Shown here: positions 1 to 64,000 of the stretch, piece by piece
Layout of the letters: every line of letters starts with the position of its first letter
Position numbering within the stretch: position 1 is the first letter of the stretch
From: Candidatus Abzuiibacterium crystallinum
GTDB taxonomy: Bacteria > Omnitrophota > Omnitrophia > Omnitrophales > Abzuiibacteriaceae
NCBI GenBank assembly: GCA_002787155.1
Contig: PCVY01000028.1
Coordinates: 9,478 to 73,477, forward strand
Direction of reading: 5' to 3'
Length of the DNA: 64,000 bases
Program-made: the position numbers and the translations under genes
The notes under the pieces: generated by a model
The model's database searches: none
Seen by the model: the letters and a program-made list of their open reading frames with translations, nothing else
What the model was told of the DNA's origin: nothing

Positions 1-772
1 TCTGCCGCATTTGATTCCACTCATTCAACTTTTTAAGTTTGACACGCAAAAAGGCAGCTTGCAAGCTATCCAGCCTTGAATTAGTCCCTTTGATTTGATG
101 AATATTTTTTTCCTTTTGTCCGTAATTGCGTAATAACTTTAAGCGCTCTGCTATCTCCCGATCGTTTGTAGTCACGGCGCCGCCGTCACCTAAGGCCCCC
201 AAATTCTTGGATGGATAAAAACTAAAACAAGTGGCATCCGTAATGCTCCCAACTCGTTTCTGAAAATATTTAGCACCGTGCGCCTGCGCCGCATCTTCGA
301 TGATGCGCAACTTTTTCTGCTTAGCAATATCTAAAATTGGATTCAGATCCGCAGGCTGCCCATAGAGATCAACCGGTAAAATAGCTTTGGTTTGAGGTGT
401 CAAAGCCGCTTCAATCTTGGCGGGATCCATGTGATAGGTTTTGGGATCAATGTCAACAAAAACAGGTTTAGCGCCCGTCTGTGTGATGGCCAAAGCCGTG
501 GCGATAAATGTGTGAGAAACCGTGATCACTTCATCGCCCGGACCAATCTCACATGCGCGGAGCGCTAAATAAAGGGCATCTGTTCCCGAAGCGACGCTAA
601 CTGCATGCTGGCTGCCACAATAATCGGCAAATTCCCGCTCAAAAGCTTCGGTTTCGATGCCTAAAATATACGCATTTGATTCAAAAATGGTTTGGTAGGC
701 GGCTCCCAGCTCTTTTTTAAGCTCATCATGCGCGGGTTTGAGATCAAAAAAAGGAATTTTCAAGTGAATGCT
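1..772 (-). CDS. DegT/DnrJ/EryC1/StrS-family PLP-dependent sugar aminotransferase. Partial: the 3' end lies beyond the window start; the likely start is TTG at 772.
   Basis: Manual reverse-complement translation of 1..772 gives an open frame with no stop reaching the window edge. It contains typical DegT-family motifs (…[28 protein letters not shown]…, …[22 protein letters not shown]…). It sits immediately downstream of an acetyltransferase on the same strand. Confidence 0.8.
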
Positions 773-773
773 C

Positions 774-1253
774 TTATTTTTTCGCTTTTCGCGTATCGCC
801 AATTTGTTTAGCAGGATTTCCAACGACAACAGCATAAGGAAGTACGTTTTTGGTTACCACCGCACCCGCACCGATTAATGCGCCTTCGCCGATGGTGATA
901 CCTCCTAAAATAGAAACATTACTTCCGATCGTGACATTTTTTTTGACACATGTTTTTAACAATTTCCAATCTTTTTCTGTTTGTAAAGTTCCATCCGGGT
1001 TTGTCGCTTTCGGGTAGTGGTCATTGATAAACATGACGCCATGTCCCACAAAAACACCTTCTTCAATGGTGACACCTTCGCAGATAAATGTATGGCTTTG
1101 AATCTTACATTTAGCACCGATATGACTGTTTTTCTGAATTTCAACAAAAGTACCAATGCGTGTTTCATCACCGATCACGCACCCATATAAATTGACAAGC
1201 TCCGGGTGGTGAATCACCACTTGTTTTCCCAATTGAACATCATCAGCAATCAT
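774..1253 (-). CDS. Left-handed beta-helix (hexapeptide-repeat) sugar N-/O-acetyltransferase, WbpD/PglD-like
   Basis: The 159 aa product has repeated [LIV]-G-x-x-x-x hexapeptides ([26 protein letters not shown]…). It is adjacent to DegT aminotransferase and oxidoreductase genes. Confidence 0.75.
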
Positions 1254-1262
1254 GACTCATCC

Positions 1263-1997
1263 CTATTTGCGAATCCTGAAGAAAAGCAAGAACATAGGCT
1301 TTAGTATACTCCACCAACTCACAATCGGCACCATTTTTGAATAACCCAGTTCCTTGGCAGGATAAATCTTCGAAACTCCCACTTCTTGAACACGGTATTT
1401 TAACCGTATCGCATAATAAAAAAGGTAAACTTCCAGTTCGTACCGGTCTAGCCATGCTTGATGAAAGTCCATGCGTGCCTCTTTTAAGAAATCTGCTCGA
1501 AAAGCACGGAAGCCGTTGGTGCTGTCTGTGATACGCTGACCTGACACGAATGAAAATAAAATCGGATGAACAAAACGTGTCGTGAGCAAACGATAAAGCG
1601 GCATATCGCCATATGTCCCGCTTTTTAAGTACCGAGATCCTTGGACAAAATCCGCCTGCCCGTCCACAATGGGCGCCAAAAGACGGGAAATTTCTTCCGG
1701 ATTATCCTTATTGTTCCCTGCCATTGTGACAACCGCATCATAGTTTTTTTCGATGGCATAATCATAAGCACGTTTCAGCGAAAAACCCACACCAGAACGA
1801 TTTTCATTTCGAATAAGCAAAAATTGATATTGTTGGGCTAATTTGGCAGGCTGTTCGTCCGTTGATGCATCATCCACCAATACAGCATCATATTGAACAT
1901 TTGAGGTTTGCTGTACTAAAAAAGAATGCACGCGCTCCGCTACTTTTGTTAGCTTGATACCTTCATTAAATGCAGGGATCACGATCAGGGCCTTCAT
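1263..1997 (-). CDS. GT2 family glycosyltransferase, DPM1-like polyprenyl-phosphate sugar synthase, with a C-terminal hydrophobic segment
   Basis: The N-terminus reads MKALIVIPAFNEG…VLVDDASTDE, the GT-A signature with the D-x-D region. The C-terminal VSWWSILKPMFLLFF is hydrophobic. A 4-bp ATGA overlap with the downstream gene suggests translational coupling. Confidence 0.7.
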   Translation of the reverse strand: MKALIVIPAFNEGIKLTKVAERVHSFLVQQTSNVQYDAVLVDDASTDEQPAKLAQQYQFLLIRNENRSGVGFSLKRAYDYAIEKNYDAVVTMAGNNKDNPEEISRLLAPIVDGQADFVQGSRYLKSGTYGDMPLYRLLTTRFVHPILFSFVSGQRITDSTNGFRAFRADFLKEARMDFHQAWLDRYELEVYLFYYAIRLKYRVQEVGVSKIYPAKELGYSKMVPIVSWWSILKPMFLLFFRIRK

Positions 1998-3025
1998 TGC
2001 AAACGAACGGGCACTCCACGTTTGGCAAGTGATTTTTGAACTGCTTTTAAAATTCGGACGACAGACAAACCGGATCGGCCGTCTGATAAGGGGCTTTTTC
2101 GTTTTCGAACGGCAGCGATAAATGCGTTAGCTTGTGCTTTAAGCGGCTCAGACAAATTAACCTTGGGAATCGTGATCGTTCCTTCTTTGGCAAGTAATTG
2201 AAATTCACCAAAAGTTTCGTAATAATATTTTTGAACCACTTGCCGGTCATAAATTTTAACAGGCCCTGTTTGATCTAAATCATCCCACATGAGCATATGT
2301 TTATCACCAACGACTGTGATTTGCCGAACCTTCCGGGGATCAAGCCAGCTAACATGAATGCTGACCAGAATATTTTTTGGATAAACCAATGAAATAAAAG
2401 CAACATCTTCAATTTTTTTCTGTAAGTAAATACCGCCGCGCGCTGACACCTCGATTGGTTCTGCGTTGAGTAGATAATTAAAAATTGAAACGTCATGGGC
2501 AGCCAAATCCCAAACAGCATTGACGTCCTGACGAAACGGCCCTAAGTTGGTTCGTTCTGAATGTAAGTAGTAAATACGGCCAAAACTTTTCTTTTGGATT
2601 AGCTCTTTCAGCTTTTGAATGCCTGCATTATAAAGAAATACATGCCCCACCATGAGGATGCGCTTCTTTTTTTGTGCTAATCGAATTAACTCTTTTGCCT
2701 GCCGCTCGTCCAAGCACAAGGGTTTCTCGCACAAAACATCTTTATTGGCCATCAAAGCGGCCTTCACCAAATTAAAATGGGTTGCCGTTGGTGTGGCTAC
2801 TACAACCGCCTGAATCCTGGGGTGGTTCAAAATTTCCTGGAAACGATTGGTGGGATGAATGGTTCTAAACTGCTGTTTCATGGCTTTGAGGCGGTCCCGG
2901 TTCAGATCGGCACACATAAGGACGCGAACCTCTTCCATGCTTGAGAAATTTCGGATGTGGTTAGGCCCCCACTGCCCACAACCAATCACGCCAATATTAA
3001 TCATAACTCTCCTTGTCTCAAGCAC
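1994..3025 (-). CDS. Gfo/Idh/MocA-family NAD(P)-dependent oxidoreductase. A candidate UDP-sugar 3-dehydrogenase (WbpB-like).
   Basis: N-terminal Rossmann motif INIGVIGCGQWGPNHI. The protein is 343 aa. It is linked to DegT aminotransferase and LbH acetyltransferase genes, the arrangement seen in WbpB/WbpE/WbpD. Confidence 0.65.
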   Translation of the reverse strand: MLETRRVMINIGVIGCGQWGPNHIRNFSSMEEVRVLMCADLNRDRLKAMKQQFRTIHPTNRFQEILNHPRIQAVVVATPTATHFNLVKAALMANKDVLCEKPLCLDERQAKELIRLAQKKKRILMVGHVFLYNAGIQKLKELIQKKSFGRIYYLHSERTNLGPFRQDVNAVWDLAAHDVSIFNYLLNAEPIEVSARGGIYLQKKIEDVAFISLVYPKNILVSIHVSWLDPRKVRQITVVGDKHMLMWDDLDQTGPVKIYDRQVVQKYYYETFGEFQLLAKEGTITIPKVNLSEPLKAQANAFIAAVRKRKSPLSDGRSGLSVVRILKAVQKSLAKRGVPVRLQ

Positions 3026-4750
3026 TTATCGGCTTTTTAACAATCGCTCTTGAATGGCTCTGGCCCATGGCGGCACCGGATTCTTGACCACCGCACACAA
3101 AGTCACGCCATCTGCTTTAATTTCGTGAATGGTGCCCTCTGGCGGCCATTTGTCACTCAACAACTCGTCATGACTCAAATTTCTTGTAAGTCCAATACCG
3201 TAATCCCAACCCCGCGTTCCATGAATTGACGGGACCAAGGGATTGTATTGATCGCCAAGCATGGTCTTTAAGTAATAAGCTGTTTGCAAAGTACTTCCGT
3301 CGCTTGAAACCACTACCGGATCATACATGCCTTCTTCTTTCAAATGCTCCCCCAGCCATTCGGCTGCCAGTTTTAAACTGTTCCCCCAATAATCAGTATC
3401 ATAATTACCAAAAGCACCTTTTAACCCACCCACAGTTTCATTGAAGTAGACATACGCGTGCGGATGATTACGCACCATCCAAGCGGCAGGTCTTACCAAC
3501 AAAACGACCAGTAAAACGCAGGCCATTGCTTTTAACCAGGTTTTTTGAAGCAGCCGCCATAGATGCTCCCAGCCCAGAACGGCAAGAACAACAAAAGGCG
3601 GATAAACAAATATAAAATGACGCCATCCATCATAAAGTGGCGGCTTCTTAAAGATAGCATAGCCAATCGGAAAGAAGGCTGCAAGTAAAAGAACCTTCAG
3701 AGCGCTGTCCCGATCAATTGGTTTGGCCCTCCATCGGGCAAAGACAAAAAAAGCCCAACCCAATAAAATAAATAGAGGCGACGTAATGAAAATCCATTTT
3801 GGGATGTAATACCAAGGCAAATGAGTTGACAAATATTTTTCACCTTCAAAAAGAACGCCTAAAACCAGCGCGTTGTAATTGGACATTTCGTGGAATGCAA
3901 TCCAAGGATTCTTCAAAGGCGCTTCAAGCCCGAAAGGCCAAAAAATCAAACCGCCAAAATATCCCAGCAAACTCACGATCAATACGGAGGTAAGAGACAC
4001 GCTCATTACTTTTGTATTCAAGCGATGGTTAAAATACTGCGTGACCCAAAAACAAAAAAGGAAGAAGAAAAGATAAGCCAGTAATAAAATACCGCCGATT
4101 CGAACAGCAATAGAAAGCGCCACACCTAAAGCCAGCAAAAGGATGCGCCGCCATTTTGGTTTGGGTAATTCATTTAGAAACGGAATCATCCAATAAAGCG
4201 CAAGGGTATAGGTGAGTGCAAACGGGATATCTTTGGGATTATTCATACTATGACCGAGTAGACGCGGTGACAAAAACGCAAACCAAAGACCTAAGGATGC
4301 TGCCCGCCATCCAGCCATCCGCTGACACAACAGCCCTATAATCAGAATGATGAGAAATCCGACACAAGCGTTAATAAAATGTCTGGTTTCGTAAAAATCA
4401 CCCCATTGAAGATCCTGAAAAGCCGCCCGATGGATAGACCCCGTTTTCAACCCATAAATCAATGTTGTTATGGTGTCAAATAAGTGACCATACAAATTCA
4501 GGGTTAGATCACCGCCAATGTCAGCACCTGAAGTCAGCGCTGCTTTATCTTGACCGCCGGTTAAAAAATAACGAACGATTAACTTGCCGTAGTGGGCGTG
4601 AACCCACTCATCCCATGTCATGCCATAATCGGAGCTGATCATGGTCATAATAACCAGCATCAAGGCTGCAGAGACCCAGAAAAATCTCTTTAGAAATAAT
4701 TCGCTGATGCTGAAATGAGTTGGATCTAGCAGGAAACTGTTTGTTTTCAT
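3026..4750 (-). CDS. GT-C fold membrane glycosyltransferase (GT39/GT83-like, PMT/ArnT family), polyprenyl-phosphate-sugar dependent
   Basis: The 574 aa product has about 11 predicted TM helices. The first loop carries the D-E motif (…YGMTWDEWVHAHYG…). A large C-terminal soluble domain follows. The gene sits immediately downstream of a DPM1-like GT2 gene (ATGA overlap). Confidence 0.7.
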   Translation of the reverse strand: MKTNSFLLDPTHFSISELFLKRFFWVSAALMLVIMTMISSDYGMTWDEWVHAHYGKLIVRYFLTGGQDKAALTSGADIGGDLTLNLYGHLFDTITTLIYGLKTGSIHRAAFQDLQWGDFYETRHFINACVGFLIILIIGLLCQRMAGWRAASLGLWFAFLSPRLLGHSMNNPKDIPFALTYTLALYWMIPFLNELPKPKWRRILLLALGVALSIAVRIGGILLLAYLFFFLFCFWVTQYFNHRLNTKVMSVSLTSVLIVSLLGYFGGLIFWPFGLEAPLKNPWIAFHEMSNYNALVLGVLFEGEKYLSTHLPWYYIPKWIFITSPLFILLGWAFFVFARWRAKPIDRDSALKVLLLAAFFPIGYAIFKKPPLYDGWRHFIFVYPPFVVLAVLGWEHLWRLLQKTWLKAMACVLLVVLLVRPAAWMVRNHPHAYVYFNETVGGLKGAFGNYDTDYWGNSLKLAAEWLGEHLKEEGMYDPVVVSSDGSTLQTAYYLKTMLGDQYNPLVPSIHGTRGWDYGIGLTRNLSHDELLSDKWPPEGTIHEIKADGVTLCAVVKNPVPPWARAIQERLLKSR

Positions 4751-5454
4751 CGGCGTTTAACCGTGTACCTCATGAGATCAAAAAAAGTCATATAAATGTT
4801 ACGCCATTTAGCGCCGGATGCTCTGCCCTGCGTTCGCGGGAGAAAATCAATACTTTCGCAGTCAATCCGAAATCCTCTTTTCTTTGCCTCAACAATTCTC
4901 TCAATCTCTCCAAAAAAACTTTGCGACATAAGCGGCGCTGTAAAAATTTCTTTCCGGCCTAATTTAATGCCGTTGGCATCCTTGGTATCAATCCCAAACA
5001 AGCATTTTGGAATGAGATTAAAACCAAACGACAAAAACTGCCGCCAGGGTGTGTAGATTTTTTTCCTATTTTCACGCACCCCAATCACCAAATCTAAACG
5101 ATCTTTCTGCATTCGATGAAACAATTTAACCAAATTACCGGCCGGCCACTGATCATCAGCTGCCGTTTGGAAGATGTGCGTTCCCTTCGCTTCGTGAAAT
5201 AGGTCTCTAAATGAACGGTAGATCCCCTGATTGGTTGTGTGGCGCATGACGCGGATTTCTTTTGTTTGATCCGCCAGTTTCGTTAAAATGGTGCAGGTAT
5301 TATCATGGCTTGCGTCATCCAAGCAAAGAACCTCAAACCCATCTAGTTCTGGTTGAAGCGCCTCAAGAACTGTCAGATGGTCCTCGACCACCTTTTGAAT
5401 GGTGCCGGCCTCATTATAAGCGGGAATGGTAACGGATAGATACGGTTTAGGCAT
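4747..5454 (-). CDS. GT2 family glycosyltransferase, DPM1-like polyprenyl-phosphate sugar synthase
   Basis: N-terminus MPKPYLSVTIPAYNEAGTIQKVV…VLCLDDASHDNT. The protein is 235 aa. It is translationally coupled to the GT-C gene at 3026..4750. Confidence 0.7.
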   Translation of the reverse strand: MPKPYLSVTIPAYNEAGTIQKVVEDHLTVLEALQPELDGFEVLCLDDASHDNTCTILTKLADQTKEIRVMRHTTNQGIYRSFRDLFHEAKGTHIFQTAADDQWPAGNLVKLFHRMQKDRLDLVIGVRENRKKIYTPWRQFLSFGFNLIPKCLFGIDTKDANGIKLGRKEIFTAPLMSQSFFGEIERIVEAKKRGFRIDCESIDFLPRTQGRASGAKWRNIYMTFFDLMRYTVKRR

Positions 5455-5637
5455 GCTTTGACATCACTTTGAATGGTTGCTGTAAAAGTGTTCGGCTAAA
5501 TGATTCATGTATATATATTTCGGCCATTTTGATCCCTGTTTAAACATACCATATAACTAGTGGTGTTAGACAATGGTTAAAGTAACCGTGTCACGCGTCA
5601 TTGATGGGCTGTTTTTAAGTAGAGCTAACCATATCAA

Positions 5638-7200
5638 TTGTCTAACGGTACTAGTCGATATTTCATTAATAGAATGCAAACTGACCGTTTTCGATGGCTT
5701 GATCCTATTGTTCTGTTCTCCTGTTTAGCACTTTTGCTGGGCTATACCGGTGTTCGCGCTTATTTATTATCGATGACGCACGATGAAGCGCTCACCTACA
5801 CTTATTTTGCACTTCTACCCAAAACTTATACGGAAATCATCACCTACCATATTCCAACCACCAACAATCATTTACTAAACTCCTTGTTGATCAAATTCTT
5901 TACGTCTCATTGGGGCGACTCGGAATTCATCATCCGTTTACCTGCCCTGACCGGTCATCTGTTGTTTTTGTTGGGAACTTTATTTTGTTTGCGCCTGTTT
6001 TTCAAAGGACCTTGGTTGTGGGGAAGTTTCTTACTGGTCAATGCGCATCCGTTTCTTTTGGATTATTTTTCATGTGCTCGCGGCTATGCCCTCGCTTTAG
6101 GATTTAGCGCCCTTGCATTTTTCATGATTTTGATGATGATCAAGCATGGCCGGCTGACACAAAGCCCGTTCCAACTTGTCATTGCCATGCTAATGATGGT
6201 ATTAGCAGTTCTGTCAAATTTAGCTTTTTTAAACCTAATGATGCCCATGATGGCATTGATCATGTTTTTTGGTATCTTTTCACTCATTCGCCAAAAAGTT
6301 TCTTTTATGAAGCGCGCACAGTCAATCATAGCGAACCTGGGCCTGCCCATGGCCATCCCCGGTTATGGGTTATATTTCATCTATGCCGAACCCATACGCA
6401 AACTAAAAGCTGCGGACGAATTTTATCATGGCGGCAGTCAAAGCTTTTGGCATGACACCATCGGAAGCTTGCTGACGGTATCCTTGCATGAACAATCATA
6501 CGGTATTCTGGGGAACATTTCTTTTCTTTCAATCCTGGCTGCCGGCTTACTTGTTTTAGCAGGCATTTTACTTCTCTTCTATTTCAAAAAACATCGGACG
6601 TTATCATTTACCGGTAAGTCGCTTGGCTTTTTTTTGCTCCTTTTACTCACTTGTACTGCTGGCAGCATCGCTGAACATATTTTGATAGGGACTGTTTATC
6701 CGTTTGACCGGGCTGCGATTTTCTTCATTCCTATTTTCACTTTTACTTTCCTGTTGACGGCCCGGCTGGCTCTTGACCTCTCAAATCAAGCCATGCAGCG
6801 AATCGTGATCGTAGTGTACGGCTGTCTAATCATCATTGGATTGTGCCATTTTGCGCGTTGCGCTAACTTGACACATTTTTTGTTAAACAAACCAGACGCC
6901 AACACAAAAGATGTCATGCAATATTTACGCGAAATACATCGTGTCGAGAACTTAGCGCCTCGTTCGGTGAGCCTGGGTGTCCATTGGTGGTTTGAACCAG
7001 CTGTGAATTATTACATCATTAGAGAAAAGCTTTACTGGCTTCAATTTGTCAATCGCCGCGGACTAGGCGGAAAATTTGATTATTACTACTTTCGAGAACC
7101 AGATAAGGAAATTATTCCAACGTACAATCTGGAAGTCATCCAGCATTACCCGCTGCCGGATACTTATCTCGCAGAACCTAAGGGTTCGCACACAGGTTAG
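5638..7200 (+). CDS. GT-C fold membrane glycosyltransferase (PMT/ArnT-like)
   Basis: The 520 aa product is polytopic. An HDE motif occurs early (…LSMTHDEALTYTYF…). The gene is divergent from the GT2 gene at 4747..5454. The true start may be an internal Met (MQTDRF…). Confidence 0.6.
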   Translation: MSNGTSRYFINRMQTDRFRWLDPIVLFSCLALLLGYTGVRAYLLSMTHDEALTYTYFALLPKTYTEIITYHIPTTNNHLLNSLLIKFFTSHWGDSEFIIRLPALTGHLLFLLGTLFCLRLFFKGPWLWGSFLLVNAHPFLLDYFSCARGYALALGFSALAFFMILMMIKHGRLTQSPFQLVIAMLMMVLAVLSNLAFLNLMMPMMALIMFFGIFSLIRQKVSFMKRAQSIIANLGLPMAIPGYGLYFIYAEPIRKLKAADEFYHGGSQSFWHDTIGSLLTVSLHEQSYGILGNISFLSILAAGLLVLAGILLLFYFKKHRTLSFTGKSLGFFLLLLLTCTAGSIAEHILIGTVYPFDRAAIFFIPIFTFTFLLTARLALDLSNQAMQRIVIVVYGCLIIIGLCHFARCANLTHFLLNKPDANTKDVMQYLREIHRVENLAPRSVSLGVHWWFEPAVNYYIIREKLYWLQFVNRRGLGGKFDYYYFREPDKEIIPTYNLEVIQHYPLPDTYLAEPKGSHTG

Positions 7201-8147
7201 GCATTCCGACTAATACAAACTTCCTGTTTGGTATACGCTTCGATTAATTCACGAATTCCGTCATCAAGCCTGTGAGTGGGTTTGAATCCTGTTTTCTCAA
7301 TCTTTTCATTAGAAACAATGTAGTCACGCTGATCAGGATCCTTACCCGTTGCGGATTCTGTAAATTTGAAAGACGGTAAGTGATTTTGGATTGCTTGGCA
7401 CAGTTCAAGCTTAGACAAGTTAGCCTCTGACAATCCTACGTTGTAAACTTGGCCGCATAACTTTGAAAAATGATTAATGCCGTGCAGAAAAGCCCTGGCG
7501 ACATCCTTCACGTGAATATAATTACGTTTAAAATGCCCTTCAAAGATTTCCAAAGAGCCGTCTTTCCAAGCCCGATAGGTGAAATCATTCACCAATAAAT
7601 CAATCCGCATGCGGGGCGAAACACCAAAAACAGTCGCCAATCGAAAACTAATCGAATTCTGCCGTCGTAATACAATTTTTTCTGCTTCAACTTTTGTGCG
7701 CGCATAAAGCGACAAGGGGTTCATGGGCGATTCTTCGGTGCACATCTTTCCTTTCTCCCCGATGCCATAGCCGCTGTTGGTAGTAGGAATCAAGATCTTC
7801 TGCCGTTCACTCAACACGCCGCACATTTTCCGTATAGCTTCTTGATTAATCTGAACCGCTTCCTCAGGTCGTTGATCGCACAAAGGCGCACCTACCAAAG
7901 CAGCAAGCGGAATGATGACATCTGCTTTCTCAAAATAGGGAACTAATTGATCAATCTCTCTTACATCACCTTCGATAAACTGGTATCGATCTGATGCCTG
8001 GATAGCGGCAAGGCTTTTTTGTTTATACATCAAATTATCAATTACTGTTACTTGAAAATTATTTCTTAAAAGTTCTGGCACCAAAATCGAACCTATGTAA
8101 CCTGCCCCGCCTGTTACCACCACATGTTGATTCAAGGCTGCCTCCAC
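7197..8147 (-). CDS. NAD-dependent epimerase/dehydratase (extended SDR), nucleotide-sugar 4-epimerase-like
   Basis: GxxGxxG motif (VVVTGGAGYIGS). A YxxxK context is present (YARTK). The protein is 316 aa. Confidence 0.7.
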   Translation of the reverse strand: MEAALNQHVVVTGGAGYIGSILVPELLRNNFQVTVIDNLMYKQKSLAAIQASDRYQFIEGDVREIDQLVPYFEKADVIIPLAALVGAPLCDQRPEEAVQINQEAIRKMCGVLSERQKILIPTTNSGYGIGEKGKMCTEESPMNPLSLYARTKVEAEKIVLRRQNSISFRLATVFGVSPRMRIDLLVNDFTYRAWKDGSLEIFEGHFKRNYIHVKDVARAFLHGINHFSKLCGQVYNVGLSEANLSKLELCQAIQNHLPSFKFTESATGKDPDQRDYIVSNEKIEKTGFKPTHRLDDGIRELIEAYTKQEVCISRNA

Positions 8148-8153
8148 TTGTGC

Positions 8154-8849
8154 CTAAAAAATTTGTTGTGCTTTTTCATAGTCTTTCGGAATACCAATGT
8201 CAATAAATCGGCCTTTTGCTTCAAAACCGAATACTGCTTGATGATTTTGAACCCAGCCAGGGAGCAATACCTGTTCCAAGGACAGTTTTGCGCTTGGCTT
8301 TTTTGCTAACGATGTGAGAAATGACTGATTGAACAAATAGACGCCGCCGTTGATAAAACCTTTCTGAGACGTTTGAGGGCTTAAGAATTGTATTACCCGC
8401 CCCTCTGCATCCGTACACACATGCCCATAACGATCATTATTTTCAACCGTATGCAGGCAAATAGTTAACGCAGACTGTTTTGATCGATGAAACGTTTCTA
8501 ACGATTTCCGCTCAATTTCAAAGAAAGTATCTCCATTCAGAACGAGCACTTGGGCTGATACTTGGTTTGATTTTAAAGCCAATAACAACCCGCCGCCGGT
8601 TCCCAGAAAATCTGGCTCCACGGAATAAACAATATCAACATTGCGATATTGATTCCCAAAATGATTCTGAATCATTTTAGCCTTATAGCCAATGGCCAAA
8701 ATAAATCGCTCAATCCCCTGCTCAATCCAATAATCCATTAAAAATTCGAGGAAAGGGCGGTTATGGATCGGTGCCATGGGTTTTGGGAGATCGGGCACTC
8801 GCGACTTTAATCTTTCTCCAGCCCCACCCGCTAAAATAATGGCATCCAC
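8154..8849 (-). CDS. Sugar-1-phosphate nucleotidyltransferase (NTP_transferase fold; HddC/RmlA-short-like)
   Basis: N-terminus MDAIILAGGAGERLKS…LPKPM, the G-x-G-T/E-R-L motif of sugar-phosphate nucleotidyltransferases. The protein is 231 aa. Confidence 0.7.
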   Translation of the reverse strand: MDAIILAGGAGERLKSRVPDLPKPMAPIHNRPFLEFLMDYWIEQGIERFILAIGYKAKMIQNHFGNQYRNVDIVYSVEPDFLGTGGGLLLALKSNQVSAQVLVLNGDTFFEIERKSLETFHRSKQSALTICLHTVENNDRYGHVCTDAEGRVIQFLSPQTSQKGFINGGVYLFNQSFLTSLAKKPSAKLSLEQVLLPGWVQNHQAVFGFEAKGRFIDIGIPKDYEKAQQIF

Positions 8850-8858
8850 TGTAGCAGC

Positions 8859-9848
8859 TTATTTCTTCCCGAGCATACGCAGCGTAGCCGGGACATTTTG
8901 GCGATACCAAGCAATCGTTTTCTGAATACCGGCATCCAAATCGATGGTCGGCCGCCAGCCAAAGATTTGCTTTGCTTTTTGAATATTGACCGCTAATTTA
9001 TAGTTAATCGAAGGTTTGGATGTGTCATATTGAATCTTCATGGTACGTCCGGAATGACGAATAATTTTCTCCACCAATGTCTTTACCGCAATCGACTTTC
9101 CCATGCCCACATTAACAAGTTCATAGCGTGTTTGTTGTTTTTGGAGCGCCAGGCCGACAAAGTTCACTAAATCGTCCACATGAAGCAAATCACGTTCATC
9201 GGAACCATCACCCCAAACAGTTAAAAGATCGCTCGGGTTGGTTAAAACCTTGGTCATGGTCGCACCAAACACATGCGAACGCTCAAGATCATATTTATCA
9301 TGAGGGCCATAAATATTGGAATGCCTGACAACGGTAAATTTGGTGTCGCTGATTCGAGAAAAAAACTCGCACATTTTTTCAATATAGACCTTCGTCCATC
9401 CCACGCCAAAATACTTATCCTTGATTTGATAGTTAAAATCGTCCTCACGCACTGGCCGGACACCTTCGGGGTACATCGTTGTGCAACTAAAAAAGACAAG
9501 ATGTTTGATTTTTTGCTCAAACCCTTCTCGCAAGATCAAAGAATTCATAACCGCATTGTCCGTCACGTGAATGAAAGGTCTGGTCACAATGTCTTTTGCA
9601 CCGGAGGTAGTGGCAGCGGCTTGAATCACAATAGCCGATCCTTTGATCGCGCGCGAAACATGGGAGTGGTTGGTTAAATCTGCCTTCAGTAATTTGAGGC
9701 GTTTGTTTTGACGTAAGGCTAAGGAAGGCTTTGTCTTCCAAAAAGTACCGGCAATAGGCCCTTTCCAACGTTCAGAAAAATAATCGACCAAATTCCGGCC
9801 GATGAAACCAGTGACACCGCATATTAATAATTGTTGTTTTTGACTCAT
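8859..9848 (-). CDS. GDP-sugar 3,5-epimerase/4-reductase-like SDR (Fcl/MlghC/Rmd-like)
   Basis: N-terminus LLICGVTGFIGRNLV. The motifs NIYGPHDKYDLERSHVFGATMTKV and VWGDGSDERDLLHVDDLVNF align with the GDP-fucose synthase family. Confidence 0.6.
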   Translation of the reverse strand: MSQKQQLLICGVTGFIGRNLVDYFSERWKGPIAGTFWKTKPSLALRQNKRLKLLKADLTNHSHVSRAIKGSAIVIQAAATTSGAKDIVTRPFIHVTDNAVMNSLILREGFEQKIKHLVFFSCTTMYPEGVRPVREDDFNYQIKDKYFGVGWTKVYIEKMCEFFSRISDTKFTVVRHSNIYGPHDKYDLERSHVFGATMTKVLTNPSDLLTVWGDGSDERDLLHVDDLVNFVGLALQKQQTRYELVNVGMGKSIAVKTLVEKIIRHSGRTMKIQYDTSKPSINYKLAVNIQKAKQIFGWRPTIDLDAGIQKTIAWYRQNVPATLRMLGKK

Positions 9849-10522
9849 TTCCTAAAAAACTCCGTCATGATAATACCTATAATGCCAAGCCCATTTTTAA
9901 GTGGGCTCATTTTTCTAATACCCCCGATTCGTTTAGGTTCATCACCTGGAATATCAGCCACTTTTAGCTTACGTTTGGCACACTGGATTGCTAATTGAGG
10001 CTCGATCCCCCCAACGCTGGCGCTAATATGACCTTCTTCTACTACGGATCGTTTCCACGCCCGAAACATAACCAAAGTGTCAGTATAATGCCCGCCGAAT
10101 AGAACGTTGATAAGGGTGGTAAACATCCAATTTCCAAAACTGGTGACAGGATCATCGTCTTCGCTTTTAGCCCCCTGACAATAGCGTGACACGATTACCA
10201 TATCGTAACCTTCTTTCATTTTAGCGACCAACACCGGAATTTTCTCTGGCAAAGAATTTCCATCCGGACTAAACGGGATCATCACGTCGCCTTTGGCCGC
10301 TGCCATGGCTTCGAAATAAGATTGGATCAAACCCTTCGATTTCTGCTTGATAAGAATACAGTCATTCTGCTTGGCATAAGCCTCTAGATATTCATAAGTC
10401 CCGTCAGAAGAATGACCATCAACAAAAATGATTTCATCAACCCATTCCCGTTTAATCTGCGGTAAAATTGCCCGGCACCCTGCCAGTTCATTGACGGTTG
10501 GTATAATTAAAGTAAATTTCAC
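9845..10522 (-). CDS. GT2 family glycosyltransferase, DPM1-like, with no C-terminal TM segment
   Basis: N-terminus MKFTLIIPTVNELAG…IIFVDGHSSDGT. The protein is 225 aa. Confidence 0.65.
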   Translation of the reverse strand: MKFTLIIPTVNELAGCRAILPQIKREWVDEIIFVDGHSSDGTYEYLEAYAKQNDCILIKQKSKGLIQSYFEAMAAAKGDVMIPFSPDGNSLPEKIPVLVAKMKEGYDMVIVSRYCQGAKSEDDDPVTSFGNWMFTTLINVLFGGHYTDTLVMFRAWKRSVVEEGHISASVGGIEPQLAIQCAKRKLKVADIPGDEPKRIGGIRKMSPLKNGLGIIGIIMTEFFRK

Positions 10523-10609
10523 AAGCCTCCCTCTAAAAGGTGTAAAAATTAATTGACAAACGAAACTCTGTGACGGCCATACTTGATCATGGCTGGTATA
10601 GAGTGAAGG

Positions 10610-11365
10610 TCAGTAGACGTTAATGGCTTCACGTTGAGCATGCAACCCTGAACGAAACGAACTGCCTTCTTTAATGTAGTGACCAATAAATGCGCGCCGA
10701 AACCGATTCTGACTTTGGTTTAATTCTGACCCATGAACTAAGTTGCCATCCATAAAAACCACGGATCCTGCTTTTGCAGGCAAATAGACTTTTCGATAGC
10801 CTTTGGGAATGACGCAAGGCCGTCCTCTGTCATTAACAAAATTGGCTTCAGCGGGATGCGGCGTGCGGTACGCCTCTTCTTTAACCTCTAGGATAGGCTC
10901 CTGATGTGAACCAACATACGCATAAAGACACCCATTCTCCTGATCAGCATCATCCAAAGCGACCCAAGCGCCGCCAAAAACAAATTGCGCTGCCTGCACA
11001 TAAAAATTATCCTGATGCACATCACGTCCAAGTGCGCCTGGTTTTTTAAAATATAACATGCTTTGCAAAGCACAAATTTTCTGGCTCCGAAGCAAGCTTC
11101 CCATTGCGCTGACTATGAATGGATGTTTAAGTAAAGAAAAAAAGGCTGTATTTAGCCGATGAGGATTCATGATGGGAGCATATTCTTCACCACCTTCACA
11201 CTTTAGCGTATCCGCTTGACTTAAATAATGACGGCATTCATGACAACTTAAAGCTTGGTCCGCTACCAAAAAACCGTCCCGATGATAGTTTGTCACTTCT
11301 TGAGTCGTCAAGAGCCTTTGACGAGATTGCCCTTCAATCATTGATCGGCTTTCCCCGCCTCTCAT
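10610..11365 (-). CDS. PhyH-family Fe(II)/2-oxoglutarate-dependent oxygenase
   Basis: N-terminal LTTQEVTNYHRDGFLV resembles the PhyH N-terminus. An H-x-D motif is present (HQDNFY), with a downstream His (LVHGS). The ORF-track start at 11410 overlaps the gmd gene, so a later Met (MRGGES…) is used here. Confidence 0.5.
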   Translation of the reverse strand: MRGGESRSMIEGQSRQRLLTTQEVTNYHRDGFLVADQALSCHECRHYLSQADTLKCEGGEEYAPIMNPHRLNTAFFSLLKHPFIVSAMGSLLRSQKICALQSMLYFKKPGALGRDVHQDNFYVQAAQFVFGGAWVALDDADQENGCLYAYVGSHQEPILEVKEEAYRTPHPAEANFVNDRGRPCVIPKGYRKVYLPAKAGSVVFMDGNLVHGSELNQSQNRFRRAFIGHYIKEGSSFRSGLHAQREAINVY

Positions 11366-11369
11366 ATAT

Positions 11370-12356
11370 TTAAGCCTCGCCTGCCGAAATCCGTTCACGC
11401 CAATATTCAAGCAAATGATGCACGCTTTCTTTAAATTCGTACTTAGGTTTCCAGCCGGTCATTTTGGAAAATTTGGTCGTGTCAGGTATTTGAAGCGTCA
11501 CATCCGCCGGTCTTAAAAGCGCGGGGTCTACACGAGAAGGGATTGGTGAGCGACTCTCCTTTTTCAGCAAATCTAAGAATTCGCCCACCGAAATAGAAGT
11601 GGTACCGCCTATATTATACGCTTCGCCCGGTTCACAGTATTGCGTGGCAACCCAATATGCCTCCATTGCATCGCGGACATCGATCATGGTTCTAATCGAA
11701 TCCAAGTTACCGTGTACCAACTCTTTTTGTTTTCCCGTTTCAATCAAAGCCACTTGCCTGGCAAAGGATGTGGCAAAGAGATCGCGGCGTCTTGGATTGA
11801 AATAAGCGAACATGCGTGTGCGAATAATTTTCATCCCATAGCTTCGAAAATAACAAAACCCGAGTAAATCTTGGGCAACTTTGGAAACCGCATAAGGGCT
11901 CGAAGGTTTCATAGGCGCTTCTTCTTTAATCGGCACATCTTTAGGATCTACTTGTCCGTAAACTTCTGAAGTGCTGCATAACTGAATAATGGGGTCTATC
12001 TCGGCAGCGCGAATGGCTTCGAATAAATTAGAGGTGGCTAAAATATTATTACTTAAAACGGCATTGGGATTGTCAAATGAGGCGCGCACATTCGCGTAGG
12101 CAGCCAAATGGAAAATCACATCGGGTTTAACACGACGCATCACATTAAATACAGAGGCAAAATCGTTGAGATCGCATTCATAGGTTTTGATTTGAGAAGC
12201 AATGTTTGCTAGGTTGTTTTGAGCGGTTGTGCTGTGCCATCTTAAAATGCCATGCACTTCGGTGCCCTGGCAGTGTTGAATGATATGCTCGGCTAAATAA
12301 CTGCCGCCCGAACCCGCTATACCTGTAATGAGCGCTCGTTTAAAAGGACGTTTCAT
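11370..12356 (-). CDS. gmd: GDP-mannose 4,6-dehydratase
   Basis: N-terminal ALITGIAGSGGSYLAEHI…GTEVHGILRWHSTT matches the Gmd signature (ALITGITGQDGSYLAE…VHGI.RRSS). The SEVYG…SPYAVSK catalytic region is present. Confidence 0.8.
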   Translation of the reverse strand: MKRPFKRALITGIAGSGGSYLAEHIIQHCQGTEVHGILRWHSTTAQNNLANIASQIKTYECDLNDFASVFNVMRRVKPDVIFHLAAYANVRASFDNPNAVLSNNILATSNLFEAIRAAEIDPIIQLCSTSEVYGQVDPKDVPIKEEAPMKPSSPYAVSKVAQDLLGFCYFRSYGMKIIRTRMFAYFNPRRRDLFATSFARQVALIETGKQKELVHGNLDSIRTMIDVRDAMEAYWVATQYCEPGEAYNIGGTTSISVGEFLDLLKKESRSPIPSRVDPALLRPADVTLQIPDTTKFSKMTGWKPKYEFKESVHHLLEYWRERISAGEA

Positions 12357-13366
12357 TACGAAACCGGCTTTTTATCTAAGAATACATTGTAAGTTTTTAT
12401 GAATTTTCCATTCGTTGCCTTATACCAATCCATTACATCTCGAATCCCCTCCTCAACCGAAATGGAAGGTTTGAAGCCCAATGCTTTTAGTCTTGAAATA
12501 TCCATCACGCGTCTTAGATCGCCTTTCGGTTTTGATGTATCCCATTCTATTTCAAGCGGACGCCCATAACAGCGTTTAATGATCTCTGTTAATTCTTTAA
12601 TTGAAATACCCTGACCGCTCCCTATATTGATTGGTTGGGTTGCTTGCTTTTCAACCACCAGCAGCATAGCTCGCGCAACATCTTTGGCGTGAATAAAATC
12701 TCGCATCGGGGACCCATCCCCCCAGACGCAAAGCGGATTCTCGCCTTCCATCGTTCTTTTAATGAGCGAAGGAATCACCATGGCATTCACCGGATCAAAA
12801 TTATCATGCGGGCCATACACATTGGCTGGACGAACAATTGAACACCGATTCCAACCATATTCAATTTTATACGCTTCAGCCTGCAATTCTCCCATCCGTT
12901 TCGCCCATCCGGCAAATCGGTCGTTTTCTGAAGGAAATGTCTTCCACACATCATCTTCATGGAACACTTCAGCTGGCGCGTAAACACCTATTGTGCTCGT
13001 ATAGAGATACCACTTCACATTGGCCTGCCGCGCCGCTTCCATCATGTTTGTATTAAATAACAAAATCGGGACCAAAAAACTAGCCGGGCGCTTTCCAGTC
13101 ACACCGGGTGAACCTTTAACACCCACTAGATGAAAAACGTAATCCATTCCTTTGCAAACTTCAGCGCATTGATCAAATTTGGTTAAGTTAACACGGCAAA
13201 ATTCAACCTTGGGGTGTGCCAGCGAAGGATCATCCAAAGAAACGACTTTTACCTTTGCGCCGGCATTAACCAAAAGTTCCACCAATTGACGTCCGATCAA
13301 TCCCGTTCCACCCGTCACAAGTACTCTTTGATTCTTAAACATTGATACCATTCTTTCTTGAACCAA
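12356..13366 (-). CDS. fcl: GDP-L-fucose synthase (GDP-4-keto-6-deoxy-D-mannose 3,5-epimerase/4-reductase)
   Basis: The motifs NVYGPHDNFDPVNAMVIPSLIKRT and VWGDGSPMRDFIHAKDVARAM closely match Fcl ([23 protein letters not shown] / VWGSGTPMREFLHVDDMA). The gene is immediately downstream of gmd. Confidence 0.8.
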   Translation of the reverse strand: MVQERMVSMFKNQRVLVTGGTGLIGRQLVELLVNAGAKVKVVSLDDPSLAHPKVEFCRVNLTKFDQCAEVCKGMDYVFHLVGVKGSPGVTGKRPASFLVPILLFNTNMMEAARQANVKWYLYTSTIGVYAPAEVFHEDDVWKTFPSENDRFAGWAKRMGELQAEAYKIEYGWNRCSIVRPANVYGPHDNFDPVNAMVIPSLIKRTMEGENPLCVWGDGSPMRDFIHAKDVARAMLLVVEKQATQPINIGSGQGISIKELTEIIKRCYGRPLEIEWDTSKPKGDLRRVMDISRLKALGFKPSISVEEGIRDVMDWYKATNGKFIKTYNVFLDKKPVS

Positions 13367-14407
13367 CTAAAAAGGTCCTTTAAATTTCTCTTCCCAAGAA
13401 TAAAAAACTTCTTTGGATAAATCGGTTTCTTTTAAGTCTAGCATTTTTTCGGCTAATCGAACAATCTGACGGGCCGAAGGATAAAAAAGATTTTCAAGCG
13501 GCCGGGTCGTCGGACAAGGCGTTTGAGCAAATCCAAGACGCTCGACCGGCTTTTTCAGTTCTTTAAAACAAGCTTTGGAAATTTGTGCGGCGAGCTCGGC
13601 GCCAAAACCGCAAAAAACCCAGTCGTAATCGGCAATCATCGCAAGTCCGGTGCGCTTGACAGATTCGATCATAGGATTAATATCCAGCGGCACCAAAGAG
13701 CGTACATCTATCACTTCCAATGCAACATCCCGCCTTTTTAAAATTTCGGCTGCTTTCAGCGCTTCCACATTCATCCATGAGGTACAGATCACCGTCAGGC
13801 TGTTTCCTTTTAATCTGACTTCTGATTTACCGAGTTGATCCGTTCGATTAAAATCCACGGTATCAACAGCATCGTATAACCACCGATGCTCTAAGAAAAT
13901 AACCGGATTGTCATCTTGGATAGCGGCTCTCAATAAGCCATAAGCATTTTGCGGCGTTGTCGGCATCACAACTTTTAATCCGGGGACGTGGGCAAAAAAA
14001 CTTTGAAGCGATTTGCTGTGTTGAGCCCCTTGCCCCCAACCACGCCCAAGGATACCTCTGATCACAAGCGGCACCTTCACCTTTCCGCCTGTCACATAAC
14101 GCATGTTCGACACCATGTTAACAATTTGATTCATCGCCAACATCATAAAATCAACGCGAATGTGCGTATGAACCGGTCTTAAACCAGACATAGCGGCGCC
14201 CAAAGCAACACCGGTCATCGCATCTTCGGATAACGGTGTGCCAAAACATCTTTTCTTTCCGAACGTTTCAACCAAGCCAACCGTGCTGCCGAATATCCGC
14301 TTATGGTCAGGCACATCGAGCCCGTATACAAAGACTCTGTTATCAGCTTTCATTTCATCACGCAAAGCGCGATTAATCGCATCTCGAAAAGCAATTCGCT
14401 CACTCAC
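13367..14407 (-). CDS. Thiamine-diphosphate-dependent enzyme, E1 beta / transketolase C-terminal-like subunit
   Basis: The 346 aa product has the transketolase-like pyrimidine-binding and C-terminal domain pattern (…VFVYGLDV…, …GFGAELAAQIS…). It pairs with the E1 alpha-like gene at 15611..16579. Confidence 0.65.
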   Translation of the reverse strand: MSERIAFRDAINRALRDEMKADNRVFVYGLDVPDHKRIFGSTVGLVETFGKKRCFGTPLSEDAMTGVALGAAMSGLRPVHTHIRVDFMMLAMNQIVNMVSNMRYVTGGKVKVPLVIRGILGRGWGQGAQHSKSLQSFFAHVPGLKVVMPTTPQNAYGLLRAAIQDDNPVIFLEHRWLYDAVDTVDFNRTDQLGKSEVRLKGNSLTVICTSWMNVEALKAAEILKRRDVALEVIDVRSLVPLDINPMIESVKRTGLAMIADYDWVFCGFGAELAAQISKACFKELKKPVERLGFAQTPCPTTRPLENLFYPSARQIVRLAEKMLDLKETDLSKEVFYSWEEKFKGPF

Positions 14408-14414
14408 GATTCAC

Positions 14415-15614
14415 CTATGAAAGCGGTATTTGGTTGAGTAGTTGACATAGTTTAGAAATTCTTTCCTCACTCAATGAAGGATAATTTCCAATGTAAAACC
14501 CAAAAAAGTGGACATGTTCAACATTCGGGAAATCTTTGTAGTTGATTTTTTTTAGGTACGGCTTCAGATAAGGCTGCCTCAATTGATTACCGCCCCCCGA
14601 AGTTCCGCGTCTAAATTCAACCCCACTATCCTTTAATGTTTCCATGACACGTTCACAGAAAGCATGATTGGGTTCTTTTAAAACCAGTGTAAAAGCATAA
14701 TTACTGCATCCCTCTAATTCAAAATCGACAAAGTACCGCTTTGGATCAAGATTGGCTAAAAAAAATGCTAAATTCCGATTACGCAACTTAATTTCTTCAT
14801 CTAATCGCTTGAGATGCGACAACCCCATCACGGCATTGAGTTCCGTACTTCGAATATTAAAACCGGGGTAAGCAAAAATAAATTCCGGGTTCAGATCGGA
14901 ATATTCTGATTCATATTGACGTTTCAAATCTGAATCGGTTGATTCCCGCACCAGACCATGAGAACGCAACATTCGAACTGTTTCGTAAATCGCTTTATTA
15001 TTTGTTGAAACCATCCCACCTTCAATCGTGGTTAAATGATGTGCATAATAAAATGAAAAATTTGAAACCAAACCAAAAGTGCCTAGTTTTTTGGTGCAAT
15101 GAGTTGCGCCATAAGACTCACAAACATCTTCAACTAAAGGAATGTTTTTTTCGGCCAGGAAAGCAAGCAGCGAATCTGTGAGAGCGTTATAACCCAGGAT
15201 GTGCGTCAAAAAAACTGCTTTTGTTTTCTTGGTCACCTTCTTTTTAATTTGGTTTTCATCCATTCCCAATGTTCGAGGATTAATATCCACAAAAATAGGA
15301 TCAAAACCAAGTCGAATCACTGCTGTAATATCCGAGACCCATGTCAATGTCGGCACCAAAACCTCGCCCGTTCCATGCAAAGCTTGAAAAGCAGCAAGCG
15401 TCACCAGGTTAGCCGAAGAGCCTGAATTAACAAATACGCTGTGCTTGACTCCGAGCCACCGTGACCACGCCTCTTCGAATGCTAATACATTGCGCGATTG
15501 TGTGAGAATGTTGTCTTCTTTTAGGAAATCTATGAGCTCTTGGCGATCGCCGGCGGTAATATTGTTATGCATCAAAGGCCAATGAAGTTTGTTATTCATT
15601 GTTTTTCCGCTCAT
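14415..15614 (-). CDS. DegT/DnrJ/EryC1/StrS-family PLP-dependent aminotransferase or dehydratase
   Basis: The 399 aa product has DegT-family architecture (…AFEEAWSRWLGVKHSVFVNSGSSANLV…). It lies between the split E1 alpha and E1 beta genes. Confidence 0.7.
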   Translation of the reverse strand: MSGKTMNNKLHWPLMHNNITAGDRQELIDFLKEDNILTQSRNVLAFEEAWSRWLGVKHSVFVNSGSSANLVTLAAFQALHGTGEVLVPTLTWVSDITAVIRLGFDPIFVDINPRTLGMDENQIKKKVTKKTKAVFLTHILGYNALTDSLLAFLAEKNIPLVEDVCESYGATHCTKKLGTFGLVSNFSFYYAHHLTTIEGGMVSTNNKAIYETVRMLRSHGLVRESTDSDLKRQYESEYSDLNPEFIFAYPGFNIRSTELNAVMGLSHLKRLDEEIKLRNRNLAFFLANLDPKRYFVDFELEGCSNYAFTLVLKEPNHAFCERVMETLKDSGVEFRRGTSGGGNQLRQPYLKPYLKKINYKDFPNVEHVHFFGFYIGNYPSLSEERISKLCQLLNQIPLS

Positions 15615-16579
15615 ATCGTGCTGAAAATATGGTTGTATAATTCTTGAGATGACGGGAATGGTGCTTGTTTGGCTTTTAAAATACTTTTTTCAATTCTCTC
15701 TTTTAAGCGGGATTGAATCCCTTCGAGTGATTGCTTTTTAATCCCTTTACGAAGACAAATTTTCTCAATTTGATAACAAGGATCATACAACTTCGCTTGC
15801 TGAGAAGTCGGCTTCTTTCGATAACCAAACTTAAAATCCTCGTTAACCCCTACATGTTCCAGAAACCGATAATATTTCAGACAAAGAAAAGCGGGCTGCG
15901 CCTTCTTTTTCATTTGTTGGATTAACTTTGAGGTTTTTTGATATGCGACATCAGCGCGCGACCCATCTCCTTCGTCGTAATAACAACGAAACCCTTTGAC
16001 CGCATCACGGAATGATCGAAACCCCCTTCTGGCTTTGCCTGGCGTGTGAATAGCGAGATCGTTGTCTTCACAAACAAACAAAATACGCAAGCCGCGCAAA
16101 CTGGCAAAATTCAAGCTTTCCCAAAACACACCTTCTTCAATTGCCCCGTCTCCAAAAAAAACAGCAACCATGCCCCCCTTTTTTTCATACTGGTTGGCAA
16201 AAGCAGCGCCCACCGCTACCGGAATGGTCGTCCCAACAACGGCAGAGGTGGCCATCAATTGATGCTCAGGCGAAGTCAAATGCATCGAACCCGCCTTCCC
16301 CATTGCCGGTCCTGTTTGTTTTCCATGCAATTCCGCAAAAAAACCATCCGGCTCTTGAGTGGCCATCAGATAAAGGCCGTGGTTTCGGTAAGTGCCAAAT
16401 ATTTTTGATTGCGGCGGAAGCGCGCTCATGACTCCGGCTGCAATGGCTTCCTGCCCGATACACAGATGGACGGGTGTTTTCATTTCATCTTGAGAATAAT
16501 GTGCCTGAATCGCTTCTTCGCAAAAGCGGATCAAGAAGATTTGTTCGTAACATTGACGAGCTAAGCTAGGCGTGAACAC
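15611..16579 (-). CDS. Thiamine-diphosphate-dependent dehydrogenase E1 alpha-like subunit
   Basis: ThDP-binding region GDGAIEEGVFWESLNFASL. The protein is 322 aa. Confidence 0.65.
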   Translation of the reverse strand: MFTPSLARQCYEQIFLIRFCEEAIQAHYSQDEMKTPVHLCIGQEAIAAGVMSALPPQSKIFGTYRNHGLYLMATQEPDGFFAELHGKQTGPAMGKAGSMHLTSPEHQLMATSAVVGTTIPVAVGAAFANQYEKKGGMVAVFFGDGAIEEGVFWESLNFASLRGLRILFVCEDNDLAIHTPGKARRGFRSFRDAVKGFRCYYDEGDGSRADVAYQKTSKLIQQMKKKAQPAFLCLKYYRFLEHVGVNEDFKFGYRKKPTSQQAKLYDPCYQIEKICLRKGIKKQSLEGIQSRLKERIEKSILKAKQAPFPSSQELYNHIFSTI

Positions 16580-16580
16580 G

Positions 16581-17588
16581 TTAGGTCACATTCTGAAAAT
16601 CATCCGGTTCGTACACCACAATTTTACTTCCGTGCAAATCAAAATTAAAAGAGACATGGACTAATTTCTTTAGTTTTTCTCGGACAGCTTTTTGAAGCTC
16701 CGGCTTGACGAAGAGTAAAATAAACCCACCCCCGCCAGCGCCTAGAATCTTACCTCCCGTAGCGCCAGCAGAAAGCGCTGCTTGATAAATTTCATCAATT
16801 TGCGGTGTGGTAATTTTGTCCGAGAGTTTACGCTTAAATTGCCAAGATTCATGTAATAATTTGCCGAATTGCTCAACAGGCGTTTTTTGATCCTGTAGAA
16901 TATGAATGGCTTCATCCACCATTTCCGACATGTGCTTAAGTTCTGCTTGGCGCTCATTCATATTTTTAATCACTTCAGATGCAATTTTGAAAGCAAAGCG
17001 AGAAAATCCGGTAAAAAAAAGCATGAGATGATCTTTCAAGTCTGACATTCGGTCTTTCGGCAAAATAAGAGGATGCACACCGAATGAATCGTCCCGGTTA
17101 AACTCGATTAAATTAACGCCGCCATAAGATGCCAAAATCTGGTCTTGGGAGCCCACCGCTTCTTTAATGACGTTTTGTTCAACATGAACGGCGCTTCGCG
17201 CCAGCTCCTGTTTATCGATCATGGCGCCCTGAAGAGCTTTAATCGCATGGATAAGACCTACTGTAAAAGCTGAACTGGAACCTAGGCCTGATCTGGCCGG
17301 CAAATCGCCATCGTGATGAATTTCTAGGCCTTTTTGCATATTCATCCATGACAAAACAGCTTTAACTGCGGGATGTTTTATTTCTGAAATTTGATTCACA
17401 TACTCAATTTGCGAATAGACAATTCGGTGTTTATATTCAAAGAAAGGAGGTAAGAAACGACAAGTGATATAACAATATCGATCGATAGCAGTCGCTAACA
17501 CCCTACCGCCATGTTGACGGTACCAGGCAGGATAATCAGTACCACCGCCAAAAAATGAGATCCTAAAAGGCGTTCTGCTAATAATCAT
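16581..17588 (-). CDS. GHMP-family sugar kinase (HddA / fucokinase / galactokinase-like)
   Basis: GHMP ATP-binding motif PARSGLGSSSAFTVGL. The protein is 335 aa. It is in the same operon as nucleotide-sugar genes. Confidence 0.7.
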   Translation of the reverse strand: MIISRTPFRISFFGGGTDYPAWYRQHGGRVLATAIDRYCYITCRFLPPFFEYKHRIVYSQIEYVNQISEIKHPAVKAVLSWMNMQKGLEIHHDGDLPARSGLGSSSAFTVGLIHAIKALQGAMIDKQELARSAVHVEQNVIKEAVGSQDQILASYGGVNLIEFNRDDSFGVHPLILPKDRMSDLKDHLMLFFTGFSRFAFKIASEVIKNMNERQAELKHMSEMVDEAIHILQDQKTPVEQFGKLLHESWQFKRKLSDKITTPQIDEIYQAALSAGATGGKILGAGGGGFILLFVKPELQKAVREKLKKLVHVSFNFDLHGSKIVVYEPDDFQNVT

Positions 17589-17759
17589 TCAGGGTGTCTG
17601 TCAATAAAAGACATTACAATTTGCGCATCTATCAGCTTATGTTATAGTATAACGTATAGAGGCGATATTCAATTGATTGTTTCCTAAATAAACGGCATTA
17701 TTTAGCTGATAATTAACCTGATAATCACATGCCTGCCAATTGACAATAAATCACAATCT

Positions 17760-19340
17760 GTGCTAAGCCAAAATAGAGATAAAACCACATTTGCGCTGCT
17801 TTCGATCATTTTGCTAAGCAACGCCATTTTTCTCTTCCGGCACGCCTCCCATTATTTTGATGTCTACGAGATGGGGGCTTTGATGGACGCCGGATGGCGC
17901 ATCCTCAAAGGGCAGTTGCCTTATCTTGATTTCCAGTGTTCGTCAGGACCTGTTCATCTTTATTTAATCACTCTCTTCTACCGGATATTTGGCATTGGCA
18001 AAAATGCCATGCTTGTCTTTCTAATTGTGTCACATTCTGCCGCTATTTTACTAACTTATGCCATGGCACGTCGATATTGCCCCAAAGCCATTGCCTTTTT
18101 AACTTCTCTCCTGACAACCGTTTGTTTTTATTGGACGATCTCTCATCCTTGGCCAGATCAAACCGCGCACCTATTTGGTTTGGGAGGTGTATGCCTTCTC
18201 ATATATCAAACTCCCTTTTCTTCAAAAAGTTCTGCTTTTAAAAATGGCTTGCTTTGCGGTTTCTTTTTCATTTTATCGATGGCAACCAAAAGCAATGTAG
18301 GCCTTGCTTACGGATTAACATTTGTATTTTTCTTTCTTTCTGTCGAGGGACGCTTGCAGGGACTCCTAGGACTTCTTCTGGGAACTTTGTTGGGCGGCGC
18401 CATCATGTTATTGGTGATTCGAGACCCGGTTGCTTATTACAACCAAGCATTTGCGGCTTTCTACACCGGAGAGCTGGCGAGTCGGCGTTTGATTTCATTT
18501 TTAATCTTGTTTACTTATTTCGTCGAGTGGTATTGGCTGATCGGCATCATCACTTTAGCCGTCATCGAGAAAAATATTAAAACACATCAACCGTGGGTAA
18601 TGCTTTTTATTTGTTTCTACGGCATCATGATTTTTACACGCTTCAGCAGTACTATCAGACCAGAAGCTAATATCCCGCTTTCTGGCGTCTTCTTGGCCAT
18701 GGCTTTTAGCTTGTTATTTAAGGATCGAGAAAATCACACGTCAACACTTGGGAAAATTGTTTTTAAAAGCGCCATCGTCATGATGGTTTTCTTCTCCGGT
18801 TTACTCATTGCGTCATCGGCCAAGAGAGGACTTGCTCTAAACGCCTGGGCTGACGGTGGAATTGATTCTTTTAATCACTACACCATGGCTTCTCGCGGCG
18901 TAGCAGGATGGCAAACGAGTCATCAAACCGGCGAAGCCGTTGACGCCTTGACTCAACTAATCAAAACCTATGTGCCCGCCAATGATTCTTTGCTGGTCTT
19001 AAGCGACCTGCCGATCCTTTATCTTTTAACGAACCATGAAAGCTACGAAGGAATTCCGGTTGCTTTGCGTGTTAATGAAGAACCGCCTCCCGGAGAACCT
19101 TCTCAAAAAATATCGCAGTACGTTCAAACGCACACGCCGGATTGGATTGTGACGCACAAGTCAGAACCAAGCACACCGCGGGTAACTGACATCATCCCTT
19201 ACTTGGGTTTAACCGATATGATTAACGAACATTACATGATTGCGGCACAGCATGAAAATTATGTTTTATTAGTTCACCGGAAGCGGCTAACTGAATTAAC
19301 ACCAACCATTGTTCAGCTACATCAACTAACGGGCGTTTAA
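17760..19340 (+). CDS. Polytopic GT-C-like membrane glycosyltransferase with a C-terminal soluble domain (tandem paralog 1)
   Basis: The 526 aa product has many TM helices. It shares conserved blocks with the next gene (RTGEAVD, DSLLVL.DL.ILYLLT.H.SY.GIP, PDW.VTH). There is an acidic residue in the first loop (MDAGWRI). Confidence 0.5.
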   Translation: MLSQNRDKTTFALLSIILLSNAIFLFRHASHYFDVYEMGALMDAGWRILKGQLPYLDFQCSSGPVHLYLITLFYRIFGIGKNAMLVFLIVSHSAAILLTYAMARRYCPKAIAFLTSLLTTVCFYWTISHPWPDQTAHLFGLGGVCLLIYQTPFSSKSSAFKNGLLCGFFFILSMATKSNVGLAYGLTFVFFFLSVEGRLQGLLGLLLGTLLGGAIMLLVIRDPVAYYNQAFAAFYTGELASRRLISFLILFTYFVEWYWLIGIITLAVIEKNIKTHQPWVMLFICFYGIMIFTRFSSTIRPEANIPLSGVFLAMAFSLLFKDRENHTSTLGKIVFKSAIVMMVFFSGLLIASSAKRGLALNAWADGGIDSFNHYTMASRGVAGWQTSHQTGEAVDALTQLIKTYVPANDSLLVLSDLPILYLLTNHESYEGIPVALRVNEEPPPGEPSQKISQYVQTHTPDWIVTHKSEPSTPRVTDIIPYLGLTDMINEHYMIAAQHENYVLLVHRKRLTELTPTIVQLHQLTGV

Positions 19341-19346
19341 ACAAAG

Positions 19347-20897
19347 ATGCCAAATACATCACCACCCACAGTAAAGAAAGAACTCTATGGCTGGATAGGC
19401 GTTACTGTGTTCTTACTCGTCAACGCTTGGTTTCTTAATTTCAATGCTTTTCGCGGCTTTAACTTCTTTGATTTCGGATGTTTTATGGATGCGACATGGC
19501 GCATCATGCACGGACAAAAACCATACACGGATTTCATTTTCTTCGTTGGCCCTGTTCATCTTTACATGTGCGCTATCTTCTATCTTCTCTTTGGGTTTGG
19601 TAAATGGGCGGTTTTGGTTCACTTGGTGGCAGTTTCTTCTGCGCTTGTTGCACTCACATACCGTGTTGCCAGAAAATATCTTTCAATTCCCCTAGCTGTT
19701 CTAACATCCGTTTTAACCGGTATTGCCTTTTACTGGCCGGTTTCACACCCTTGGTACGATCAATCGGCACACTTCTGGGGATTGCTGGCGTTTTACGCTT
19801 ATCTGTTTTGGTATCCGTTTGAGCGGAACCGCCAAGCATTCTGGGTGGGGGTTTTAAGCGGGAGCGCCGTGATAATTTCTTTGATGACCAAAACCAATGT
19901 CGGCACTACTTATATTCCCCTCATATTCTTCATGTTTTTGATTTCACCCAATTTTCAAAGAACCGTGCCCGGTTTTTTTGTTGGCGCCTTTTCTGCTTTG
20001 ATTGTTCTGCTCGTCTGTCTTGGAAATCCTGCGGCTTTTTACAATCAAACTTTCCAAACCTTCTCGATTCCCAGTCAAACGATTCAGCGTTTTCTCCCTT
20101 TTGTTTACATCCCTACTTACCTTCTCAATGAATATTGGGTTGGACTTTTAGTCATGCTTTACGCCATTCGATCTCATTGGAAAAAAGTATTTCGTTTACT
20201 GATCCTTTCTTTAGGTGTTTATGCCTTGGCTATCTTTACAACAGTAACAGGCTCCATGAAAACAACCGCAAACATTCCATTATGGGGTCCTTTTATGATG
20301 CTGGTTTTTATTGCAGTGGCGCAAGTGCGCCCGCATTTAACAACCACTCGCCGCCAGATTGAAAACTCGATATGCACTGGACTGTTGGTGATTTTGTCTT
20401 TTCTGTTAATTTGTAACGGTGCACTCAGAGGCTTCGCGCTTGAAGCATGGACCTACGGAAACATTGATCCTTTTGGGACTTACCCCATGAAAACAAAACA
20501 ACTAAAGGGATGGCTGGCCAATCAGAGAACCGGTGAGGCGGTTGATCATTTAGTCGCTTATTTAGATGAATATGCATCTAAAGATGACTCTCTTTTGGTT
20601 TTAACCGACCTGCAAATCCTATATTTACTCACCCATCATCAAAGTTATAAGGGTATTCCTTTTAATTTCGCGGATGGCAAGGTGCCAAGCCCAGGACCTC
20701 AGACTGAACAAGTGCGCCGCTACATTCTGAGCCATCCGCCCGATTGGGTTGTGACGCATCGAAATCCCCTCTATCAATCTTTGGTGTCAAAAATTGTGCT
20801 TCATTTGGGCCTACAGGAATTTCTTGAGAAAGACTACGCTAGCATCACCTGGTTGAATGACTATATCTTGTTAAAAAAGATAAAGGATTCGTTTTAG
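19347..20897 (+). CDS. Polytopic GT-C-like membrane glycosyltransferase (tandem paralog 2)
   Basis: The 516 aa product is a paralog of the gene at 17760..19340, with the same motif blocks (FMDATWRI in the first loop). A predicted intrinsic terminator follows it. Confidence 0.5.
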   Translation: MPNTSPPTVKKELYGWIGVTVFLLVNAWFLNFNAFRGFNFFDFGCFMDATWRIMHGQKPYTDFIFFVGPVHLYMCAIFYLLFGFGKWAVLVHLVAVSSALVALTYRVARKYLSIPLAVLTSVLTGIAFYWPVSHPWYDQSAHFWGLLAFYAYLFWYPFERNRQAFWVGVLSGSAVIISLMTKTNVGTTYIPLIFFMFLISPNFQRTVPGFFVGAFSALIVLLVCLGNPAAFYNQTFQTFSIPSQTIQRFLPFVYIPTYLLNEYWVGLLVMLYAIRSHWKKVFRLLILSLGVYALAIFTTVTGSMKTTANIPLWGPFMMLVFIAVAQVRPHLTTTRRQIENSICTGLLVILSFLLICNGALRGFALEAWTYGNIDPFGTYPMKTKQLKGWLANQRTGEAVDHLVAYLDEYASKDDSLLVLTDLQILYLLTHHQSYKGIPFNFADGKVPSPGPQTEQVRRYILSHPPDWVVTHRNPLYQSLVSKIVLHLGLQEFLEKDYASITWLNDYILLKKIKDSF

Positions 20898-20898
20898 G

Positions 20899-20921
20899 TG
20901 GCAGCCTTGGCTGCTTTTTTT
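20899..20921 (+). terminator. Rho-independent terminator (GC stem followed by a T-tract)
   Basis: The sequence GGCAGCCTTGGCTGC followed by TTTTTTT lies immediately after the stop codon of the gene at 19347..20897. Confidence 0.5.
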
Positions 20922-21027
20922 GGAAATGTTATACTTGAAAAAGATGGTCTCACATTATAGGGTCAGTGCCTTGCGACCGATAATAAAAGGACTTAAATTC
21001 AGGTAAATAGAATAAAGGATTAAAGCG

Positions 21028-23034
21028 GTGCTCAACACCAGCAAAACAATTCCAAGCAGCGCTGTTCCTATCAAAATTGGCTTGGTACAGATTAATAATA
21101 GTTTTTCCGGCCAGAATTATTTCCCTTATTCGGTTGGTATCATTCAATCGTTTTTGAAAAAGCACGTCAAAAATATCGAACGTTTCCGGTTTTTGCTGCC
21201 AATCTATTGTCGTATTCCGGTTGCCAACGCAGTCAAGCAATTAGAAGGCGCCCATATCATTTTCTTTAGTGCATACGTTTGGAACATCCGGATTTCTTAT
21301 GAAATTGCTAAACAAATTAAAACATCACACCCAGAAACCATCATCGTCTTTGGAGGACCGCAAGTACCCGACCGCGTTGAATCGTTTGCGCGCGAACATC
21401 CCTGCATTGATGTCTGCTGTCATGGTGAAGGAGAACAGGTAGCCAAAGCTATACTAGAAAAAGGAATCTACGGAAAATGGGAAGAAGTGCCTGCGATCAG
21501 TTTTATAGATCAAAATGATCAATTGGTCCAGACGCCCCGTCCGGAACGGATTCGGGATATGACACTGATTCCCTCACCTTACCTCGATGGCACTTTTGAA
21601 CCCTTGATAAAAGCCTACCCGAAGGAAAATTGGATTGTTATGTGGGAAACAAACCGAGGCTGCCCGTTTTCTTGTACCTTTTGCGACTGGGGATCTGCGA
21701 TTCAAAGCAAAGTCTTTCAATTTGATCTAGACCGGATATGCCGAGAAATTGATTGGTTTGTGAAACATAAAATACAATTCATCTTTTGCGCGGATGCCAA
21801 CTTCGGGATTTTGCCTCGGGATCTGGAAATTACACGCCATTTGGCTGACGCTAAGAAAAAAACAGGGTATCCGCAAGCTATGTCCGTGCAAAACACAAAG
21901 AATGCAACGGAGCGCGCTTATCAGGTCCAAAAAACACTCGCAGAGGCAGGTTTAAATAAAGGCGTAACGGTTTCCCTGCAGTCAGTGGATGATGTTACTT
22001 TAAAAAGCATTAAACGCAGCAACATTTCGACTAACTCATTTCAAGAATTGCAAAGGCGTTTCACCAAGGACAGGATAGAAACATACTCCGACATCATATT
22101 GGGTCTACCGGGTGAGACATACCATTCTTTTGCCGATGGCATTTCTTCGGTCATTGAAAATGGCCAACATAACCGCATCCAATTTAACAATTTGTCTATC
22201 TTGCCGAATGCTGAAATGGGAGATCCGGCTTACCAGAAAAAATACGGCATGGAGACTGTTGAATCAAAAGTGGTTAACATCCATGGGTCACTCGTGGAAT
22301 CAGAGGATAACATTTATGAAACACAAGAACTCGTCATTGCAACCAAATCAATGCCGCGGGAAGACTGGGTTAAGACAAGGGCCTTTTCTTGGATGACATC
22401 GCTCCTTCACTTTGACAAAATTTTTCAGATACCTCTTCTAGTTATTCACAAACTTGGCGCAGTTAAGTTTCGCGATCTAATCGAAATTTTCATAGAAAGT
22501 GACTTAACCCAATATCCTACCTTATCAGAAATCCGTGAATTCTTTTTCGAAAAAGCGCGCGACATTCAAAATGGCGGTGCCGAATTTTGTCGTGCTGAGA
22601 ACTGGCTCAATATCTGGTGGCCGGCTGATGAGTATATTTTTATAAAGTTGTCCGTGGAGCAAAAACTAGATTTGTTTTATCGTGAAGCGCAAAGCATTCT
22701 TGAAAGGTTTTTAAAGCAAAAATCAATCAAACTTCCTGACAATATATTAACGGATGCGGTGCTGCTTAATCAAAGTTTAATCAAACAACCCTTTCAAACC
22801 AAAAACATTAAGATTCAACTTCACTATAATCTTTTTGAATATTATCAGGCAGCTCGCCAAAGCGAAATGGTTAACTTGGAGGATAAACCGGTTACGCACT
22901 TAGTTGACCGAACCACCCAACAATGGCATTCATGGGAAGAATGGTACGAAAAAGTTGTTTGGTTTGGCAATAAAAAAGGCGCTTACTTATATACCAACAC
23001 GCCCACTGATATTGAACTCGCCGGTCACTTTTAA
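21028..23034 (+). CDS. B12-binding-domain radical SAM enzyme, class B (likely a methyltransferase)
   Basis: CxxxCxxC radical SAM motif (GCPFSCTFCDWG). It is preceded by an N-terminal region resembling a B12-binding Rossmann domain (…IIFFSAYVWN…IIVFGGPQV…). The 668 aa product has an extra C-terminal extension of about 200 aa. Confidence 0.7.
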   Translation: MLNTSKTIPSSAVPIKIGLVQINNSFSGQNYFPYSVGIIQSFLKKHVKNIERFRFLLPIYCRIPVANAVKQLEGAHIIFFSAYVWNIRISYEIAKQIKTSHPETIIVFGGPQVPDRVESFAREHPCIDVCCHGEGEQVAKAILEKGIYGKWEEVPAISFIDQNDQLVQTPRPERIRDMTLIPSPYLDGTFEPLIKAYPKENWIVMWETNRGCPFSCTFCDWGSAIQSKVFQFDLDRICREIDWFVKHKIQFIFCADANFGILPRDLEITRHLADAKKKTGYPQAMSVQNTKNATERAYQVQKTLAEAGLNKGVTVSLQSVDDVTLKSIKRSNISTNSFQELQRRFTKDRIETYSDIILGLPGETYHSFADGISSVIENGQHNRIQFNNLSILPNAEMGDPAYQKKYGMETVESKVVNIHGSLVESEDNIYETQELVIATKSMPREDWVKTRAFSWMTSLLHFDKIFQIPLLVIHKLGAVKFRDLIEIFIESDLTQYPTLSEIREFFFEKARDIQNGGAEFCRAENWLNIWWPADEYIFIKLSVEQKLDLFYREAQSILERFLKQKSIKLPDNILTDAVLLNQSLIKQPFQTKNIKIQLHYNLFEYYQAARQSEMVNLEDKPVTHLVDRTTQQWHSWEEWYEKVVWFGNKKGAYLYTNTPTDIELAGHF

Positions 23035-23048
23035 CGCGTGGCCGCCGC

Positions 23049-23384
23049 CTACTGATTCGCCTTCATTTGATTTGCGATGCGGCCCATTTGTGCCAAAGTT
23101 TCAAAACGACGTCTCGTTTCTTCCGGATCGTCTGAAATCATTTGTTTAAAAAACTCGGAATCCATCGATTGAATCATGGCAATTGTTTCGGGCGTTGGCA
23201 AATCACTTGCTGCTCCCCCGGCACTCATGGCAGCCTGATTGGCCTGATAGGTTGATTGTTTAACCGGCATGGCTTTTTTTGTTTGTTGTGGTGTTTCATC
23301 TTGACGATCCCACCATGCTCCTGTGAATAAAAAGAAAATCGCGACAATTGTTAGCATTCTTCCCATGGCTAAATCCTTTCCCAA
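23049..23384 (-). CDS. Small secreted or membrane-anchored hypothetical protein
   Basis: The 111 aa product has an N-terminal hydrophobic segment (MLTIVAIFFLFTGAWW). It is convergent with the radical SAM gene. Confidence 0.35.
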   Translation of the reverse strand: MGKDLAMGRMLTIVAIFFLFTGAWWDRQDETPQQTKKAMPVKQSTYQANQAAMSAGGAASDLPTPETIAMIQSMDSEFFKQMISDDPEETRRRFETLAQMGRIANQMKANQ

Positions 23385-23473
23385 TTAGATTGTTGGTTCA
23401 CTTAGCATTGAAAACACTTAAGCATTTACTAGCAACAAACGATGATATTCTATAGAATAGAGGCGTTTTTTCA

Positions 23474-23941
23474 ATGACTATTTGTGACTATATTAAAGGA
23501 TGCCATATGATCATACGATGGTCTAAACGGCTGCTGACAATTATATTTTTTTTATATATCACCGGCATCGTCTGTTTAAATTTCAAACCGCTCACCCTCA
23601 CAACTCACCCGGTTCTTCTGAAGTCACTTATTTTAGGACAAAACAAAGGTTATATCCTACCCGGATCTGAATTTGAAATCTTTCGTCCTTACTTACCAAG
23701 AAACGGCCGATTTAGCGTTATTTTTGATGAGCCTTTCGCTCAAAACAAATCAATCCAACACCGATTGTGGAATGCACAAAACTACCTTTGTCCGCTCATC
23801 CTTAACCATGACCCTGCTGAGGAATTGGCGCTTGTTCTCTGTTCAGATGAATCAAGCGCCTCCAAACGCTTAAACGCCACTCATTACACCTGGCTTAAAC
23901 AAATCAATCCGGGTGCCGGCATTGCCAGGAAGCAAGTATGA
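23474..23941 (+). CDS. Hypothetical membrane-anchored protein
   Basis: The 155 aa product has an N-terminal TM segment. It is translationally coupled (ATGA) to the next gene. A 12-bp perfect palindrome lies just upstream. Confidence 0.4.
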   Translation: MTICDYIKGCHMIIRWSKRLLTIIFFLYITGIVCLNFKPLTLTTHPVLLKSLILGQNKGYILPGSEFEIFRPYLPRNGRFSVIFDEPFAQNKSIQHRLWNAQNYLCPLILNHDPAEELALVLCSDESSASKRLNATHYTWLKQINPGAGIARKQV

Positions 23942-25398
23942 TGCTCGTTGGCGCTATTTTAATACCCTGGCTAATTGGATTTTTAATTTTAAAACGCCTC
24001 ACAAAACACACCGCCCTATTAAATCCCTTTGGTTTAGCGTTAGCAATCGGCCCTGCTGTTGGATTGGCAATCATCTCCCTAATCCTTTTTGTCTCATTAC
24101 TCCTCACAAATGGTAAAGGCATTATCGTGTCAAACCTTGTCATAGGGCTTTTATTTGCTCTTCTAGTTTGGTTGGAACTTAAAGAGGTGCCCTGGATTGG
24201 AATGCCGTCAAAGTCCGCTAAATATTTTCAGGAAAAAATGCAACAACTCATTAAACCTTTTTCTTCAAAACAACCATCACGTATTGTTTTTTTCCTCTTC
24301 ACGATCGCTGCTTTTGGTTTATTGATTGCAACACTTGTTTATTATCTTCGTTACTATATTTCATACTGTTCATGGAATATATTTGGCGGTTGGGACGCTC
24401 AATATTTATGGAACTACAAGGCGCGCTTTCTAAGCCGTGATCCTCTTTACTGGCGGAACATGTTTTCTCCTGTTATGGCGCAATGGCTTCTACCGGATTA
24501 TCCGCTCCTGCTGCCCGGTTCGGTTGCTTGGGGTTGGAACTTCACGGCCCATGAAATGCTGATATGGCCGGCGGTGATATCGCTTCTTTTCTTCCTCTCG
24601 CTTTGTTTTCTCGTCATTTGGTATCTGTTTGCGTACGTCTCTGCCTTTTCTGCTTTTGTGGCCGGAAGTTTTCTGTTAACAGTCCACGCTTATCAATTTT
24701 GGTCTACAACCCAATATGCCGACATCCCGTTTGCTTTATTTGTTACTGCAGCGACGCTTCTTCTCATATGTGCGCTCCGTCACCGGGAACTTAAACTATT
24801 TTTTTTAACCGGATTTTTAACTGGCTGTGCTATTTGGACAAAAAACGAGGGCATATTCTTTTCCTTGTGGCTTTTTACTTTTTTCATTCTCACTTTTTCT
24901 CGCGCATCACAAATACCCGCATCAAAAAAGAAGAGTGCTTTTCTCCTTTTTCTGTTGGGATATCTGATTCCCTTTTTGTGCTTCTTGATCATTAAGACAA
25001 CATTGGGAGGAGCCGGCATTTATATGGGCTCGGGCCGTAGCGCCGCTGATTATGGGCATTTGATAACCAACCTTAACCGGACTAAATTGATTGTTATTTC
25101 TTTCTTAGTGCTCAAATGGAACTCCGCTCAATGGCTTGGTCTTTGGGCGTGCTTTTATTTGGCATTCTTGGCCGTAGGAAGAAGATTGTTCCAGGCATAC
25201 CGCTGGATCATACCCGGTATGGTTTTTTGTTTAGAAGCAGGGTATTTCCTTGTCTATCAAATTACACCCATCGAATTGCCGTTTCATATCAGTACTTCAT
25301 TACTTCGTCTCTTACTTCATAGCGGCGTTTTAGCGCTTATTTTTATTTTTGAAGTCTTTAATCCCAAAGACTGCTTCGCGATTAAATACACGAAATGA
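23938..25398 (+). CDS. Polytopic integral membrane protein, a possible GT-C-like glycosyltransferase
   Basis: The 486 aa product has at least 10 predicted TM helices. It is coupled by ATGA overlaps to the flanking genes and co-operonic with a SAM-dependent methyltransferase. Confidence 0.35.
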   Translation: MMLVGAILIPWLIGFLILKRLTKHTALLNPFGLALAIGPAVGLAIISLILFVSLLLTNGKGIIVSNLVIGLLFALLVWLELKEVPWIGMPSKSAKYFQEKMQQLIKPFSSKQPSRIVFFLFTIAAFGLLIATLVYYLRYYISYCSWNIFGGWDAQYLWNYKARFLSRDPLYWRNMFSPVMAQWLLPDYPLLLPGSVAWGWNFTAHEMLIWPAVISLLFFLSLCFLVIWYLFAYVSAFSAFVAGSFLLTVHAYQFWSTTQYADIPFALFVTAATLLLICALRHRELKLFFLTGFLTGCAIWTKNEGIFFSLWLFTFFILTFSRASQIPASKKKSAFLLFLLGYLIPFLCFLIIKTTLGGAGIYMGSGRSAADYGHLITNLNRTKLIVISFLVLKWNSAQWLGLWACFYLAFLAVGRRLFQAYRWIIPGMVFCLEAGYFLVYQITPIELPFHISTSLLRLLLHSGVLALIFIFEVFNPKDCFAIKYTK

Positions 25399-26195
25399 CC
25401 GAAGAATTAAAGCAGCAAATCAGATTGTTTTGGGATCGCTATCCATGTGCTGCTGATCGATCTAATCAGGAACGTTATTCAAAAACTTATTTCGAAGAAT
25501 TAGCTCAAAAAAGATACCTCATTGAACCAGAAATTATCTCCTTCGCCCAATTTGATCACTATCGCGGTAGAGACGTCCTGGAGGTTGGTGTTGGTCCTGG
25601 GCACGATTTCAGGCAATGGGTAGCAGCCGGTGCCAATGCCTATGGCATTGACTTCTCATCTGAAGCCATTCATCACACCACCGCTTATCTGCAGCACTTT
25701 GGGTTAAACGCCAAGGAAATAAAAATAGGAGATGCAGAGAATCTCCCCTATCCGGCAGACCGATTCGATTTGGTTTACAGCTGGGGCGTCCTTCATCACA
25801 CGCCTGATACTCAAAAAGCATTGAGTGAAATAGTGCGTGTTTGTCAGCCTGGCGGTATTTGCAAAGTGATGTTTTATCACCGCAACTCTCTTTATGCGTT
25901 TTATCTGTGGCTAAAATACGCTCTATTGAAAGGCCGCCCTTGGCAATCGTTCGGCTGGTGCATCGGTCATTTTCTTGAAAGCCCGGGCACACAAGCTTTT
26001 TCTGTGACCGAAGTGAGAAAAATGCTAAACCGCTTACCTGTCCAAATAATTAAAATATCACCTACACTCACCTATTATGATCTTCTTAAGAATCGCTCCG
26101 CACCCATTCGGGCATTCGCTTGGCTACTCTCGTTTTTGCTGGGCGGGAATCGTGTCGGTTGGTTTATGCTAATCGAGTTTCAAAAGAAAAACTAA
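25395..26195 (+). CDS. Class I SAM-dependent methyltransferase
   Basis: Motif I VLEVGVGPGHD. The protein is 266 aa. Confidence 0.7.
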   Translation: MTEELKQQIRLFWDRYPCAADRSNQERYSKTYFEELAQKRYLIEPEIISFAQFDHYRGRDVLEVGVGPGHDFRQWVAAGANAYGIDFSSEAIHHTTAYLQHFGLNAKEIKIGDAENLPYPADRFDLVYSWGVLHHTPDTQKALSEIVRVCQPGGICKVMFYHRNSLYAFYLWLKYALLKGRPWQSFGWCIGHFLESPGTQAFSVTEVRKMLNRLPVQIIKISPTLTYYDLLKNRSAPIRAFAWLLSFLLGGNRVGWFMLIEFQKKN

Positions 26196-27433
26196 TGTGG
26201 TATTTTATTTAAAATTGAGCGGTATAAATCCATAAATCGGTTTAACTGGGTAGTCTGTGAGAACTCAGATTTTATTTGATTGCGACACTTCGTTGCCATT
26301 TGATATCGTGCGCTGTTCTGGCTTGCCAATGTTAAAATTCCCTTTGCCAAAGCTGTGACGTCCATAACAGGCACAACATAGCCGGTTTCCCCATGTTTAA
26401 CAACCTCGGCGATACCTCCCGAATCAAAAGCTACGACCGGCGTCCCGCATGCCATACTTTCTAAAACTGCATTCGGTAAATTATCGGCTAAAGTGGGTAA
26501 TGCAAAAATATCGGCAGCTGAATAAATCAACGCCATTTGCCGCGGATCGTCGATATGCTCCATGGTAATTGTATGACACGGCAAATCTTTCTTTTGCCGT
26601 TTTGCACCATTGCCCACCACCATTAGCGTCAGATGACTAAGTTCGTTTTGCTCAAAACTTTCCAATGCTTTGATGAGATATGAGAAACCTTTTCTCTTTT
26701 CATGAATAAAATGAGCGCTAAACAAAATAATTTTCTGGTCCGCCGCGTTGATGCCAAGCTTCCGCCGAGCTTCTAACTTATCAATTGCTTGAAAAGTTTC
26801 TATATCAATCCCGTTGGGAATCGTGCATGATTCAAAATGGCTTAATAAAGGGCTTTGCTTCACCTTTTCATGCATCCAACGGCTCGGTGTCACAATAATC
26901 ATCTTTGATTTGGCATAGACTTCTTTTTTAAGACGCCAATGCAAGGCAGAGGTATCAAAATAAAGAGGCGGAAAAGCTGAGAGGTGCGGACAAGCGCCGC
27001 AACCCGTTTTCCAGCGTTCGCATTCGTAAGAATAACCGCAATGTCCGGTAAAAGACCACATGTCTGATAGACGCCAAACAACCGGTTTAAGATGCGACAA
27101 GGACGGCAGTGCACGATAACTAAAATAACTGCCGTGAATATTAAATAATTGAATAATATCTGCCTCCTTTACCCAAGGGTGGTCTTTGAGTTGAAATGAG
27201 GACGGGCAATAGAGATATTGCAAACTTAAATGGTCACATACAAAATGGCATGCACGGTCGATCCACCAACGGTATCCAGAGACAATGGGCTGCACGTCGG
27301 GGTCATGCGTTCTTTTGATGCGCACCAACATTCGGGAATCAACACCGTGAGATTTCAAACCCGTGTGGATCACAAGCCCTGATCGCGCGGCCCCGCCCGT
27401 CAAATCATTTTCATTAATGTGCAAAATTCGCAT
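26192..27433 (-). CDS. GT4 family (GT-B) glycosyltransferase
   Basis: C-terminal GT4 signature (…ESMACGTPVVAFDSGGIAEVV…). An N-terminal Cys-rich segment is present (CGYSYECERWKTGCGACPH). The protein is 413 aa. Confidence 0.7.
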   Translation of the reverse strand: MRILHINENDLTGGAARSGLVIHTGLKSHGVDSRMLVRIKRTHDPDVQPIVSGYRWWIDRACHFVCDHLSLQYLYCPSSFQLKDHPWVKEADIIQLFNIHGSYFSYRALPSLSHLKPVVWRLSDMWSFTGHCGYSYECERWKTGCGACPHLSAFPPLYFDTSALHWRLKKEVYAKSKMIIVTPSRWMHEKVKQSPLLSHFESCTIPNGIDIETFQAIDKLEARRKLGINAADQKIILFSAHFIHEKRKGFSYLIKALESFEQNELSHLTLMVVGNGAKRQKKDLPCHTITMEHIDDPRQMALIYSAADIFALPTLADNLPNAVLESMACGTPVVAFDSGGIAEVVKHGETGYVVPVMDVTALAKGILTLASQNSARYQMATKCRNQIKSEFSQTTQLNRFMDLYRSILNKIPH

Positions 27434-27439
27434 GAAGTA

Positions 27440-29395
27440 CTACCCGCTTAACTCTTTGACTGAAAAAGTTGGATAACCAACCGCTTGATTCTCAATGTAG
27501 ATCATATGCCACAACTGAAACATCACCATCGACCAAATTTGCCATGTGTAATCAGCTTTTCCTTCCAAATGTGGCTTAACAAATTGCTGATAAAAAGCGG
27601 GTTGGAATATATTTTGACGACCTAGTCGTTCGGGATTCGTTAATCGTTCCGCCAGAGGCTTAAGTCGTGTTCGGAGCCAAAGTCCGATGGGAATGACAAA
27701 GCCTCGTTTATGAGCCCCGCAAATCTCCGTCGGTAAAACATGGGCTAGCGATTTCTTAAGTAAATATTTAAGATTGGTTGATTGGGTTCTTTGGTGAGGC
27801 GGAATAGACATCACCAACTCGACAAACTCATGATCTAAATAAGGAACTCTCGCCTCGAGCGAGTGCGCCATTGACAAACGATCCGTCATCAATAAAAACT
27901 CATCAGCCAATTGGGTTTTAAAATCGAGTGCTGCAATTTGATTACGAAAGGACGGTGAATCATTTTGATCAAAAATGGTTTGCAATGCCTGGCGTGTATT
28001 AAAACCTGCTACGCCTTTGTCTTGAAAGATACTTCTTTGCTTCATTTCTTCGGTGGCATAGTATAACGGCGTGACGTAGTAACGACTCAGCGCTCCGTAA
28101 CCAAAATCAAGCCACTCTTCCGCTTTTTTCTTCAAGCGCTGACGAAACCGATTCTCCCGCAACAAATCCAGCATGCTAAGAACCGGCGCTCGTAGTCCGC
28201 TCAGTAACCCGACTGATTGAAGTGGGGACTTCATGAAAGGTGCAAGACAGCTTTGCTCAAAACGTCTGAACTTCCCGTAATTACCAAACAACTCATCACC
28301 GCCGGTACCGCTAATCCCAACCTTGACCGTTTTACTCATGAACCGAAATACGTACCAGGATGGTAAGCCGCCGCCATAAGGCTCATCCAATGCGTAAACC
28401 ATCTGCACGAGATCTTCCAAGAGTTCATCGCTGCTCAAGGTGAGTTCATGATGCTCCGTCGACCAACGTTCAGCAACTACCTTTGCAAGCGGCAACTCGT
28501 TCCAAACTTCCTCTCGTTCACCCTTAAAGCCTAGTGAGTAAGTTTTAACAGGGCCCGTTGAAACTTCAGCCGCCAGTCCGACCAATCCCGAAGAATCAAT
28601 ACCGCCGGAAAGCGAAAAACCAACTGGGACATCACTGATTAATCGCCTTTTAACTGCCTGTGTGAGTTTGTCTCGAATACGCCCCGACCATTCCTCGGCG
28701 GTCCATTGAGTTTGATTTTTAAAATCAAGCGACCAATACGACTGCGTTTGAAACTGTTTCTCTTCAAGATCGTAAGTAAAAAAATGTCCCGGCAGTAATC
28801 TTTTAACTTTCTGAATGATGGATGACTCGCCCGGGACATATAACAATGTAAAATAATGGTAAAGACTTTCGGTATCGATTTCCCTCTCAACACAAGGCAG
28901 AGTTAAAATTGCTTTTAATTCAGAAGCAAAAATAAAACGTTCCGGCTGTTCTAAATAGTAGAACGGCTTAATGCCTATACGGTCTCGAGCGCCAAATAAG
29001 GCATTCTTTCGTTTATCAAAAATCACAAAAGCAAACATGCCATTGAGCTCTTTCAGCATCTGCGGACCTTGATCAGCATATGCGTGCAGCAAAACTTCGG
29101 TATCTGAATGAGAAGTCCGAAATTCAAACCCCTTCGACATCAGGCGTTTTCTGATTTCGCCAGCATTGTAGATTTCCCCGTTAAAAACAATCCAAAGCGT
29201 TTCATCCAGATTACCCATCGGTTGATGCCCGCCTTTGACATCGATCACACTTAACCGGCTCATGCCTAAAGCCAATTGAGATGACGGGTGATGAAACTCG
29301 CCTGTGTCATCCGGGCCGCGGTGCCGCATCGATTCATACATACGCGCCACCCAGCCTTCCTTTTGACGTCCTGCAATGCCTGCAATTCCACACAT
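27440..29395 (-). CDS. Asparagine synthetase B-like glutamine amidotransferase, a candidate sugar-uronamide-forming WbpS-like enzyme
   Basis: N-terminal nucleophile MCGIAGIAG. PP-loop SLSGGIDSS. The protein is 651 aa. Located in a glycan operon with a Ugd-like dehydrogenase. Confidence 0.7.
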   Translation of the reverse strand: MCGIAGIAGRQKEGWVARMYESMRHRGPDDTGEFHHPSSQLALGMSRLSVIDVKGGHQPMGNLDETLWIVFNGEIYNAGEIRKRLMSKGFEFRTSHSDTEVLLHAYADQGPQMLKELNGMFAFVIFDKRKNALFGARDRIGIKPFYYLEQPERFIFASELKAILTLPCVEREIDTESLYHYFTLLYVPGESSIIQKVKRLLPGHFFTYDLEEKQFQTQSYWSLDFKNQTQWTAEEWSGRIRDKLTQAVKRRLISDVPVGFSLSGGIDSSGLVGLAAEVSTGPVKTYSLGFKGEREEVWNELPLAKVVAERWSTEHHELTLSSDELLEDLVQMVYALDEPYGGGLPSWYVFRFMSKTVKVGISGTGGDELFGNYGKFRRFEQSCLAPFMKSPLQSVGLLSGLRAPVLSMLDLLRENRFRQRLKKKAEEWLDFGYGALSRYYVTPLYYATEEMKQRSIFQDKGVAGFNTRQALQTIFDQNDSPSFRNQIAALDFKTQLADEFLLMTDRLSMAHSLEARVPYLDHEFVELVMSIPPHQRTQSTNLKYLLKKSLAHVLPTEICGAHKRGFVIPIGLWLRTRLKPLAERLTNPERLGRQNIFQPAFYQQFVKPHLEGKADYTWQIWSMVMFQLWHMIYIENQAVGYPTFSVKELSG

Positions 29396-29420
29396 AACCT
29401 ATAACTCCGTGCTAGATAAT

Positions 29421-31109
29421 CTAAAGCTCCGTTAGGAAATCTTCTTTTCGAGATTGCGCTATCCAATCTGCAAATGCCCTCAAATCGGCTGCCTGACGCC
29501 AATCTTGCTCGTTATGGATATGAAGATGTGTTTGCACATCAGCCATTTCGCTTTTATCAAATTCAACCGAGAAAGATTTAATTGGAAGCGGTCTTTTTAA
29601 GAAAACACCAAACCCAAAGCGCTCCGCCAATTCTTGCTCTGAACTGGAAAGTCTTTTAATTTGATGAATGTTTTTAATACGGTACAAATAATCTGCTTGA
29701 TTCTCAGAATCACATGTAAAGCCTTTGCGGTCATAGCGCCCTGTCCCTGCCGTCAGCACTGGAATCCCAAAGGAAGCAGCTTCAATCCCGATGGTGCCGC
29801 GAACCGTCACACAATAATCCATGGTCTCAAACAATGAGAAGGTGTTCATCGGGTGATGGCTTGCCACGACTTTAATGTGAGAGGGTAGCCGCCCGATATG
29901 CTTTTTGATTGCAGTAACTTCAGATGGCTCTCCTTTACACCCATCACGAGCATCTTTTACCATATTCGCAGGGTGGACCTTGATTAACCAATTCACTGCT
30001 TTATTTTCAGCAGCGGCTTTCACAGTTTCAATTAACCAATCTTCATAATTGCGGAACAAATCTTCTCCCCAAAAAAAAGTACCGTCCCATAGAATATGGG
30101 AGAAAATTACCGCTATTTTTTTGTTGGGATCTAAGCTGAATTCCTGAACCATCTGCTCTTTTTTCATCATCTTTTTATTCACTTGTGTACCGACTTCGCT
30201 GTACCATTCCCCGTTCTCATAGCATGTTTTTAATTCATTCAACAACTGTTCGCTTTTTTTTGCACTCCAAGGCTCTTGTTTCATGCGCTGCCACGACTCG
30301 TTTGAAAGGGACGAATGATGTTCGTCTCGATTACTCGGATAATAACGTTTAAACATCAATGTGTTATTCTTATGCGCCACATTCCAAGTGACCGCTGGAA
30401 TGCCTTTCTCGATGCAGATATCAAAAGCTTCAGCATGCGGCGTATAGCCGCGATGCCCAAAAATAGCAATATCCGGCTTTAAGCTCTCCATTAAACCATT
30501 AAATCGTTTGGCATAAGCGATGGCGGAGGCCAAGGCATACGTTAAGTGTTTTCGCACTTTAATATCATGGATATCCAGCATGCCTACTCTGAGTTTTCTT
30601 AAAGCAGTGGATGCGGCAAATCGGCCGACACGCGCACCTAAGCATTCGACAGCCAATAGATCCTCAAAGGTTTTTAATCGATTCACCTTTTCTCCTGCCT
30701 CTTGCAATTCCTTCAGACTGGGAAAAGTATCACAATAGGATAACGAAATATTGCGATTAAGCCTTTGGTAACGATCTGCCCAGGACTCAGGCACCATCCA
30801 GACATGCGATTTAAAATTACCCAATTCAAGCCCTTTAATCAAAACCAATTCCATTTCTGTCACCGATGGCGACCCAATGTTCATGACAAGCGCTTTTCTG
30901 GCGGGCTGTTCTTTTGTGAGCTTGACGGATAAAACTTGGAAGTAATGTTGCTTGAAGTTTTGAAAACGAGCAGCTGCTTTTCGGCGTAAACGGCGTTTTG
31001 ATTCGGAAAAGTATGAAAAAAAGTCTATAAAAAAATAATAAGCGCTAGGCCACAAGCCTAACGCGATCAATAGCTTTCGGACAGAGGCTTTAATTAAGTG
31101 CGCAATCAA
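29421..31109 (-). CDS. Hypothetical protein, a candidate GT-B-type capsule-synthesis-like glycosyltransferase carrying an 'HP' motif
   Basis: The 562 aa product has a KVHPANM motif reminiscent of the HP motif of sialyl/Kdo transferases. It lies immediately upstream of NeuC-like and NeuB-like genes. There are no strong family motifs otherwise. Confidence 0.3.
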   Translation of the reverse strand: MIAHLIKASVRKLLIALGLWPSAYYFFIDFFSYFSESKRRLRRKAAARFQNFKQHYFQVLSVKLTKEQPARKALVMNIGSPSVTEMELVLIKGLELGNFKSHVWMVPESWADRYQRLNRNISLSYCDTFPSLKELQEAGEKVNRLKTFEDLLAVECLGARVGRFAASTALRKLRVGMLDIHDIKVRKHLTYALASAIAYAKRFNGLMESLKPDIAIFGHRGYTPHAEAFDICIEKGIPAVTWNVAHKNNTLMFKRYYPSNRDEHHSSLSNESWQRMKQEPWSAKKSEQLLNELKTCYENGEWYSEVGTQVNKKMMKKEQMVQEFSLDPNKKIAVIFSHILWDGTFFWGEDLFRNYEDWLIETVKAAAENKAVNWLIKVHPANMVKDARDGCKGEPSEVTAIKKHIGRLPSHIKVVASHHPMNTFSLFETMDYCVTVRGTIGIEAASFGIPVLTAGTGRYDRKGFTCDSENQADYLYRIKNIHQIKRLSSSEQELAERFGFGVFLKRPLPIKSFSVEFDKSEMADVQTHLHIHNEQDWRQAADLRAFADWIAQSRKEDFLTEL

Positions 31110-31145
31110 TGGCGAGTCTCACCTTTGCATCGGAATCAAGATGCT

Positions 31146-32159
31146 TTAAGTCATTTCATCAATGATGTAGGGCGATTCGGTGCTTTCCCACTTTTCAAAA
31201 ATACTAGCCGATTCTAGTATGGCGCGAACGCCCTTTTGAAGCGAAACGGTCGGTTTAAAGCCTAACAATTTTTGTGCCTTGCGGCCGGAGCAATAGCGGT
31301 GCCTGATTTCTCTGTGCGCGGTCCTGTCCGCCCCTTTAAAATTGCGGCGGTGTTTAATCGGTAGATGTGAGTTCCCAATAATCTTTCTCACCATTCCGGC
31401 AAGATCATTAATTGTGACAGGTTCACGGCTATTCCCCAAATCAATCACATGCCCATTGGCGCTGTTTTTTTGAAGCGCGGCCACTACACCCCGAGCGGTA
31501 TCACTGGCATAGCAATATGACCTTACTTGATTACCATTGCCATTAATGACCAACGGCTTGCCCCGCAGCGCATTTAAAATAAATCTTGGTAAAACAAATT
31601 GGGCGGGCTGATAAGGTCCATAAGCGTTGAAAAACCTTAAAATAACAAAATTAAAATCAGGATATTTTTGAGCGTATCCTTTGCAAAGTTCTTCACCCGC
31701 TAACTTGCTAATGGCATAAACGGATTTTCCCTGTGTCATCGCATTCTCATCGATCGGGTTTTGAAGGGGCTCTCCATAAACTTCAGAGGAAGATGCAAAA
31801 ATGAACTTTTTGATGCGATACTGAATCGCACAATCCAGTACCATTTTAGTGCCATCAATATTGACTTCTAAGCATCTTAAACGATTGACTTCGGTACGCT
31901 TAACTCCCAATAGTGCCGCTAAATGAATAACGGCATTGCAACCCTCCATGGCTTCACGAATGGTTGAATGATCCAAAATGGAACCATAAAAGATACGGAC
32001 TTTGGCCGGAATAGCAGAGCGGACTCTGGCAATTTGTTCACCCAAGTCAAGCAAATGCACCTTAAAACCCTGGGAAACAAGTTCATGGCACACCTGAAGA
32101 CCGATACAGCCGGCTCCTCCCGTTACTAAAACCCTTTTGTACCGCACCTGAGATTTCAT
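31146..32159 (-). CDS. NAD-dependent epimerase/dehydratase (UDP-sugar 4-epimerase-like)
   Basis: N-terminus VLVTGGAGCIGLQVCHEL. A YxxxK context is present (YAISK). The protein is 337 aa. Confidence 0.7.
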   Translation of the reverse strand: MKSQVRYKRVLVTGGAGCIGLQVCHELVSQGFKVHLLDLGEQIARVRSAIPAKVRIFYGSILDHSTIREAMEGCNAVIHLAALLGVKRTEVNRLRCLEVNIDGTKMVLDCAIQYRIKKFIFASSSEVYGEPLQNPIDENAMTQGKSVYAISKLAGEELCKGYAQKYPDFNFVILRFFNAYGPYQPAQFVLPRFILNALRGKPLVINGNGNQVRSYCYASDTARGVVAALQKNSANGHVIDLGNSREPVTINDLAGMVRKIIGNSHLPIKHRRNFKGADRTAHREIRHRYCSGRKAQKLLGFKPTVSLQKGVRAILESASIFEKWESTESPYIIDEMT

Positions 32160-33310
32160 TAATAAGTCATCCTTTTGATTTTGAATCTCTCTAAATTAAC
32201 ACATTCTAAAATCTTCAAGATCCTTTCTGAACTATGTCCGTCACCGTAAGGATTGCGGCACTGTTTCAGCTGCTTTTGATACCGCTGATTGCCAATCACA
32301 TATTTAATTGCTTTCAAAATCACATGGCGCCTAAAATTAGGGACATGAATGACATTTGAAGCGCACATTCGATCAATTTGGCGATTACCAATATTCACTG
32401 CCGCTAATTTAAAAGAGGGCGCTTCTAAAATACTGGCGCTTGAATTGCCTAGCAAAACTTTAACGTATTTTAACAAACTTAAGAAAATAGGCCTGTCAAT
32501 ATTGCGATAAACTTTGATGTTTGAATGCTTAGCATATCGATGAATGGTTTCAATGATCTTCTGCCCGCCCGCATCTACATTCGGATAAATCACAATGGTT
32601 TCATATCCGCTTAATCGCGCGGCTGCCAATGTTTCGTTCATTTGCCGGGCAGACTTATCCATTTCATACAAGACGGGATGTTGAATAATCAATAAAACCG
32701 GTTTTGAAAAATCACATTTAAAAATCCTTTTAATCTCTTCTTTTGACAGTTTCTTGCCTTGGACCACTTCATCCAGTTGAGGGGCGCCGACATTGAAAAC
32801 ACGCCAACGCTCCTCTCCCATTTTAATCACACGGTCAGCCGAATCTTGACAAGCCGGAAAATGAATATGAGCCAATTTGGTAATCGCATGCCGTGCGGAA
32901 CCATCAATATGGCCCGATAAATCACCGGACTGAATATGGGCCACTATTTTATTCATATAACAAGCCGCAACTGCCGCACCTAACATCTCTGCTCTATCCC
33001 CACTGAGAAGTACGACATCAGGATCTAAACGATCAAAAACACGTGCCATGCCTTGTATTTCAATACCCAGCGACCTGGTCCATTCCAGTGCGGTGTCATG
33101 CCGAACTGTCATATCCACTGTTGCCGCAGGCTTAAGCCCATCTCGTTTGATTTCATTAATTGTATAACCAAACCGCTTCATTAAATGCATGCCGGTAACA
33201 ACCAATTGAAGTTCTGAACGTTTCGACTTCTTGATTAACTTCATCAAACGCTTGGAATAACCGTAAGTGGCCCTGGCTGCCGTGATGACGGCAATGCGAC
33301 GTTTTCTCAT
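32159..33310 (-). CDS. UDP-N-acetylglucosamine 2-epimerase (hydrolysing), NeuC/LegG-like
   Basis: N-terminal IAVITAARATYGYSKRLMKLIKKSKRSELQLVVTGMHL matches the NeuC N-terminus (…VVTGTRAEYG…ELQLIVTGMHL). Confidence 0.75.
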   Translation of the reverse strand: MRKRRIAVITAARATYGYSKRLMKLIKKSKRSELQLVVTGMHLMKRFGYTINEIKRDGLKPAATVDMTVRHDTALEWTRSLGIEIQGMARVFDRLDPDVVLLSGDRAEMLGAAVAACYMNKIVAHIQSGDLSGHIDGSARHAITKLAHIHFPACQDSADRVIKMGEERWRVFNVGAPQLDEVVQGKKLSKEEIKRIFKCDFSKPVLLIIQHPVLYEMDKSARQMNETLAAARLSGYETIVIYPNVDAGGQKIIETIHRYAKHSNIKVYRNIDRPIFLSLLKYVKVLLGNSSASILEAPSFKLAAVNIGNRQIDRMCASNVIHVPNFRRHVILKAIKYVIGNQRYQKQLKQCRNPYGDGHSSERILKILECVNLERFKIKRMTY

Positions 33311-33314
33311 GCTT

Positions 33315-34355
33315 CTATTTTAGTTGACTCCAGCGGATCTGAACATTTTTTGGAATGTCGACACGTGCAATTTTTCCGATGACCTTCTTGTAATCTTTCG
33401 CCGGCACCGCACCTTTGGCAGGACTTGGTCTTTTTACCCAAACCATTTCAGGTTTGATACGGGTGCCTTTCTTAATTGATTTTTCAGAAACAACACTTTC
33501 TCTTGCCCAAGCAACAATTTCTTTTTCTTCGGGGAATATTTTTCGCTCAGCCCCTAAGGCTTGAAAAACGGCGTCGGCTCCTTTCACCAATTCTGTCAAC
33601 TCATGCGGCTCGATGGAAACAGGATGATCCGGCCCTTTTTGAAGTTTATCGAGCGTGTAATGTTTTTCAATCAAGCAAACGCCCAACGCCACACCGCCTA
33701 AAGCTGTATAGATGCCTCTTGAATGATCTGAAAGTCCAACCGGCACTTTAAATAACTCTGCGTACTTCTTAATCAAGCCTAAATTAACAATATGATAGGG
33801 CGTGGGATAAGCAGACACGCAATGTGTCACAATAAGCGGTGTGCCAATTAATTGAATAAGATCAACCGTTTCTTTAATTTCATTGATGGTACACATCCCC
33901 GTCGAAACAATCATGGGTTTGCCTTTGCGGGCAATATGCTCTTGGAGCGGTAAGTTGGTCAATTCACCCGAACCTGTTTTATAAGCCGAAACACCCAATG
34001 CTTCGAGTAAATCCGCACCCTTACGGCTAAAAGGTGTGCACAAATAAAGAATGCCGAGATCTTCGCACAGTTCCTTTAGTTTTTTGTGCTCGGCAATCGA
34101 TAAGTTTGTTTTCTTTAAGGTGTCATAAAGAGGTTCTTCAAAATTAGCCGATTGAGGTGCATCTTTAAGCATTTCATTTTCAAGCACATGGATTTGAAAC
34201 TTAATGGCATCTGCACCCGAAGCATGAGCCGTGTAAACCATTCGTTTAGCCGTTTCAAAATCACCTTGGTGATTTACAGCCGCTTCGGCCACGATAAAAG
34301 GTTTGTGCCCCGGCCCAACCAATCGATTGCCTATTTTGACTGCTTTGATAGCCAC
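33315..34355 (-). CDS. Nonulosonic acid synthase (NeuB/LegI/PseI family) with a C-terminal SAF domain
   Basis: FIVAEAAVNHQGDFETAKRMVYTAHASGADAIKFQ matches NeuB (IAEIGCNHNG…AGADAVKFQ). The protein is 346 aa. It is adjacent to the NeuC-like gene. Confidence 0.8.
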   Translation of the reverse strand: MAIKAVKIGNRLVGPGHKPFIVAEAAVNHQGDFETAKRMVYTAHASGADAIKFQIHVLENEMLKDAPQSANFEEPLYDTLKKTNLSIAEHKKLKELCEDLGILYLCTPFSRKGADLLEALGVSAYKTGSGELTNLPLQEHIARKGKPMIVSTGMCTINEIKETVDLIQLIGTPLIVTHCVSAYPTPYHIVNLGLIKKYAELFKVPVGLSDHSRGIYTALGGVALGVCLIEKHYTLDKLQKGPDHPVSIEPHELTELVKGADAVFQALGAERKIFPEEKEIVAWARESVVSEKSIKKGTRIKPEMVWVKRPSPAKGAVPAKDYKKVIGKIARVDIPKNVQIRWSQLK

Positions 34356-34409
34356 AAATCTCTCCTCTATAAGGTTAACACATTATTTTGTACCAAAAGT
34401 CCTTTGTTT

Positions 34410-35543
34410 TCAATGACTTATCGGCTCTTTTCCAAACCTCCTAAATCCTGCCTCCCAAATCATACAGCCCACATGCCGCCAACTTCTAGGTTCTGCGGCA
34501 ACTAGAAATAAAGATTTCCACGCCGCCCTAAAAAAGGAAAAACGCACACAGTAAAGAAAAAATTGTGCGATTGCCTTATACCGATGCGGCTCATCTTCAC
34601 CTATGACATAACCGAGGCCCCGCTGAAGGCATCGCATCGCTTCGTTTTTCATGCTTAACTTACGGAAACATTTCGCAATTGAAATACAATAAAGATACTT
34701 ATTCGCCATCATGGGATCATAGCTAATGCGCACCATTCCCTGATTAAGTTTTTCGTCGGCTTTTCTTCTTTCGTTATTCTTAATGTTTTGTATCGCTTTC
34801 TCAATCAAAGCATCAACCGATTCTGTAAAGTTTGGCAACGATTGTTTAGAATTTGGCGGAAACTGAAAGAAAATAGAATTGGTTCTATAATGACGCCGAA
34901 CCGGTAAATGAGAACGCACCCTATCTTTTTCTAAAACTATTTCAACTTTGCTGAGCATATTGATTGGCACTTGATTAGCTTCTATCCAATTCCAGACATG
35001 GCGAGCCTCCGGCGTATGTGCCAAGCGATCATGAAAAGCGATGTCTTGCATAAAAATAGCTCCGCTAATTCGCGGAAAAACGTTTTCGATATACCATTTG
35101 GCAAACCATGCTTCATGACAGCTATCTATGAGTAAAAAATCTGCCGTGCTTGGCGCAGATTGGATCGTTTCAACCACGTCGCCCAAATGAACAACGAGTC
35201 TGTTTGTGTCCCAATGGACATTTTGATTATTTCGAATGACAGATTCCGTATCCTGCCCATTTGTTTTGCGTAACAATTCAAACGAATGAACAACCCCTTT
35301 TTGATTTCTTGTTAAAGCTCCTAAAATATAATTGGTAGACCATCCGGCTGCCGGTGAAATTTCAAAAACAATTTCGGGTTTCAATTCTCTAATAGCAAGA
35401 TAAAGCATTTCACCCTCTGTATCGCCAAAAGCAGGCTTAAACCGCTGTTTTGCCATTTTAAAATAAATGTCTCTCAGCTCATCGGCTAACTCATATAGCT
35501 CATCCTGATATTTTGAATATAAAGCCAAGAAATCGATCATCAT
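34410..35543 (-). CDS. Putative methyltransferase-like protein (TylF/CmcI-like fold)
   Basis: KPEIVFEISPAAGWSTNYILGAL resembles the E-x-G…S motif of the TylF/CmcI family. The ORF-track start overlaps the upstream gene by 112 bp, so the start is trimmed here to the ATGATGA junction. Confidence 0.4.
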   Translation of the reverse strand: MMIDFLALYSKYQDELYELADELRDIYFKMAKQRFKPAFGDTEGEMLYLAIRELKPEIVFEISPAAGWSTNYILGALTRNQKGVVHSFELLRKTNGQDTESVIRNNQNVHWDTNRLVVHLGDVVETIQSAPSTADFLLIDSCHEAWFAKWYIENVFPRISGAIFMQDIAFHDRLAHTPEARHVWNWIEANQVPINMLSKVEIVLEKDRVRSHLPVRRHYRTNSIFFQFPPNSKQSLPNFTESVDALIEKAIQNIKNNERRKADEKLNQGMVRISYDPMMANKYLYCISIAKCFRKLSMKNEAMRCLQRGLGYVIGEDEPHRYKAIAQFFLYCVRFSFFRAAWKSLFLVAAEPRSWRHVGCMIWEAGFRRFGKEPISH

Positions 35544-36607
35544 TTTATCGGTAAACCAGCCAACCTCAATTGAATTAGACGAATGAAGAAAATAACTTTT
35601 CTGTACCAAGGCATATTCCGTGCGGTCAGAACACTTGCCAATACTTTGCACAGGTTCATCGGGTTTTTCTTCGCTTCAAAAGACAATGGCCAGCCAAAAG
35701 AATTAAATACGCGCCTGCCAATGCAGCTTTCGATTTGCCTGACATCTTTTTCTGAAAGCTTATCTTTCCAATAAGCAACGCCTTGTGAGGAAACCTGCTC
35801 AAACTGAAAACCGTGCATTGAGTTCCCTTGCCATGGGATGCCTGCTCTGGTCGGCTGAAGTAAGATATTATCCCATGAACTATTAAATGTTTTGACTAAC
35901 ATTTGCATCATTTGCTTAGGGTCGGCAGTTAGCATTTCATAGGTCATAAAAATAAATCGATTCTTACTTGACCCATGAAATCTTTTCTGGCAAGTCACGG
36001 CACACAGCAAGCTTCCGCTCCAATCTGAAAGAAAAGTATGAATGTTAAAATCAGGATCTATTCTCTTGGTTAAAGTTTTTGAGTATGAGTAGAAATTCGC
36101 ACGGGGATCTCTTAGAATATAAACAAATTGCGCTTTCGGAAATAATTTTAGCATCTTATCGATGTACAACTCGTTTAAAGGAGTTTTCTCGACCCAATAA
36201 CGAAATGATTGATTCACTTGACCGGAAACATCTCGATAAGCCAAAAGAAGCGCTTTGAGTAAACCAGCCTCAGAGTAACCGTCTATTTTCCAATAGTTTT
36301 CGAGCGCTTGCTTATATTGATCAAATTGGATCTGCGGATAGTCTACCAAACCAATGTCAGTCGTTTCAGAGGCGCCGATTCTAAAATGTTTGACGCCTGT
36401 GTCTTGGTAAATAGATTCTAAAATCTTTTCCCGTTTGACACCTTTTCTTATCATCGGAAGTAGATCGCCAAAAAAACGCGTTTCTTCCGGCATGACTAAA
36501 AAGTCGGGATGAGAATCCAAGAGGGACAATGTTAACGTTGTCCCCGATTTGGGAAAACCGCAAATAAAAATAGGCGTTAACTGATCAAATGTTTTAAGGG
36601 AATCCAC
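35540..36607 (-). CDS. Sulfotransferase (PAPS-dependent)
   Basis: 5'-PSB motif FICGFPKSGTT. 3'-PB motif ILRDPRANFYS (RDP…S). The protein is 355 aa. Confidence 0.75.
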   Translation of the reverse strand: MDSLKTFDQLTPIFICGFPKSGTTLTLSLLDSHPDFLVMPEETRFFGDLLPMIRKGVKREKILESIYQDTGVKHFRIGASETTDIGLVDYPQIQFDQYKQALENYWKIDGYSEAGLLKALLLAYRDVSGQVNQSFRYWVEKTPLNELYIDKMLKLFPKAQFVYILRDPRANFYSYSKTLTKRIDPDFNIHTFLSDWSGSLLCAVTCQKRFHGSSKNRFIFMTYEMLTADPKQMMQMLVKTFNSSWDNILLQPTRAGIPWQGNSMHGFQFEQVSSQGVAYWKDKLSEKDVRQIESCIGRRVFNSFGWPLSFEAKKNPMNLCKVLASVLTARNMPWYRKVIFFIRLIQLRLAGLPIK

Positions 36608-36612
36608 GGTAT

Positions 36613-37524
36613 TTATTGATTGTTTCCTTGTAAAACAGCAAAACGAACCTGGTCATTCGGCAATCGATCTAATGCTACTTCTTTTTGCCATTGAAAGTCT
36701 CGGGGATACCAGGGATGGCCTGATGTATAGAGAAACATGAGTAAGTATCGATCACTTTTTGTCGGTTTCAAACCTTTGTGATACCCAGAAGTGTCTGCAA
36801 TCACGATTGAATGTTTTTCCCCTGCACAAATTCGCCACTGACTTTCCGGCGCCACTGCAATCATTTTCTCATCTCGAATTCGACCATCTTTTTCTGCCTG
36901 CGCTTGTTTAGCAATACTGCCGCGCGCATGGGTTTTTGGGACGTAACAAAAAGGTCCATTTTCTTTTGTAACGTCATTAAGATAAATAAACACCTTAACA
37001 TTCATCACGTCGATATAATCACGATGCCAATATTGCGTCTCCGCTTCAGCCTGTTGGGTCGGAAAATCATGCCATATGTCAATCGCTCTTAAAAACCCCC
37101 ACATGCCTAAGTAGTCACCCACCATTTGAAGCAGCTCCGGTTGAAGCGCCAATTGAATCGCCGGATGTTCAAAACTTAGCATCTTTGACAAAAACATTTC
37201 TCGATATGCTTTTTCTCCTTTTGTTTGATAAGCGTTCTTTTGAAACGAAGCGACGCTCCTTTTCTGTTCGAGTTCATTCTCTATTTGCTCGAGCAAATGT
37301 TTGCTATGTGACGAGAAAAAATGGTTAACATGCGTACCAACAATACCTTCTTTTCTCAACTCTTGTGAAACCAGTGATAAAGCTGGGCGTTTGCTGGCGC
37401 GGGCATAGGATTGAACGCGTTGGCTGTTAAAACCATGCGACCACACGAAATACGAAATAGGCCGTAGCGCTGGAAAACGTATGATCCCCTGTGCGAAAGC
37501 ATGATATTGAGCAGGAATTGACAT
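36613..37524 (-). CDS. PhyH-family Fe(II)/2-oxoglutarate-dependent oxygenase
   Basis: H-x-D motif (YWHRDYID) and a downstream GPFCYVPKTH, consistent with the PhyH family. The protein is 303 aa. Confidence 0.55.
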   Translation of the reverse strand: MSIPAQYHAFAQGIIRFPALRPISYFVWSHGFNSQRVQSYARASKRPALSLVSQELRKEGIVGTHVNHFFSSHSKHLLEQIENELEQKRSVASFQKNAYQTKGEKAYREMFLSKMLSFEHPAIQLALQPELLQMVGDYLGMWGFLRAIDIWHDFPTQQAEAETQYWHRDYIDVMNVKVFIYLNDVTKENGPFCYVPKTHARGSIAKQAQAEKDGRIRDEKMIAVAPESQWRICAGEKHSIVIADTSGYHKGLKPTKSDRYLLMFLYTSGHPWYPRDFQWQKEVALDRLPNDQVRFAVLQGNNQ

Positions 37525-37543
37525 TTTAATGATCTTTCATAAA

Positions 37544-38491
37544 TTAAATCGGATATTTATAATCTTGTAAATCAAATTGAACGAGTTTCTGCAAATGCTG
37601 ATTACTTTCTTGGTAGTATGCTTTAAGACGCGTCCGCCATTCCGCAGACAAGATAGGCCGCCGTATCCCCATTAACTTTTCCAATCTGGCAATCCCATAA
37701 AACCATGCATAGGGGTTAAAAAACAGCGGCAAAAGTTTCGAACGATCCACAGGTCGTTTCAAAAAACCAGCCGGTTGAAACTCGGTTTTTGAAAAAAAAT
37801 TAAGCCATCGCACATACCGGCAAAAAAGCGGATCGTATCCCCGTCGCACATAAATTTTCATTTTGTCCGTTATTGTGATTGCGGGAACGCTTATCAATTG
37901 ACATATCTGATTACAAAATACTTGGATATTCCTAACCATCAGTTCATAAGGCAGTACTAAGACACGGCTCGCTCCAAAGCGATCTATGTAATATTGAACA
38001 AGTTGGTGATACCGCAAATGATCCAGTCTGAAATCACAATGTAATGTTTTTTGGCCCACAAAATCATTAAAGCGGCATGTCCCGCCGTTGAGGAGGTATT
38101 GCTTGTAAATTGACTCAACCATGTGAACTTGCTCACGCACTAAAATTAAAATCTTGGCTTGATGCAAAACCGCAGAGATACGATCCGCATTTCGCTTGGC
38201 ATCACTCGACCCTTTCCAAGGATTCCCGACCAATCCTTCACTGGAAAGTACAATGGTTTTTGGAGAATCTGATTTTTTAATGTTTGTATTGAAAATTGCT
38301 TGCCACTTGGCCGGTGCAAATTCAAAATCGTTCTCTGTAAAAACCGACTTGAGAAAATCATGAACCCATGGGACAGCGTCTGTGTAACGTTTTCCTAAAA
38401 AAAGGATATCGGGAAGTTGGGGGAAGAATATCTTTTGCAGCCAAGTAGAACCGGCTTTTTGATACCCGATGTGAATCATAAAGTCTGTCAT
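37544..38491 (-). CDS. Sulfotransferase-like protein
   Basis: N-terminal IHIGYQKAGSTWL (5'-PSB-like K-x-G-S-T). LVREQVHMVES (R-x7-S, 3'-PB-like). The protein is 315 aa. Confidence 0.55.
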   Translation of the reverse strand: MTDFMIHIGYQKAGSTWLQKIFFPQLPDILFLGKRYTDAVPWVHDFLKSVFTENDFEFAPAKWQAIFNTNIKKSDSPKTIVLSSEGLVGNPWKGSSDAKRNADRISAVLHQAKILILVREQVHMVESIYKQYLLNGGTCRFNDFVGQKTLHCDFRLDHLRYHQLVQYYIDRFGASRVLVLPYELMVRNIQVFCNQICQLISVPAITITDKMKIYVRRGYDPLFCRYVRWLNFFSKTEFQPAGFLKRPVDRSKLLPLFFNPYAWFYGIARLEKLMGIRRPILSAEWRTRLKAYYQESNQHLQKLVQFDLQDYKYPI

Positions 38492-38511
38492 GACAACAAA
38501 CCTTTCCTATA

Positions 38512-39807
38512 TCATTGAATGACTTGCGAAAAGTCTTGGCCGGAAGGCAATACTAATTTGAATGTTTGTGACACAATGACATGTCCATGTTTGGGTGCTG
38601 GAAAACTGCTGTAACCGGTTTCCCCGCTATCGACCACTTCAAAAAATCCCGCTCGGTCAATCATATCGGTTATTCCGTGATCATCTTTGAACGCTAAATT
38701 CATCCAATACTTTCCGGGAATTAACGGCAGGCGTTTCACAAGACAAACGATCTTACCTCTTGGCGGTGCATCCAAAAATCCGTTTTTCTCCAAATAGTGC
38801 GTCCCGCATGAGAAAATCACTGATCCATTTGTATCAACTATATTCAATACCAGCCTTAACCTAAACAAAGATTGTTTGGATGAGGAATCATACGAAATCT
38901 CAAAATGCGTGTCGGTGCCACTTTGAGGCGGCGCCTGTGGGTCACCTGCCTTCGAAACCTTTATATCAACTGCCCGAACCGCCCCACTGCCGCTTCGATC
39001 GTGACGGTCTTTTAGGGACACTGATGTACTTTTGACTTGAGAATCATCCTTCTGCAAATATTGTTGAATCACATTTTCTGGCAAACCGATTGTTTTAATT
39101 CTGCCCTGTTCTAAATGAACGGCGCTGGTGCAAAGATTTCTGATTGCGCTCATGTTATGGCTGACAAATAAAACGGTTCGGCCGCTGTGAGCTACTGCGC
39201 TTACCTTATCGATACACTTCTTTTGAAATGCAAAGTCGCCAACCGCGAGCACTTCATCAACGAGCAATATCTCCGGATGTAAATGAGCCGCCACTGAAAA
39301 AGCTAACCGGACATACATGCCGCTCGAGAAACGTTTAACCGGCGTATCGATAAATTTTTCAACGCCTGAAAAATCAACAATGGCGTCAAATTGCCTGTCA
39401 ATCTCTGATTTTCTCATGCCGATAATCGCCCCATTTAAGTAAACGTTCTCGCGGCCCGTCAGTTCCGGATGGAACCCGACGCCCACCTCCAAAAGCGACC
39501 CCACTCTGCCTTGGATTTCAGCATGTCCTTCCGTTGGTTCGGTCACACGGGAAAGTATCTTGAGTAACGTAGACTTGCCGGCACCGTTAGAGCCGACAAT
39601 CCCTAATATTTCACCTTTTTTAATTTCTAATGAAATATCCTTAACAGCCCAAACCTCATTGGAACTGGCAGCGGTCATCTTACTCTTCGGACGGAACGGT
39701 ACTCTTAATGTGCCGGCTATAATATCTCGAAGCGCATAATAAGGTTCGCGGGCCCCGATACAATACCGTTTGCCAACACCAGTGATTTTAATTGCAACGT
39801 CACTCAT
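38512..39807 (-). CDS. wzt: Glycan ABC exporter ATP-binding protein Wzt/TagH/KpsT-like, with a C-terminal extension of about 170 aa predicted to be a glycan-terminus-binding domain
   Basis: Walker A GIVGSNGAGKST. Signature FSSGMYVRLAF. Walker B LLVDEVLAVGD. The 431 aa length is typical of Wzt proteins carrying a C-terminal carbohydrate-binding module. Confidence 0.8.
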   Translation of the reverse strand: MSDVAIKITGVGKRYCIGAREPYYALRDIIAGTLRVPFRPKSKMTAASSNEVWAVKDISLEIKKGEILGIVGSNGAGKSTLLKILSRVTEPTEGHAEIQGRVGSLLEVGVGFHPELTGRENVYLNGAIIGMRKSEIDRQFDAIVDFSGVEKFIDTPVKRFSSGMYVRLAFSVAAHLHPEILLVDEVLAVGDFAFQKKCIDKVSAVAHSGRTVLFVSHNMSAIRNLCTSAVHLEQGRIKTIGLPENVIQQYLQKDDSQVKSTSVSLKDRHDRSGSGAVRAVDIKVSKAGDPQAPPQSGTDTHFEISYDSSSKQSLFRLRLVLNIVDTNGSVIFSCGTHYLEKNGFLDAPPRGKIVCLVKRLPLIPGKYWMNLAFKDDHGITDMIDRAGFFEVVDSGETGYSSFPAPKHGHVIVSQTFKLVLPSGQDFSQVIQ

Positions 39808-39810
39808 ATC

Positions 39811-40635
39811 TTAATAAGCAATCCCCAGGCTGTCCCCGGCATACCAGTGATCCAATGGCTCTTCATCCCATTTGATAAATTTCTTGTTCAATTCTTTCGA
39901 AAACTTAAGAAGCTCCTCTGTCTGATTTGCATTATCACTGACCAAAATAGAGCAAGATCTTAATTGGGCTTGGATGGTTTTGTATTCCTCTCGTTCATAT
40001 TCGGCTGCATGATGGCTGTCATGTATAAATAAATCAATCGGCAGCTTAAATTGCCTAAGCAATTCTATCGAATCCCCGTACAGCACTTCTCCAAATTGAG
40101 CATATGGTCCGGTTAATAAATAACCGCCGGATCGATCAATTTCTGTTCCGTAATATCGGCCTAAAAAACCCTCTTGTGAGTTGTTGAACAGTGCTGCGGT
40201 TATCAAACAAGCGCTCAACCCCTTATCAACCCCCGTCTCAACAACAACACGCGGTTTTAATACCCGGGTTAAAATATACCAAGCAACGCGCCTGCCAAAA
40301 CGCGGCACCGGATCCGAAGCGTAACGAACAGCGCTCGTCATTCTAACCTTAATTAAATGCGTCTTCAATCTTTCATCGGTTTCCACTTCTGCCGCAAAGC
40401 GCTGGATTTCTGCGAGAGGCCGGCCAGTCACATCAGCTAACATTTTGATGAGATTCTGCTTGTTGGCAGGCGTAATGTGATAAGTCAGATTATATAACTC
40501 ATTTGAGGTCAAAAGCCACTTGAGGAATTTAAAATTAAGCACCGGAATATATGAACGCATAATTTTGATGCGAAGCGGGATAAGGCACAGCCTTCCTAAA
40601 ATTGGTGTGTTCAAAATATGCTGTTTGAGCGTCAT
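39811..40635 (-). CDS. Putative SAM-dependent methyltransferase (CmcI/TylF-like)
   Basis: VVVETGVDKGLSACLITAAL and a downstream …LFIHDSHHAAEYERE… resemble the CmcI/Methyltransf_24 family. The protein is 274 aa. Confidence 0.45.
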   Translation of the reverse strand: MTLKQHILNTPILGRLCLIPLRIKIMRSYIPVLNFKFLKWLLTSNELYNLTYHITPANKQNLIKMLADVTGRPLAEIQRFAAEVETDERLKTHLIKVRMTSAVRYASDPVPRFGRRVAWYILTRVLKPRVVVETGVDKGLSACLITAALFNNSQEGFLGRYYGTEIDRSGGYLLTGPYAQFGEVLYGDSIELLRQFKLPIDLFIHDSHHAAEYEREEYKTIQAQLRSCSILVSDNANQTEELLKFSKELNKKFIKWDEEPLDHWYAGDSLGIAY

Positions 40636-40643
40636 AAAAATAT

Positions 40644-41954
40644 CTAAGATTGTGAGATACTCATCCGAAAACTATCCATGACCCGCTCTGCTAAAATGCG
40701 GGGCGTGTGATGCTGCTCATAAGTTTGGCGGCCATTTTGACGTATGTGCTGGTTGAGCATGCCATCCGTGACTGCCGAGTAAATGGCACGTGCAATTTCT
40801 TCTCCGGTATCACCCGCTAAAACATTCAGACCCTCTTTCATGTCACTTAACGTGCGGAGACTATTTCGATGAACAATTAAACATAAACCCATCGACCAAG
40901 CCATCACGGTGCGACTGTAAGCGGCTAAGTAACTTCCCGCATTGTTCAAAAGTAAGAAAACATCTCCAGATCTAAGTTCCTGATCCAAATCCGCGACCCA
41001 CCCTCGTAAATAAACACGGGGATGACGGATAACTTTTTCCAACCCCGGGTAAGGCTTCCCTGCGCCAATGATGTGAACCTCATAATCAAGCCCTTTCATT
41101 ATTTTCTCGAGTTCAGGCATGACTTGTGTCAAAAGAAAGTACATCCCTAACGTACTGCCCGTGACACGTAAGTGTCCAATGTGTCCGATAATCTTTATTT
41201 TCCGTTTATGTGCTTTGGACTTATTTGAAATAGTCATACCTTCATCGATCCAAGTAGGGCCTAGTTCTTCAACATTTTGACAACCATTTGTTTTGTAATA
41301 GGCTACATGTGCGGCCGTTGCGGTAAAAATTTTGCTCAAATCCTTCATCAATAGAAGGTGCGCTTGCTCAAAAGAGCGAATCCGCCGCCAGCCAGTCATA
41401 ACCATTAGCCATCCGAGCGGACCATAAAAGAGTTTGTAATCGATTAAACGAGCTTTGCCTGGATCAAAATCGATGTCGCCCTGATAGGCTATTTTAGGAG
41501 CCGAATGATAACCATCACTGGCTGCCACGCCTTCAGGGCTGCCAAAAATAAACAAAGCGTCTGGTTGAAAAGCTTGAATGCGGCTCGTAACTTCTTTTTT
41601 CAAACTGACACTCGGATAGAAATCAGTCAGGCAAATACGCTTGAAAAGGACGCCAAATATGTTTTTGATATGTTTGGCTAATCGCCGCCGCCAGTTTTGA
41701 TTCTGGTTATAATCCTTTGCAAAAAAAACAGGTTCAACGTGAAATTGTTCGCTCTTTAGCTCTTCTAATCGTCTTTGCTCAAAATCGGTCAACTGGTTCG
41801 GATGATAATTATTAAAAATCACCTGTAAGCACACCGTGTGCCCTGCCTGAAGGAATATTTTTAAAAACTCGTTTAATTGAATGTTGATGGCGCTAATGCC
41901 ATTGGTGTGATGACTGATGTGAGGGATATCGCTGGACAGGACAAAAATTCTCAT
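40644..41954 (-). CDS. Putative GT-B fold glycosyltransferase
   Basis: The 436 aa product has a C-terminal half with a GT4-like layout (…HIIGAGKPY…, …VFLLLNNAGSYLAAYSRTVMAWSMGLCLIV…). Located in the glycan operon. Motifs are weak. Confidence 0.35.
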   Translation of the reverse strand: MRIFVLSSDIPHISHHTNGISAINIQLNEFLKIFLQAGHTVCLQVIFNNYHPNQLTDFEQRRLEELKSEQFHVEPVFFAKDYNQNQNWRRRLAKHIKNIFGVLFKRICLTDFYPSVSLKKEVTSRIQAFQPDALFIFGSPEGVAASDGYHSAPKIAYQGDIDFDPGKARLIDYKLFYGPLGWLMVMTGWRRIRSFEQAHLLLMKDLSKIFTATAAHVAYYKTNGCQNVEELGPTWIDEGMTISNKSKAHKRKIKIIGHIGHLRVTGSTLGMYFLLTQVMPELEKIMKGLDYEVHIIGAGKPYPGLEKVIRHPRVYLRGWVADLDQELRSGDVFLLLNNAGSYLAAYSRTVMAWSMGLCLIVHRNSLRTLSDMKEGLNVLAGDTGEEIARAIYSAVTDGMLNQHIRQNGRQTYEQHHTPRILAERVMDSFRMSISQS

Positions 41955-41961
41955 GAGCCCG

Positions 41962-43071
41962 CTACACGGTAGGAATTTCGCTAAACAGACTTTGCCATAT
42001 TTGGTATTCTGTTAGAAAGTCGTGGATCAATTGACGATCCTGATCAGCCATGTTTTTCACGGTCGGTAATTTCTCTAGACTTTTTTTCAACAACTCCTCG
42101 AGAGCACCCAAATAAGTTGCTTCTTTTAAGTCGACTGACCGAAGTAAATCAACGAATGGATCCGTGGCCCGATTGTTCTTCCATTCATCTTCCAAATCTT
42201 TCCAGAGATTGTGCGGGTTCCGCACTTGTCTGACAAGCGGGTGCCCGTACGCAATGACTTCACGCATTTGTTCGGTTAATCGGCAAAGGATAAATGCGGT
42301 CCAAATATCAGCGTTTCTACCGGTAGTAGGCGGCGTAAAATAAACCGGAATAGCGGCGCGCGACAAGGCGGTGTTTTGGTTGTTGAATGACGACCAGGTA
42401 GTCGGATCAAGTGCAAATTGGGGCTCAAAATCTTTTTTCATTCCCACAACACGCAACGGCCAGAAAAGGCGCGTAACCGCATCAACATCAGTGTCTTCTA
42501 AAACAATCCCTTGTTTAGCTGCCACCGTCACCTTGTTCTTCTGCCTGGAAAAAACTTCTTTTTGGTAAAGACGTTTTGACCAAGGAAATCCTCTCGGATA
42601 AAATGGGATACCGTTTGCTTCTTGCACGGCTTCATAAACATTAAACCAACCCGTCTCCGTTTGAATGACATCCATCTCAATCTGACGGCCGACCATCTCA
42701 TAGGCTCCAATAAAGTCTTCTTCAGTAATAAAATTATCGTCATCAATCATTACCACACGTTCACAACCGCCTAAATAAGCCAGGAAATTGCCGATCATTT
42801 TTCGGGCGGCATGATTGACTGGCATCAGTTCCTTAAGCCGCGGATAATCGGCTAATGCTTTATTTTGCTGTTCAATATTTAAATATCTGACGTCTCGCTT
42901 ATATTGCTTTGACAATTTTTCGCAGAAAGGACCTGCTGCTGCCGGTGTTTTTAGATCGCCAATAATCAAAAAAGCAATGTCCTCATGTCCATATCGTATT
43001 GAATTCCGGCAGATTGCTTCTAAAAAGGTAGGAACGCGAATAGTAGTTGTAATTAAAACCGTCTTTTGCAT
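41962..43071 (-). CDS. Hypothetical protein, a possible GT-A-like enzyme (DDD motif)
   Basis: The 369 aa product contains VVMIDDDNFI. There are no other recognisable signatures. Confidence 0.3.
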   Translation of the reverse strand: MQKTVLITTTIRVPTFLEAICRNSIRYGHEDIAFLIIGDLKTPAAAGPFCEKLSKQYKRDVRYLNIEQQNKALADYPRLKELMPVNHAARKMIGNFLAYLGGCERVVMIDDDNFITEEDFIGAYEMVGRQIEMDVIQTETGWFNVYEAVQEANGIPFYPRGFPWSKRLYQKEVFSRQKNKVTVAAKQGIVLEDTDVDAVTRLFWPLRVVGMKKDFEPQFALDPTTWSSFNNQNTALSRAAIPVYFTPPTTGRNADIWTAFILCRLTEQMREVIAYGHPLVRQVRNPHNLWKDLEDEWKNNRATDPFVDLLRSVDLKEATYLGALEELLKKSLEKLPTVKNMADQDRQLIHDFLTEYQIWQSLFSEIPTV

Positions 43072-43081
43072 GTCATGACCT

Positions 43082-43846
43082 CTATTCTAAGGGGGAGCCC
43101 ATCAGTTCTTTTTTTAAGTAAATAAAACTCATTCCAAGCGGCGGAAACGGGAAAAATGGTTCCAAGTAAATTGTCTTTTGATATTGTTCACGGAATTCCG
43201 TCATCGCCTTTTTTTGCCCCCTTTTGGGATCGCCGTAATACATCTGCCAGTCATCAAACGCAATGACAGCGCCATGATTCATCTTGTCTTTAATAAATTC
43301 CAAAGCGTTCTTAGTTGACTCATAATAATCACAATCAAAATATGCTAAAGCGATACCGTTTTTTTCTTGCCACTCATAGTGAGGTAATGTGTCTTGATAA
43401 AAACCTTTAATGGTCGTTACCCGATAAAGATCTCTGCGCATCAATCTTTTAAAAGCTTCTTCACTCATGGAAAATTTCCCCTTTGAGAAACATTTCTGCC
43501 TATCCAAGCCTGACGCTTCAGGTAAGCCCTCAAAGCTATCAAAAGCAAAAAAATGGGAAATGTGATTACGCAAGCCATAGGCAGCAGGCTTGCCCAGCGT
43601 ATTTAAAGCGTAACGCATAGTCACCGCGCCGCAACATCCGAACTCAACATAAACACCGTCTATGTAATTAGCACTCAAATAATTAGCTGTCCAACTAAAG
43701 AAATCAAAACGGTGATCTCGGTTTTTGGCTAATAACGAAGGGACAACCTGCCTTAGACCAAAGCGCGGCATCGGAGTGCCGCGCACGCACAAACGTTTGA
43801 TAAAATCAATCAGGTCTTGATGAATTTGACTTATTATTCGCGACAT
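43082..43846 (-). CDS. TylF/MycF-family (macrocin-O-methyltransferase-like) sugar O-methyltransferase
   Basis: GVYVEFGCCGAVT and AFDSFEGLPE match the TylF family (…EFGV..G.S…, DSFEGFP). The protein is 254 aa. Confidence 0.65.
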   Translation of the reverse strand: MSRIISQIHQDLIDFIKRLCVRGTPMPRFGLRQVVPSLLAKNRDHRFDFFSWTANYLSANYIDGVYVEFGCCGAVTMRYALNTLGKPAAYGLRNHISHFFAFDSFEGLPEASGLDRQKCFSKGKFSMSEEAFKRLMRRDLYRVTTIKGFYQDTLPHYEWQEKNGIALAYFDCDYYESTKNALEFIKDKMNHGAVIAFDDWQMYYGDPKRGQKKAMTEFREQYQKTIYLEPFFPFPPLGMSFIYLKKELMGSPLE

Positions 43847-43863
43847 GAAATTAAGAGTTGATA

Positions 43864-44616
43864 TTACCCGATCTTGCCGTTATTAAAGATTTCTTCAAAT
43901 TGATCTGTGGTCACATATGCTGAGGCAAATGATTGGGTAGCTGCCATTTTCTTTCGGCAAAGTTTCACATCAAATGAAACACGTGGCTGCCCATTTAAAA
44001 GACTGGTTTTGTGAGGGCAGGCACCGTCAAACAAAATCACTTGTCCAATTTGATGTTTCAGTTTTATTTGTTTCATTTTTGGGAGTTTTTCTCCTTGATC
44101 ATATTGATCAAGCGTCTTAAACCATTTCTCTTGAAAAATAGCATCAGGCGGCTCAAAGAGTTCCATTGTGGTATTCGTGACATCTCCAAAAAGCGCCACC
44201 CACACATGTGCAATATCGGCAGGTTCGCCGGACCAAACATCGAGATGAGTTTTAGTGGTAGCGTAGGGTCGGTTTAGATTTTTTTTGTCGGGCATCTTCC
44301 CTGACATCAATCGAAAATTAACCAGACTGAGCGATGTCACCTTATCTAGAATCTTCAACTGTTCCAATAATTTACAGACTCTTTGATGAAAGCGTGCATA
44401 TGACACAAAATTATGCACGCTGATTTTCACAATCGAACCTGCGGTTGCATCGATGTGCATGTCTCCGCGCTCAACTTTCTTCAGGAATGTGGGCATGTCT
44501 CCCATCACCATGCCAGGTGCAGAATCGTGAATTAACACCTCTGCCGCTTGCTGGAGTGCCGTTAACGCTTCTTTATCTAACATTAAAATGCCCAGCAAAG
44601 GATGCAGTAACCGCAT
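43864..44616 (-). CDS. Hypothetical protein, a possible cupin / 2OG-oxygenase-like enzyme
   Basis: The 250 aa product has THLDVWSGE (H-x-D) and a later CPHKT His. This is weak evidence. Confidence 0.25.
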   Translation of the reverse strand: MRLLHPLLGILMLDKEALTALQQAAEVLIHDSAPGMVMGDMPTFLKKVERGDMHIDATAGSIVKISVHNFVSYARFHQRVCKLLEQLKILDKVTSLSLVNFRLMSGKMPDKKNLNRPYATTKTHLDVWSGEPADIAHVWVALFGDVTNTTMELFEPPDAIFQEKWFKTLDQYDQGEKLPKMKQIKLKHQIGQVILFDGACPHKTSLLNGQPRVSFDVKLCRKKMAATQSFASAYVTTDQFEEIFNNGKIG

Positions 44617-44699
44617 TTGGTTTTCACTTGCAACTTTTTAAAACCAATCAAAACGTTCTTCGCGCGTCATGTATGTTGATTGAGCGGCCACCGGCTGCA

Positions 44700-45536
44700 T
44701 CATTTGGCAATCCTTTCAAAGTGACCTAAACGGTCCACTGTCTTCACTAACTTGAATTGACCCGCTGCCTCAATTTCTCGAATGAGCGGTTTCATGTAAG
44801 CGGGTGCATCGGCAAAAGTTCCTTCCCCGGAGCAGTCGTCAAAAAAAACGGCTCCGCCCACGCGGACACGTTTACCAAACCGTTCAAAATCACTTTTAAC
44901 AGCATCGTAAGTATGTTCCCCATCTATGATGACCAAATCAACTGTACCGGTTTCACACTCAACAGTTCGAGAATCTCCGACAAGCACATGAACTTGAAAG
45001 CCAAATTGCCGGCATTTCTCCGTTAATTGCACATCAAAAGGTCGTTTATTCTCCTTGTGAAGACGAGACTCTTTTTCGCCAATATCAATGGACCAAACCG
45101 TTCCTTTTTTACCCATTGCCGCAGCCATTAAAAAGGTAGTGCCTCCCTTGTAGCGTCCGATCTCAATCACTTTTGTTGCTTTCAGGCGCCGCAGTGTATC
45201 AAATAAATAAGCAGCCATACGAATGGTCAAATCCGAAACACCGCTGTTTAAGTTATTGCTTGCATGTAGTCCAACCAAATGCTCAAAACACAAATCATGA
45301 GTGACCGGAATATCAAACGTCAAATGATCCAAATCAGGCGTCCGGTTTAAGAGCGGCCCGACTGTTTCAATACCCAAAGCTAAATCACGCTCGATAAACG
45401 CCCGTGCTAAAAATTTCTGTATAAAGCGGGGTGTGAAGATTTTAAGCATTCGGCGAATTCCTTTTGCCAAACCAAAACGCCACCTATTGATATGATATTT
45501 CAAAGCATTCCACCAAGCATCAGATGACATCGGCAA
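44700..45536 (-). CDS. Class I SAM-dependent methyltransferase (Methyltransf_24-like), a candidate glycan chain-terminating methyltransferase
   Basis: VIEIGRYKGGTTFLMAAAM and IIDGEHTYDAVKSDFERF match the Methyltransf_24 pattern. The gene is immediately downstream of wzm. Confidence 0.6.
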   Translation of the reverse strand: MPMSSDAWWNALKYHINRWRFGLAKGIRRMLKIFTPRFIQKFLARAFIERDLALGIETVGPLLNRTPDLDHLTFDIPVTHDLCFEHLVGLHASNNLNSGVSDLTIRMAAYLFDTLRRLKATKVIEIGRYKGGTTFLMAAAMGKKGTVWSIDIGEKESRLHKENKRPFDVQLTEKCRQFGFQVHVLVGDSRTVECETGTVDLVIIDGEHTYDAVKSDFERFGKRVRVGGAVFFDDCSGEGTFADAPAYMKPLIREIEAAGQFKLVKTVDRLGHFERIAK

Positions 45537-46344
45537 AACTCTTCTCCATGCGTTTAAAATAGTACATTCCGCTCACACAAATAACGCAGGCAATCAACCC
45601 AGAAAAAATGATCATGCCTTGTAATTCATTTGATTGACCAAAAAGTGCCCACCGAAAACCCTCAATGACACCGACCATGGGATTTAACCCATATAAAAAA
45701 CGCCATCCCTCCGGCACCAAGCTGCTTGGATAAGCAATGGGCGTAGCAAAAAACCAAAATTGAATTAAAAATGGAATCGTGTATCTCACATCTCGATACC
45801 TGACGTTCAGTGCGGAAAGCCAAAGTCCGACTCCCAACGCCGTCATAAAAGCTAACACCATAAAGATGGGAAGATATATCACTGAAATCAATAACGGCGT
45901 CTGGTAATACACCATCATGCCGATCAGGACCAGAAATGCAAAAAAGAAATCAACGACGCCGGAAAAAGTGGCTGAAAGAGGCATTGCCAGTCTGGGAAAA
46001 TAAACTTTTGTTACCAGTTGTTGGTTAACGATTAAAGTATTAGCAGATTCTGTGACTGCGTGAGAGAAAAATTGCCAAGGTAATAGCGCGCTATAAGCAA
46101 AAATAGGGTAAGGAATACCGTCAGATGGCATTTTTGCCAAATGACCAAAGATCACGGTGAAAATCACCATCGTTAAGAAAGGCTGTAAGATAGCCCAAGC
46201 GGCACCGATGATGGTTTGTTTATACCTGACTTTGATATCTCGCCACGTCAGAAAAAAAATCAACTCGCGTGCTTGCCATAACTCCTTTAGGTTTAAAGGA
46301 ATCCAGCCGCTGCTTGCTTTGATCGTTGTCATGGATTCTTTCAC
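45520..46344 (-). CDS. wzm: ABC-2 type glycan exporter permease Wzm/KpsM/TagG-like
   Basis: The 274 aa product has 6 predicted TM helices. N-terminal …ELWQARELIFFLTWRDIKVRYKQTIIGAAWAILQP… is typical of ABC-2 permeases. It pairs with wzt in the same operon. Confidence 0.8.
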   Translation of the reverse strand: MKESMTTIKASSGWIPLNLKELWQARELIFFLTWRDIKVRYKQTIIGAAWAILQPFLTMVIFTVIFGHLAKMPSDGIPYPIFAYSALLPWQFFSHAVTESANTLIVNQQLVTKVYFPRLAMPLSATFSGVVDFFFAFLVLIGMMVYYQTPLLISVIYLPIFMVLAFMTALGVGLWLSALNVRYRDVRYTIPFLIQFWFFATPIAYPSSLVPEGWRFLYGLNPMVGVIEGFRWALFGQSNELQGMIIFSGLIACVICVSGMYYFKRMEKSFADVI

Positions 46345-46346
46345 GA

Positions 46347-47363
46347 TTACCGTTCCACTAATTTCTTGTCAAATGAGGCTTCAACAGCTTCGCGCTTCTT
46401 GTTTGAAAAATACCAGTCAATGGTTCGATGTAACCCGTCCATAAATTTTGTTTCAGGCTCCCACCCTAAGAGTTTCTTGGCCATTCGGTTATCCGCAACC
46501 CGGTTTAGCGGACCCGTGGGCATATCAGGCCTTAATTTAATTTCAGCTTGATGTTTGCAATAGCGCAATACTTCGCGAACAGCATCTATGACGCGTGTTC
46601 TTTCGGTGGTACCTAAGTTGATAGCAGTGCCATCGTCAATTTTTTCGGCAGCCAATAGGGTACCCCTTGCAATATCTTTCACGTAAGTCCAATTTCTAAT
46701 TTGTTCACCAGTCCCCCATACCTCAAAAGGATTCTGCTTGATGAATGCTCTGGCAATCATAGCGATCACCGCGTGGTTCTCAACGCCACGCTCGCCGTAA
46801 ACCGTAAAATAGCGGCAGGAAGCCGTCTTGATACCCCATTCGCGGTAATATGCTTTTAAAGTGAGTTCTGCCATTAATTTGGCCCAGCCATACATGTTAT
46901 CTGCATCATAGGGCGGCCCAACCATATCCTCAACGAGATACAATTCTTCCTTCGTGTTGGTTTGCAGGTGATTAGGGTATACACAACCGGAGGAAGCATA
47001 AACAATCTTCTCAACGCCATTGTCACGACAGGCTCCAAAAATGAGTCCGTCTAAAGTCAGGTTGGTCGAACAATCCGCTTGATGTAAATCTACATAGCCT
47101 CTTCCGCCATGCGCCGCCGCCAAATGGATAACGACATCAACCTGTTGCGTGACTTGTTTGGCAACTCCCTCTTCAAGTAAATTTTTTTGAATAAACTCAA
47201 CTTTTTTAGAGGCTATATAAGATTGAATATTTTCGAGCCGTCCGCTGCTTAAGTCATCAACCACCCGCACTTGCGCGCGGTGCTCAATTAACCCATCGAC
47301 AATGTGCGATCCAATAAATGAAGCACCGCCGGTAACTAAAACGCGCTTTTGACTCCAATTCAT
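46347..47363 (-). CDS. NAD-dependent epimerase/dehydratase (UDP-uronate 4-epimerase or decarboxylase candidate)
   Basis: N-terminus VLVTGGASFIGSHIVDGL. The protein is 338 aa. It is immediately downstream of the Ugd-like gene. Confidence 0.65.
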   Translation of the reverse strand: MNWSQKRVLVTGGASFIGSHIVDGLIEHRAQVRVVDDLSSGRLENIQSYIASKKVEFIQKNLLEEGVAKQVTQQVDVVIHLAAAHGGRGYVDLHQADCSTNLTLDGLIFGACRDNGVEKIVYASSGCVYPNHLQTNTKEELYLVEDMVGPPYDADNMYGWAKLMAELTLKAYYREWGIKTASCRYFTVYGERGVENHAVIAMIARAFIKQNPFEVWGTGEQIRNWTYVKDIARGTLLAAEKIDDGTAINLGTTERTRVIDAVREVLRYCKHQAEIKLRPDMPTGPLNRVADNRMAKKLLGWEPETKFMDGLHRTIDWYFSNKKREAVEASFDKKLVER

Positions 47364-48697
47364 GCCGGCTTCCTTACTGTTCGCCCGCGCCCAAGCGCCA
47401 AGTATTGAATAGACTTGTCTAACCGCTTTTCATCTAATAGACGCCAACAATCTAATAAAACCTTTTTGGTTTCGCTTTTAAATTTAAAACCCATTAGCTG
47501 AAGGAAGGTTTGATCGGGTGTTGCAAGAATAATAATATCCGCTTTTCTAACGCCTTGCTCTAAACTATTTGCATACAAAACCCGGTGTCCCAACTTTTGT
47601 TTTGCCGCTTCTAATGCCAGCGGATCATAAACTTCTACTAAAGCATTTAATTCTAACAATTCGTTGACGATATCGATTGATTGCGAACTCTCAATCACGT
47701 TTGTTTTGGGTTTGTAACTCATCCCTAAAATAAGCACTTTTGTTTGCTTCTTGAGATAAGGCTCAATCCGTTTAATGACTCGAAAAGCTTGGCGGCGGTT
47801 AATTTGATCAGTTGCTTCAGCAATGTTGGCCTGCAAACCCAATTCTTTTGCAAGAGCGCCGAGGGCTAAATTATCTCGTGGAAAGCAAGGACCGCCATAA
47901 CCCAAGGCGCCCCTAAAATAGGCCGGATTGATTCTCCGGTCATTTGCCAAGGCTTTGGTTACCACCTCAACATCAGCATTTGGTAAAACTTCACTCATTT
48001 CTGCCAGCATGTTTGCAAAAGAGATTTTCGTTGTCACATAGGTATTAATGGCAATCTTGGCTAACTCTGCGTTCACCCAATTCATTCGAAGCAAGTTGGG
48101 CTTATTATCGCAAAAAACCTCATAGAAATCCGCTAATTCTTTTCCGGCCCGCTGATCAGACTCACCGATTAAAACAAAGTCTGGATTGAGTAAATCATGA
48201 ATGACATTACCCAATGCAATAAATGCCGGATTATAGCAAAGACCGAAATCTTTCCCGCATTTTTTGGAGGACGCCTGTTCCAATTCAACCAAAATATTTT
48301 GCCTCATATCGCCAGGCAAAACAGTGCTGACCACAACAACCAGATGGTAGCTGTTTTTCTTTACCAAACTCTTCCCAAGAGCCCGGACTGCTTGCAATAC
48401 CATTTCAACCGAAAAACGGCCATTGGCATTGCTGGGGGTAGGCACCGTAATAAAAGTGACGCTGGTCTCACGAACCACAGTTTGATAATTATCCGCTACT
48501 TTAATACGGGATCGATTGGCGCTCATTAATGACTGTAATCCAGGTTCCAACACAGGAGATTCACCTTTGCGTATGTTAGCCGAAACTTGATCATTCACAT
48601 CGTACCCAACGGTTGAAAATCCTTTAGCTGCTGCGCAAGCAAGCAACGGAGAGCCTAGTTTACCCAATCCGACCACCGATATTTTTGGCAAAATCAC
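47360..48697 (-). CDS. UDP-glucose/GDP-mannose dehydrogenase family enzyme (UDP-sugar 6-dehydrogenase, Ugd/WbpA/WecC-like)
   Basis: N-terminal ISVVGLGKLGSPLLA NAD-binding motif. Catalytic-Cys context GGPCFPRD. The protein is 445 aa. Confidence 0.8.
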   Translation of the reverse strand: MILPKISVVGLGKLGSPLLACAAAKGFSTVGYDVNDQVSANIRKGESPVLEPGLQSLMSANRSRIKVADNYQTVVRETSVTFITVPTPSNANGRFSVEMVLQAVRALGKSLVKKNSYHLVVVVSTVLPGDMRQNILVELEQASSKKCGKDFGLCYNPAFIALGNVIHDLLNPDFVLIGESDQRAGKELADFYEVFCDNKPNLLRMNWVNAELAKIAINTYVTTKISFANMLAEMSEVLPNADVEVVTKALANDRRINPAYFRGALGYGGPCFPRDNLALGALAKELGLQANIAEATDQINRRQAFRVIKRIEPYLKKQTKVLILGMSYKPKTNVIESSQSIDIVNELLELNALVEVYDPLALEAAKQKLGHRVLYANSLEQGVRKADIIILATPDQTFLQLMGFKFKSETKKVLLDCWRLLDEKRLDKSIQYLALGRGRTVRKPA

Positions 48698-48701
48698 AAT
48701 A

Positions 48702-49643
48702 TCACCTTTCTCGTTGAACCATAAGTATTTGCTGCAAAACCTTTCGAATCAATTGCCTCAAACAAAGTCTAAACCAAAGCAAGGGTTTAATGAATGGGCT
48801 AAGCCATGATCCATTTTCCCGCAAAATAATTTCCACATCAAGATTTCTTAAAAGCCGTAACAACGATAAGCGTTTCCGTTGCAATTGTTCATTTCTTAAA
48901 ATCCATTGGGCGTCCGATAGACTAAAACAATGATCCATATCGCCTGCGAGTCTTAAATTTTCTTCCACTTCAGGCCCTACCCAAATATCTTGACTTAATC
49001 TGTTTTTAGCTAGAATATGATTCGGATAACCATGATTTTGATGAACAATAAAAAAGCTTTTAGTGGCATCAATCACTTCTGCATGAGAAAGACGTGCTTG
49101 ATAGATCAGCCAATTATCGTATTTGGTGCGGCCAATGGCAAATCTGGGCATTTGATTAAAAAGGCCTTTCTTAAATAGAAAGTAGTCAATACCGGTTTCA
49201 TCGCACAACTCACCTGTTTCTTGAACCCGTTTTTTCAAATCCGACTGCCAATCGTGGTTTTTAAAATTAATCCGTTCGGTAACGTCTAAATTCCAACGCT
49301 GCCCAATGATGAGGAAGTGACTGAAAGAAACTCGAGCCAGTAAAGTCTCAAACCCTTCCGTGAGAATGATATCGGTGTTGATATAGCATACGATGTCGTA
49401 ACGTGCCAGCTTTTGCGCTTGATTAAAAATAAAATTCACGAGCGGTGTGCCATATTGATTGCGCTCAAGCGCCGAAACATGCCGAAAACCAAACTCCTTC
49501 GCTGCCTGTTCTGTCCCCGTTTCATCACCAAAAAGGATAATTTCTGCATTCGGATTTAACTGTTTCCAGCTTTCGATGGCATTTTTCTGGATATGGTCAT
49601 AAATGCCGCTAAAAGGTTTTGGTAACGTAAAAATGGAAATCAT
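48702..49643 (-). CDS. Hypothetical protein, a possible GT-A-like glycosyltransferase
   Basis: The 313 aa product has a YINTDIIL D-x-D-like segment. No firm family assignment can be made. Confidence 0.3.
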   Translation of the reverse strand: MISIFTLPKPFSGIYDHIQKNAIESWKQLNPNAEIILFGDETGTEQAAKEFGFRHVSALERNQYGTPLVNFIFNQAQKLARYDIVCYINTDIILTEGFETLLARVSFSHFLIIGQRWNLDVTERINFKNHDWQSDLKKRVQETGELCDETGIDYFLFKKGLFNQMPRFAIGRTKYDNWLIYQARLSHAEVIDATKSFFIVHQNHGYPNHILAKNRLSQDIWVGPEVEENLRLAGDMDHCFSLSDAQWILRNEQLQRKRLSLLRLLRNLDVEIILRENGSWLSPFIKPLLWFRLCLRQLIRKVLQQILMVQRER

Positions 49644-50684
49644 TTAACGCACCCCTTTTACAACCGCCTCAATTACTTCACGAATAACACGCTTACTAAA
49701 CCGTTCTTCAAATCTATCTTTCATCGCTTTACTAAGTTCCAGCACCTCTTCACGTTTCAAAGAACATAAGTGCTTAATTTTAGCCACAATCGCTTCCGCA
49801 CTATTTTCCTGGAAGATCAAATGCTCATCGCCAATGACTTCCGGAATAGCGCCCGAATTCGAACCAATGACAATCACACCCCTGTCCATCGCCTCAACAA
49901 TCACACGCCCAAATTGTTCTTTCCACCACCCGACCGAAAGAGACGGCACAACAAGCACATCAATATCGTTAAACACTTTATCCAGCGCTTCCGATGAATA
50001 ATCAAACGGACCTTTATAATTAAATTGGGTTTGCTTGATTTCCGGCACCAGATAGCCGTTCCCATAAATATTAAACTCTAATTCCGGAAAATGTTTCATC
50101 GCCTCACACAGAACATCAATCCCTTTTTCATGGATAAGCCGGCCGACAAAACCAATCCGTTTCACTGACTCTTTATAGTTAACTTCAACTTGGGTATTAG
50201 AAACGGGTAACGGACAAACAAACGCCTTTTTCACGCCCATCTGTTCAGCGCGGGTTACCGCTTCCCGATTAGCGCATAGCGCAGAATCAATGCAGCGGGC
50301 AAAGAAACGTCCCAATAAAGTCTGGAGAAACGAGAATTTTAAATTCTCCGCACAAAATATGACGACCTTTGAGCGGCAAAACAACTTGGCAAATAAAGCG
50401 TGCAGCATGGTGGTGCTAAATATTTCATCATGTATCAATAAGACATTCCTTGTTTGATCCCGGCGGACAGCAGCATAAGGCCACATTGGATATAAAAATC
50501 CCCTTAAAGCCACCCAGCGCAGGGTGATGCATTTGACCGGTAAATGCGTTATATCTTTTTTTTTGGGTGGGCACGGATAATTAGAAATAAAATAGACTTG
50601 GCCGGCCAGATGTGTAGGAATAACATCAAGCATCGCATATTGCTCTGCTGCTAATTCACGAGGGTTGCATAGCAGAAACATCAT
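49644..50684 (-). CDS. GT4 family (GT-B) glycosyltransferase
   Basis: GFVGRLIHEKGIDVL and EQFGRVIVEAMDRGVIVIGSNSGAIPEVI match the GT4 E-x7-E region. The protein is 346 aa. Confidence 0.7.
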   Translation of the reverse strand: MMFLLCNPRELAAEQYAMLDVIPTHLAGQVYFISNYPCPPKKKDITHLPVKCITLRWVALRGFLYPMWPYAAVRRDQTRNVLLIHDEIFSTTMLHALFAKLFCRSKVVIFCAENLKFSFLQTLLGRFFARCIDSALCANREAVTRAEQMGVKKAFVCPLPVSNTQVEVNYKESVKRIGFVGRLIHEKGIDVLCEAMKHFPELEFNIYGNGYLVPEIKQTQFNYKGPFDYSSEALDKVFNDIDVLVVPSLSVGWWKEQFGRVIVEAMDRGVIVIGSNSGAIPEVIGDEHLIFQENSAEAIVAKIKHLCSLKREEVLELSKAMKDRFEERFSKRVIREVIEAVVKGVR

Positions 50685-50688
50685 CGGC

Positions 50689-53190
50689 TTACTCTTGATT
50701 TTCCATTTGAAAATATCGATCCCAATTAATGTGATAGGCTACCAACTTATTGGGAGGTAAATCAGTCTGCTGTTCCGTTAAAGGTGTAAAAAACTTGAGA
50801 TCAACAGCTTTTAAATAATACAAACGATACAGAACCGACCTCAATAAATCGGGAAACCCGACAACAGCCGTATAGGTATCCGGATACTCGAGAAGTAAAA
50901 CCGAAGTTGAATAAAGACCCATCCCCTTCATTCGCTTCTCAATCAAATGATCCTCTTCAACGTACATTAAACTGAATGGTCTTAAAGTCAAATTTTCTTT
51001 TTCATTATACAACAAGGCATCTTTCAGAACTAAATTAACAGCTAGGTTCTCTTCAAAGAATAATTCGTCTCCCGTTGATCGAAGAAGTTTTCTTTCGGGT
51101 CCATATTGCCAGTTATCCGTGACTAACTGAAGATGTTGCTTTAAAAAACGCCTGTCACCTATTTTTTTGTTTTGTCTGATCAATTCAGCTGCTCGATCAA
51201 AATCCCAATTAACCAGGTAAGATAGCCCGATGTTGCGAAAGATAAGGTCATCATAAATGAAAACGCAGCCGGGCGGCACCGGTTGCTCCGGGTGGGTTAA
51301 TCGTATTAATTCCTCGTACTGCGTTTTGGTAAGTTCTGGCGGCCCTTCGGCTGGCAGTTTTGATTTTGGAACACTAAGAACATTTAAAATTAACTGATTG
51401 ATCCTAGCAGCCCTCAACCCTAAATTCTCCAAGAAAACCTCGGCTTTATTTCCGGTGGTGGAGAGCATGCGCCAAATACTTAACGCAAGGAACTCATTCG
51501 CGGTCATGAAGGCCTGTGCCATCCAATAATTTTGATGACTGTATTGGCTGCCGCCATCTAACATGGTGCTTCTTTCGGCAATCGCATTGATAAAGTAACC
51601 GGGGTCAAACCACGAGTAAACAATGGTGTCTTTCGGCGTTTCTTTTTTAATATCGGTCAAAACTTGATTCCAAGTATCATTCATCACCTGTTCGTTGTTA
51701 AATACAACCACAGAAATATACTGAGCATACGCCACTGGAGGCATAACACAGCAAGCCAACAAAGCAAAAACAGCGGCAGGTAATTTCCAATCCCGTTTTG
51801 CCCCCCATTGATGTTTGATCATTTCAAGCGCATGATGTACAAAAAACGAAAAGAAAAGCGCAAAGGGCAGCACCAATAACACACTAAAACGAACTGCCTG
51901 CAAACTCAGGATTGCCGACGGTAGAAAAAAAGCCGTAAAAAAAAGAAATTCTGAAAAACGGAACTGGCTGCGTTGACACCAGGTGGTATAGGCCATGATG
52001 ACAAACCCCAAAACCACCCATACAAAACTCAGATCATTTCCTACCAGGTAAATCACTTTTCTCACAGATGCCGGATCCAATTCCGCGATGAACATAAGGG
52101 TGTTGGGCCAAATATCAAGCGATGAGCCGCTTGCTCTCACCCGCTCAAAAAGGAAGAATTTTTCTTGAAGCGACAATAAAAATGGATGACTGGGCAACAA
52201 GATAAAACTAAAGCACACCGCCGAAATGAAATAGCCGCTCAGCCACTGTAAATACTTTTGATTTCTTTGCTGATTGAAAAAAATTTCATAAAGCCCGGCA
52301 ATCAAGACGCTGACTGATATCACTAAAAATAAATAATGCCAAGCTTCCCAAAAAAATGCATAAATAACTGTCACAAATCCCGCCAGAAGAGAGCTGGCCA
52401 TAATAAACCGACGCCGGCGCAGCGGGTAAAACAATAACAATAAGACAATGAGAGGAAAAATAAGTTGATAAGGATCGTTATCATAACTGCCCAACGCGCT
52501 CCGCTGAAGATAAATAGGCGATAACGATAAGAATGCAGCGCCTGCAAAGGCAGCTAAAAAATTAAGCTCTAAGACAGCAGCGAAAAGAAAAAAAAGTAAA
52601 ATGGACAATACTGCAAGAAATATCGGATACCAAGCAAGGAGATCTACCAAAGCTGCTTTTTTAAAAAATAGTTTAAAGAAATTGGCCCAGGCAGCTCCCA
52701 GATATGGATGCAGGGTAATATTTTCCCACGAACCATCTGGGGCTTTCCTAAGGGGATTGAAAAACTTATTCTGACGAAATTTCTCACCGATGTGGCCCGT
52801 CCGCATAATATTCTCTGTTAATTGGTAATATAAATAAGCATCTGCACCTAATAAATAGAAATGGTTCTGTCGAACGCCCCCATTCTCTCTCAGTAGTTTT
52901 TTCTCGGTCTCAGCGGTTAAATTTAGAAATTGCAGCTTATCTTCGGCCATTGCCAACTTCATCCGCTCATCTGTCAATCGATTAAGCTGGGTTGTATTGA
53001 GGTGAGAATTTTCCGACTTTAACAACTGACGAACATGTTTTTCAGCCATTCCATAAGCAATCGATTCGGCTTTTTGGTGAATCTCTTGTGCGGTTAAACG
53101 GTTCGCATTTATCCGGTAACGAATGCGGTGATAGATGCCGAAAGCAATGACCAGCATAATCAAAATCAAATAAAACATGGGACGCTTCAT
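50689..53190 (-). CDS. STT3/AglB/PglB-family oligosaccharyltransferase-like membrane protein (OTase-1) with a degenerate WWDYG motif
   Basis: The 833 aa product has N-terminal TM helices. An EL1-like acidic motif LLGADAYLYYQLTENI is present (compare SNDGYAFAEGARDMI of PglB). There are about 12 TM helices and a TIxE-like FIAE segment. The C-terminal periplasmic domain carries SWFDPGYFINAIAERSTMLDGG, which aligns with PglB [21 protein letters not shown]. The start is trimmed to MKRPMFY to abut the upstream GT4 gene. Confidence 0.65.
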   Translation of the reverse strand: MKRPMFYLILIMLVIAFGIYHRIRYRINANRLTAQEIHQKAESIAYGMAEKHVRQLLKSENSHLNTTQLNRLTDERMKLAMAEDKLQFLNLTAETEKKLLRENGGVRQNHFYLLGADAYLYYQLTENIMRTGHIGEKFRQNKFFNPLRKAPDGSWENITLHPYLGAAWANFFKLFFKKAALVDLLAWYPIFLAVLSILLFFLFAAVLELNFLAAFAGAAFLSLSPIYLQRSALGSYDNDPYQLIFPLIVLLLLFYPLRRRRFIMASSLLAGFVTVIYAFFWEAWHYLFLVISVSVLIAGLYEIFFNQQRNQKYLQWLSGYFISAVCFSFILLPSHPFLLSLQEKFFLFERVRASGSSLDIWPNTLMFIAELDPASVRKVIYLVGNDLSFVWVVLGFVIMAYTTWCQRSQFRFSEFLFFTAFFLPSAILSLQAVRFSVLLVLPFALFFSFFVHHALEMIKHQWGAKRDWKLPAAVFALLACCVMPPVAYAQYISVVVFNNEQVMNDTWNQVLTDIKKETPKDTIVYSWFDPGYFINAIAERSTMLDGGSQYSHQNYWMAQAFMTANEFLALSIWRMLSTTGNKAEVFLENLGLRAARINQLILNVLSVPKSKLPAEGPPELTKTQYEELIRLTHPEQPVPPGCVFIYDDLIFRNIGLSYLVNWDFDRAAELIRQNKKIGDRRFLKQHLQLVTDNWQYGPERKLLRSTGDELFFEENLAVNLVLKDALLYNEKENLTLRPFSLMYVEEDHLIEKRMKGMGLYSTSVLLLEYPDTYTAVVGFPDLLRSVLYRLYYLKAVDLKFFTPLTEQQTDLPPNKLVAYHINWDRYFQMENQE

Positions 53191-54335
53191 TTTAAACAAT
53201 CCTTTTTTGCAACTTGTTCGCAGCATTTCAAAACTTCTTTAGCGGCTAGCTTCCATGTAAACAATTCGGCACGTCTTCGCGCCTGATCAATCATGGCATG
53301 GCGTTCGGCCGGCTCCATTTCAAGCAAAACTTGCAAATGATGCGCTAAATCCTGGTCATTATTTTCTTGGAAGTAACCAACACAATCTCCGCCGACTTCG
53401 GGGATAGAAGCACAGCGAGTCGTTAAAACCGGAACACCCGCTGACATCGCTTCTAAAATCGGAAGTCCAAAACCTTCGTAACGTGAGGGTAAAACAAATA
53501 CATCCGCACGGCGGTACAGCGGGAGTAAGTCCTGCTGAGAAAGAAATGGTACTCGACGGTAACGATTATTTGGAATTTCTTCACATGCACGTTTTAGCAT
53601 GGGCTCACCCAGGCGGGGTTGGCCAACCAGAATCAATTGATGAGAAATCTGAGACAATAACCGTTTGAAAGCACTTACCAAACATGGTAAGTCCTTGTGC
53701 GGATAGGAGTTAGCAACACACAATATATAAGGTTTTTGGCTTTGTAAAACAGACTGCACTGTTGGATGGATTTTTTTTTGGTGCTCTGATTGAAATAACG
53801 GCGAAACACCGCATGAACTAACAGCCACTTTGGTCGGCGGAACGTCTAAAAATTGCACAATTTCACGTTTCGAAAACTCGGAAAGTGTGATAATTATTTC
53901 GCATTGACGGCTCGCGCTAATGACTAGAAAATGAGTGACTAGTCGTGATAGAAAGTTTAAATCTTCCGGAAATCGTTTGTATTGCATGTCAAGGATGGTG
54001 ACAATTTGAGGGCAATGCGCATACAGCGGAGCCGTATAACCCGGCGACCACAAAATATCTACTTTGGCTTGGTAGGCGCGTATCGGTAGTTCCGTTTGCT
54101 CACGAATGATCCTGACATAGCGGTTAGTGGCATGAAATGAAAGCTTTGAAAAGGTGACGTTTGGGTATTTTCCGAATTGGTTTTGCAGCGAGTCATGGTT
54201 GTCCTGATGTGTAAAAAGACAAAACTCAACACTGGGCTGCATGGCAACCATCGCCTGCAGCGTTTCGCGTAAAATAGTTTCTGATCCACCAACTTCATTT
54301 GGAATAAGAAACAGCGCATTCACGCCGATTCGCAT
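53187..54335 (-). CDS. GT4 family (GT-B) glycosyltransferase
   Basis: PSRYEGFGLPILEAMSAGVPVLTT is the GT4 signature. The protein is 382 aa. It is directly upstream of OTase-1 with a 4-bp overlap. Confidence 0.75.
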   Translation of the reverse strand: MRIGVNALFLIPNEVGGSETILRETLQAMVAMQPSVEFCLFTHQDNHDSLQNQFGKYPNVTFSKLSFHATNRYVRIIREQTELPIRAYQAKVDILWSPGYTAPLYAHCPQIVTILDMQYKRFPEDLNFLSRLVTHFLVISASRQCEIIITLSEFSKREIVQFLDVPPTKVAVSSCGVSPLFQSEHQKKIHPTVQSVLQSQKPYILCVANSYPHKDLPCLVSAFKRLLSQISHQLILVGQPRLGEPMLKRACEEIPNNRYRRVPFLSQQDLLPLYRRADVFVLPSRYEGFGLPILEAMSAGVPVLTTRCASIPEVGGDCVGYFQENNDQDLAHHLQVLLEMEPAERHAMIDQARRRAELFTWKLAAKEVLKCCEQVAKKDCLK

Positions 54336-54377
54336 GAACTATTATCCCCTTCTGCGCGGCAATCAAACAATTGGTAG

Positions 54378-54851
54378 CTAGGACAAATAACCTAACAGTG
54401 CTCTGCGTTTTTTGTTTTGCTCATACACGTCTTCGCCTAAAACTTGTTTTGCCAACTCTTCTTTGTTTTGGCCGTTGTAAAAGTCGTAATCCATTACCGC
54501 CAAGACTTTCAACACAATTGGTAACGGCAACTCTAACATCGTCGGATCCGCTGCAAGCTGTTCGTTAATTTTGGTTGCATAATAACTTGCGGGAAGCAAA
54601 ATAGCCGCGTTGTCCCTGATTTTAAATAACTCAATCATGGCTCGGACAACTTCCGCTTGGTCCGTTTCACTCAACCGATCCCAAGATTTTGCAGACTTTG
54701 TCAGTTGGCCTGCCTGTTGCCGTAGGTTCGTAGGCACCTGCAATGCCTGCATAAGCTCAAGCAAATCTACTTGCTCCTCGGCCCATAATACAGGCATTGC
54801 TGCAGTCGCCCAAAAACCAACTGTTAACAGAAAGATCAACCGGCGCTTCAT
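54378..54851 (-). CDS. Hypothetical secreted or periplasmic protein
   Basis: Signal-peptide-like MKRRLIFLLTVGFWATAAMPVLWA. The start is trimmed to an internal Met to avoid overlap. Confidence 0.4.
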   Translation of the reverse strand: MKRRLIFLLTVGFWATAAMPVLWAEEQVDLLELMQALQVPTNLRQQAGQLTKSAKSWDRLSETDQAEVVRAMIELFKIRDNAAILLPASYYATKINEQLAADPTMLELPLPIVLKVLAVMDYDFYNGQNKEELAKQVLGEDVYEQNKKRRALLGYLS

Positions 54852-54870
54852 CGGATCAAGCATTCGGTCA

Positions 54871-55092
54871 TTACTTTCTCTTGCCGGCTGCTTTAAGTCT
54901 TGCAAGCCGCATCTTTTGTTTTGCGGCAGCGGAATGATGTCTTCCGTACATCGGATTTTTCTTGCCTTTTACCGCCCGACTAATTTTTTGTTTAGAACTA
55001 CTCGAATGCTTTCTTCCATAAAAAGGGTTGCCTTTTCCAGAAGCTAGTTTACTCATTAATCTTTTAGTTTTAGCTGAATGTTTTTGTCCCAT
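54871..55092 (-). CDS. Small, highly basic protein with two NUMOD3-like motifs (a putative DNA-binding module)
   Basis: The 73 aa product repeats N-P-[FM]-Y-G-R-[KH]-H-S-x3-K-Q-K-[IM]-[SR]-x-A twice. This resembles the NUMOD3 motif (NP.YGK.HSEETK.KIS.A.KG) found in homing endonucleases. Confidence 0.4.
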   Translation of the reverse strand: MGQKHSAKTKRLMSKLASGKGNPFYGRKHSSSSKQKISRAVKGKKNPMYGRHHSAAAKQKMRLARLKAAGKRK

Positions 55093-55123
55093 TTTCTTCT
55101 CCTGTTCTGAGGTTATTATTCGT

Positions 55124-56290
55124 TTACCTATACTTCTTAAAAATTTCCAATGCTTTTCTAGTTTGCTGATCTTCTCCTTCTACACCTTCAACCAGATACG
55201 GCACTTCCTCATCCGGAACAATCCCGACCTTATCAATGACCCTCCCGTTTGGTGATATATATCTTGCCGTTGTTAATTTCATGGCAGTTTTATCATCTAA
55301 CGGAACAACAGACTGAACAGACGCTTTTCCGTACGTTTTCATCCCCACAACTATTCCGCGTTTGTGGTCTTGTATAGCAGCTGAGAAAATTTCGGAAGCG
55401 CTGGCAGAATGTTCGTTAACCAACACGATTAAATCGCAATCCGTTAGATGTTTACTTCCATCTGAGAAATGCTCTTTCTTTTGAACATCAATGCGGCTTT
55501 CAACCGAAACTATTTTCTTGTCACCCGGTAAAAAACGGCTTGCCAAATCAATGGCGGCTGTCATTAAACCGCCTTGATTGTTTCTCAGATCAATAATCAA
55601 CGCCTTCATACCCTCCTTTGTCAATTTCTTGATTGCTTTATCAATTTGATCGGCTGTGTGTTCTTGGAAATTATCAATTCTAAGATAGCCGAGATGTCGT
55701 CCAGCCATCCGGACATCGTTAATAGCACTAATCTCCACCAATTCGCGGATAACCTTAATATCAATGGGCTCTGGTACCGTCGGCCTCTGAACCCTTACCA
55801 TCACCTCGGTGCCAGCTTCCCCGCGCAACAATTCGGCTACTTCAGCCATCCCTAAACCAATCACATCTTTACTGTCTACCTTGAGAATCATATCCTTTAC
55901 TTCCAATCCTGCTTTCTGAGCAGCGCTGGCAGGCTTAATTTCTTTGATAAAGATTTGGTTATCAACCATCTCTAATACGGCTCCCAAGCCTGAGTACTCT
56001 CCTTTCATATCAATCTGCAGCAGCTTGTAATGTTCCTCATCAATAAAAACGGTATAAGGGTCCATACCCTCCAACATCCCTTTCACTGCATGATAGAGCA
56101 GTTGGCGTGCATCTTTTTTCTCAACATAGCCTTCCAAAACGGCGCCAATGGCACGTGAGAAAAGTTTTAATTCCTCCAGAACATCGTAACTTTCGCTTTG
56201 CACAGCGGCAGCAGACGAATGTCTGCTGTTAATAGCGGACATCAATAAAATTAAAGAACCTATTAAAAAAAATCCAACCTTTTTCTTCAT
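55124..56290 (-). CDS. S41-family C-terminal processing peptidase (Prc/CtpA-like) with a PDZ domain
   Basis: Signal peptide. A PDZ-like segment is present. Catalytic-region motifs GGLMTAAIDLASRFL and HSASASEIFSAAIQDHKRGIVVGMKTYGKASVQS (Ser/Lys dyad context). The protein is 388 aa. Confidence 0.75.
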   Translation of the reverse strand: MKKKVGFFLIGSLILLMSAINSRHSSAAAVQSESYDVLEELKLFSRAIGAVLEGYVEKKDARQLLYHAVKGMLEGMDPYTVFIDEEHYKLLQIDMKGEYSGLGAVLEMVDNQIFIKEIKPASAAQKAGLEVKDMILKVDSKDVIGLGMAEVAELLRGEAGTEVMVRVQRPTVPEPIDIKVIRELVEISAINDVRMAGRHLGYLRIDNFQEHTADQIDKAIKKLTKEGMKALIIDLRNNQGGLMTAAIDLASRFLPGDKKIVSVESRIDVQKKEHFSDGSKHLTDCDLIVLVNEHSASASEIFSAAIQDHKRGIVVGMKTYGKASVQSVVPLDDKTAMKLTTARYISPNGRVIDKVGIVPDEEVPYLVEGVEGEDQQTRKALEIFKKYR

Positions 56291-56303
56291 CTTACACTCG
56301 CTT

Positions 56304-57308
56304 TCAGTTTGCGCTTAAAAATTTCTCGTGCCAATACAAAATATCTCCGGTACGGGTTGTGACGCAATTAATTAATAGTGCTTCTGAACGATTTCTGAGT
56401 CGAGCTAAGCTTTGAACCGTGTAAGCACTAGACTGCAATGTAAGAAGACCCGACTGAACATAATCATGCAAACTTTGAGCTTCACTATCATCTAGGGGAA
56501 AGGCGTTTTGAAGCGTTTCGGCGACAGAACTTAAACTAATAAAATAATGGTCATCAGGCGTGCGTTCGACGCCATCCTCGCCGGCACGAAAACGTAATAT
56601 TTTCTTAACCAAACTTTCCGACATCCCAATTGAAACTAAGATAATTGGTGAGGCGGTATTTAAATTAAGCAGACCTGAGCCATACAAGGTCAGATAGGGT
56701 GATAAACGCTCGTAAATAGCGGGCGTCATCCCGCGAATGAAGTTCATTTCTTCAAGGATATCCAAAGGTTCATTTTTAGGCTGATAAGGCGGTTTCAGTC
56801 TCATATAATATTTTTTCTCCGCCCCCGCTTCATACGCGTGATCATCCTCGTCCATCCAGTCAAGTAAGGCGTAAGCAATGTGAGCAGCCTCTTCTTTTGA
56901 CAAACCACCTGCCAACTGAAATAAATTGCTTAAGATGCGTGCGGACGTGATTAATCTTAAACTGATTTTACTTTCCTCATCGATCATGCCGCTATAAACT
57001 GTATTCCCGATTTGATAGCCGACAGTAAAATAGCCATCCCCAACTGGAATTTCGTGAAACGCACTTTCATTAACACTCCAACCATCATTTAAGACATCGG
57101 GTAACTGCGATTGAACATCTTTCATTGCCAACACTTGAATAGCCTTTTGAACACCTGCTTCTGCTATATAACGCAATTTTGACTTGGTTTCGAAGGTTTG
57201 TGCCATTTTTAGCTTCCCCTGGACTATACGGCCAACCACGGACGTAAAAAGAGCTAACAAGAGTAAAACCCAAATGGCTAGAATCAACAAACTCCCTCTT
57301 TTATCCAT
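56304..57308 (-). CDS. gspK: Type II secretion system minor pseudopilin GspK-like protein
   Basis: N-terminal hydrophobic helix (LLILAIWVLLLLALF). The conserved GspK motif LLNLNTASPIIL (PxNxNTAS) is present. The protein is 334 aa. Confidence 0.6.
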   Translation of the reverse strand: MDKRGSLLILAIWVLLLLALFTSVVGRIVQGKLKMAQTFETKSKLRYIAEAGVQKAIQVLAMKDVQSQLPDVLNDGWSVNESAFHEIPVGDGYFTVGYQIGNTVYSGMIDEESKISLRLITSARILSNLFQLAGGLSKEEAAHIAYALLDWMDEDDHAYEAGAEKKYYMRLKPPYQPKNEPLDILEEMNFIRGMTPAIYERLSPYLTLYGSGLLNLNTASPIILVSIGMSESLVKKILRFRAGEDGVERTPDDHYFISLSSVAETLQNAFPLDDSEAQSLHDYVQSGLLTLQSSAYTVQSLARLRNRSEALLINCVTTRTGDILYWHEKFLSAN

Positions 57309-57315
57309 AAAACTT

Positions 57316-57660
57316 TTATTTGTCCAATAACTTGAGTTGACGACTCACGTCTGTCAGCTTGTCTGACATATCATTGATCTTAACCTCCAACGCATTCATC
57401 TTTTCCGTCAGCTGTTCAATGCTGGCGTGCACTTTGTCAAAATGCCGTTTCATATATATATCGACACCTTCGGGCTCATATTTGCCTCCTATTCTGATAA
57501 CCTCACGGTCCTCAGCCATGTTATAGACAATCCCGTATTTTTTAATGCCTTCCGAAGTTTCATCCGATTTTCTCTCCTCCGCAAAAACAGACATGCACAC
57601 GACGCCTGACAACACGCTCATCATGGCTAAGCCCACTATGAGGTTAGGTAGTTTTTTCAT
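57316..57660 (-). CDS. Small secreted coiled-coil protein, hypothetical
   Basis: Signal peptide MKKLPNLIVGLAMMSVLSGVVCMSVFA. The C-terminal region is a heptad-rich helix. The protein is 114 aa. It overlaps the OTase-2 start by 17 bp. Confidence 0.4.
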   Translation of the reverse strand: MKKLPNLIVGLAMMSVLSGVVCMSVFAEERKSDETSEGIKKYGIVYNMAEDREVIRIGGKYEPEGVDIYMKRHFDKVHASIEQLTEKMNALEVKINDMSDKLTDVSRQLKLLDK

Positions 57661-60421
57661 CTAATTCTCCTTGTTCAATTTCAGTAATATGGTCAATTTG
57701 TTCCCAATTAATTTTAAATATTTTAACGGTTGTTTTTTGATCACTTTCTTGATAAACGGGCTTAAATAAAGAAAGCGTGATGCCATCCAAATAATACAAT
57801 TGATACAGCACTGAACGGATCAATGCCGGATCCGCGACAACTGCGCGCAACTGGCCCTGACGTTTAAAAAGCAAAACTGACAATGATACTTGGCTTTGAG
57901 GAAAAACATGCTCTACCAGTTTTTGATCAGTGACTTCAAAAACACTATAGGGCTGAATTCGTCCTACCCCGCTTGGCGGCTGTATCCAGATGCTTTGTGT
58001 TTGCATGTCCAGCAAAACACCGTTCTCGAATAATATCTTGTTCTCTTTTTGTTCACGAATCCCTGCTTCCGGCAAATATTTCCAAGCACCTTCAATCGTA
58101 TCGAACACCTCACTTAAATAGCCTTGAAATTTTTTCTCCTTCACTTCTTCATATCTGGTTAAATTTGTTGTGAGCCACCGATCTGCTGCCTGACCACCCA
58201 AGAAAGTTGGGCTCAAACCCACTTCCAGTGGCACTGAAGATTGCGATGCCTGAGGTGTCACGGGCGCTTGACTGTTTATTTGGTGATTAGGAATAAGAAG
58301 AGGATTTGTCCAGAAGGGTGTCTGTAAAACATTTTGAACCCAGTTACCCAAAGCAAGAATGATAGGTTTTTGAGTCAGTTGTTTTTTTTGCTGAAACTCT
58401 TTTGCCTTCCTAAAATTCCACTTTGCAAGGAGGGTCAAGGCTAAATTTTTTTCCATCAAATCATTATAAAGAAATAGATAAGAAGGCGGCGGTTGCTCAA
58501 TTTGTATCAAATTAACAAATGCTTTTTGTTCATCCGCTGACATTTTTCCGCTTAATTGCGCCATCAGGCTTGCTGGATCTAACGTCATGGAATCAGTAAT
58601 TAATTCGATGGCATCTGACAACTCCCAATGGCGCTCAAGCAGAAAATCAAGAGGCGCATTGCCTTTTGTGTTAACCATATTAAATAATCCAACTGCTGTT
58701 TTCTCATCAGAAGAAAGAAAAGCTCTGGCCATCCAATAGGTTTGGTGATTTTGCTGGGTGCCGCCGTCAATAACGGTGCGGCGTTCGGCGACTGCATTAA
58801 TAAAATAGCCGGGAGGCCACCAGCTATCAATAATGGCATTCGGGGGACTCTTCTCTTTTAAGTTCAGTAGACTATTATACCAAACATCATTCATAATCCT
58901 ACTCACCCCTTGCGCCCCGATATGTCCCAGAACCAACGGTACCGGAAGAAACAGACAGATCATGAGGAGCCTGGACACATATTCAAAAATCCTGATCCGA
59001 GGTGAATGTGAAAGAAAAATATTTCTAACGTTTAAGAGAGACTGCTCGATCGCATAGAACCCAAGGGCTGTCATGAAACCAAATGGGACTACCAACAAAA
59101 TAGCAAAACGCTCTGTTCGTAACGCCAATAAAATGGTAGGGATAGAAAATATAAAAATCACAAGCCATGCGAAACCCAACTCGGCCTTTTTCTCTTTTAA
59201 AAGAATGGCAATCAAGTAGCAAATGCCGTAAAGAGCAACCATTGCCATCACGGGGCTGCTGCATAAATACACCAGCTTTTTTATCGTCAAAGAATTGGTT
59301 TCGGCCACTGTTAAAAACGCATTTGGCCAAACCGAGACATCTGTGGATGAAAACATGGGGAGAAAGGTAAAAGACTCTTGAAAGACTTCCCACAAACCTC
59401 GCGGGGTCAAAAACAACACTGCCGCCGCCAATGTTGTGATGCCGTAAATAAGTCCAAACAAAAACATATGGTGCTTCATTCTAACGGCCAATTGGATAAA
59501 TCCAATTGCCAAACAGATGACGAATGCAAGCATAAACATATAAATCCATCCTGCCCAAAACAGCGTGTAGACCCCCGTGAGAAAACCAGCCGCAATCGGA
59601 TATCGAAATTGCTTTCTGTTTCCCTGTCGGCAGGCGAGGCACATGAGTCCGAAAATTAGGAGCTGGAATAACGGTTGGTAAGGATCGGTGTCATACCACC
59701 CAAGCGCACTCCTTTGCAAGTAAGCGGGAGCCAGCATCAAAGTAACGAGCCCTAGAAAAAGGGCGGATCCGCTTAAATTAAGCATCCGCCCAACCACAAA
59801 AAAAAGAAGACAACTTGCGCACACGAGAACAAGCGGAAAATATGAAAGCCCCTCCATCATATCAATTTTAGGATTCAAAGCATGAATGATCTTAAACCAG
59901 GAATAGCCTAAATATGGATGAAGCGTCTTGAGTGCCCACGCTCCGCTGGGGGCTTCACGAAGAGAGTTGAAAAAGCGCCCCGATTGATACGCGGATGATA
60001 ACTGACCCTCCTTTACAATCCGTTGAGTAAGGCTATAATAGTAATAAGAATCAGCGCCCAATAAGTAAATTCTTGAGTGTCCTTCATTACCGCCCCCTTT
60101 TGCTATTTGACTTGCCAATTTCTCAACACTTTCTTGAAATTGATCGTGGCTATTTTCAATAATTCTATCTGCTTGTTCATGCACCAATTGGTTCTTTAAT
60201 TTTTGATCAAGTCCTGGCAGTGAAGTTTCGTCTATGTTTTTTTTGATTTGACTGACAATTTTATTGTAAACCGCATCCCGCGCTAACTTGTGCGCAACAA
60301 AAGGTGAAACTTTGCGCAAGGTCTCTGTTCTAAAAAAACAGGCAATCAATCCAGATAAGATAATCAGCCCAATCCAGAAAAGACGCGACAGAAGACGATT
60401 GTCTTGCTGAAAAGTATGCAT
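57644..60421 (-). CDS. STT3/AglB/PglB-family oligosaccharyltransferase-like membrane protein (OTase-2). The WWDYG motif is replaced by SWWPPGY.
   Basis: The 925 aa product is a paralog of OTase-1. It has YLLGADSYYYYSLTQRI (EL1 acidic motif), a TIxE-like TVAE, and IIDSWWPPGYFINAVAERRTVIDGG aligning with PglB WWDYGY…TLVDGG. A long C-terminal periplasmic extension follows. Confidence 0.65.
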   Translation of the reverse strand: MHTFQQDNRLLSRLFWIGLIILSGLIACFFRTETLRKVSPFVAHKLARDAVYNKIVSQIKKNIDETSLPGLDQKLKNQLVHEQADRIIENSHDQFQESVEKLASQIAKGGGNEGHSRIYLLGADSYYYYSLTQRIVKEGQLSSAYQSGRFFNSLREAPSGAWALKTLHPYLGYSWFKIIHALNPKIDMMEGLSYFPLVLVCASCLLFFVVGRMLNLSGSALFLGLVTLMLAPAYLQRSALGWYDTDPYQPLFQLLIFGLMCLACRQGNRKQFRYPIAAGFLTGVYTLFWAGWIYMFMLAFVICLAIGFIQLAVRMKHHMFLFGLIYGITTLAAAVLFLTPRGLWEVFQESFTFLPMFSSTDVSVWPNAFLTVAETNSLTIKKLVYLCSSPVMAMVALYGICYLIAILLKEKKAELGFAWLVIFIFSIPTILLALRTERFAILLVVPFGFMTALGFYAIEQSLLNVRNIFLSHSPRIRIFEYVSRLLMICLFLPVPLVLGHIGAQGVSRIMNDVWYNSLLNLKEKSPPNAIIDSWWPPGYFINAVAERRTVIDGGTQQNHQTYWMARAFLSSDEKTAVGLFNMVNTKGNAPLDFLLERHWELSDAIELITDSMTLDPASLMAQLSGKMSADEQKAFVNLIQIEQPPPSYLFLYNDLMEKNLALTLLAKWNFRKAKEFQQKKQLTQKPIILALGNWVQNVLQTPFWTNPLLIPNHQINSQAPVTPQASQSSVPLEVGLSPTFLGGQAADRWLTTNLTRYEEVKEKKFQGYLSEVFDTIEGAWKYLPEAGIREQKENKILFENGVLLDMQTQSIWIQPPSGVGRIQPYSVFEVTDQKLVEHVFPQSQVSLSVLLFKRQGQLRAVVADPALIRSVLYQLYYLDGITLSLFKPVYQESDQKTTVKIFKINWEQIDHITEIEQGELDEKTT

Positions 60422-60458
60422 TGATATCCGCCAAAGTTAATATAAAATAATTGAGCCA

Positions 60459-60719
60459 TCGGGGAGTTAATTTTATCAATCCCCGCTGGCTCATCCCAGC
60501 GCATTGCTTTTTAATGCGCGTGGGATTACCAATGAAACCCCATACCAGCCCCGCTTGATCGTGACTGGTATGGGGTGAGAGGTCGGGGAAACTCCTCGAC
60601 CTCTCAAATAATTGAGGTGTTATCCCAGCGGGGATTGTTTCCGCCAAAGGCCAGATCTCCGCCGGAGGGACGGATCAGTCCTTTGGCTGAGGTCCTCTGG
60701 CGGAAGAATTAACTCCCCG
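60459..60719. ncRNA. GC-rich, highly structured element with nested inverted repeats, a candidate structured ncRNA / cis-regulatory leader or a MITE-like repeat
   Basis: Outer 13-bp inverted repeat CGGGGAGTTAATT (60459-60471) / AATTAACTCCCCG (60707-60719). An inner 13-bp pair CAATCCCCGCTGG (60477-60489) / CCAGCGGGGATTG (60625-60637). Several internal hairpins (60495-60526, 60538-60575, 60577-60604, 60639-60705). Local GC is clearly higher than the AT-rich flanks. It lies in the divergent intergenic region between OTase-2 and a GT2 gene. Confidence 0.4.
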
Positions 60720-60781
60720 TTGAATCAAATAATTTAGTAACTGATATTGATTAGCCGATAAATTAATCACAAAAAGGGCAT

Positions 60782-61486
60782 ATGAACACCCAAAAAATAC
60801 TTATCATTGTTCCCGCACTTAATGAAGAAAAACTCATCGGAGACCTTGTCCGTGAAATTAAGGCCGCCTATCCGTATGATGTTTTGGTCATTAACGATGG
60901 CTCGCTTGATCAAACTGCAGTTTATGCTGTTCAAGCGGGTGCCAAAGTTGTAACACATCCTTATAATCTTGGGATTGGCGGTGCCGTTCAAACAGGTTTT
61001 AAGTTTGCTGAGAAAGAGGGATATAAAATTGTTGTACAAGTTGACGGCGACGCTCAACATGACCCGCGATACATCCAGCCTCTTATAGAACCTGTCTTAA
61101 AAGGGCAATTTGATTTGTGTATTGGATCTCGTTTTATTAAACCTTCCGACACGTTTAAATCTACATTCATTCGGCGAATTGGTATCCGTTTTTTTGCTGT
61201 TCTATTGGGCTGGCTAACCGGTGTCCATGTAACGGACCCAACATCCGGCTTTCGAGCCACCGGCCCTGCTCTGATTAAACCATTTTCAACGAACTACCCC
61301 GTCGATTTTCCGGAGCCTGAAACCATTAAAATCGCAAAACGCTTAGGCGCTCATGTTGGCGAAGTCCCTGTGCAGATGCGTCAGCGTCTAAGCGGTCATT
61401 CGTCGATTCGCTATTTTCGAACGGTTTACTACATGATCAAAGTCACTATAGCCATACTCATTGATGCTTTAAGACGTAACAAATAA
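60782..61486 (+). CDS. GT2 family glycosyltransferase, DPM1-like polyprenyl-phosphate sugar synthase
   Basis: N-terminus ILIIVPALNEEKLIGDLV…VLVINDGSLDQT…VVQVDGDAQHDP (DxD). The protein is 234 aa. A small DUF2304-type membrane protein gene follows. Confidence 0.7.
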   Translation: MNTQKILIIVPALNEEKLIGDLVREIKAAYPYDVLVINDGSLDQTAVYAVQAGAKVVTHPYNLGIGGAVQTGFKFAEKEGYKIVVQVDGDAQHDPRYIQPLIEPVLKGQFDLCIGSRFIKPSDTFKSTFIRRIGIRFFAVLLGWLTGVHVTDPTSGFRATGPALIKPFSTNYPVDFPEPETIKIAKRLGAHVGEVPVQMRQRLSGHSSIRYFRTVYYMIKVTIAILIDALRRNK

Positions 61487-61495
61487 AGGTGATTT

Positions 61496-61846
61496 ATGAA
61501 TGTAAATTTCTTTGCAATTTTAAGCGCTTTTCTTATTTTATGTTTGGTTATTGAACTGATTCGACAACAAAAAATGACCTTTAAATATTCTTTATCGTGG
61601 TTGAGCGCCAGCCTTCTTGTTATCATTCTTGCTTTTAATGAAAAACTCTTAGCTAAAATCTCTACTTTTTTTGGCTTTGAACTGCTGAGTAATTTTATTT
61701 TCTTTTTGCTTCTTTTATTTTTTGTCTTCTTAAGTCTTCGGTTAACGATATTTATTAACGAACAAAATAACCGAAGTGAAACTTTGGCTCAAACGGTTGG
61801 TATTCTTGAGCATAAAATTAACGAGCTCGAGAAAAAAACACACTAA
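61496..61846 (+). CDS. Small membrane protein (DUF2304-like), a GT2-associated partner
   Basis: The 116 aa product has two or three TM helices and a C-terminal coiled-coil tail. It forms a conserved gene pair immediately downstream of a DPM1-like GT2 gene. Confidence 0.5.
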   Translation: MNVNFFAILSAFLILCLVIELIRQQKMTFKYSLSWLSASLLVIILAFNEKLLAKISTFFGFELLSNFIFFLLLLFFVFLSLRLTIFINEQNNRSETLAQTVGILEHKINELEKKTH

Positions 61847-61854
61847 GTCCTTTG

Positions 61855-62523
61855 TTAGAAAAACTCAAATCCCGCTCCTCCCTGAGTCGTATCAGATTCG
61901 CTCTTCTCTGGCGTTTTCATAATGTCTTCAATCCGTCGCGCTAAATCGTCGCGGCCGATCTGACGGAGCAGTGTTATTGACTTGAGCGCAGCTCCTCGCT
62001 TTTCTGCCGCGACATAGGCAAGCCCTAATCCATACTGCGCTTCCACAACGTCTGGGTCTCGCTTGACTGCCTTTTCAAAATACTGAACTGCATCGTACCC
62101 GTTTTGTTTCTGTAATTCTAACCAACCTAATCCCGTGTAGCCTTTTGCAAAGTTTGGATCGGCTTCAATTGATTTTTCAAAAAATTCTTTTGCTAAAATC
62201 GGATCCTTAGCCACCCCGGCATAATAGGTCCCAATATTAAAATATGGGTCGCCGTAATGCGGATTCAGTTCGGTCGCCGTCATAAATGCGTTCATTGCAC
62301 CGATGATACCTTCTTCGGTTTTTAGAAGCGCCACACCCAAGGCATTGTGAAATTGCGGGATATTGGGATTCGCTCGTATGGCTTTACGAAATGATTCAAT
62401 GGCTAATGGGATCTCGCCTTGATTTATGAATTCAATACCAGCTTCGAAATAATGACGCTCATCTTGCGCTCGCAGCGGTCCAGCCGTTAAAAAGAAACTT
62501 AAAAAGAAAATCAAAATGATCAC
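61855..62523 (-). CDS. Tetratricopeptide-repeat (TPR) protein, secreted
   Basis: Signal-peptide-like N-terminus. Repeated TPR signatures are present (…AIESFRKAIRANPN…, …AKEFFEKSIEADPNFAKGYTGLGWL…, …AVQYFEKAVKRDPD…). The protein is 222 aa. Confidence 0.7.
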   Translation of the reverse strand: MIILIFFLSFFLTAGPLRAQDERHYFEAGIEFINQGEIPLAIESFRKAIRANPNIPQFHNALGVALLKTEEGIIGAMNAFMTATELNPHYGDPYFNIGTYYAGVAKDPILAKEFFEKSIEADPNFAKGYTGLGWLELQKQNGYDAVQYFEKAVKRDPDVVEAQYGLGLAYVAAEKRGAALKSITLLRQIGRDDLARRIEDIMKTPEKSESDTTQGGAGFEFF

Positions 62524-63179
62524 GTCTCTTCCTCCGAGGGAATCGGCACCGTTTTATTCTGGCCTCCTGTTGTCATAGGTACTTCGGCGGGCATTACTTC
62601 AACCCCTATCTCATCTTCAGTTTCTCCGTCGTTTGTAATAAAAATGCGTGACATGGATAGACTGGCGTTAATCACATCTGAGTTTTTCCCTTTAGGTTCC
62701 AGCAAATACTGAGTGATGCGAAATAAAAAATCTGAATCTTCAAGTGCCTGCATAAATTCCAGCATGTTCCGCAACTTCCCATTACACTCGAGCGTTGTTT
62801 TGTACTCTTGCATAATTGGATTGCCTTCCACATCGCCAGGCTGCACATTTGTGATATTGATGGACATTGCTGCAGCAATTGATTCAATTTCTCTTAAAAG
62901 ATCCGCAATAATCTCCTCTTGAGCTTTCTCGCCACTATCGAGATAGTGCTGATACTGCCTGTATTCACGCAAAATACTGTCTTTGTAGGACAGAACACGA
63001 ATGCTACGCTTTATTGCTTGAGACTTCGCATCAATTTCAGCATCCAGCACTTTTTGTTCTGCCAAAATCGGCCCCAGAACAAGCAGATCCATGAGCAGCA
63101 TGAGCACGCATATAATCGCAGCGATTATTAATATTTTTTCTTTTTTTTGTAACTTGTTATAAAAATCGTTAATATTCAT
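62520..63179 (-). CDS. GspM/PilO-like type II secretion or type IV pilus inner-membrane assembly protein
   Basis: Short cytoplasmic N-terminus, a single TM segment (ILIIAAIICVLMLLMDLLVLGPIL) and a periplasmic coiled-coil domain. A 4-bp overlap with the upstream gspL-like gene. The protein is 219 aa. Confidence 0.45.
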   Translation of the reverse strand: MNINDFYNKLQKKEKILIIAAIICVLMLLMDLLVLGPILAEQKVLDAEIDAKSQAIKRSIRVLSYKDSILREYRQYQHYLDSGEKAQEEIIADLLREIESIAAAMSINITNVQPGDVEGNPIMQEYKTTLECNGKLRNMLEFMQALEDSDFLFRITQYLLEPKGKNSDVINASLSMSRIFITNDGETEDEIGVEVMPAEVPMTTGGQNKTVPIPSEEET

Positions 63180-64000
63180 TAAATTCCCTCAACCAAGGTA
63201 CATTCGATGGAAAAATCTGCTACTTCTTTTTGTCCTTCCCGCCTTGATTTTGTTTCTTTGGTTTGCACATCCGTAAAGAAATTAGATTCTTCTAATTCAG
63301 TGACGAATGCAAAAATACGTGACATGGAATCAGCTGTCCCTCCAATGGTAATGGCGCCCTCCTTGTCGTAACTAAACCTAGACAAGTAAATATCATCACC
63401 AATCATGGAATTTATCTTCTCAAAGACATGGAGACCTCTGCCCCTTTTACGCAAGAGTTCTCGAACAGCCCGACTTTTGGTTGATTTTTCTTCTAATTCC
63501 CTGGCTTGCTCAAATGTTGACTCATTTAATGTTTCCAATTTCTTGCGGTGCTCATTTTTAATATAACTCTTCACTAATAAAAAAACGCTGATTAATAGGA
63601 AGACTGTCATGATCAAAATGCCAAATTCGATAACATCTTTTCCGCTTTTTCGAAAGGACCGCCTTATTTTAATTTCCTTTGGAATTAAATCGATCCTTGT
63701 CAGGCTTAGCATCTCGTAGGAGGAGAAGACATCAAAAAATGAATCATCTGTGGCTTGTGCAATCATTTGAGATACTTCACTTCCCGTTTGAAATCTATCT
63801 TTTGCTTGAATGAATGAAACTTTTGTTTCATGATCTTTAATATAAGGAATGGCGCCTTCTATTCCCTGTTTGATTAATTCGTGGTACTCAGGTATGCTGG
63901 CAACGAACAGCATTTTAATCACTTGCCCCACACCTTGATCTTGATAAGCGACGATAGATTTACTTAATTCCGAGATAAACTCCTTGACTGCCGCTTCGCG
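63179..64000 (-). CDS. GspL-like bitopic secretion-system protein (cytoplasmic domain, TM, periplasmic domain). Partial: the N-terminus lies beyond the window end.
   Basis: The reading frame stays open upstream of the annotated GTG (63931) to the window edge. A central TM segment (ILIMTVFLLISVFLLV) separates cytoplasmic and periplasmic domains of roughly 100 aa each. It is adjacent to the gspM-like gene. Confidence 0.45.
   Translation of the reverse strand, partial: REAAVKEFISELSKSIVAYQDQGVGQVIKMLFVASIPEYHELIKQGIEGAIPYIKDHETKVSFIQAKDRFQTGSEVSQMIAQATDDSFFDVFSSYEMLSLTRIDLIPKEIKIRRSFRKSGKDVIEFGILIMTVFLLISVFLLVKSYIKNEHRKKLETLNESTFEQARELEEKSTKSRAVRELLRKRGRGLHVFEKINSMIGDDIYLSRFSYDKEGAITIGGTADSMSRIFAFVTELEESNFFTDVQTKETKSRREGQKEVADFSIECTLVEGI

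Follow-up and report, generated by a model that had tools for sequence, protein, structure and literature searches.

The 64,000-nt stretch of Candidatus Abzuiibacterium crystallinum DNA analyzed here (the window) encodes OTase-2 (57644..60421, minus strand), a 925-residue GT-C enzyme with an ATG start that is assigned to the STT3/AglB/PglB family by Pfam, an AF2 model, Foldseek and clade-invariant residues. On the same strand, p114 (57316..57660) begins within the 3' end of OTase-2, sharing 17 nt with it. This small protein has a hydrophobic N-terminal stretch, a putative signal peptide, and a coiled-coil-like C-terminus; synteny places it immediately after the STT3-like gene in closer relatives too, with a conserved core ...DR...PEG.D.Y..R. 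It is followed, also on the minus strand, by genes for a GspK-type minor pseudopilin (56304..57308; PF21687 5e-22, NCBIfam T2SS_GspK 5.5e-26), an S41 (CtpB-like) PDZ peptidase (55124..56290; PF03572 6e-55) that occupies its syntenic place in the conserved type-A gene order, and p175 (54378..54905), a protein with no match in Pfam or NCBIfam whose orthologs follow the S41 peptidase in type-A loci (L001-L008). On the other side of OTase-2, divergently oriented plus-strand genes encode a GT2 polyprenyl-phosphate glycosyltransferase (60782..61486; PF00535), which is GacI/PpgS/AglJ/DPM1-like, and a small membrane protein of the DUF2304 (GacJ/Rv3632) family (61496..61846; PF10066 7e-19 and synteny). 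Beyond these, the minus strand carries genes for a PilW/Tgl-like TPR protein (61855..62523; NCBIfam PilW 1.7e-12 and Tgl 5.5e-11, both below cutoff), a PilO/GspM-like assembly protein (62520..63179; weak GspM match, 3e-4, with orthologs in nearly all loci) and a PilN domain protein (63179..63931; PF05137 3e-15). The PilN protein probably represents the C-terminal portion of a fusion of PilM with PilN, because its open frame continues to the window end (64000); in relatives, PilM_2 and PilN are fused in proteins of about 500 residues. The window also encodes three PMT_2-type GT-C enzymes and OTase-1 (50689..53226, minus strand), a divergent 845-residue paralog recognized by Pfam and alignment that is 27% identical to OTase-2.

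At the position where family members carry the WWDYG motif, OTase-2 reads ...NAIIDSWWPPGYFINAVAERRTVIDGG... (W534, W535, P536, P537, G538, Y539), so that the Asp and Tyr columns are both occupied by Pro; counted from the ORF start at 60421, the codons of S533-W-W-P-P-G-Y539 span 58807..58827 on the minus strand. OTase-1 reads ...TIVYSWFDPGYFINAIAERSTMLDGG..., where Asp is retained, Phe replaces the second Trp and Pro replaces Tyr, as the earlier note had described for its SWFDPGY segment. Neither paralog thus carries WWDYG itself, the motifs being WWPPG in OTase-2 and WFDPG in OTase-1. The column identity is established by four independent alignments: Pfam places residues 533-582 of OTase-2 onto positions 7-55 of PF21436 (STT3-PglB_core), which like PF02516 (residues 117-491, 2e-18) scores above its gathering cutoff; phmmer against the PDB pairs SWWPPGYFINAVAER of OTase-2 with STT3A SWWDYGYQITAMANR; a family profile built from 54 sequences pairs sWWsPGhFItavAeR with A. 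fulgidus AglB SWWDYGHWIEAVAHR, and likewise with STT3A; and hhalign, run with the clade on one side and 65 AglB-type sequences bearing WWDYG on the other, returns an identical register with a probability of 100. The SWWPPGY and SWFDPGY residues therefore occupy the WWDYG column, and the replacement of the Asp reported by the earlier note is real, with the Tyr replaced as well. A scan of OTase-2 and OTase-1 for a second, intact WWD(Y)G found none; in OTase-2, WW occurs at 534-535 only and the sole other [WFY][WFY]D, WYD242-244, is part of the second DXD motif, so the true motif does not lie elsewhere in the protein with its Asp intact.

The loss of the Asp, although put forward for OTase-2, is no peculiarity of one gene and is common to a whole Omnitrophota clade. 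Across 156 cluster representatives, which are 24-36% identical to OTase-2, the motif columns hold W in 150, W in 153, a variable third residue (P111, S24, C6, A5, T4, D4, N1, G1), P in 153 and G in all 156, followed by H (102) or Y (53); because these columns persist at such low identity, chance is excluded as the source of WWPPG. WWxPG[H/Y]F, with x mostly Pro and otherwise Ser, Cys, Ala or Thr, is by alignment the defining signature of the clade. All 12 reference-genome loci come from Candidatus Omnitrophota MAGs and read WWPPG. AglB homologs found by the genome scan (loci L018-L085) read WWDYG in 56 of 56 cases, a count that reflects a search pattern admitting only P/D and P/Y at the two motif positions rather than an unbiased census. 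The long-form subfamily has outgroup members (P0014, P0015, L018 and L019) that read WWDYG, so WWxPG is a derived state. A literature search returned nothing on the WWPPG motif or on an Omnitrophota STT3 clade.

Despite the altered motif, OTase-2 has a PglB-type fold and the catalytic apparatus of the family. The AF2 model (pLDDT 79.5, pTM 0.77) displays the predicted GT-C arrangement of a multi-helix membrane domain and a C-terminal periplasmic domain, and its top Foldseek matches are PglB structures (5ogl, 6gxc and 3rce; E about 1e-17, 9e-18 for 5ogl; target TM 0.68), followed by STT3A/B and then AglB; residues 695-766 form a low-confidence insert (pLDDT <50) common to only a few relatives. 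The comparison of the family profile with the PDB pairs eaDsYYY, GWYDtDpY, tVGEl, aeRF and sWWsPGh with AfAglB GNDPWYY, GFNDHH, THNGEF, QNRF and SWWDYGH, respectively. Accordingly, the first DXD/ExD motif in EL1 is represented by D124 (152/152 non-gap sequences; PglB D56, AfAglB D47), two residues before which stands Glu in 87 of 156 representatives and Gly in OTase-2. The second, in EL2, reads G-W-Y-D244-T-D246-P-Y (D244 in 153/156, D246 in 154/156), equivalent to PglB D154/D156 and aligned with STT3A GSYDNE as well as with the AfAglB segment. In EL5, the TIXE/SVSE motif takes the form T371-V-A-E374 (TVGE in the consensus), with E374, the counterpart of PglB E319, invariant in 156/156, as is R438, the lipid-(pyro)phosphate Arg (PglB R375, AfAglB R426). 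In the region of the DGGK (bacterial/euryarchaeal) or DNxTxNx[T/S] motif, D552-G553 is invariant and the Lys and following His are replaced (clade pattern DG[AG][TS][QI], DGGTQ in OTase-2); a supposed role of the Lys is to aid donor binding, and the His (H479 in CjPglB) matters for activity. The Tyr-to-Pro change, considered as a loss of contact with the donor, was discarded on this count: in PglB the C2 N-acetyl group of the donor is touched by Y468 (PMC6215017), the residue after the Gly, whose C. lari position corresponds to Y539 of OTase-2 and is kept as Tyr or His.

Because the metal, acceptor-Asn and lipid-phosphate residues are invariant and the model best matches PglB, OTase-2 would be catalytically active, with a +2 Ser/Thr pocket that has changed, rather than a dead partner. 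A broken textbook signature motif, in a gene packed tightly beside structural pilus genes, could also be read as the mark of a non-catalytic scaffold of the pilus/secretion apparatus or of an inactive partner of OTase-1, an option the earlier note had entertained. This we regard as very improbable: catalytic and lipid-phosphate residues that stay invariant at 24-36% identity are unexpected for a pseudo-enzyme, both paralogs keep D124, D244/D246, E374, R438 and the Tyr or His after the Gly, and in most relatives the ~22 kb examined at each locus contains just one copy, leaving no evident active partner nearby; moreover, in L004, where two copies exist, both read WWPPG.

OTase-1 itself appears to be a second, divergent and likewise catalytically intact paralog, in which the alignment identifies the catalytic D, the DxD, the E and the R. 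It is flanked by two GT4 genes, within surroundings that include a Wzm/Wzt glycan cluster, and probably handles a different donor or acceptor from OTase-2. Asp-retaining variants of this kind also occur among the representatives (P0159, WFDPG; P0091, YWDPG), and among the variants listed these two fall on long branches within the WWxPG clade of a neighbor-joining tree, which is too crude to separate retention of the Asp from its regain.

The claim that the WWD residues hydrogen-bond the +2 hydroxyl agrees with the literature, in which this contact is described for the +2 Thr (PMC3527161); the complete Ser/Thr pocket consists of WWDYG plus the DK/MI motif (PMC8342417). In C. jejuni PglB, the single substitutions D459V, Y460N and Y460C abolish activity, as does D459N, which was recovered together with S492C (PMC3527161). 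Since the equivalent Asp and Tyr are replaced here and such PglB mutants are inactive, altered +2 recognition would be the natural reading; to call the substitutions incompatible with Ser/Thr recognition, as the earlier note did, is too strong, in that the Trp pair and a DK-motif candidate stay in place. The DK/MI motif lies on a kinked helix facing WWDYG in the family, and two candidates for it were located: [DN]669-F-x-K672-A-x-x-[ILF]676, a literal fit to DxxKxxx[M/I], and a broken helix at residues 653-666 of OTase-2, in a region that is poorly aligned by global hhalign. Judged from these residues, the +2 read-out could just as well be weakened or changed as lost altogether. A canonical N-x-S/T oligosaccharyltransferase, in which the Trp indoles and a DK-type helix bind the +2 hydroxyl while a Pro-Pro turn reshapes the loop, would account for the near-universal retention of W534 and W535 (150 and 153 of 156), for the intact TVxE peptide-pairing motif and for the conservation of [DN]xxKxxx[ILF] at 669-676, which is found in the WWDYG outgroup P0014 too; furthermore, the Ser, Thr, Cys or Asn that occupies the Asp position in about a quarter of the clade (about 35/156) could form a hydrogen bond. 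The Pro found there in 111 of 156 sequences, however, has no side-chain hydrogen-bond donor or acceptor, and given also the inactivity of the PglB mutants we consider unchanged recognition unlikely.

The strongest functional clue, which the earlier note overlooked, is the conserved placement of the gene, which is fixed beside a T2SS/type-IV-pilus-like set. TPR and GspK genes adjoin the STT3-like gene in all 17 loci with enough flank (L001-L017), PilO and PilN homologs are detected in most of them, type-A loci have T2SSE/F/G upstream in addition, and in type-B loci the TPR protein is the immediate neighbor. The WWDYG outgroup locus L086 contains T2SSE, T2SSF and a pilin with an N-S-T sequon in its C-terminal Cys loop, followed by three tandem STT3 genes. 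The operon pseudopilins are not enriched in N-x-S/T (19 observed against 24.1 expected), nor are the GspG-like pseudopilins (5 against 8.9); this shortfall in the major pseudopilins of the operon speaks against canonical N-x-S/T recognition, and the counts neither support nor exclude pseudopilins as substrates. Alignments of p114 and p175 were searched for an invariant Asn motif as a possible new sequon and contain none; one candidate Asn in p114 was rejected, being Asp in L004. Because the neighbors show neither sequon enrichment nor a conserved alternative Asn motif, the idea of a pilus substrate is carried by gene order alone.

The second recurrent association is with the divergent pair at 60782..61846, which by sequence fits the definition of a GacI/PpgS-type GT2 with its DUF2304 partner. 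The top NCBIfam matches of the GT2 are PpgS (1e-31) and AglJ (3e-25), both below the equivalog cutoff, and its PDB matches include the Dol-P-Man synthase 5mlz (2e-15), GtrB and ArnC. Orthologs that are 60-66% identical hold the same position in closer relatives (L001, L003, L004 and L006-L008), where the pair adjoins the STT3-like gene; type-B loci lack it in their flanks. GacL, Rv3779, ArnT and GtrC take a sugar from a polyprenyl monophosphate, and by likeness to these enzymes the STT3 scaffold could have been recruited to pass the single sugar that the adjacent pair makes on polyprenyl monophosphate to a polysaccharide, a lipid, peptidoglycan or a pilin hydroxyl, with no protein N-glycosylation at all. 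The adjacency of the pair in the window and the six related loci is what such a role would lead one to expect, given that known pairs feed a periplasmic GT-C enzyme decorating glycans, GacJ forming a complex with GacI and stimulating it and Rv3632 stimulating PpgS (bioRxiv 10.1101/180810); the lost Ser/Thr-pocket Asp and the altered DGGK loop point the same way. Yet two residues that together hold the Asn amide are invariant, the EL1 Asp and the Glu of the OST-specific TIXE/SVSE motif (E374), and the Foldseek matches to AftA, DPY19 and ArnT are at least 10 orders of magnitude weaker than those to PglB. With the pair missing from type-B loci and the three PMT_2 GT-C enzymes of the window better suited to the role, we think it improbable that OTase-2 has left protein N-glycosylation; the pair could instead serve those three enzymes.

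The explanation that we propose, and hold to be about evenly balanced between right and wrong, is that OTase-2 belongs to the Omnitrophota WWxPG clade, is catalytically competent and follows an acceptor rule relaxed or different from N-x-S/T, because its +2 pocket has no Asp read-out. The enzyme would be an inner-membrane protein whose active site faces the periplasm, and would use a polyprenyl-phosphate-linked glycan as donor. In closer relatives this glycan may plausibly be started on polyprenyl monophosphate by the adjoining GacI/GacJ-like pair, just as AglJ starts the monophosphate-linked donor for Haloferax AglB; it would then be passed to Asn residues of a few exported proteins linked to the pilus/secretion machine, with the +2 pocket no longer reading Ser/Thr through an Asp. 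Considering that both Trp residues and the candidate DK motif are kept, some Ser/Thr reading might persist. A broader version is more doubtful, though conceivable: a phylum-wide Omnitrophota set of single-subunit N-oligosaccharyltransferases that dispense with the Asp-mediated +2 check and act on Asn residues of pilus/secretion proteins within a minimal or novel sequon, perhaps with a donor linked through a monophosphate. If true, this would be the first natural OST lineage beyond the N-x-S/T rule, as well as a source of sequon-relaxed enzymes for glycoengineering and bacterial glycoprotein engineering, and it would also provide, for Omnitrophota, a first sign of glycosylation of the STT3 type. 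A large clade found in nature, with all its catalytic residues preserved and with Pro-Pro maintained by strong selection where Asp-Tyr would stand, amounts to an evolutionary experiment on sequon recognition. Pilus/T2SS-like machinery is thought to mediate host attachment of ultra-small Omnitrophota, and the conserved linkage connects OTase-2 to this putative attachment machinery.

Comparable known systems include the long-form WWDYG relatives (P0014 in L086, P0015 and the deltaproteobacterial MAG loci L018 and L019), which share the extended layout of OTase-2 and can be aligned with it end to end at 19-25% identity; unlike OTase-2 they retain WWD[YH]G, marking the ancestral state of the Omnitrophota motif. 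L086 is likewise tied to T2SSE/T2SSF/pilin genes, while P0015 has an adjoining Glycos_transf_4 (WecA/MraY-type) gene and no pilus genes nearby. Campylobacter PglB (GT66), the best structural match, is also a single-subunit enzyme combining a multi-helix GT-C membrane domain with a periplasmic domain, and its D56, D154/D156, E319, R375 and Y468 all have equivalents in OTase-2; it differs in reading WWDYG rather than WWPPG and DGGK-H rather than DGGT-Q, in being encoded in a pgl locus rather than a pilus/T2SS-like operon, and in lacking two helical segments, one of about 90 residues that extends the region from TM1 to the EL1 Asp and one of about 55 residues inserted after the WWxxG helix. The OTase-2 family is longer (about 840-925 residues, compared with 713 in PglB) and only about 13% identical to it. 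Archaeal AglB (A. fulgidus AglB-L, 3waj/7e9s) is the best sequence-profile match in the PDB (2.8e-19), and the His after its Gly is the state of most clade members, whereas the organisms with OTase-2-type genes are bacteria (Omnitrophota) and differ in gene order. In Euryarchaeota, the donors of AglB are monophosphate-linked and their assembly begins with the GT2 enzyme AglJ; archaeal AglB glycosylates type-IV pilins and archaellins (PMC5131992). The GacI-GacJ-GacL and PpgS-Rv3632-Rv3779 systems, as here, encode a GT2 synthase, a DUF2304 activator and a periplasmic GT-C enzyme together, but the GT-C enzyme of such systems is of the GacL/ArnT/PMT_2 type and that of OTase-2 loci belongs to the STT3 family; no flippase gene was identified adjoining OTase-2, and the three-part association is confined to type-A loci. 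Finally, the pilin O-oligosaccharyltransferases TfpO/PilO, PglL and TfpM belong to the Wzy_C/O-antigen-ligase family, make O-links and have no kinship of sequence or fold with OTase-2. They are likewise encoded within or beside pilus genes, and by analogy with them the placement of OTase-2 suggests a dedicated pilus-linked substrate.

The two STT3-like proteins encoded in the window, OTase-2 (57644..60421, minus strand; 925 aa) and its paralog OTase-1 (50689..53226, minus strand; 845 aa), contain IDSWWPPGYFINAVAERRTVIDGG and VYSWFDPGYFINAIAERSTMLDGG, respectively, and the pair match Pfam STT3 (PF02516) with E-values of 2e-18 and 5e-17. Both also score above the gathering cutoff of PF21436, the STT3/PglB/AglB core domain, whose match spans exactly the motif region and agrees with the register found by three other alignments: phmmer against the PDB pairs SWWDYGYQITAMANR of mammalian STT3A with SWWPPGYFINAVAER; a 54-sequence family profile pairs the motif with SWWDYGHWIEAVAHR of A. 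fulgidus AglB, as well as with STT3A; and hhalign against 65 WWDYG-bearing AglB-type sequences returns the same WWDYG register with a probability of 100. The loss from OTase-2 of the Asp of WWDYG, as proposed in the earlier note, is thus confirmed by four alignments that place its WWPPG in the WWDYG column. A true WWDYG motif elsewhere in the protein was sought and not found, as OTase-2 contains no second WW and its only other aromatic-aromatic-Asp, WYD242-244, lies within the second DXD motif.

The motif change is the signature of a clade and not a lesion. A word-indexed search retrieved only 17 relatives; an HMM run exhaustively over 1.84 billion cluster representatives produced 5676 matches, 1332 of them with E<1e-30 and the best 150 of the 5676 all with E<1e-174. 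Among 156 ingroup representatives, which are 24-36% identical to OTase-2, the first motif Trp is found in 150 and the second in 153, the Tyr column is Pro in 153, and the Gly is universal (156/156), followed by His (102) or Tyr (53) and then by Phe (152/156); the Asp column reads Pro in 111, Ser in 24, Cys in 6, Ala in 5, Thr and Asp in 4 each, and Asn and Gly in 1 each. These counts give WWxPG[H/Y]F as the family motif, in which Tyr-to-Pro is the most fixed change and the Asp position is open to any small residue or Pro. The WFDPG of OTase-1, a protein 99.9% identical to the relative P0023 over 833 aligned positions, is a rare variant, similar forms being present only in P0159 (WFDPG) and P0091 (YWDPG). 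When one genome of each GTDB species was scanned with a pattern admitting only Pro or Asp and Pro or Tyr at the two positions, 12 clade loci emerged, all WWPPG, whose titles are mostly Candidatus Omnitrophota/Omnitrophica MAGs, the others being "uncultured bacterium" or "uncultured Planctomycetales". Because more distant long-form members (P0014, P0015 and two deltaproteobacterial MAG loci) carry WWD[YH]G, the Omnitrophota state is derived. OTase-2 belongs, then, and this widens the finding of the earlier note, to an uncharacterised Omnitrophota-wide STT3-family clade that combines the WWxPG motif with a conserved link to pilus/type II secretion (T2SS)-like genes; a literature search found no paper on this motif or on STT3 in Omnitrophota.

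Family profile alignment maps the catalytic landmarks of A. fulgidus AglB onto family-invariant residues of OTase-2: GNDPWYY corresponds to D124 ([E/G]-A-D-S/P-Y), GFNDHH to D244 and D246 (GWYDTDPY), THNGEF to E374 (TIXE/SVSE motif; TVAE in OTase-2, TVGE in the consensus) and QNRF to R438 (TERF in OTase-2, aeRF in the consensus). Their equivalents in PglB and AglB bind the metal, the carboxamide of the acceptor and the phosphate of the lipid (PMC8342417; PMC6215017). C. lari PglB Y468, which hydrogen-bonds to the donor's C2 N-acetyl group (PMC6215017), has its equivalent after the motif Gly in Y539 of OTase-2, a position occupied by His or Tyr clade-wide. An AlphaFold2 model of OTase-2 from a 16-sequence alignment (mean pLDDT 79.5, pTM 0.77) retrieves PglB first in a Foldseek search of the PDB (5ogl, 6gxc and 3rce; E ~1e-17, target TM 0.68), then STT3A/B and AglB, with the other GT-C families AftA, DPY19 and ArnT weaker by many orders of magnitude. 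From its residues, OTase-2 looks active as an enzyme, and a catalytic set that stays invariant while overall identity is ~30% speaks against a pseudo-enzyme; as OTase-1 has the same set, the suggestion that one paralog is a non-catalytic partner is unsupported.

W463-W464-D465 of C. lari PglB engage the hydroxyl of the +2 Thr through a network of hydrogen bonds, and random mutagenesis of C. jejuni PglB gave the inactive variants D459V (three times), D459N (together with S492C), Y460N and Y460C (PMC3527161). Given the inactivity of these mutants, a Pro fixed at the Tyr position and Pro, Ser, Cys, Ala or Thr at the Asp position imply that the canonical pocket is not used canonically. The enzyme may recognise another residue at +2, sense Ser/Thr weakly via its two Trp, or make no read-out at +2. 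Non-canonical acceptor recognition, the main proposal of the earlier note, is a reasonable prediction. The DGGK loop departs from the norm as well, reading DGGTQ in OTase-2 and DG[AG][TS][QI] in the clade, with replacement of both the Lys and the following His, which in CjPglB is H479 and important for activity (PMC3527161). A literal DxxKxxx[M/I] pattern is kept at [DN]669-F-x-K672-A-x-x-[ILF]676, a candidate DK/MI motif shared with P0014, the outgroup bearing WWDYG; the other candidate for this second half of the Ser/Thr pocket is the model's broken helix at 653-666. Family-wide features are a helical extension of ~90 residues between TM1 and D124 and a helical segment inserted beyond the WW helix; a further insert of ~70 residues, rich in Gln, Pro and Ser (aa 695-766, window 58124..58339; pLDDT <50), is common to only a few relatives (P0002, P0010) and accounts for the 925 aa of OTase-2 versus ~840 aa in most members.

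Pfam annotation, pre-computed for three relatives, gives a gene order running from an F-type ATPase subunit through T2SSE (with an MshEN domain), T2SSF, T2SSG-type pseudopilins, a PilM-PilN fusion, a PilO-like protein and a TPR protein to DUF2304 and GT2 genes on the opposite strand, one or two STT3-like genes, a ~110-aa protein, in some a further GT2, T2SSK, an S41 peptidase and a ~160-aa protein; the window shows this arrangement reversed, between 63931 and 54378. Searching with the window's proteins (tblastn) recovers this "type A" order in the relatives' loci L001-L008, and in L009-L017 a "type B" order, with the STT3-like gene transcribed convergently to TPR-PilO-PilN-...-GspK. Since every one of these loci with enough flank yielded TPR and GspK homologs, and most of them also PilO/PilN homologs, the clade as a whole conserves the association with pilus genes. 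Paralog pairs recur as well, L004 (7209..12541) encoding tandem WWPPG proteins of 923 aa, with an OTase-2-like insert, and 846 aa, a short form. Two small proteins, p114 (57316..57660, minus strand), the first 17 nt of which overlap the 3' end of the OTase-2 gene, and p175 (54378..54905, minus strand), downstream of the S41 peptidase, are conserved at fixed positions by the STT3-like gene and the peptidase in type-A loci; they have no assigned function, and their hydrophobic N-termini suggest that both are exported. ORFs 54610..55047 (plus), 59025..59393 (minus) and 60330..60647 (minus), which overlap or are antisense to annotated genes or the OTase-2 start and have an odd composition, are probably not genes.

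Divergent from OTase-2 lies a GT2 gene (60782..61486, plus strand) with best matches to PpgS (1e-31) and AglJ (3e-25), and others to a haloarchaeal Dol-P hexose transferase, GtrB, ArnC and P. furiosus Dol-P-Man synthase (5mlz, 2e-15). It is followed by a DUF2304 gene, the two forming a GacI/GacJ-like (PpgS/Rv3632-like) pair (60782..61846, plus strand). DUF2304 is the GacJ/Rv3632 family, in which GacJ binds GacI, whose Vmax it raises >300-fold, and Rv3632 stimulates PpgS (bioRxiv 10.1101/180810). Given these matches and the stimulatory partner, the pair almost certainly makes a polyprenyl-monophosphate sugar. It recurs at this position in six related type-A loci of Omnitrophota, and was not found in type-B flanks. 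AglJ starts the monophosphate-linked donor for Haloferax AglB, and by analogy we hypothesize that the pair would do so for the STT3-like enzyme. Alternatively, a GT-C could draw on it for a single decorating sugar, a role for which the window offers three PMT_2 (ArnT/PMT-like) paralogs (17760..19340, 19347..20897 and 23938..25398, plus strand) that could use its product. With the two STT3-like genes, these bring to five the periplasmic transferases in the 64 kb that depend on lipid donors.

OTase-1 is followed downstream by a long glycan-synthesis operon (27440..49643, minus strand) encoding an ABC exporter (Wzm, 45520..46344; Wzt with a Wzt_C domain, 38512..39807), two sulfotransferases (35540..36607 and 37544..38491), NeuB (33315..34355), UDP-GlcNAc 2-epimerase (32159..33310) and an asparagine-synthase homolog (27440..29395), all on the minus strand, together with a PhyH-type dioxygenase, five Methyltransf_24/TylF methyltransferases, GT4 glycosyltransferases, UDP-glucose dehydrogenase and epimerases, a content that suggests a methylated or sulfated glycan with nonulosonic acid. 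A B12-binding radical-SAM enzyme (21028..23034, plus strand) is encoded among glycosyltransferase genes.

The locus of the outgroup P0014, L086, is a WWDYG-bearing sister arrangement to those of Omnitrophota: three tandem STT3-like genes (7460..15216) reading WWDHG, WWDYG and WWDYG immediately follow a pair of T2SSE genes, T2SSF and a 150-aa type-IV pilin, and just downstream of the array is a B12-binding radical-SAM enzyme (16604..18046) similar to that of the window. In the pilin, the Cys-bounded loop at the C-terminus contains the only N-S-T sequon, which with the locus layout suggests that this STT3 subfamily was linked to pilus systems before the motif changed, with pilins as plausible substrates of the ancestor. 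N-x-S/T is not in excess in pseudopilins of the Omnitrophota loci (19 observed versus 24.1 expected in 31 proteins) or in GspG-like major subunits (5 versus 8.9), nor was an invariant Asn motif found in conserved small neighbours of the STT3-like gene. Within Omnitrophota, type-4a pilus genes adjoin type-2/3 F-ATPases (Seymour et al. 2023; PMC10066038), in a study whose main text contains no word beginning with "glycosyl" or "glycan". In L001 (1..939) and L003 (1..716), the gene directly upstream of T2SSE encodes an F-type ATPase alpha/beta subunit, an adjacency that matches this pairing of pilus and type-2/3 F-ATPase genes (PMC10066038).

Follow-up and report, generated by a model that had tools for sequence, protein, structure and literature searches.

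A GC-rich, strongly folding spacer element in one Omnitrophota lineage is probably a MITE of an apparently undescribed IS family

Several kinds of bacterial MITEs derived from DDE-type IS elements are known, including Correia/NEMIS in Neisseria, RUP in Streptococcus pneumoniae, Nezha in cyanobacteria and ERIC in enterobacteria. Their insertion targets are short and AT-rich, and co-transcription with adjacent genes is common. Here we describe an element at positions 60445-60734 of a stretch of 64,000 nt of Omnitrophota DNA (hereafter, the window). Like Correia, RUP, Nezha and ERIC, which are about 100-400 bp long, it is short, non-coding and intergenic, shares terminal inverted repeats with transposase-encoding IS elements and forms very stable stem-loops. 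In contrast to them, its termini (AAATAATT-GAGGGGTCGGGGAGTT) and interior are unrelated, it is a composite that contains three or more pairs of termini and has a branched fold instead of a single hairpin, and it occurs once in 86 kb of its source contig. We consider it very probable that this element is a MITE, that is, a non-coding and non-autonomous derivative of an IS family with the ends AAATAATT-GAGGGGTCGGGGAGTT...AACTCCCCGACCCCTC-AAATAATT; it possibly represents a new family of a known kind of element.

The original prediction, made from the letters of the window, had pointed to a stretch that is richer in GC than its surroundings and can fold into a multi-stem structure, and this observation is confirmed far beyond chance. 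The GC content peaked at 0.55 (positions 60500-60699), compared with 0.36-0.40 in the flanks and 0.43 in the whole window. Folded as RNA, the + strand of 60450-60730 reached -157.9 kcal/mol (z = -13.6), and none of 200 dinucleotide-shuffled sequences folded as well. The – strand of the same interval reached -153.2 kcal/mol (z = -11.6), and in a GC-corrected scan of the 64 kb in 200-nt segments the locus was the sole strong outlier on both strands. The helices contained eight G-U pairs on the + strand versus five on the – strand, so that helix mismatches do not clearly favour either strand. The core helices were purely Watson-Crick, which together with the G-U counts fits a symmetry at the level of DNA.

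The individual pairings were recovered almost entirely as predicted. The inner perfect 13-bp pairing joins 60477-60489 with 60625-60637, exactly as claimed. The outer perfect 13-bp pairing also exists and its right arm (60707-60719) was placed correctly, but the left arm lies at 60460-60472, shifted by one base; this block belongs to a longer inverted repeat of 30 nt with 83% complementarity (60443-60472 with 60707-60736). All four of the proposed internal hairpins were found by repeat finding and folding: CCCCATACCAG/CTGGTATGGGG is perfect over 12 bp, GAGAGGTCG/CGACCTCTC is perfect over 9 bp or extends to 13 bp with one G-T pair, CCCAGCGCATTGC/AATGCGCGTGGG contains a bulge of one base, and the complementarity of TTCCGCCAAAGG/CCTCTGGCGGAA is 92%. 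The motif ATCCCAGCG, said to occur twice, starts at 60493 and 60622. The open reading frame on the opposite strand (60330-60647) had been described as lacking coding support, and it indeed had no Pfam match; the part encoded by the element had no relative among 5.8 billion proteins. This frame starts with TTG and overlaps the start region of the adjacent STT3 gene in a different frame. The features of the element and its surroundings are summarized in Table 1.

Table 1. Positions (in the window) of the element, its parts and the flanking genes
Feature	Position	Strand	Remarks
STT3/PglB-type oligosaccharyltransferase gene, 925 aa	57644..60421	-	Flanks the element, outside its bounds
Sigma-70-like match TTGATA-16-TAAAAT	60421..60448	+	At the left junction, directed into the element and toward GT2; consensus match only
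Left flanking 8-mer AAATAATT	60445..60452	+	Possibly a target-site duplication of 8 bp, or else the outermost stretch of the terminus
Left terminus L1, GAGCCATCGGGGAGTT	60453..60468	+	Fits the left-end consensus GAGGGGTCGGGGAGTT, with all mismatches in the variable 4-nt block; pairs with R1
Terminus-like copy R2, CAATCCCCGCTGGCTCA, right-end type	60477..60493	+	Left arm of the inner 13-bp stem; its reverse complement GAGCCAGCGGGGATTG fits the left-core pattern
Interior hairpin P3, 6+8 bp, one bulge	60493..60526	+	Folding
Interior hairpin P4, perfect 12 bp + 3 bp	60537..60576	+	Repeat finding, folding
Hairpin P5: left-type terminus L3 (GAGAGGTCGGGGA) abutting the complete right terminus R3 (AACTCCTCGACCTCTC, 60590-60605)	60577..60605	+	Paralogous to the outer stem
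Internal AAATAATT	60606..60613	+	Directly after R3; in the tandem reading, the 8-mer common to units A and B
Degenerate left-type terminus L2, GAGGTGT[TATCCCAG]CGGGGATTG, with an 8-nt interruption	60614..60637	+	Right arm of the inner 13-bp stem
Long interior hairpin P6	60639..60705	+	Repeat finding, folding
Right terminus R1, AACTCCCCGTTGAATC	60711..60726	+	Fits the pattern AACTCCYCGNNNNNTCAAATAATT
Right flanking 8-mer AAATAATT	60727..60734	+	
Hypothetical empty site with one 8-mer kept, ...GTTAATAT-AAATAATT-TAGTAAC...	junctions 60444/60445 and 60734/60735		
Family-2 glycosyltransferase (GT2) gene	60782..61486	+	Flanks the element, outside its bounds; followed by DUF2304 (61496-61846)

The element occupies most of the 360 bp that separate the STT3 gene from the divergently oriented GT2 gene, and its edges lie 24 nt from the STT3 start codon and 47 nt from the GT2 start codon. 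We compared this spacer with the orthologous ones of three related Omnitrophota (L006, L009 and L012), whose GT2 proteins are 72%, 66% and 61% identical to that of the window and in all of which the gene order STT3(-)/GT2(+)/DUF2304/TPR/PilMN is conserved. Their spacers measure 70, 63 and 16 bp, respectively, and nothing resembling the element was found in the STT3-GT2 spacers of these three different species. Because the relatives keep the gene order with spacers of 16-70 bp that lack the element, the ~290 bp are an insertion specific to one Omnitrophota lineage, which argues against a conserved leader or riboswitch. The right flank in the window (GCCGATAAATTAATCA) is still similar to the spacer of L006 (GCCGATAATTACATCA). 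The spacer was identical, with zero differences, in all five contigs compared, which came from other samples and assemblers and were taken from the 18 that carry the exact GT2 protein. This invariance indicates that the element is real, and it offers no variable positions for covariation analysis; all five contigs carry the element, and no empty site in a near-identical strain was seen among them.

Repeat finding had revealed paralogy between the outer stem and the smaller P5 region (60577-60616): TGAGAGGTCGGGGA resembles TGAGCCATCGGGGA and AACTCCTCGACCTCTCAAATAATTGAG resembles AACTCCCCGTTGAATCAAATAATTTAG. We scanned metagenome contigs with AACTCCYCGNNNNNTCAAATAATT, the consensus of the two paralogous right arms, and obtained matches at no fewer than 120 loci, with at least 109 distinct contexts among the matches listed. 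Among these matches, the five free positions read ACCCC in 46 of 109 contexts, AAA precedes the motif in 60 of 109, and similarity between loci ends abruptly, exactly after AAATAATT. Judged by these sequences, AACTCCYCGNNNNNTCAAATAATT is the conserved end of a repeat family. Among the matches listed, 51 loci had a matching left end less than 1.5 kb away, which yielded 46 unique elements with unrelated flanks and the general form AAATAATT-GAGGGGTCGGGGAGTT(TTT)...(AAA)AACTCCCCGACCCCTC-AAATAATT. By length, again among the matches listed, 15 of these unique elements measured 67-220 nt, 14 measured 291-299 nt (mode 293), 11 measured 312-392 nt, several of which are the 293-nt type with small extra hairpin inserts, and six measured 1119-1170 nt. 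The short members are non-coding, and some metagenome contigs bear two or three family termini. All 40 MITEs of less than 400 nt among the matches listed folded strongly (z from -3.9 to -12.3), and the fold is therefore a property of the palindromic transposon DNA of the family and not evidence of an RNA function.

The short classes have some structural features of their own. The commonest MITE, the ~293-nt class, is a long near-perfect palindrome (L142, L156, L170, L173, L180, L188, L192, L194, L202 and L228) with an ATG-led segment ~20 nt inside each terminus on both arms; for example, the reverse complement ATGGATAATCTTTTTTTAAACCGCATGAACTCG reads MDNLFLNRMNS.... These segments may be a coding remnant or a structural module. 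Six elements of 312-392 nt (L154, L206, L208, L259, L195 and L211) consist of the 293-nt class plus a GC-rich hairpin of 14-100 nt (e.g. CTCCGAGGCGTAGGCTCTACGAGCCGGAGGCT), as if another mobile hairpin, smaller still, were able to nest in these MITEs. Elements of 107-169 nt (L155, L164, L168, L176, L196 and L243) contain hairpins of the forms GTCATKCCCGC...GCGGGMATGAC and CTGGATTCC...GGAATCCAG, and these have the appearance of a different, widespread palindromic repeat that became enclosed by the termini.

The six elements of 1.12-1.17 kb contain two open reading frames of ~118 aa (ORF A) and 206 aa (ORF B), and among the matches listed the transposase is encoded at nine loci. In all six of the ORF B proteins among the matches listed, Pfam DDE_Tnp_1_6 was detected at E ≤ 0.01 (best 7e-5); a score of 23.5 bits stood against a cut-off of 25.1. 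The NCBIfam models for IS1182 (NF033551; E = 2e-7, 30.1 bits versus a cut-off of 270) and IS5 (NF033578; E = 4e-3, 16.2 bits versus a cut-off of 275) both matched ORF B over the C-terminal catalytic region of the transposases of the IS1182/IS5/IS4 group. ORF B also contains YRERSFKVEPMQGMVK (Y-x2-R-x4-E-x6-K), which we take to resemble the YREK signature of the transposases of that group. The assignment of ORF B as a putative DDE transposase is thus a weak one, with matches under the curated cut-offs. Unlike IS1182 and IS5, for which the cut-offs are 270-275 bits, the relatives score about 30 bits, and compared with the IS1182/IS5/IS4 group they are short (1.12-1.17 kb) and have two ORFs, the N-terminal of which (ORF A) matched no family; by sequence comparison, membership of the autonomous relatives in IS1182 or IS5 is not demonstrable. 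No match to the transposase was found in plasmids, and no relevant relative in the PDB. The 90%-identity cluster of the 206-aa protein comprises 265 sequences, most of them on contigs of 1.2-1.5 kb and almost all on contigs of 0.9-2 kb, and its sole named member (MCJ7541098.1), from a Desulfobacterales MAG and hence from another phylum, is an NCBI "hypothetical protein". Autonomous copies accompanied by many short non-coding derivatives with the same ends constitute a classical IS/MITE relationship. In the literature, we found no paper containing the terminus string and none linking Omnitrophica with MITEs, and the IS/MITE family seems to be undescribed.

The original prediction had named a MITE with terminal inverted repeats as one candidate identity, and this candidate is supported by the termini, which match a family with 109 or more distinct metagenomic insertions, the 1.1-kb transposase-bearing copies among them. 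The left end of the window element (AAATAATT + GAGCCATCGGGGAGTT) agrees with the family consensus at 21 of 24 positions, the right end (AACTCCCCGTTGAATC + AAATAATT) at 19 of 24 and the internal right end (R3 + 8-mer) at 22 of 24, and all mismatches of the window termini fall inside a block of 4-5 nt that varies within the family too. At 290 bp, compared with the modal length of 293, the element is non-coding and below the size of about 600 bp expected of a MITE, and it has a 30-nt terminal inverted repeat with a perfect 13-bp core. Its termini are those of an autonomous IS, copies of which lie in contigs of other organisms, and it is absent at the orthologous sites of the three relatives, which are different species. 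Sensitive blastn searches found no homology of the interior to any family class, with similarity at the termini only; on this comparison, the window copy would be a new subclass of the family.

The additional copies for which the original prediction had proposed a BLASTN search of the same genome did not appear in 86 kb of the source contig (the 64-kb window and a further 22 kb). No second copy emerged within the window from blastn-short, from motif searches or from a search for the termini with up to three mismatches, and neither a transposase nor a further terminus was found there or in the additional 22 kb. Since this search of 86 kb was negative, the support for a MITE comes from family membership and not from the copy number in the source genome. 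Exact two-arm terminus patterns gave no matches in genome and metagenome contigs and missed even the known identical JGI copies (L002, L003 and L005). The pattern does match the JGI copies locally while the collections return none, and the source organism must therefore be absent or masked there, which makes these negatives weak. A 16-mer of the terminus had scattered single chance matches with no extended similarity in viral and genome collections, the two-arm pattern of the inner stem had no match in viral contigs, and a chimeric protein assembled from all six reading frames of the element matched nothing, so that no spurious ORFs of other copies came to light. Either the window copy is a stranded relic or its partner IS may lie elsewhere in the genome.

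We further analyzed the internal architecture of the element, in which three or more pairs of terminus-type repeats (L1/R1, R2/L2 and L3/R3) are accompanied by palindromic interior modules. From this arrangement of repeats, the window element appears to be a nested or tandem MITE. A tandem would have arisen through two successive insertions into the same 8-mer, giving unit A (60445-60613) and unit B (60606-60734), whereas in the nested alternative a single 290-nt unit would hold nested terminus pairs. The sequence AAATAATT occurs exactly at 60445, 60606 and 60727 and nowhere else within the window, and three identical direct 8-mers are what would be expected from two successive insertions into one duplicated target. 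Against a tandem, the AATT variant adjoining the core is private to L1 and R1; moreover, R2 and L2 are exact complements, which suggests one unit with nested or inverted mini-copies. A search of the family loci found, among the matches listed, another junction of R-terminus, 8-mer and L-terminus at locus L149 only, and the abutting L3/R3 arrangement is also present at loci L160 and L149. An uninterrupted form of the L2-type terminus (CAGGTGTCGGGGAATT) is present in family element L157.

The status of the 8-mer bears on how the family inserts. In the consensus, AAATAATT lies outside both termini as a direct repeat that is nearly constant across the family, and the flanks, as read from the sequences, are compatible with an 8-bp duplication only. 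The 8-mer could nevertheless belong to the terminus itself and not be a duplication. In the two element pairs that are free of ascertainment bias, the 8-mers are atypical but mutually similar (ATATAAAT/AGATAAAT and AATAAATT/AAGTAATT) and agree better in direct orientation (7/8 and 6/8, respectively). These pairs, including that of L228, favour the duplication of an AT-rich target. Among the matches listed, the two 8-mers differ by 1-3 bases in five of six full-length copies.

By analogy with all IS/MITE pairs, the DDE-like transposase, supplied in trans, would bind the termini of ~24 bp. The element would have been cut and pasted into an AT-rich 8-bp site with the consensus AAATAATT, which would then have been duplicated, again by analogy. 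What the comparison with the relatives shows is that the window copy entered the narrow gap between the divergently transcribed STT3 and GT2 genes of one Omnitrophota lineage. Its apparent RNA-like multi-stem fold is a by-product of DNA palindromy.

We also considered the possibility that the element functions as RNA, for which the original prediction had offered two candidates, a structured sRNA and a 5΄ leader or riboswitch controlling one of the flanking genes. Like riboswitches and structured leaders, it is intergenic, directly upstream of a gene, GC-rich relative to its background and multi-stemmed. However, it is not conserved at orthologous loci, its helices are unusually long and perfect, and its two strands fold equally well. 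A scan of the window against Rfam 15, the check that had been proposed, gave no match at gathering thresholds, and at E ≤ 10 the interval 60300-60900 had chance-level matches only (E ≥ 1.5). In addition, no intrinsic terminator was found after 60719-60736, and there is no obvious expression platform. Neither candidate withstood the refuting conditions named in the original prediction: the orthologous spacers of the three syntenic relatives lack the element, Rfam has no match for it, its 3΄ end bears no intrinsic terminator, and its helix mismatches show no clear strand preference. A version in which the element is, or was co-opted as, a structured cis-regulatory RNA, serving as a long 5΄ leader of GT2-DUF2304 (+) and/or STT3 (-) and controlling stability, translation or transcriptional interference, seems improbable to us. 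In its favour, the sigma-70-like match at 60421-60448 is directed into the element, the 24 and 47 nt left beside the start codons imply that at least one promoter lies in or beyond the element, the + strand folds slightly better and has more G-U pairs, and the 10-nt TCCGCCAAAG adjoins the STT3 start and recurs in P6. The promoter match scores 10 of 12, but chance alone would give ~0.9 sites of this quality in the region, and the promoter layout of the junction is not conserved in the relatives. The element itself is absent from all three of them, and transposon termini explain both the long perfect helices and the strand-symmetric folding. Furthermore, a cis-regulatory role is compatible with a MITE origin and would add to that explanation rather than replace it.

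We regard as very improbable an independent sRNA gene that was newly acquired by the lineage with its own promoter and whose likeness to transposon ends is secondary. Such a gene would account for a GC-rich, strongly folded intergenic stretch in a genome of lower GC content and for the promoter-like site at its 5΄ edge, but it has no terminator after its 3΄ end and no homologue in Rfam or elsewhere, the two strands fold nearly equally well, and coincidence cannot explain three separate 24-nt matches to IS termini. The modular build of the element, with several short GC-rich palindromes that share CGGGGA/TCCCCG cores, recalls REP/BIME- or REPIN-like palindrome clusters mobilized by a tyrosine (RAYT) transposase, or a local template-switch duplication, in place of a DDE-dependent MITE. 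However, the 1.1-kb elements with these termini code for a DDE-type protein and not for a Y1 transposase, the remainder of the 86 kb is free of such palindromes, and REPs are normally present in hundreds of copies; we find this explanation hardly credible. A retron, an IS200/IS605 omega-RNA, a group II intron fragment, attC and oriT were rejected, as there is no adjoining reverse transcriptase, TnpB or integrase gene and no Rfam match.

If the element is a MITE, as we favour, a false lead is removed: transposon termini account for what looked like a novel structured RNA of large size (z ~ -13, GC-rich, intergenic), and this calls for caution in GC- and fold-based screens for non-coding RNAs in uncultivated phyla. 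The IS/MITE family has been missed by current annotation, is abundant and breaks metagenome assemblies; a model of its termini would help repeat masking and the curation of MAGs. The element leaves just 24 and 47 nt free beside the two start codons, so that at least one of the two flanking mRNAs probably carries it as a long structured leader. The insertion between two protein-glycosylation genes may alter their expression in this lineage, but any regulatory role of the element would be speculation. A much bolder proposal combines two parts: an uncatalogued 1.1-1.2 kb two-ORF DDE IS family, faintly IS1182/IS5-like and listed as hypothetical in GenBank, that strictly targets an 8-bp AAATAATT site and has given rise to a large radiation of MITE classes in sediment and groundwater bacteria across phyla; and a composite MITE co-opted here as a shared, mutually antisense structured leader that couples STT3 and GT2 expression. 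We consider the two together a long shot.

Several minor observations concern the locus and the source contig. The sequence TCCGCCAAAG lies at 60427-60436, outside the element and 6 nt from the STT3 start codon, and is repeated exactly at 60640-60649 in the 5΄ arm of P6; its near-complement CTCTGGCGGA (60695-60704) forms the 3΄ arm of that hairpin. A rough estimate of the chance of a 10-nt repeat in 421 nt is ~0.08. The repeat could let the element pair with the ribosome-binding region of STT3 on a minus-strand transcript. A second STT3-type oligosaccharyltransferase gene (833 aa) is located ~4 kb beyond the first, at ~53.4-54.1 kb of the window (L263 19990-20660), and L009 (1-3937) likewise has two STT3-type genes in tandem. 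In both the window locus and L009, the STT3-type genes are embedded among type II secretion and type IV pilus genes (T2SSK, PilMN, T2SSE/F/G). The usual place of the tmRNA gene is after smpB, and on the source contig, outside the window, smpB is followed by a gene-free gap of 800 bp (L265 18495-19307).
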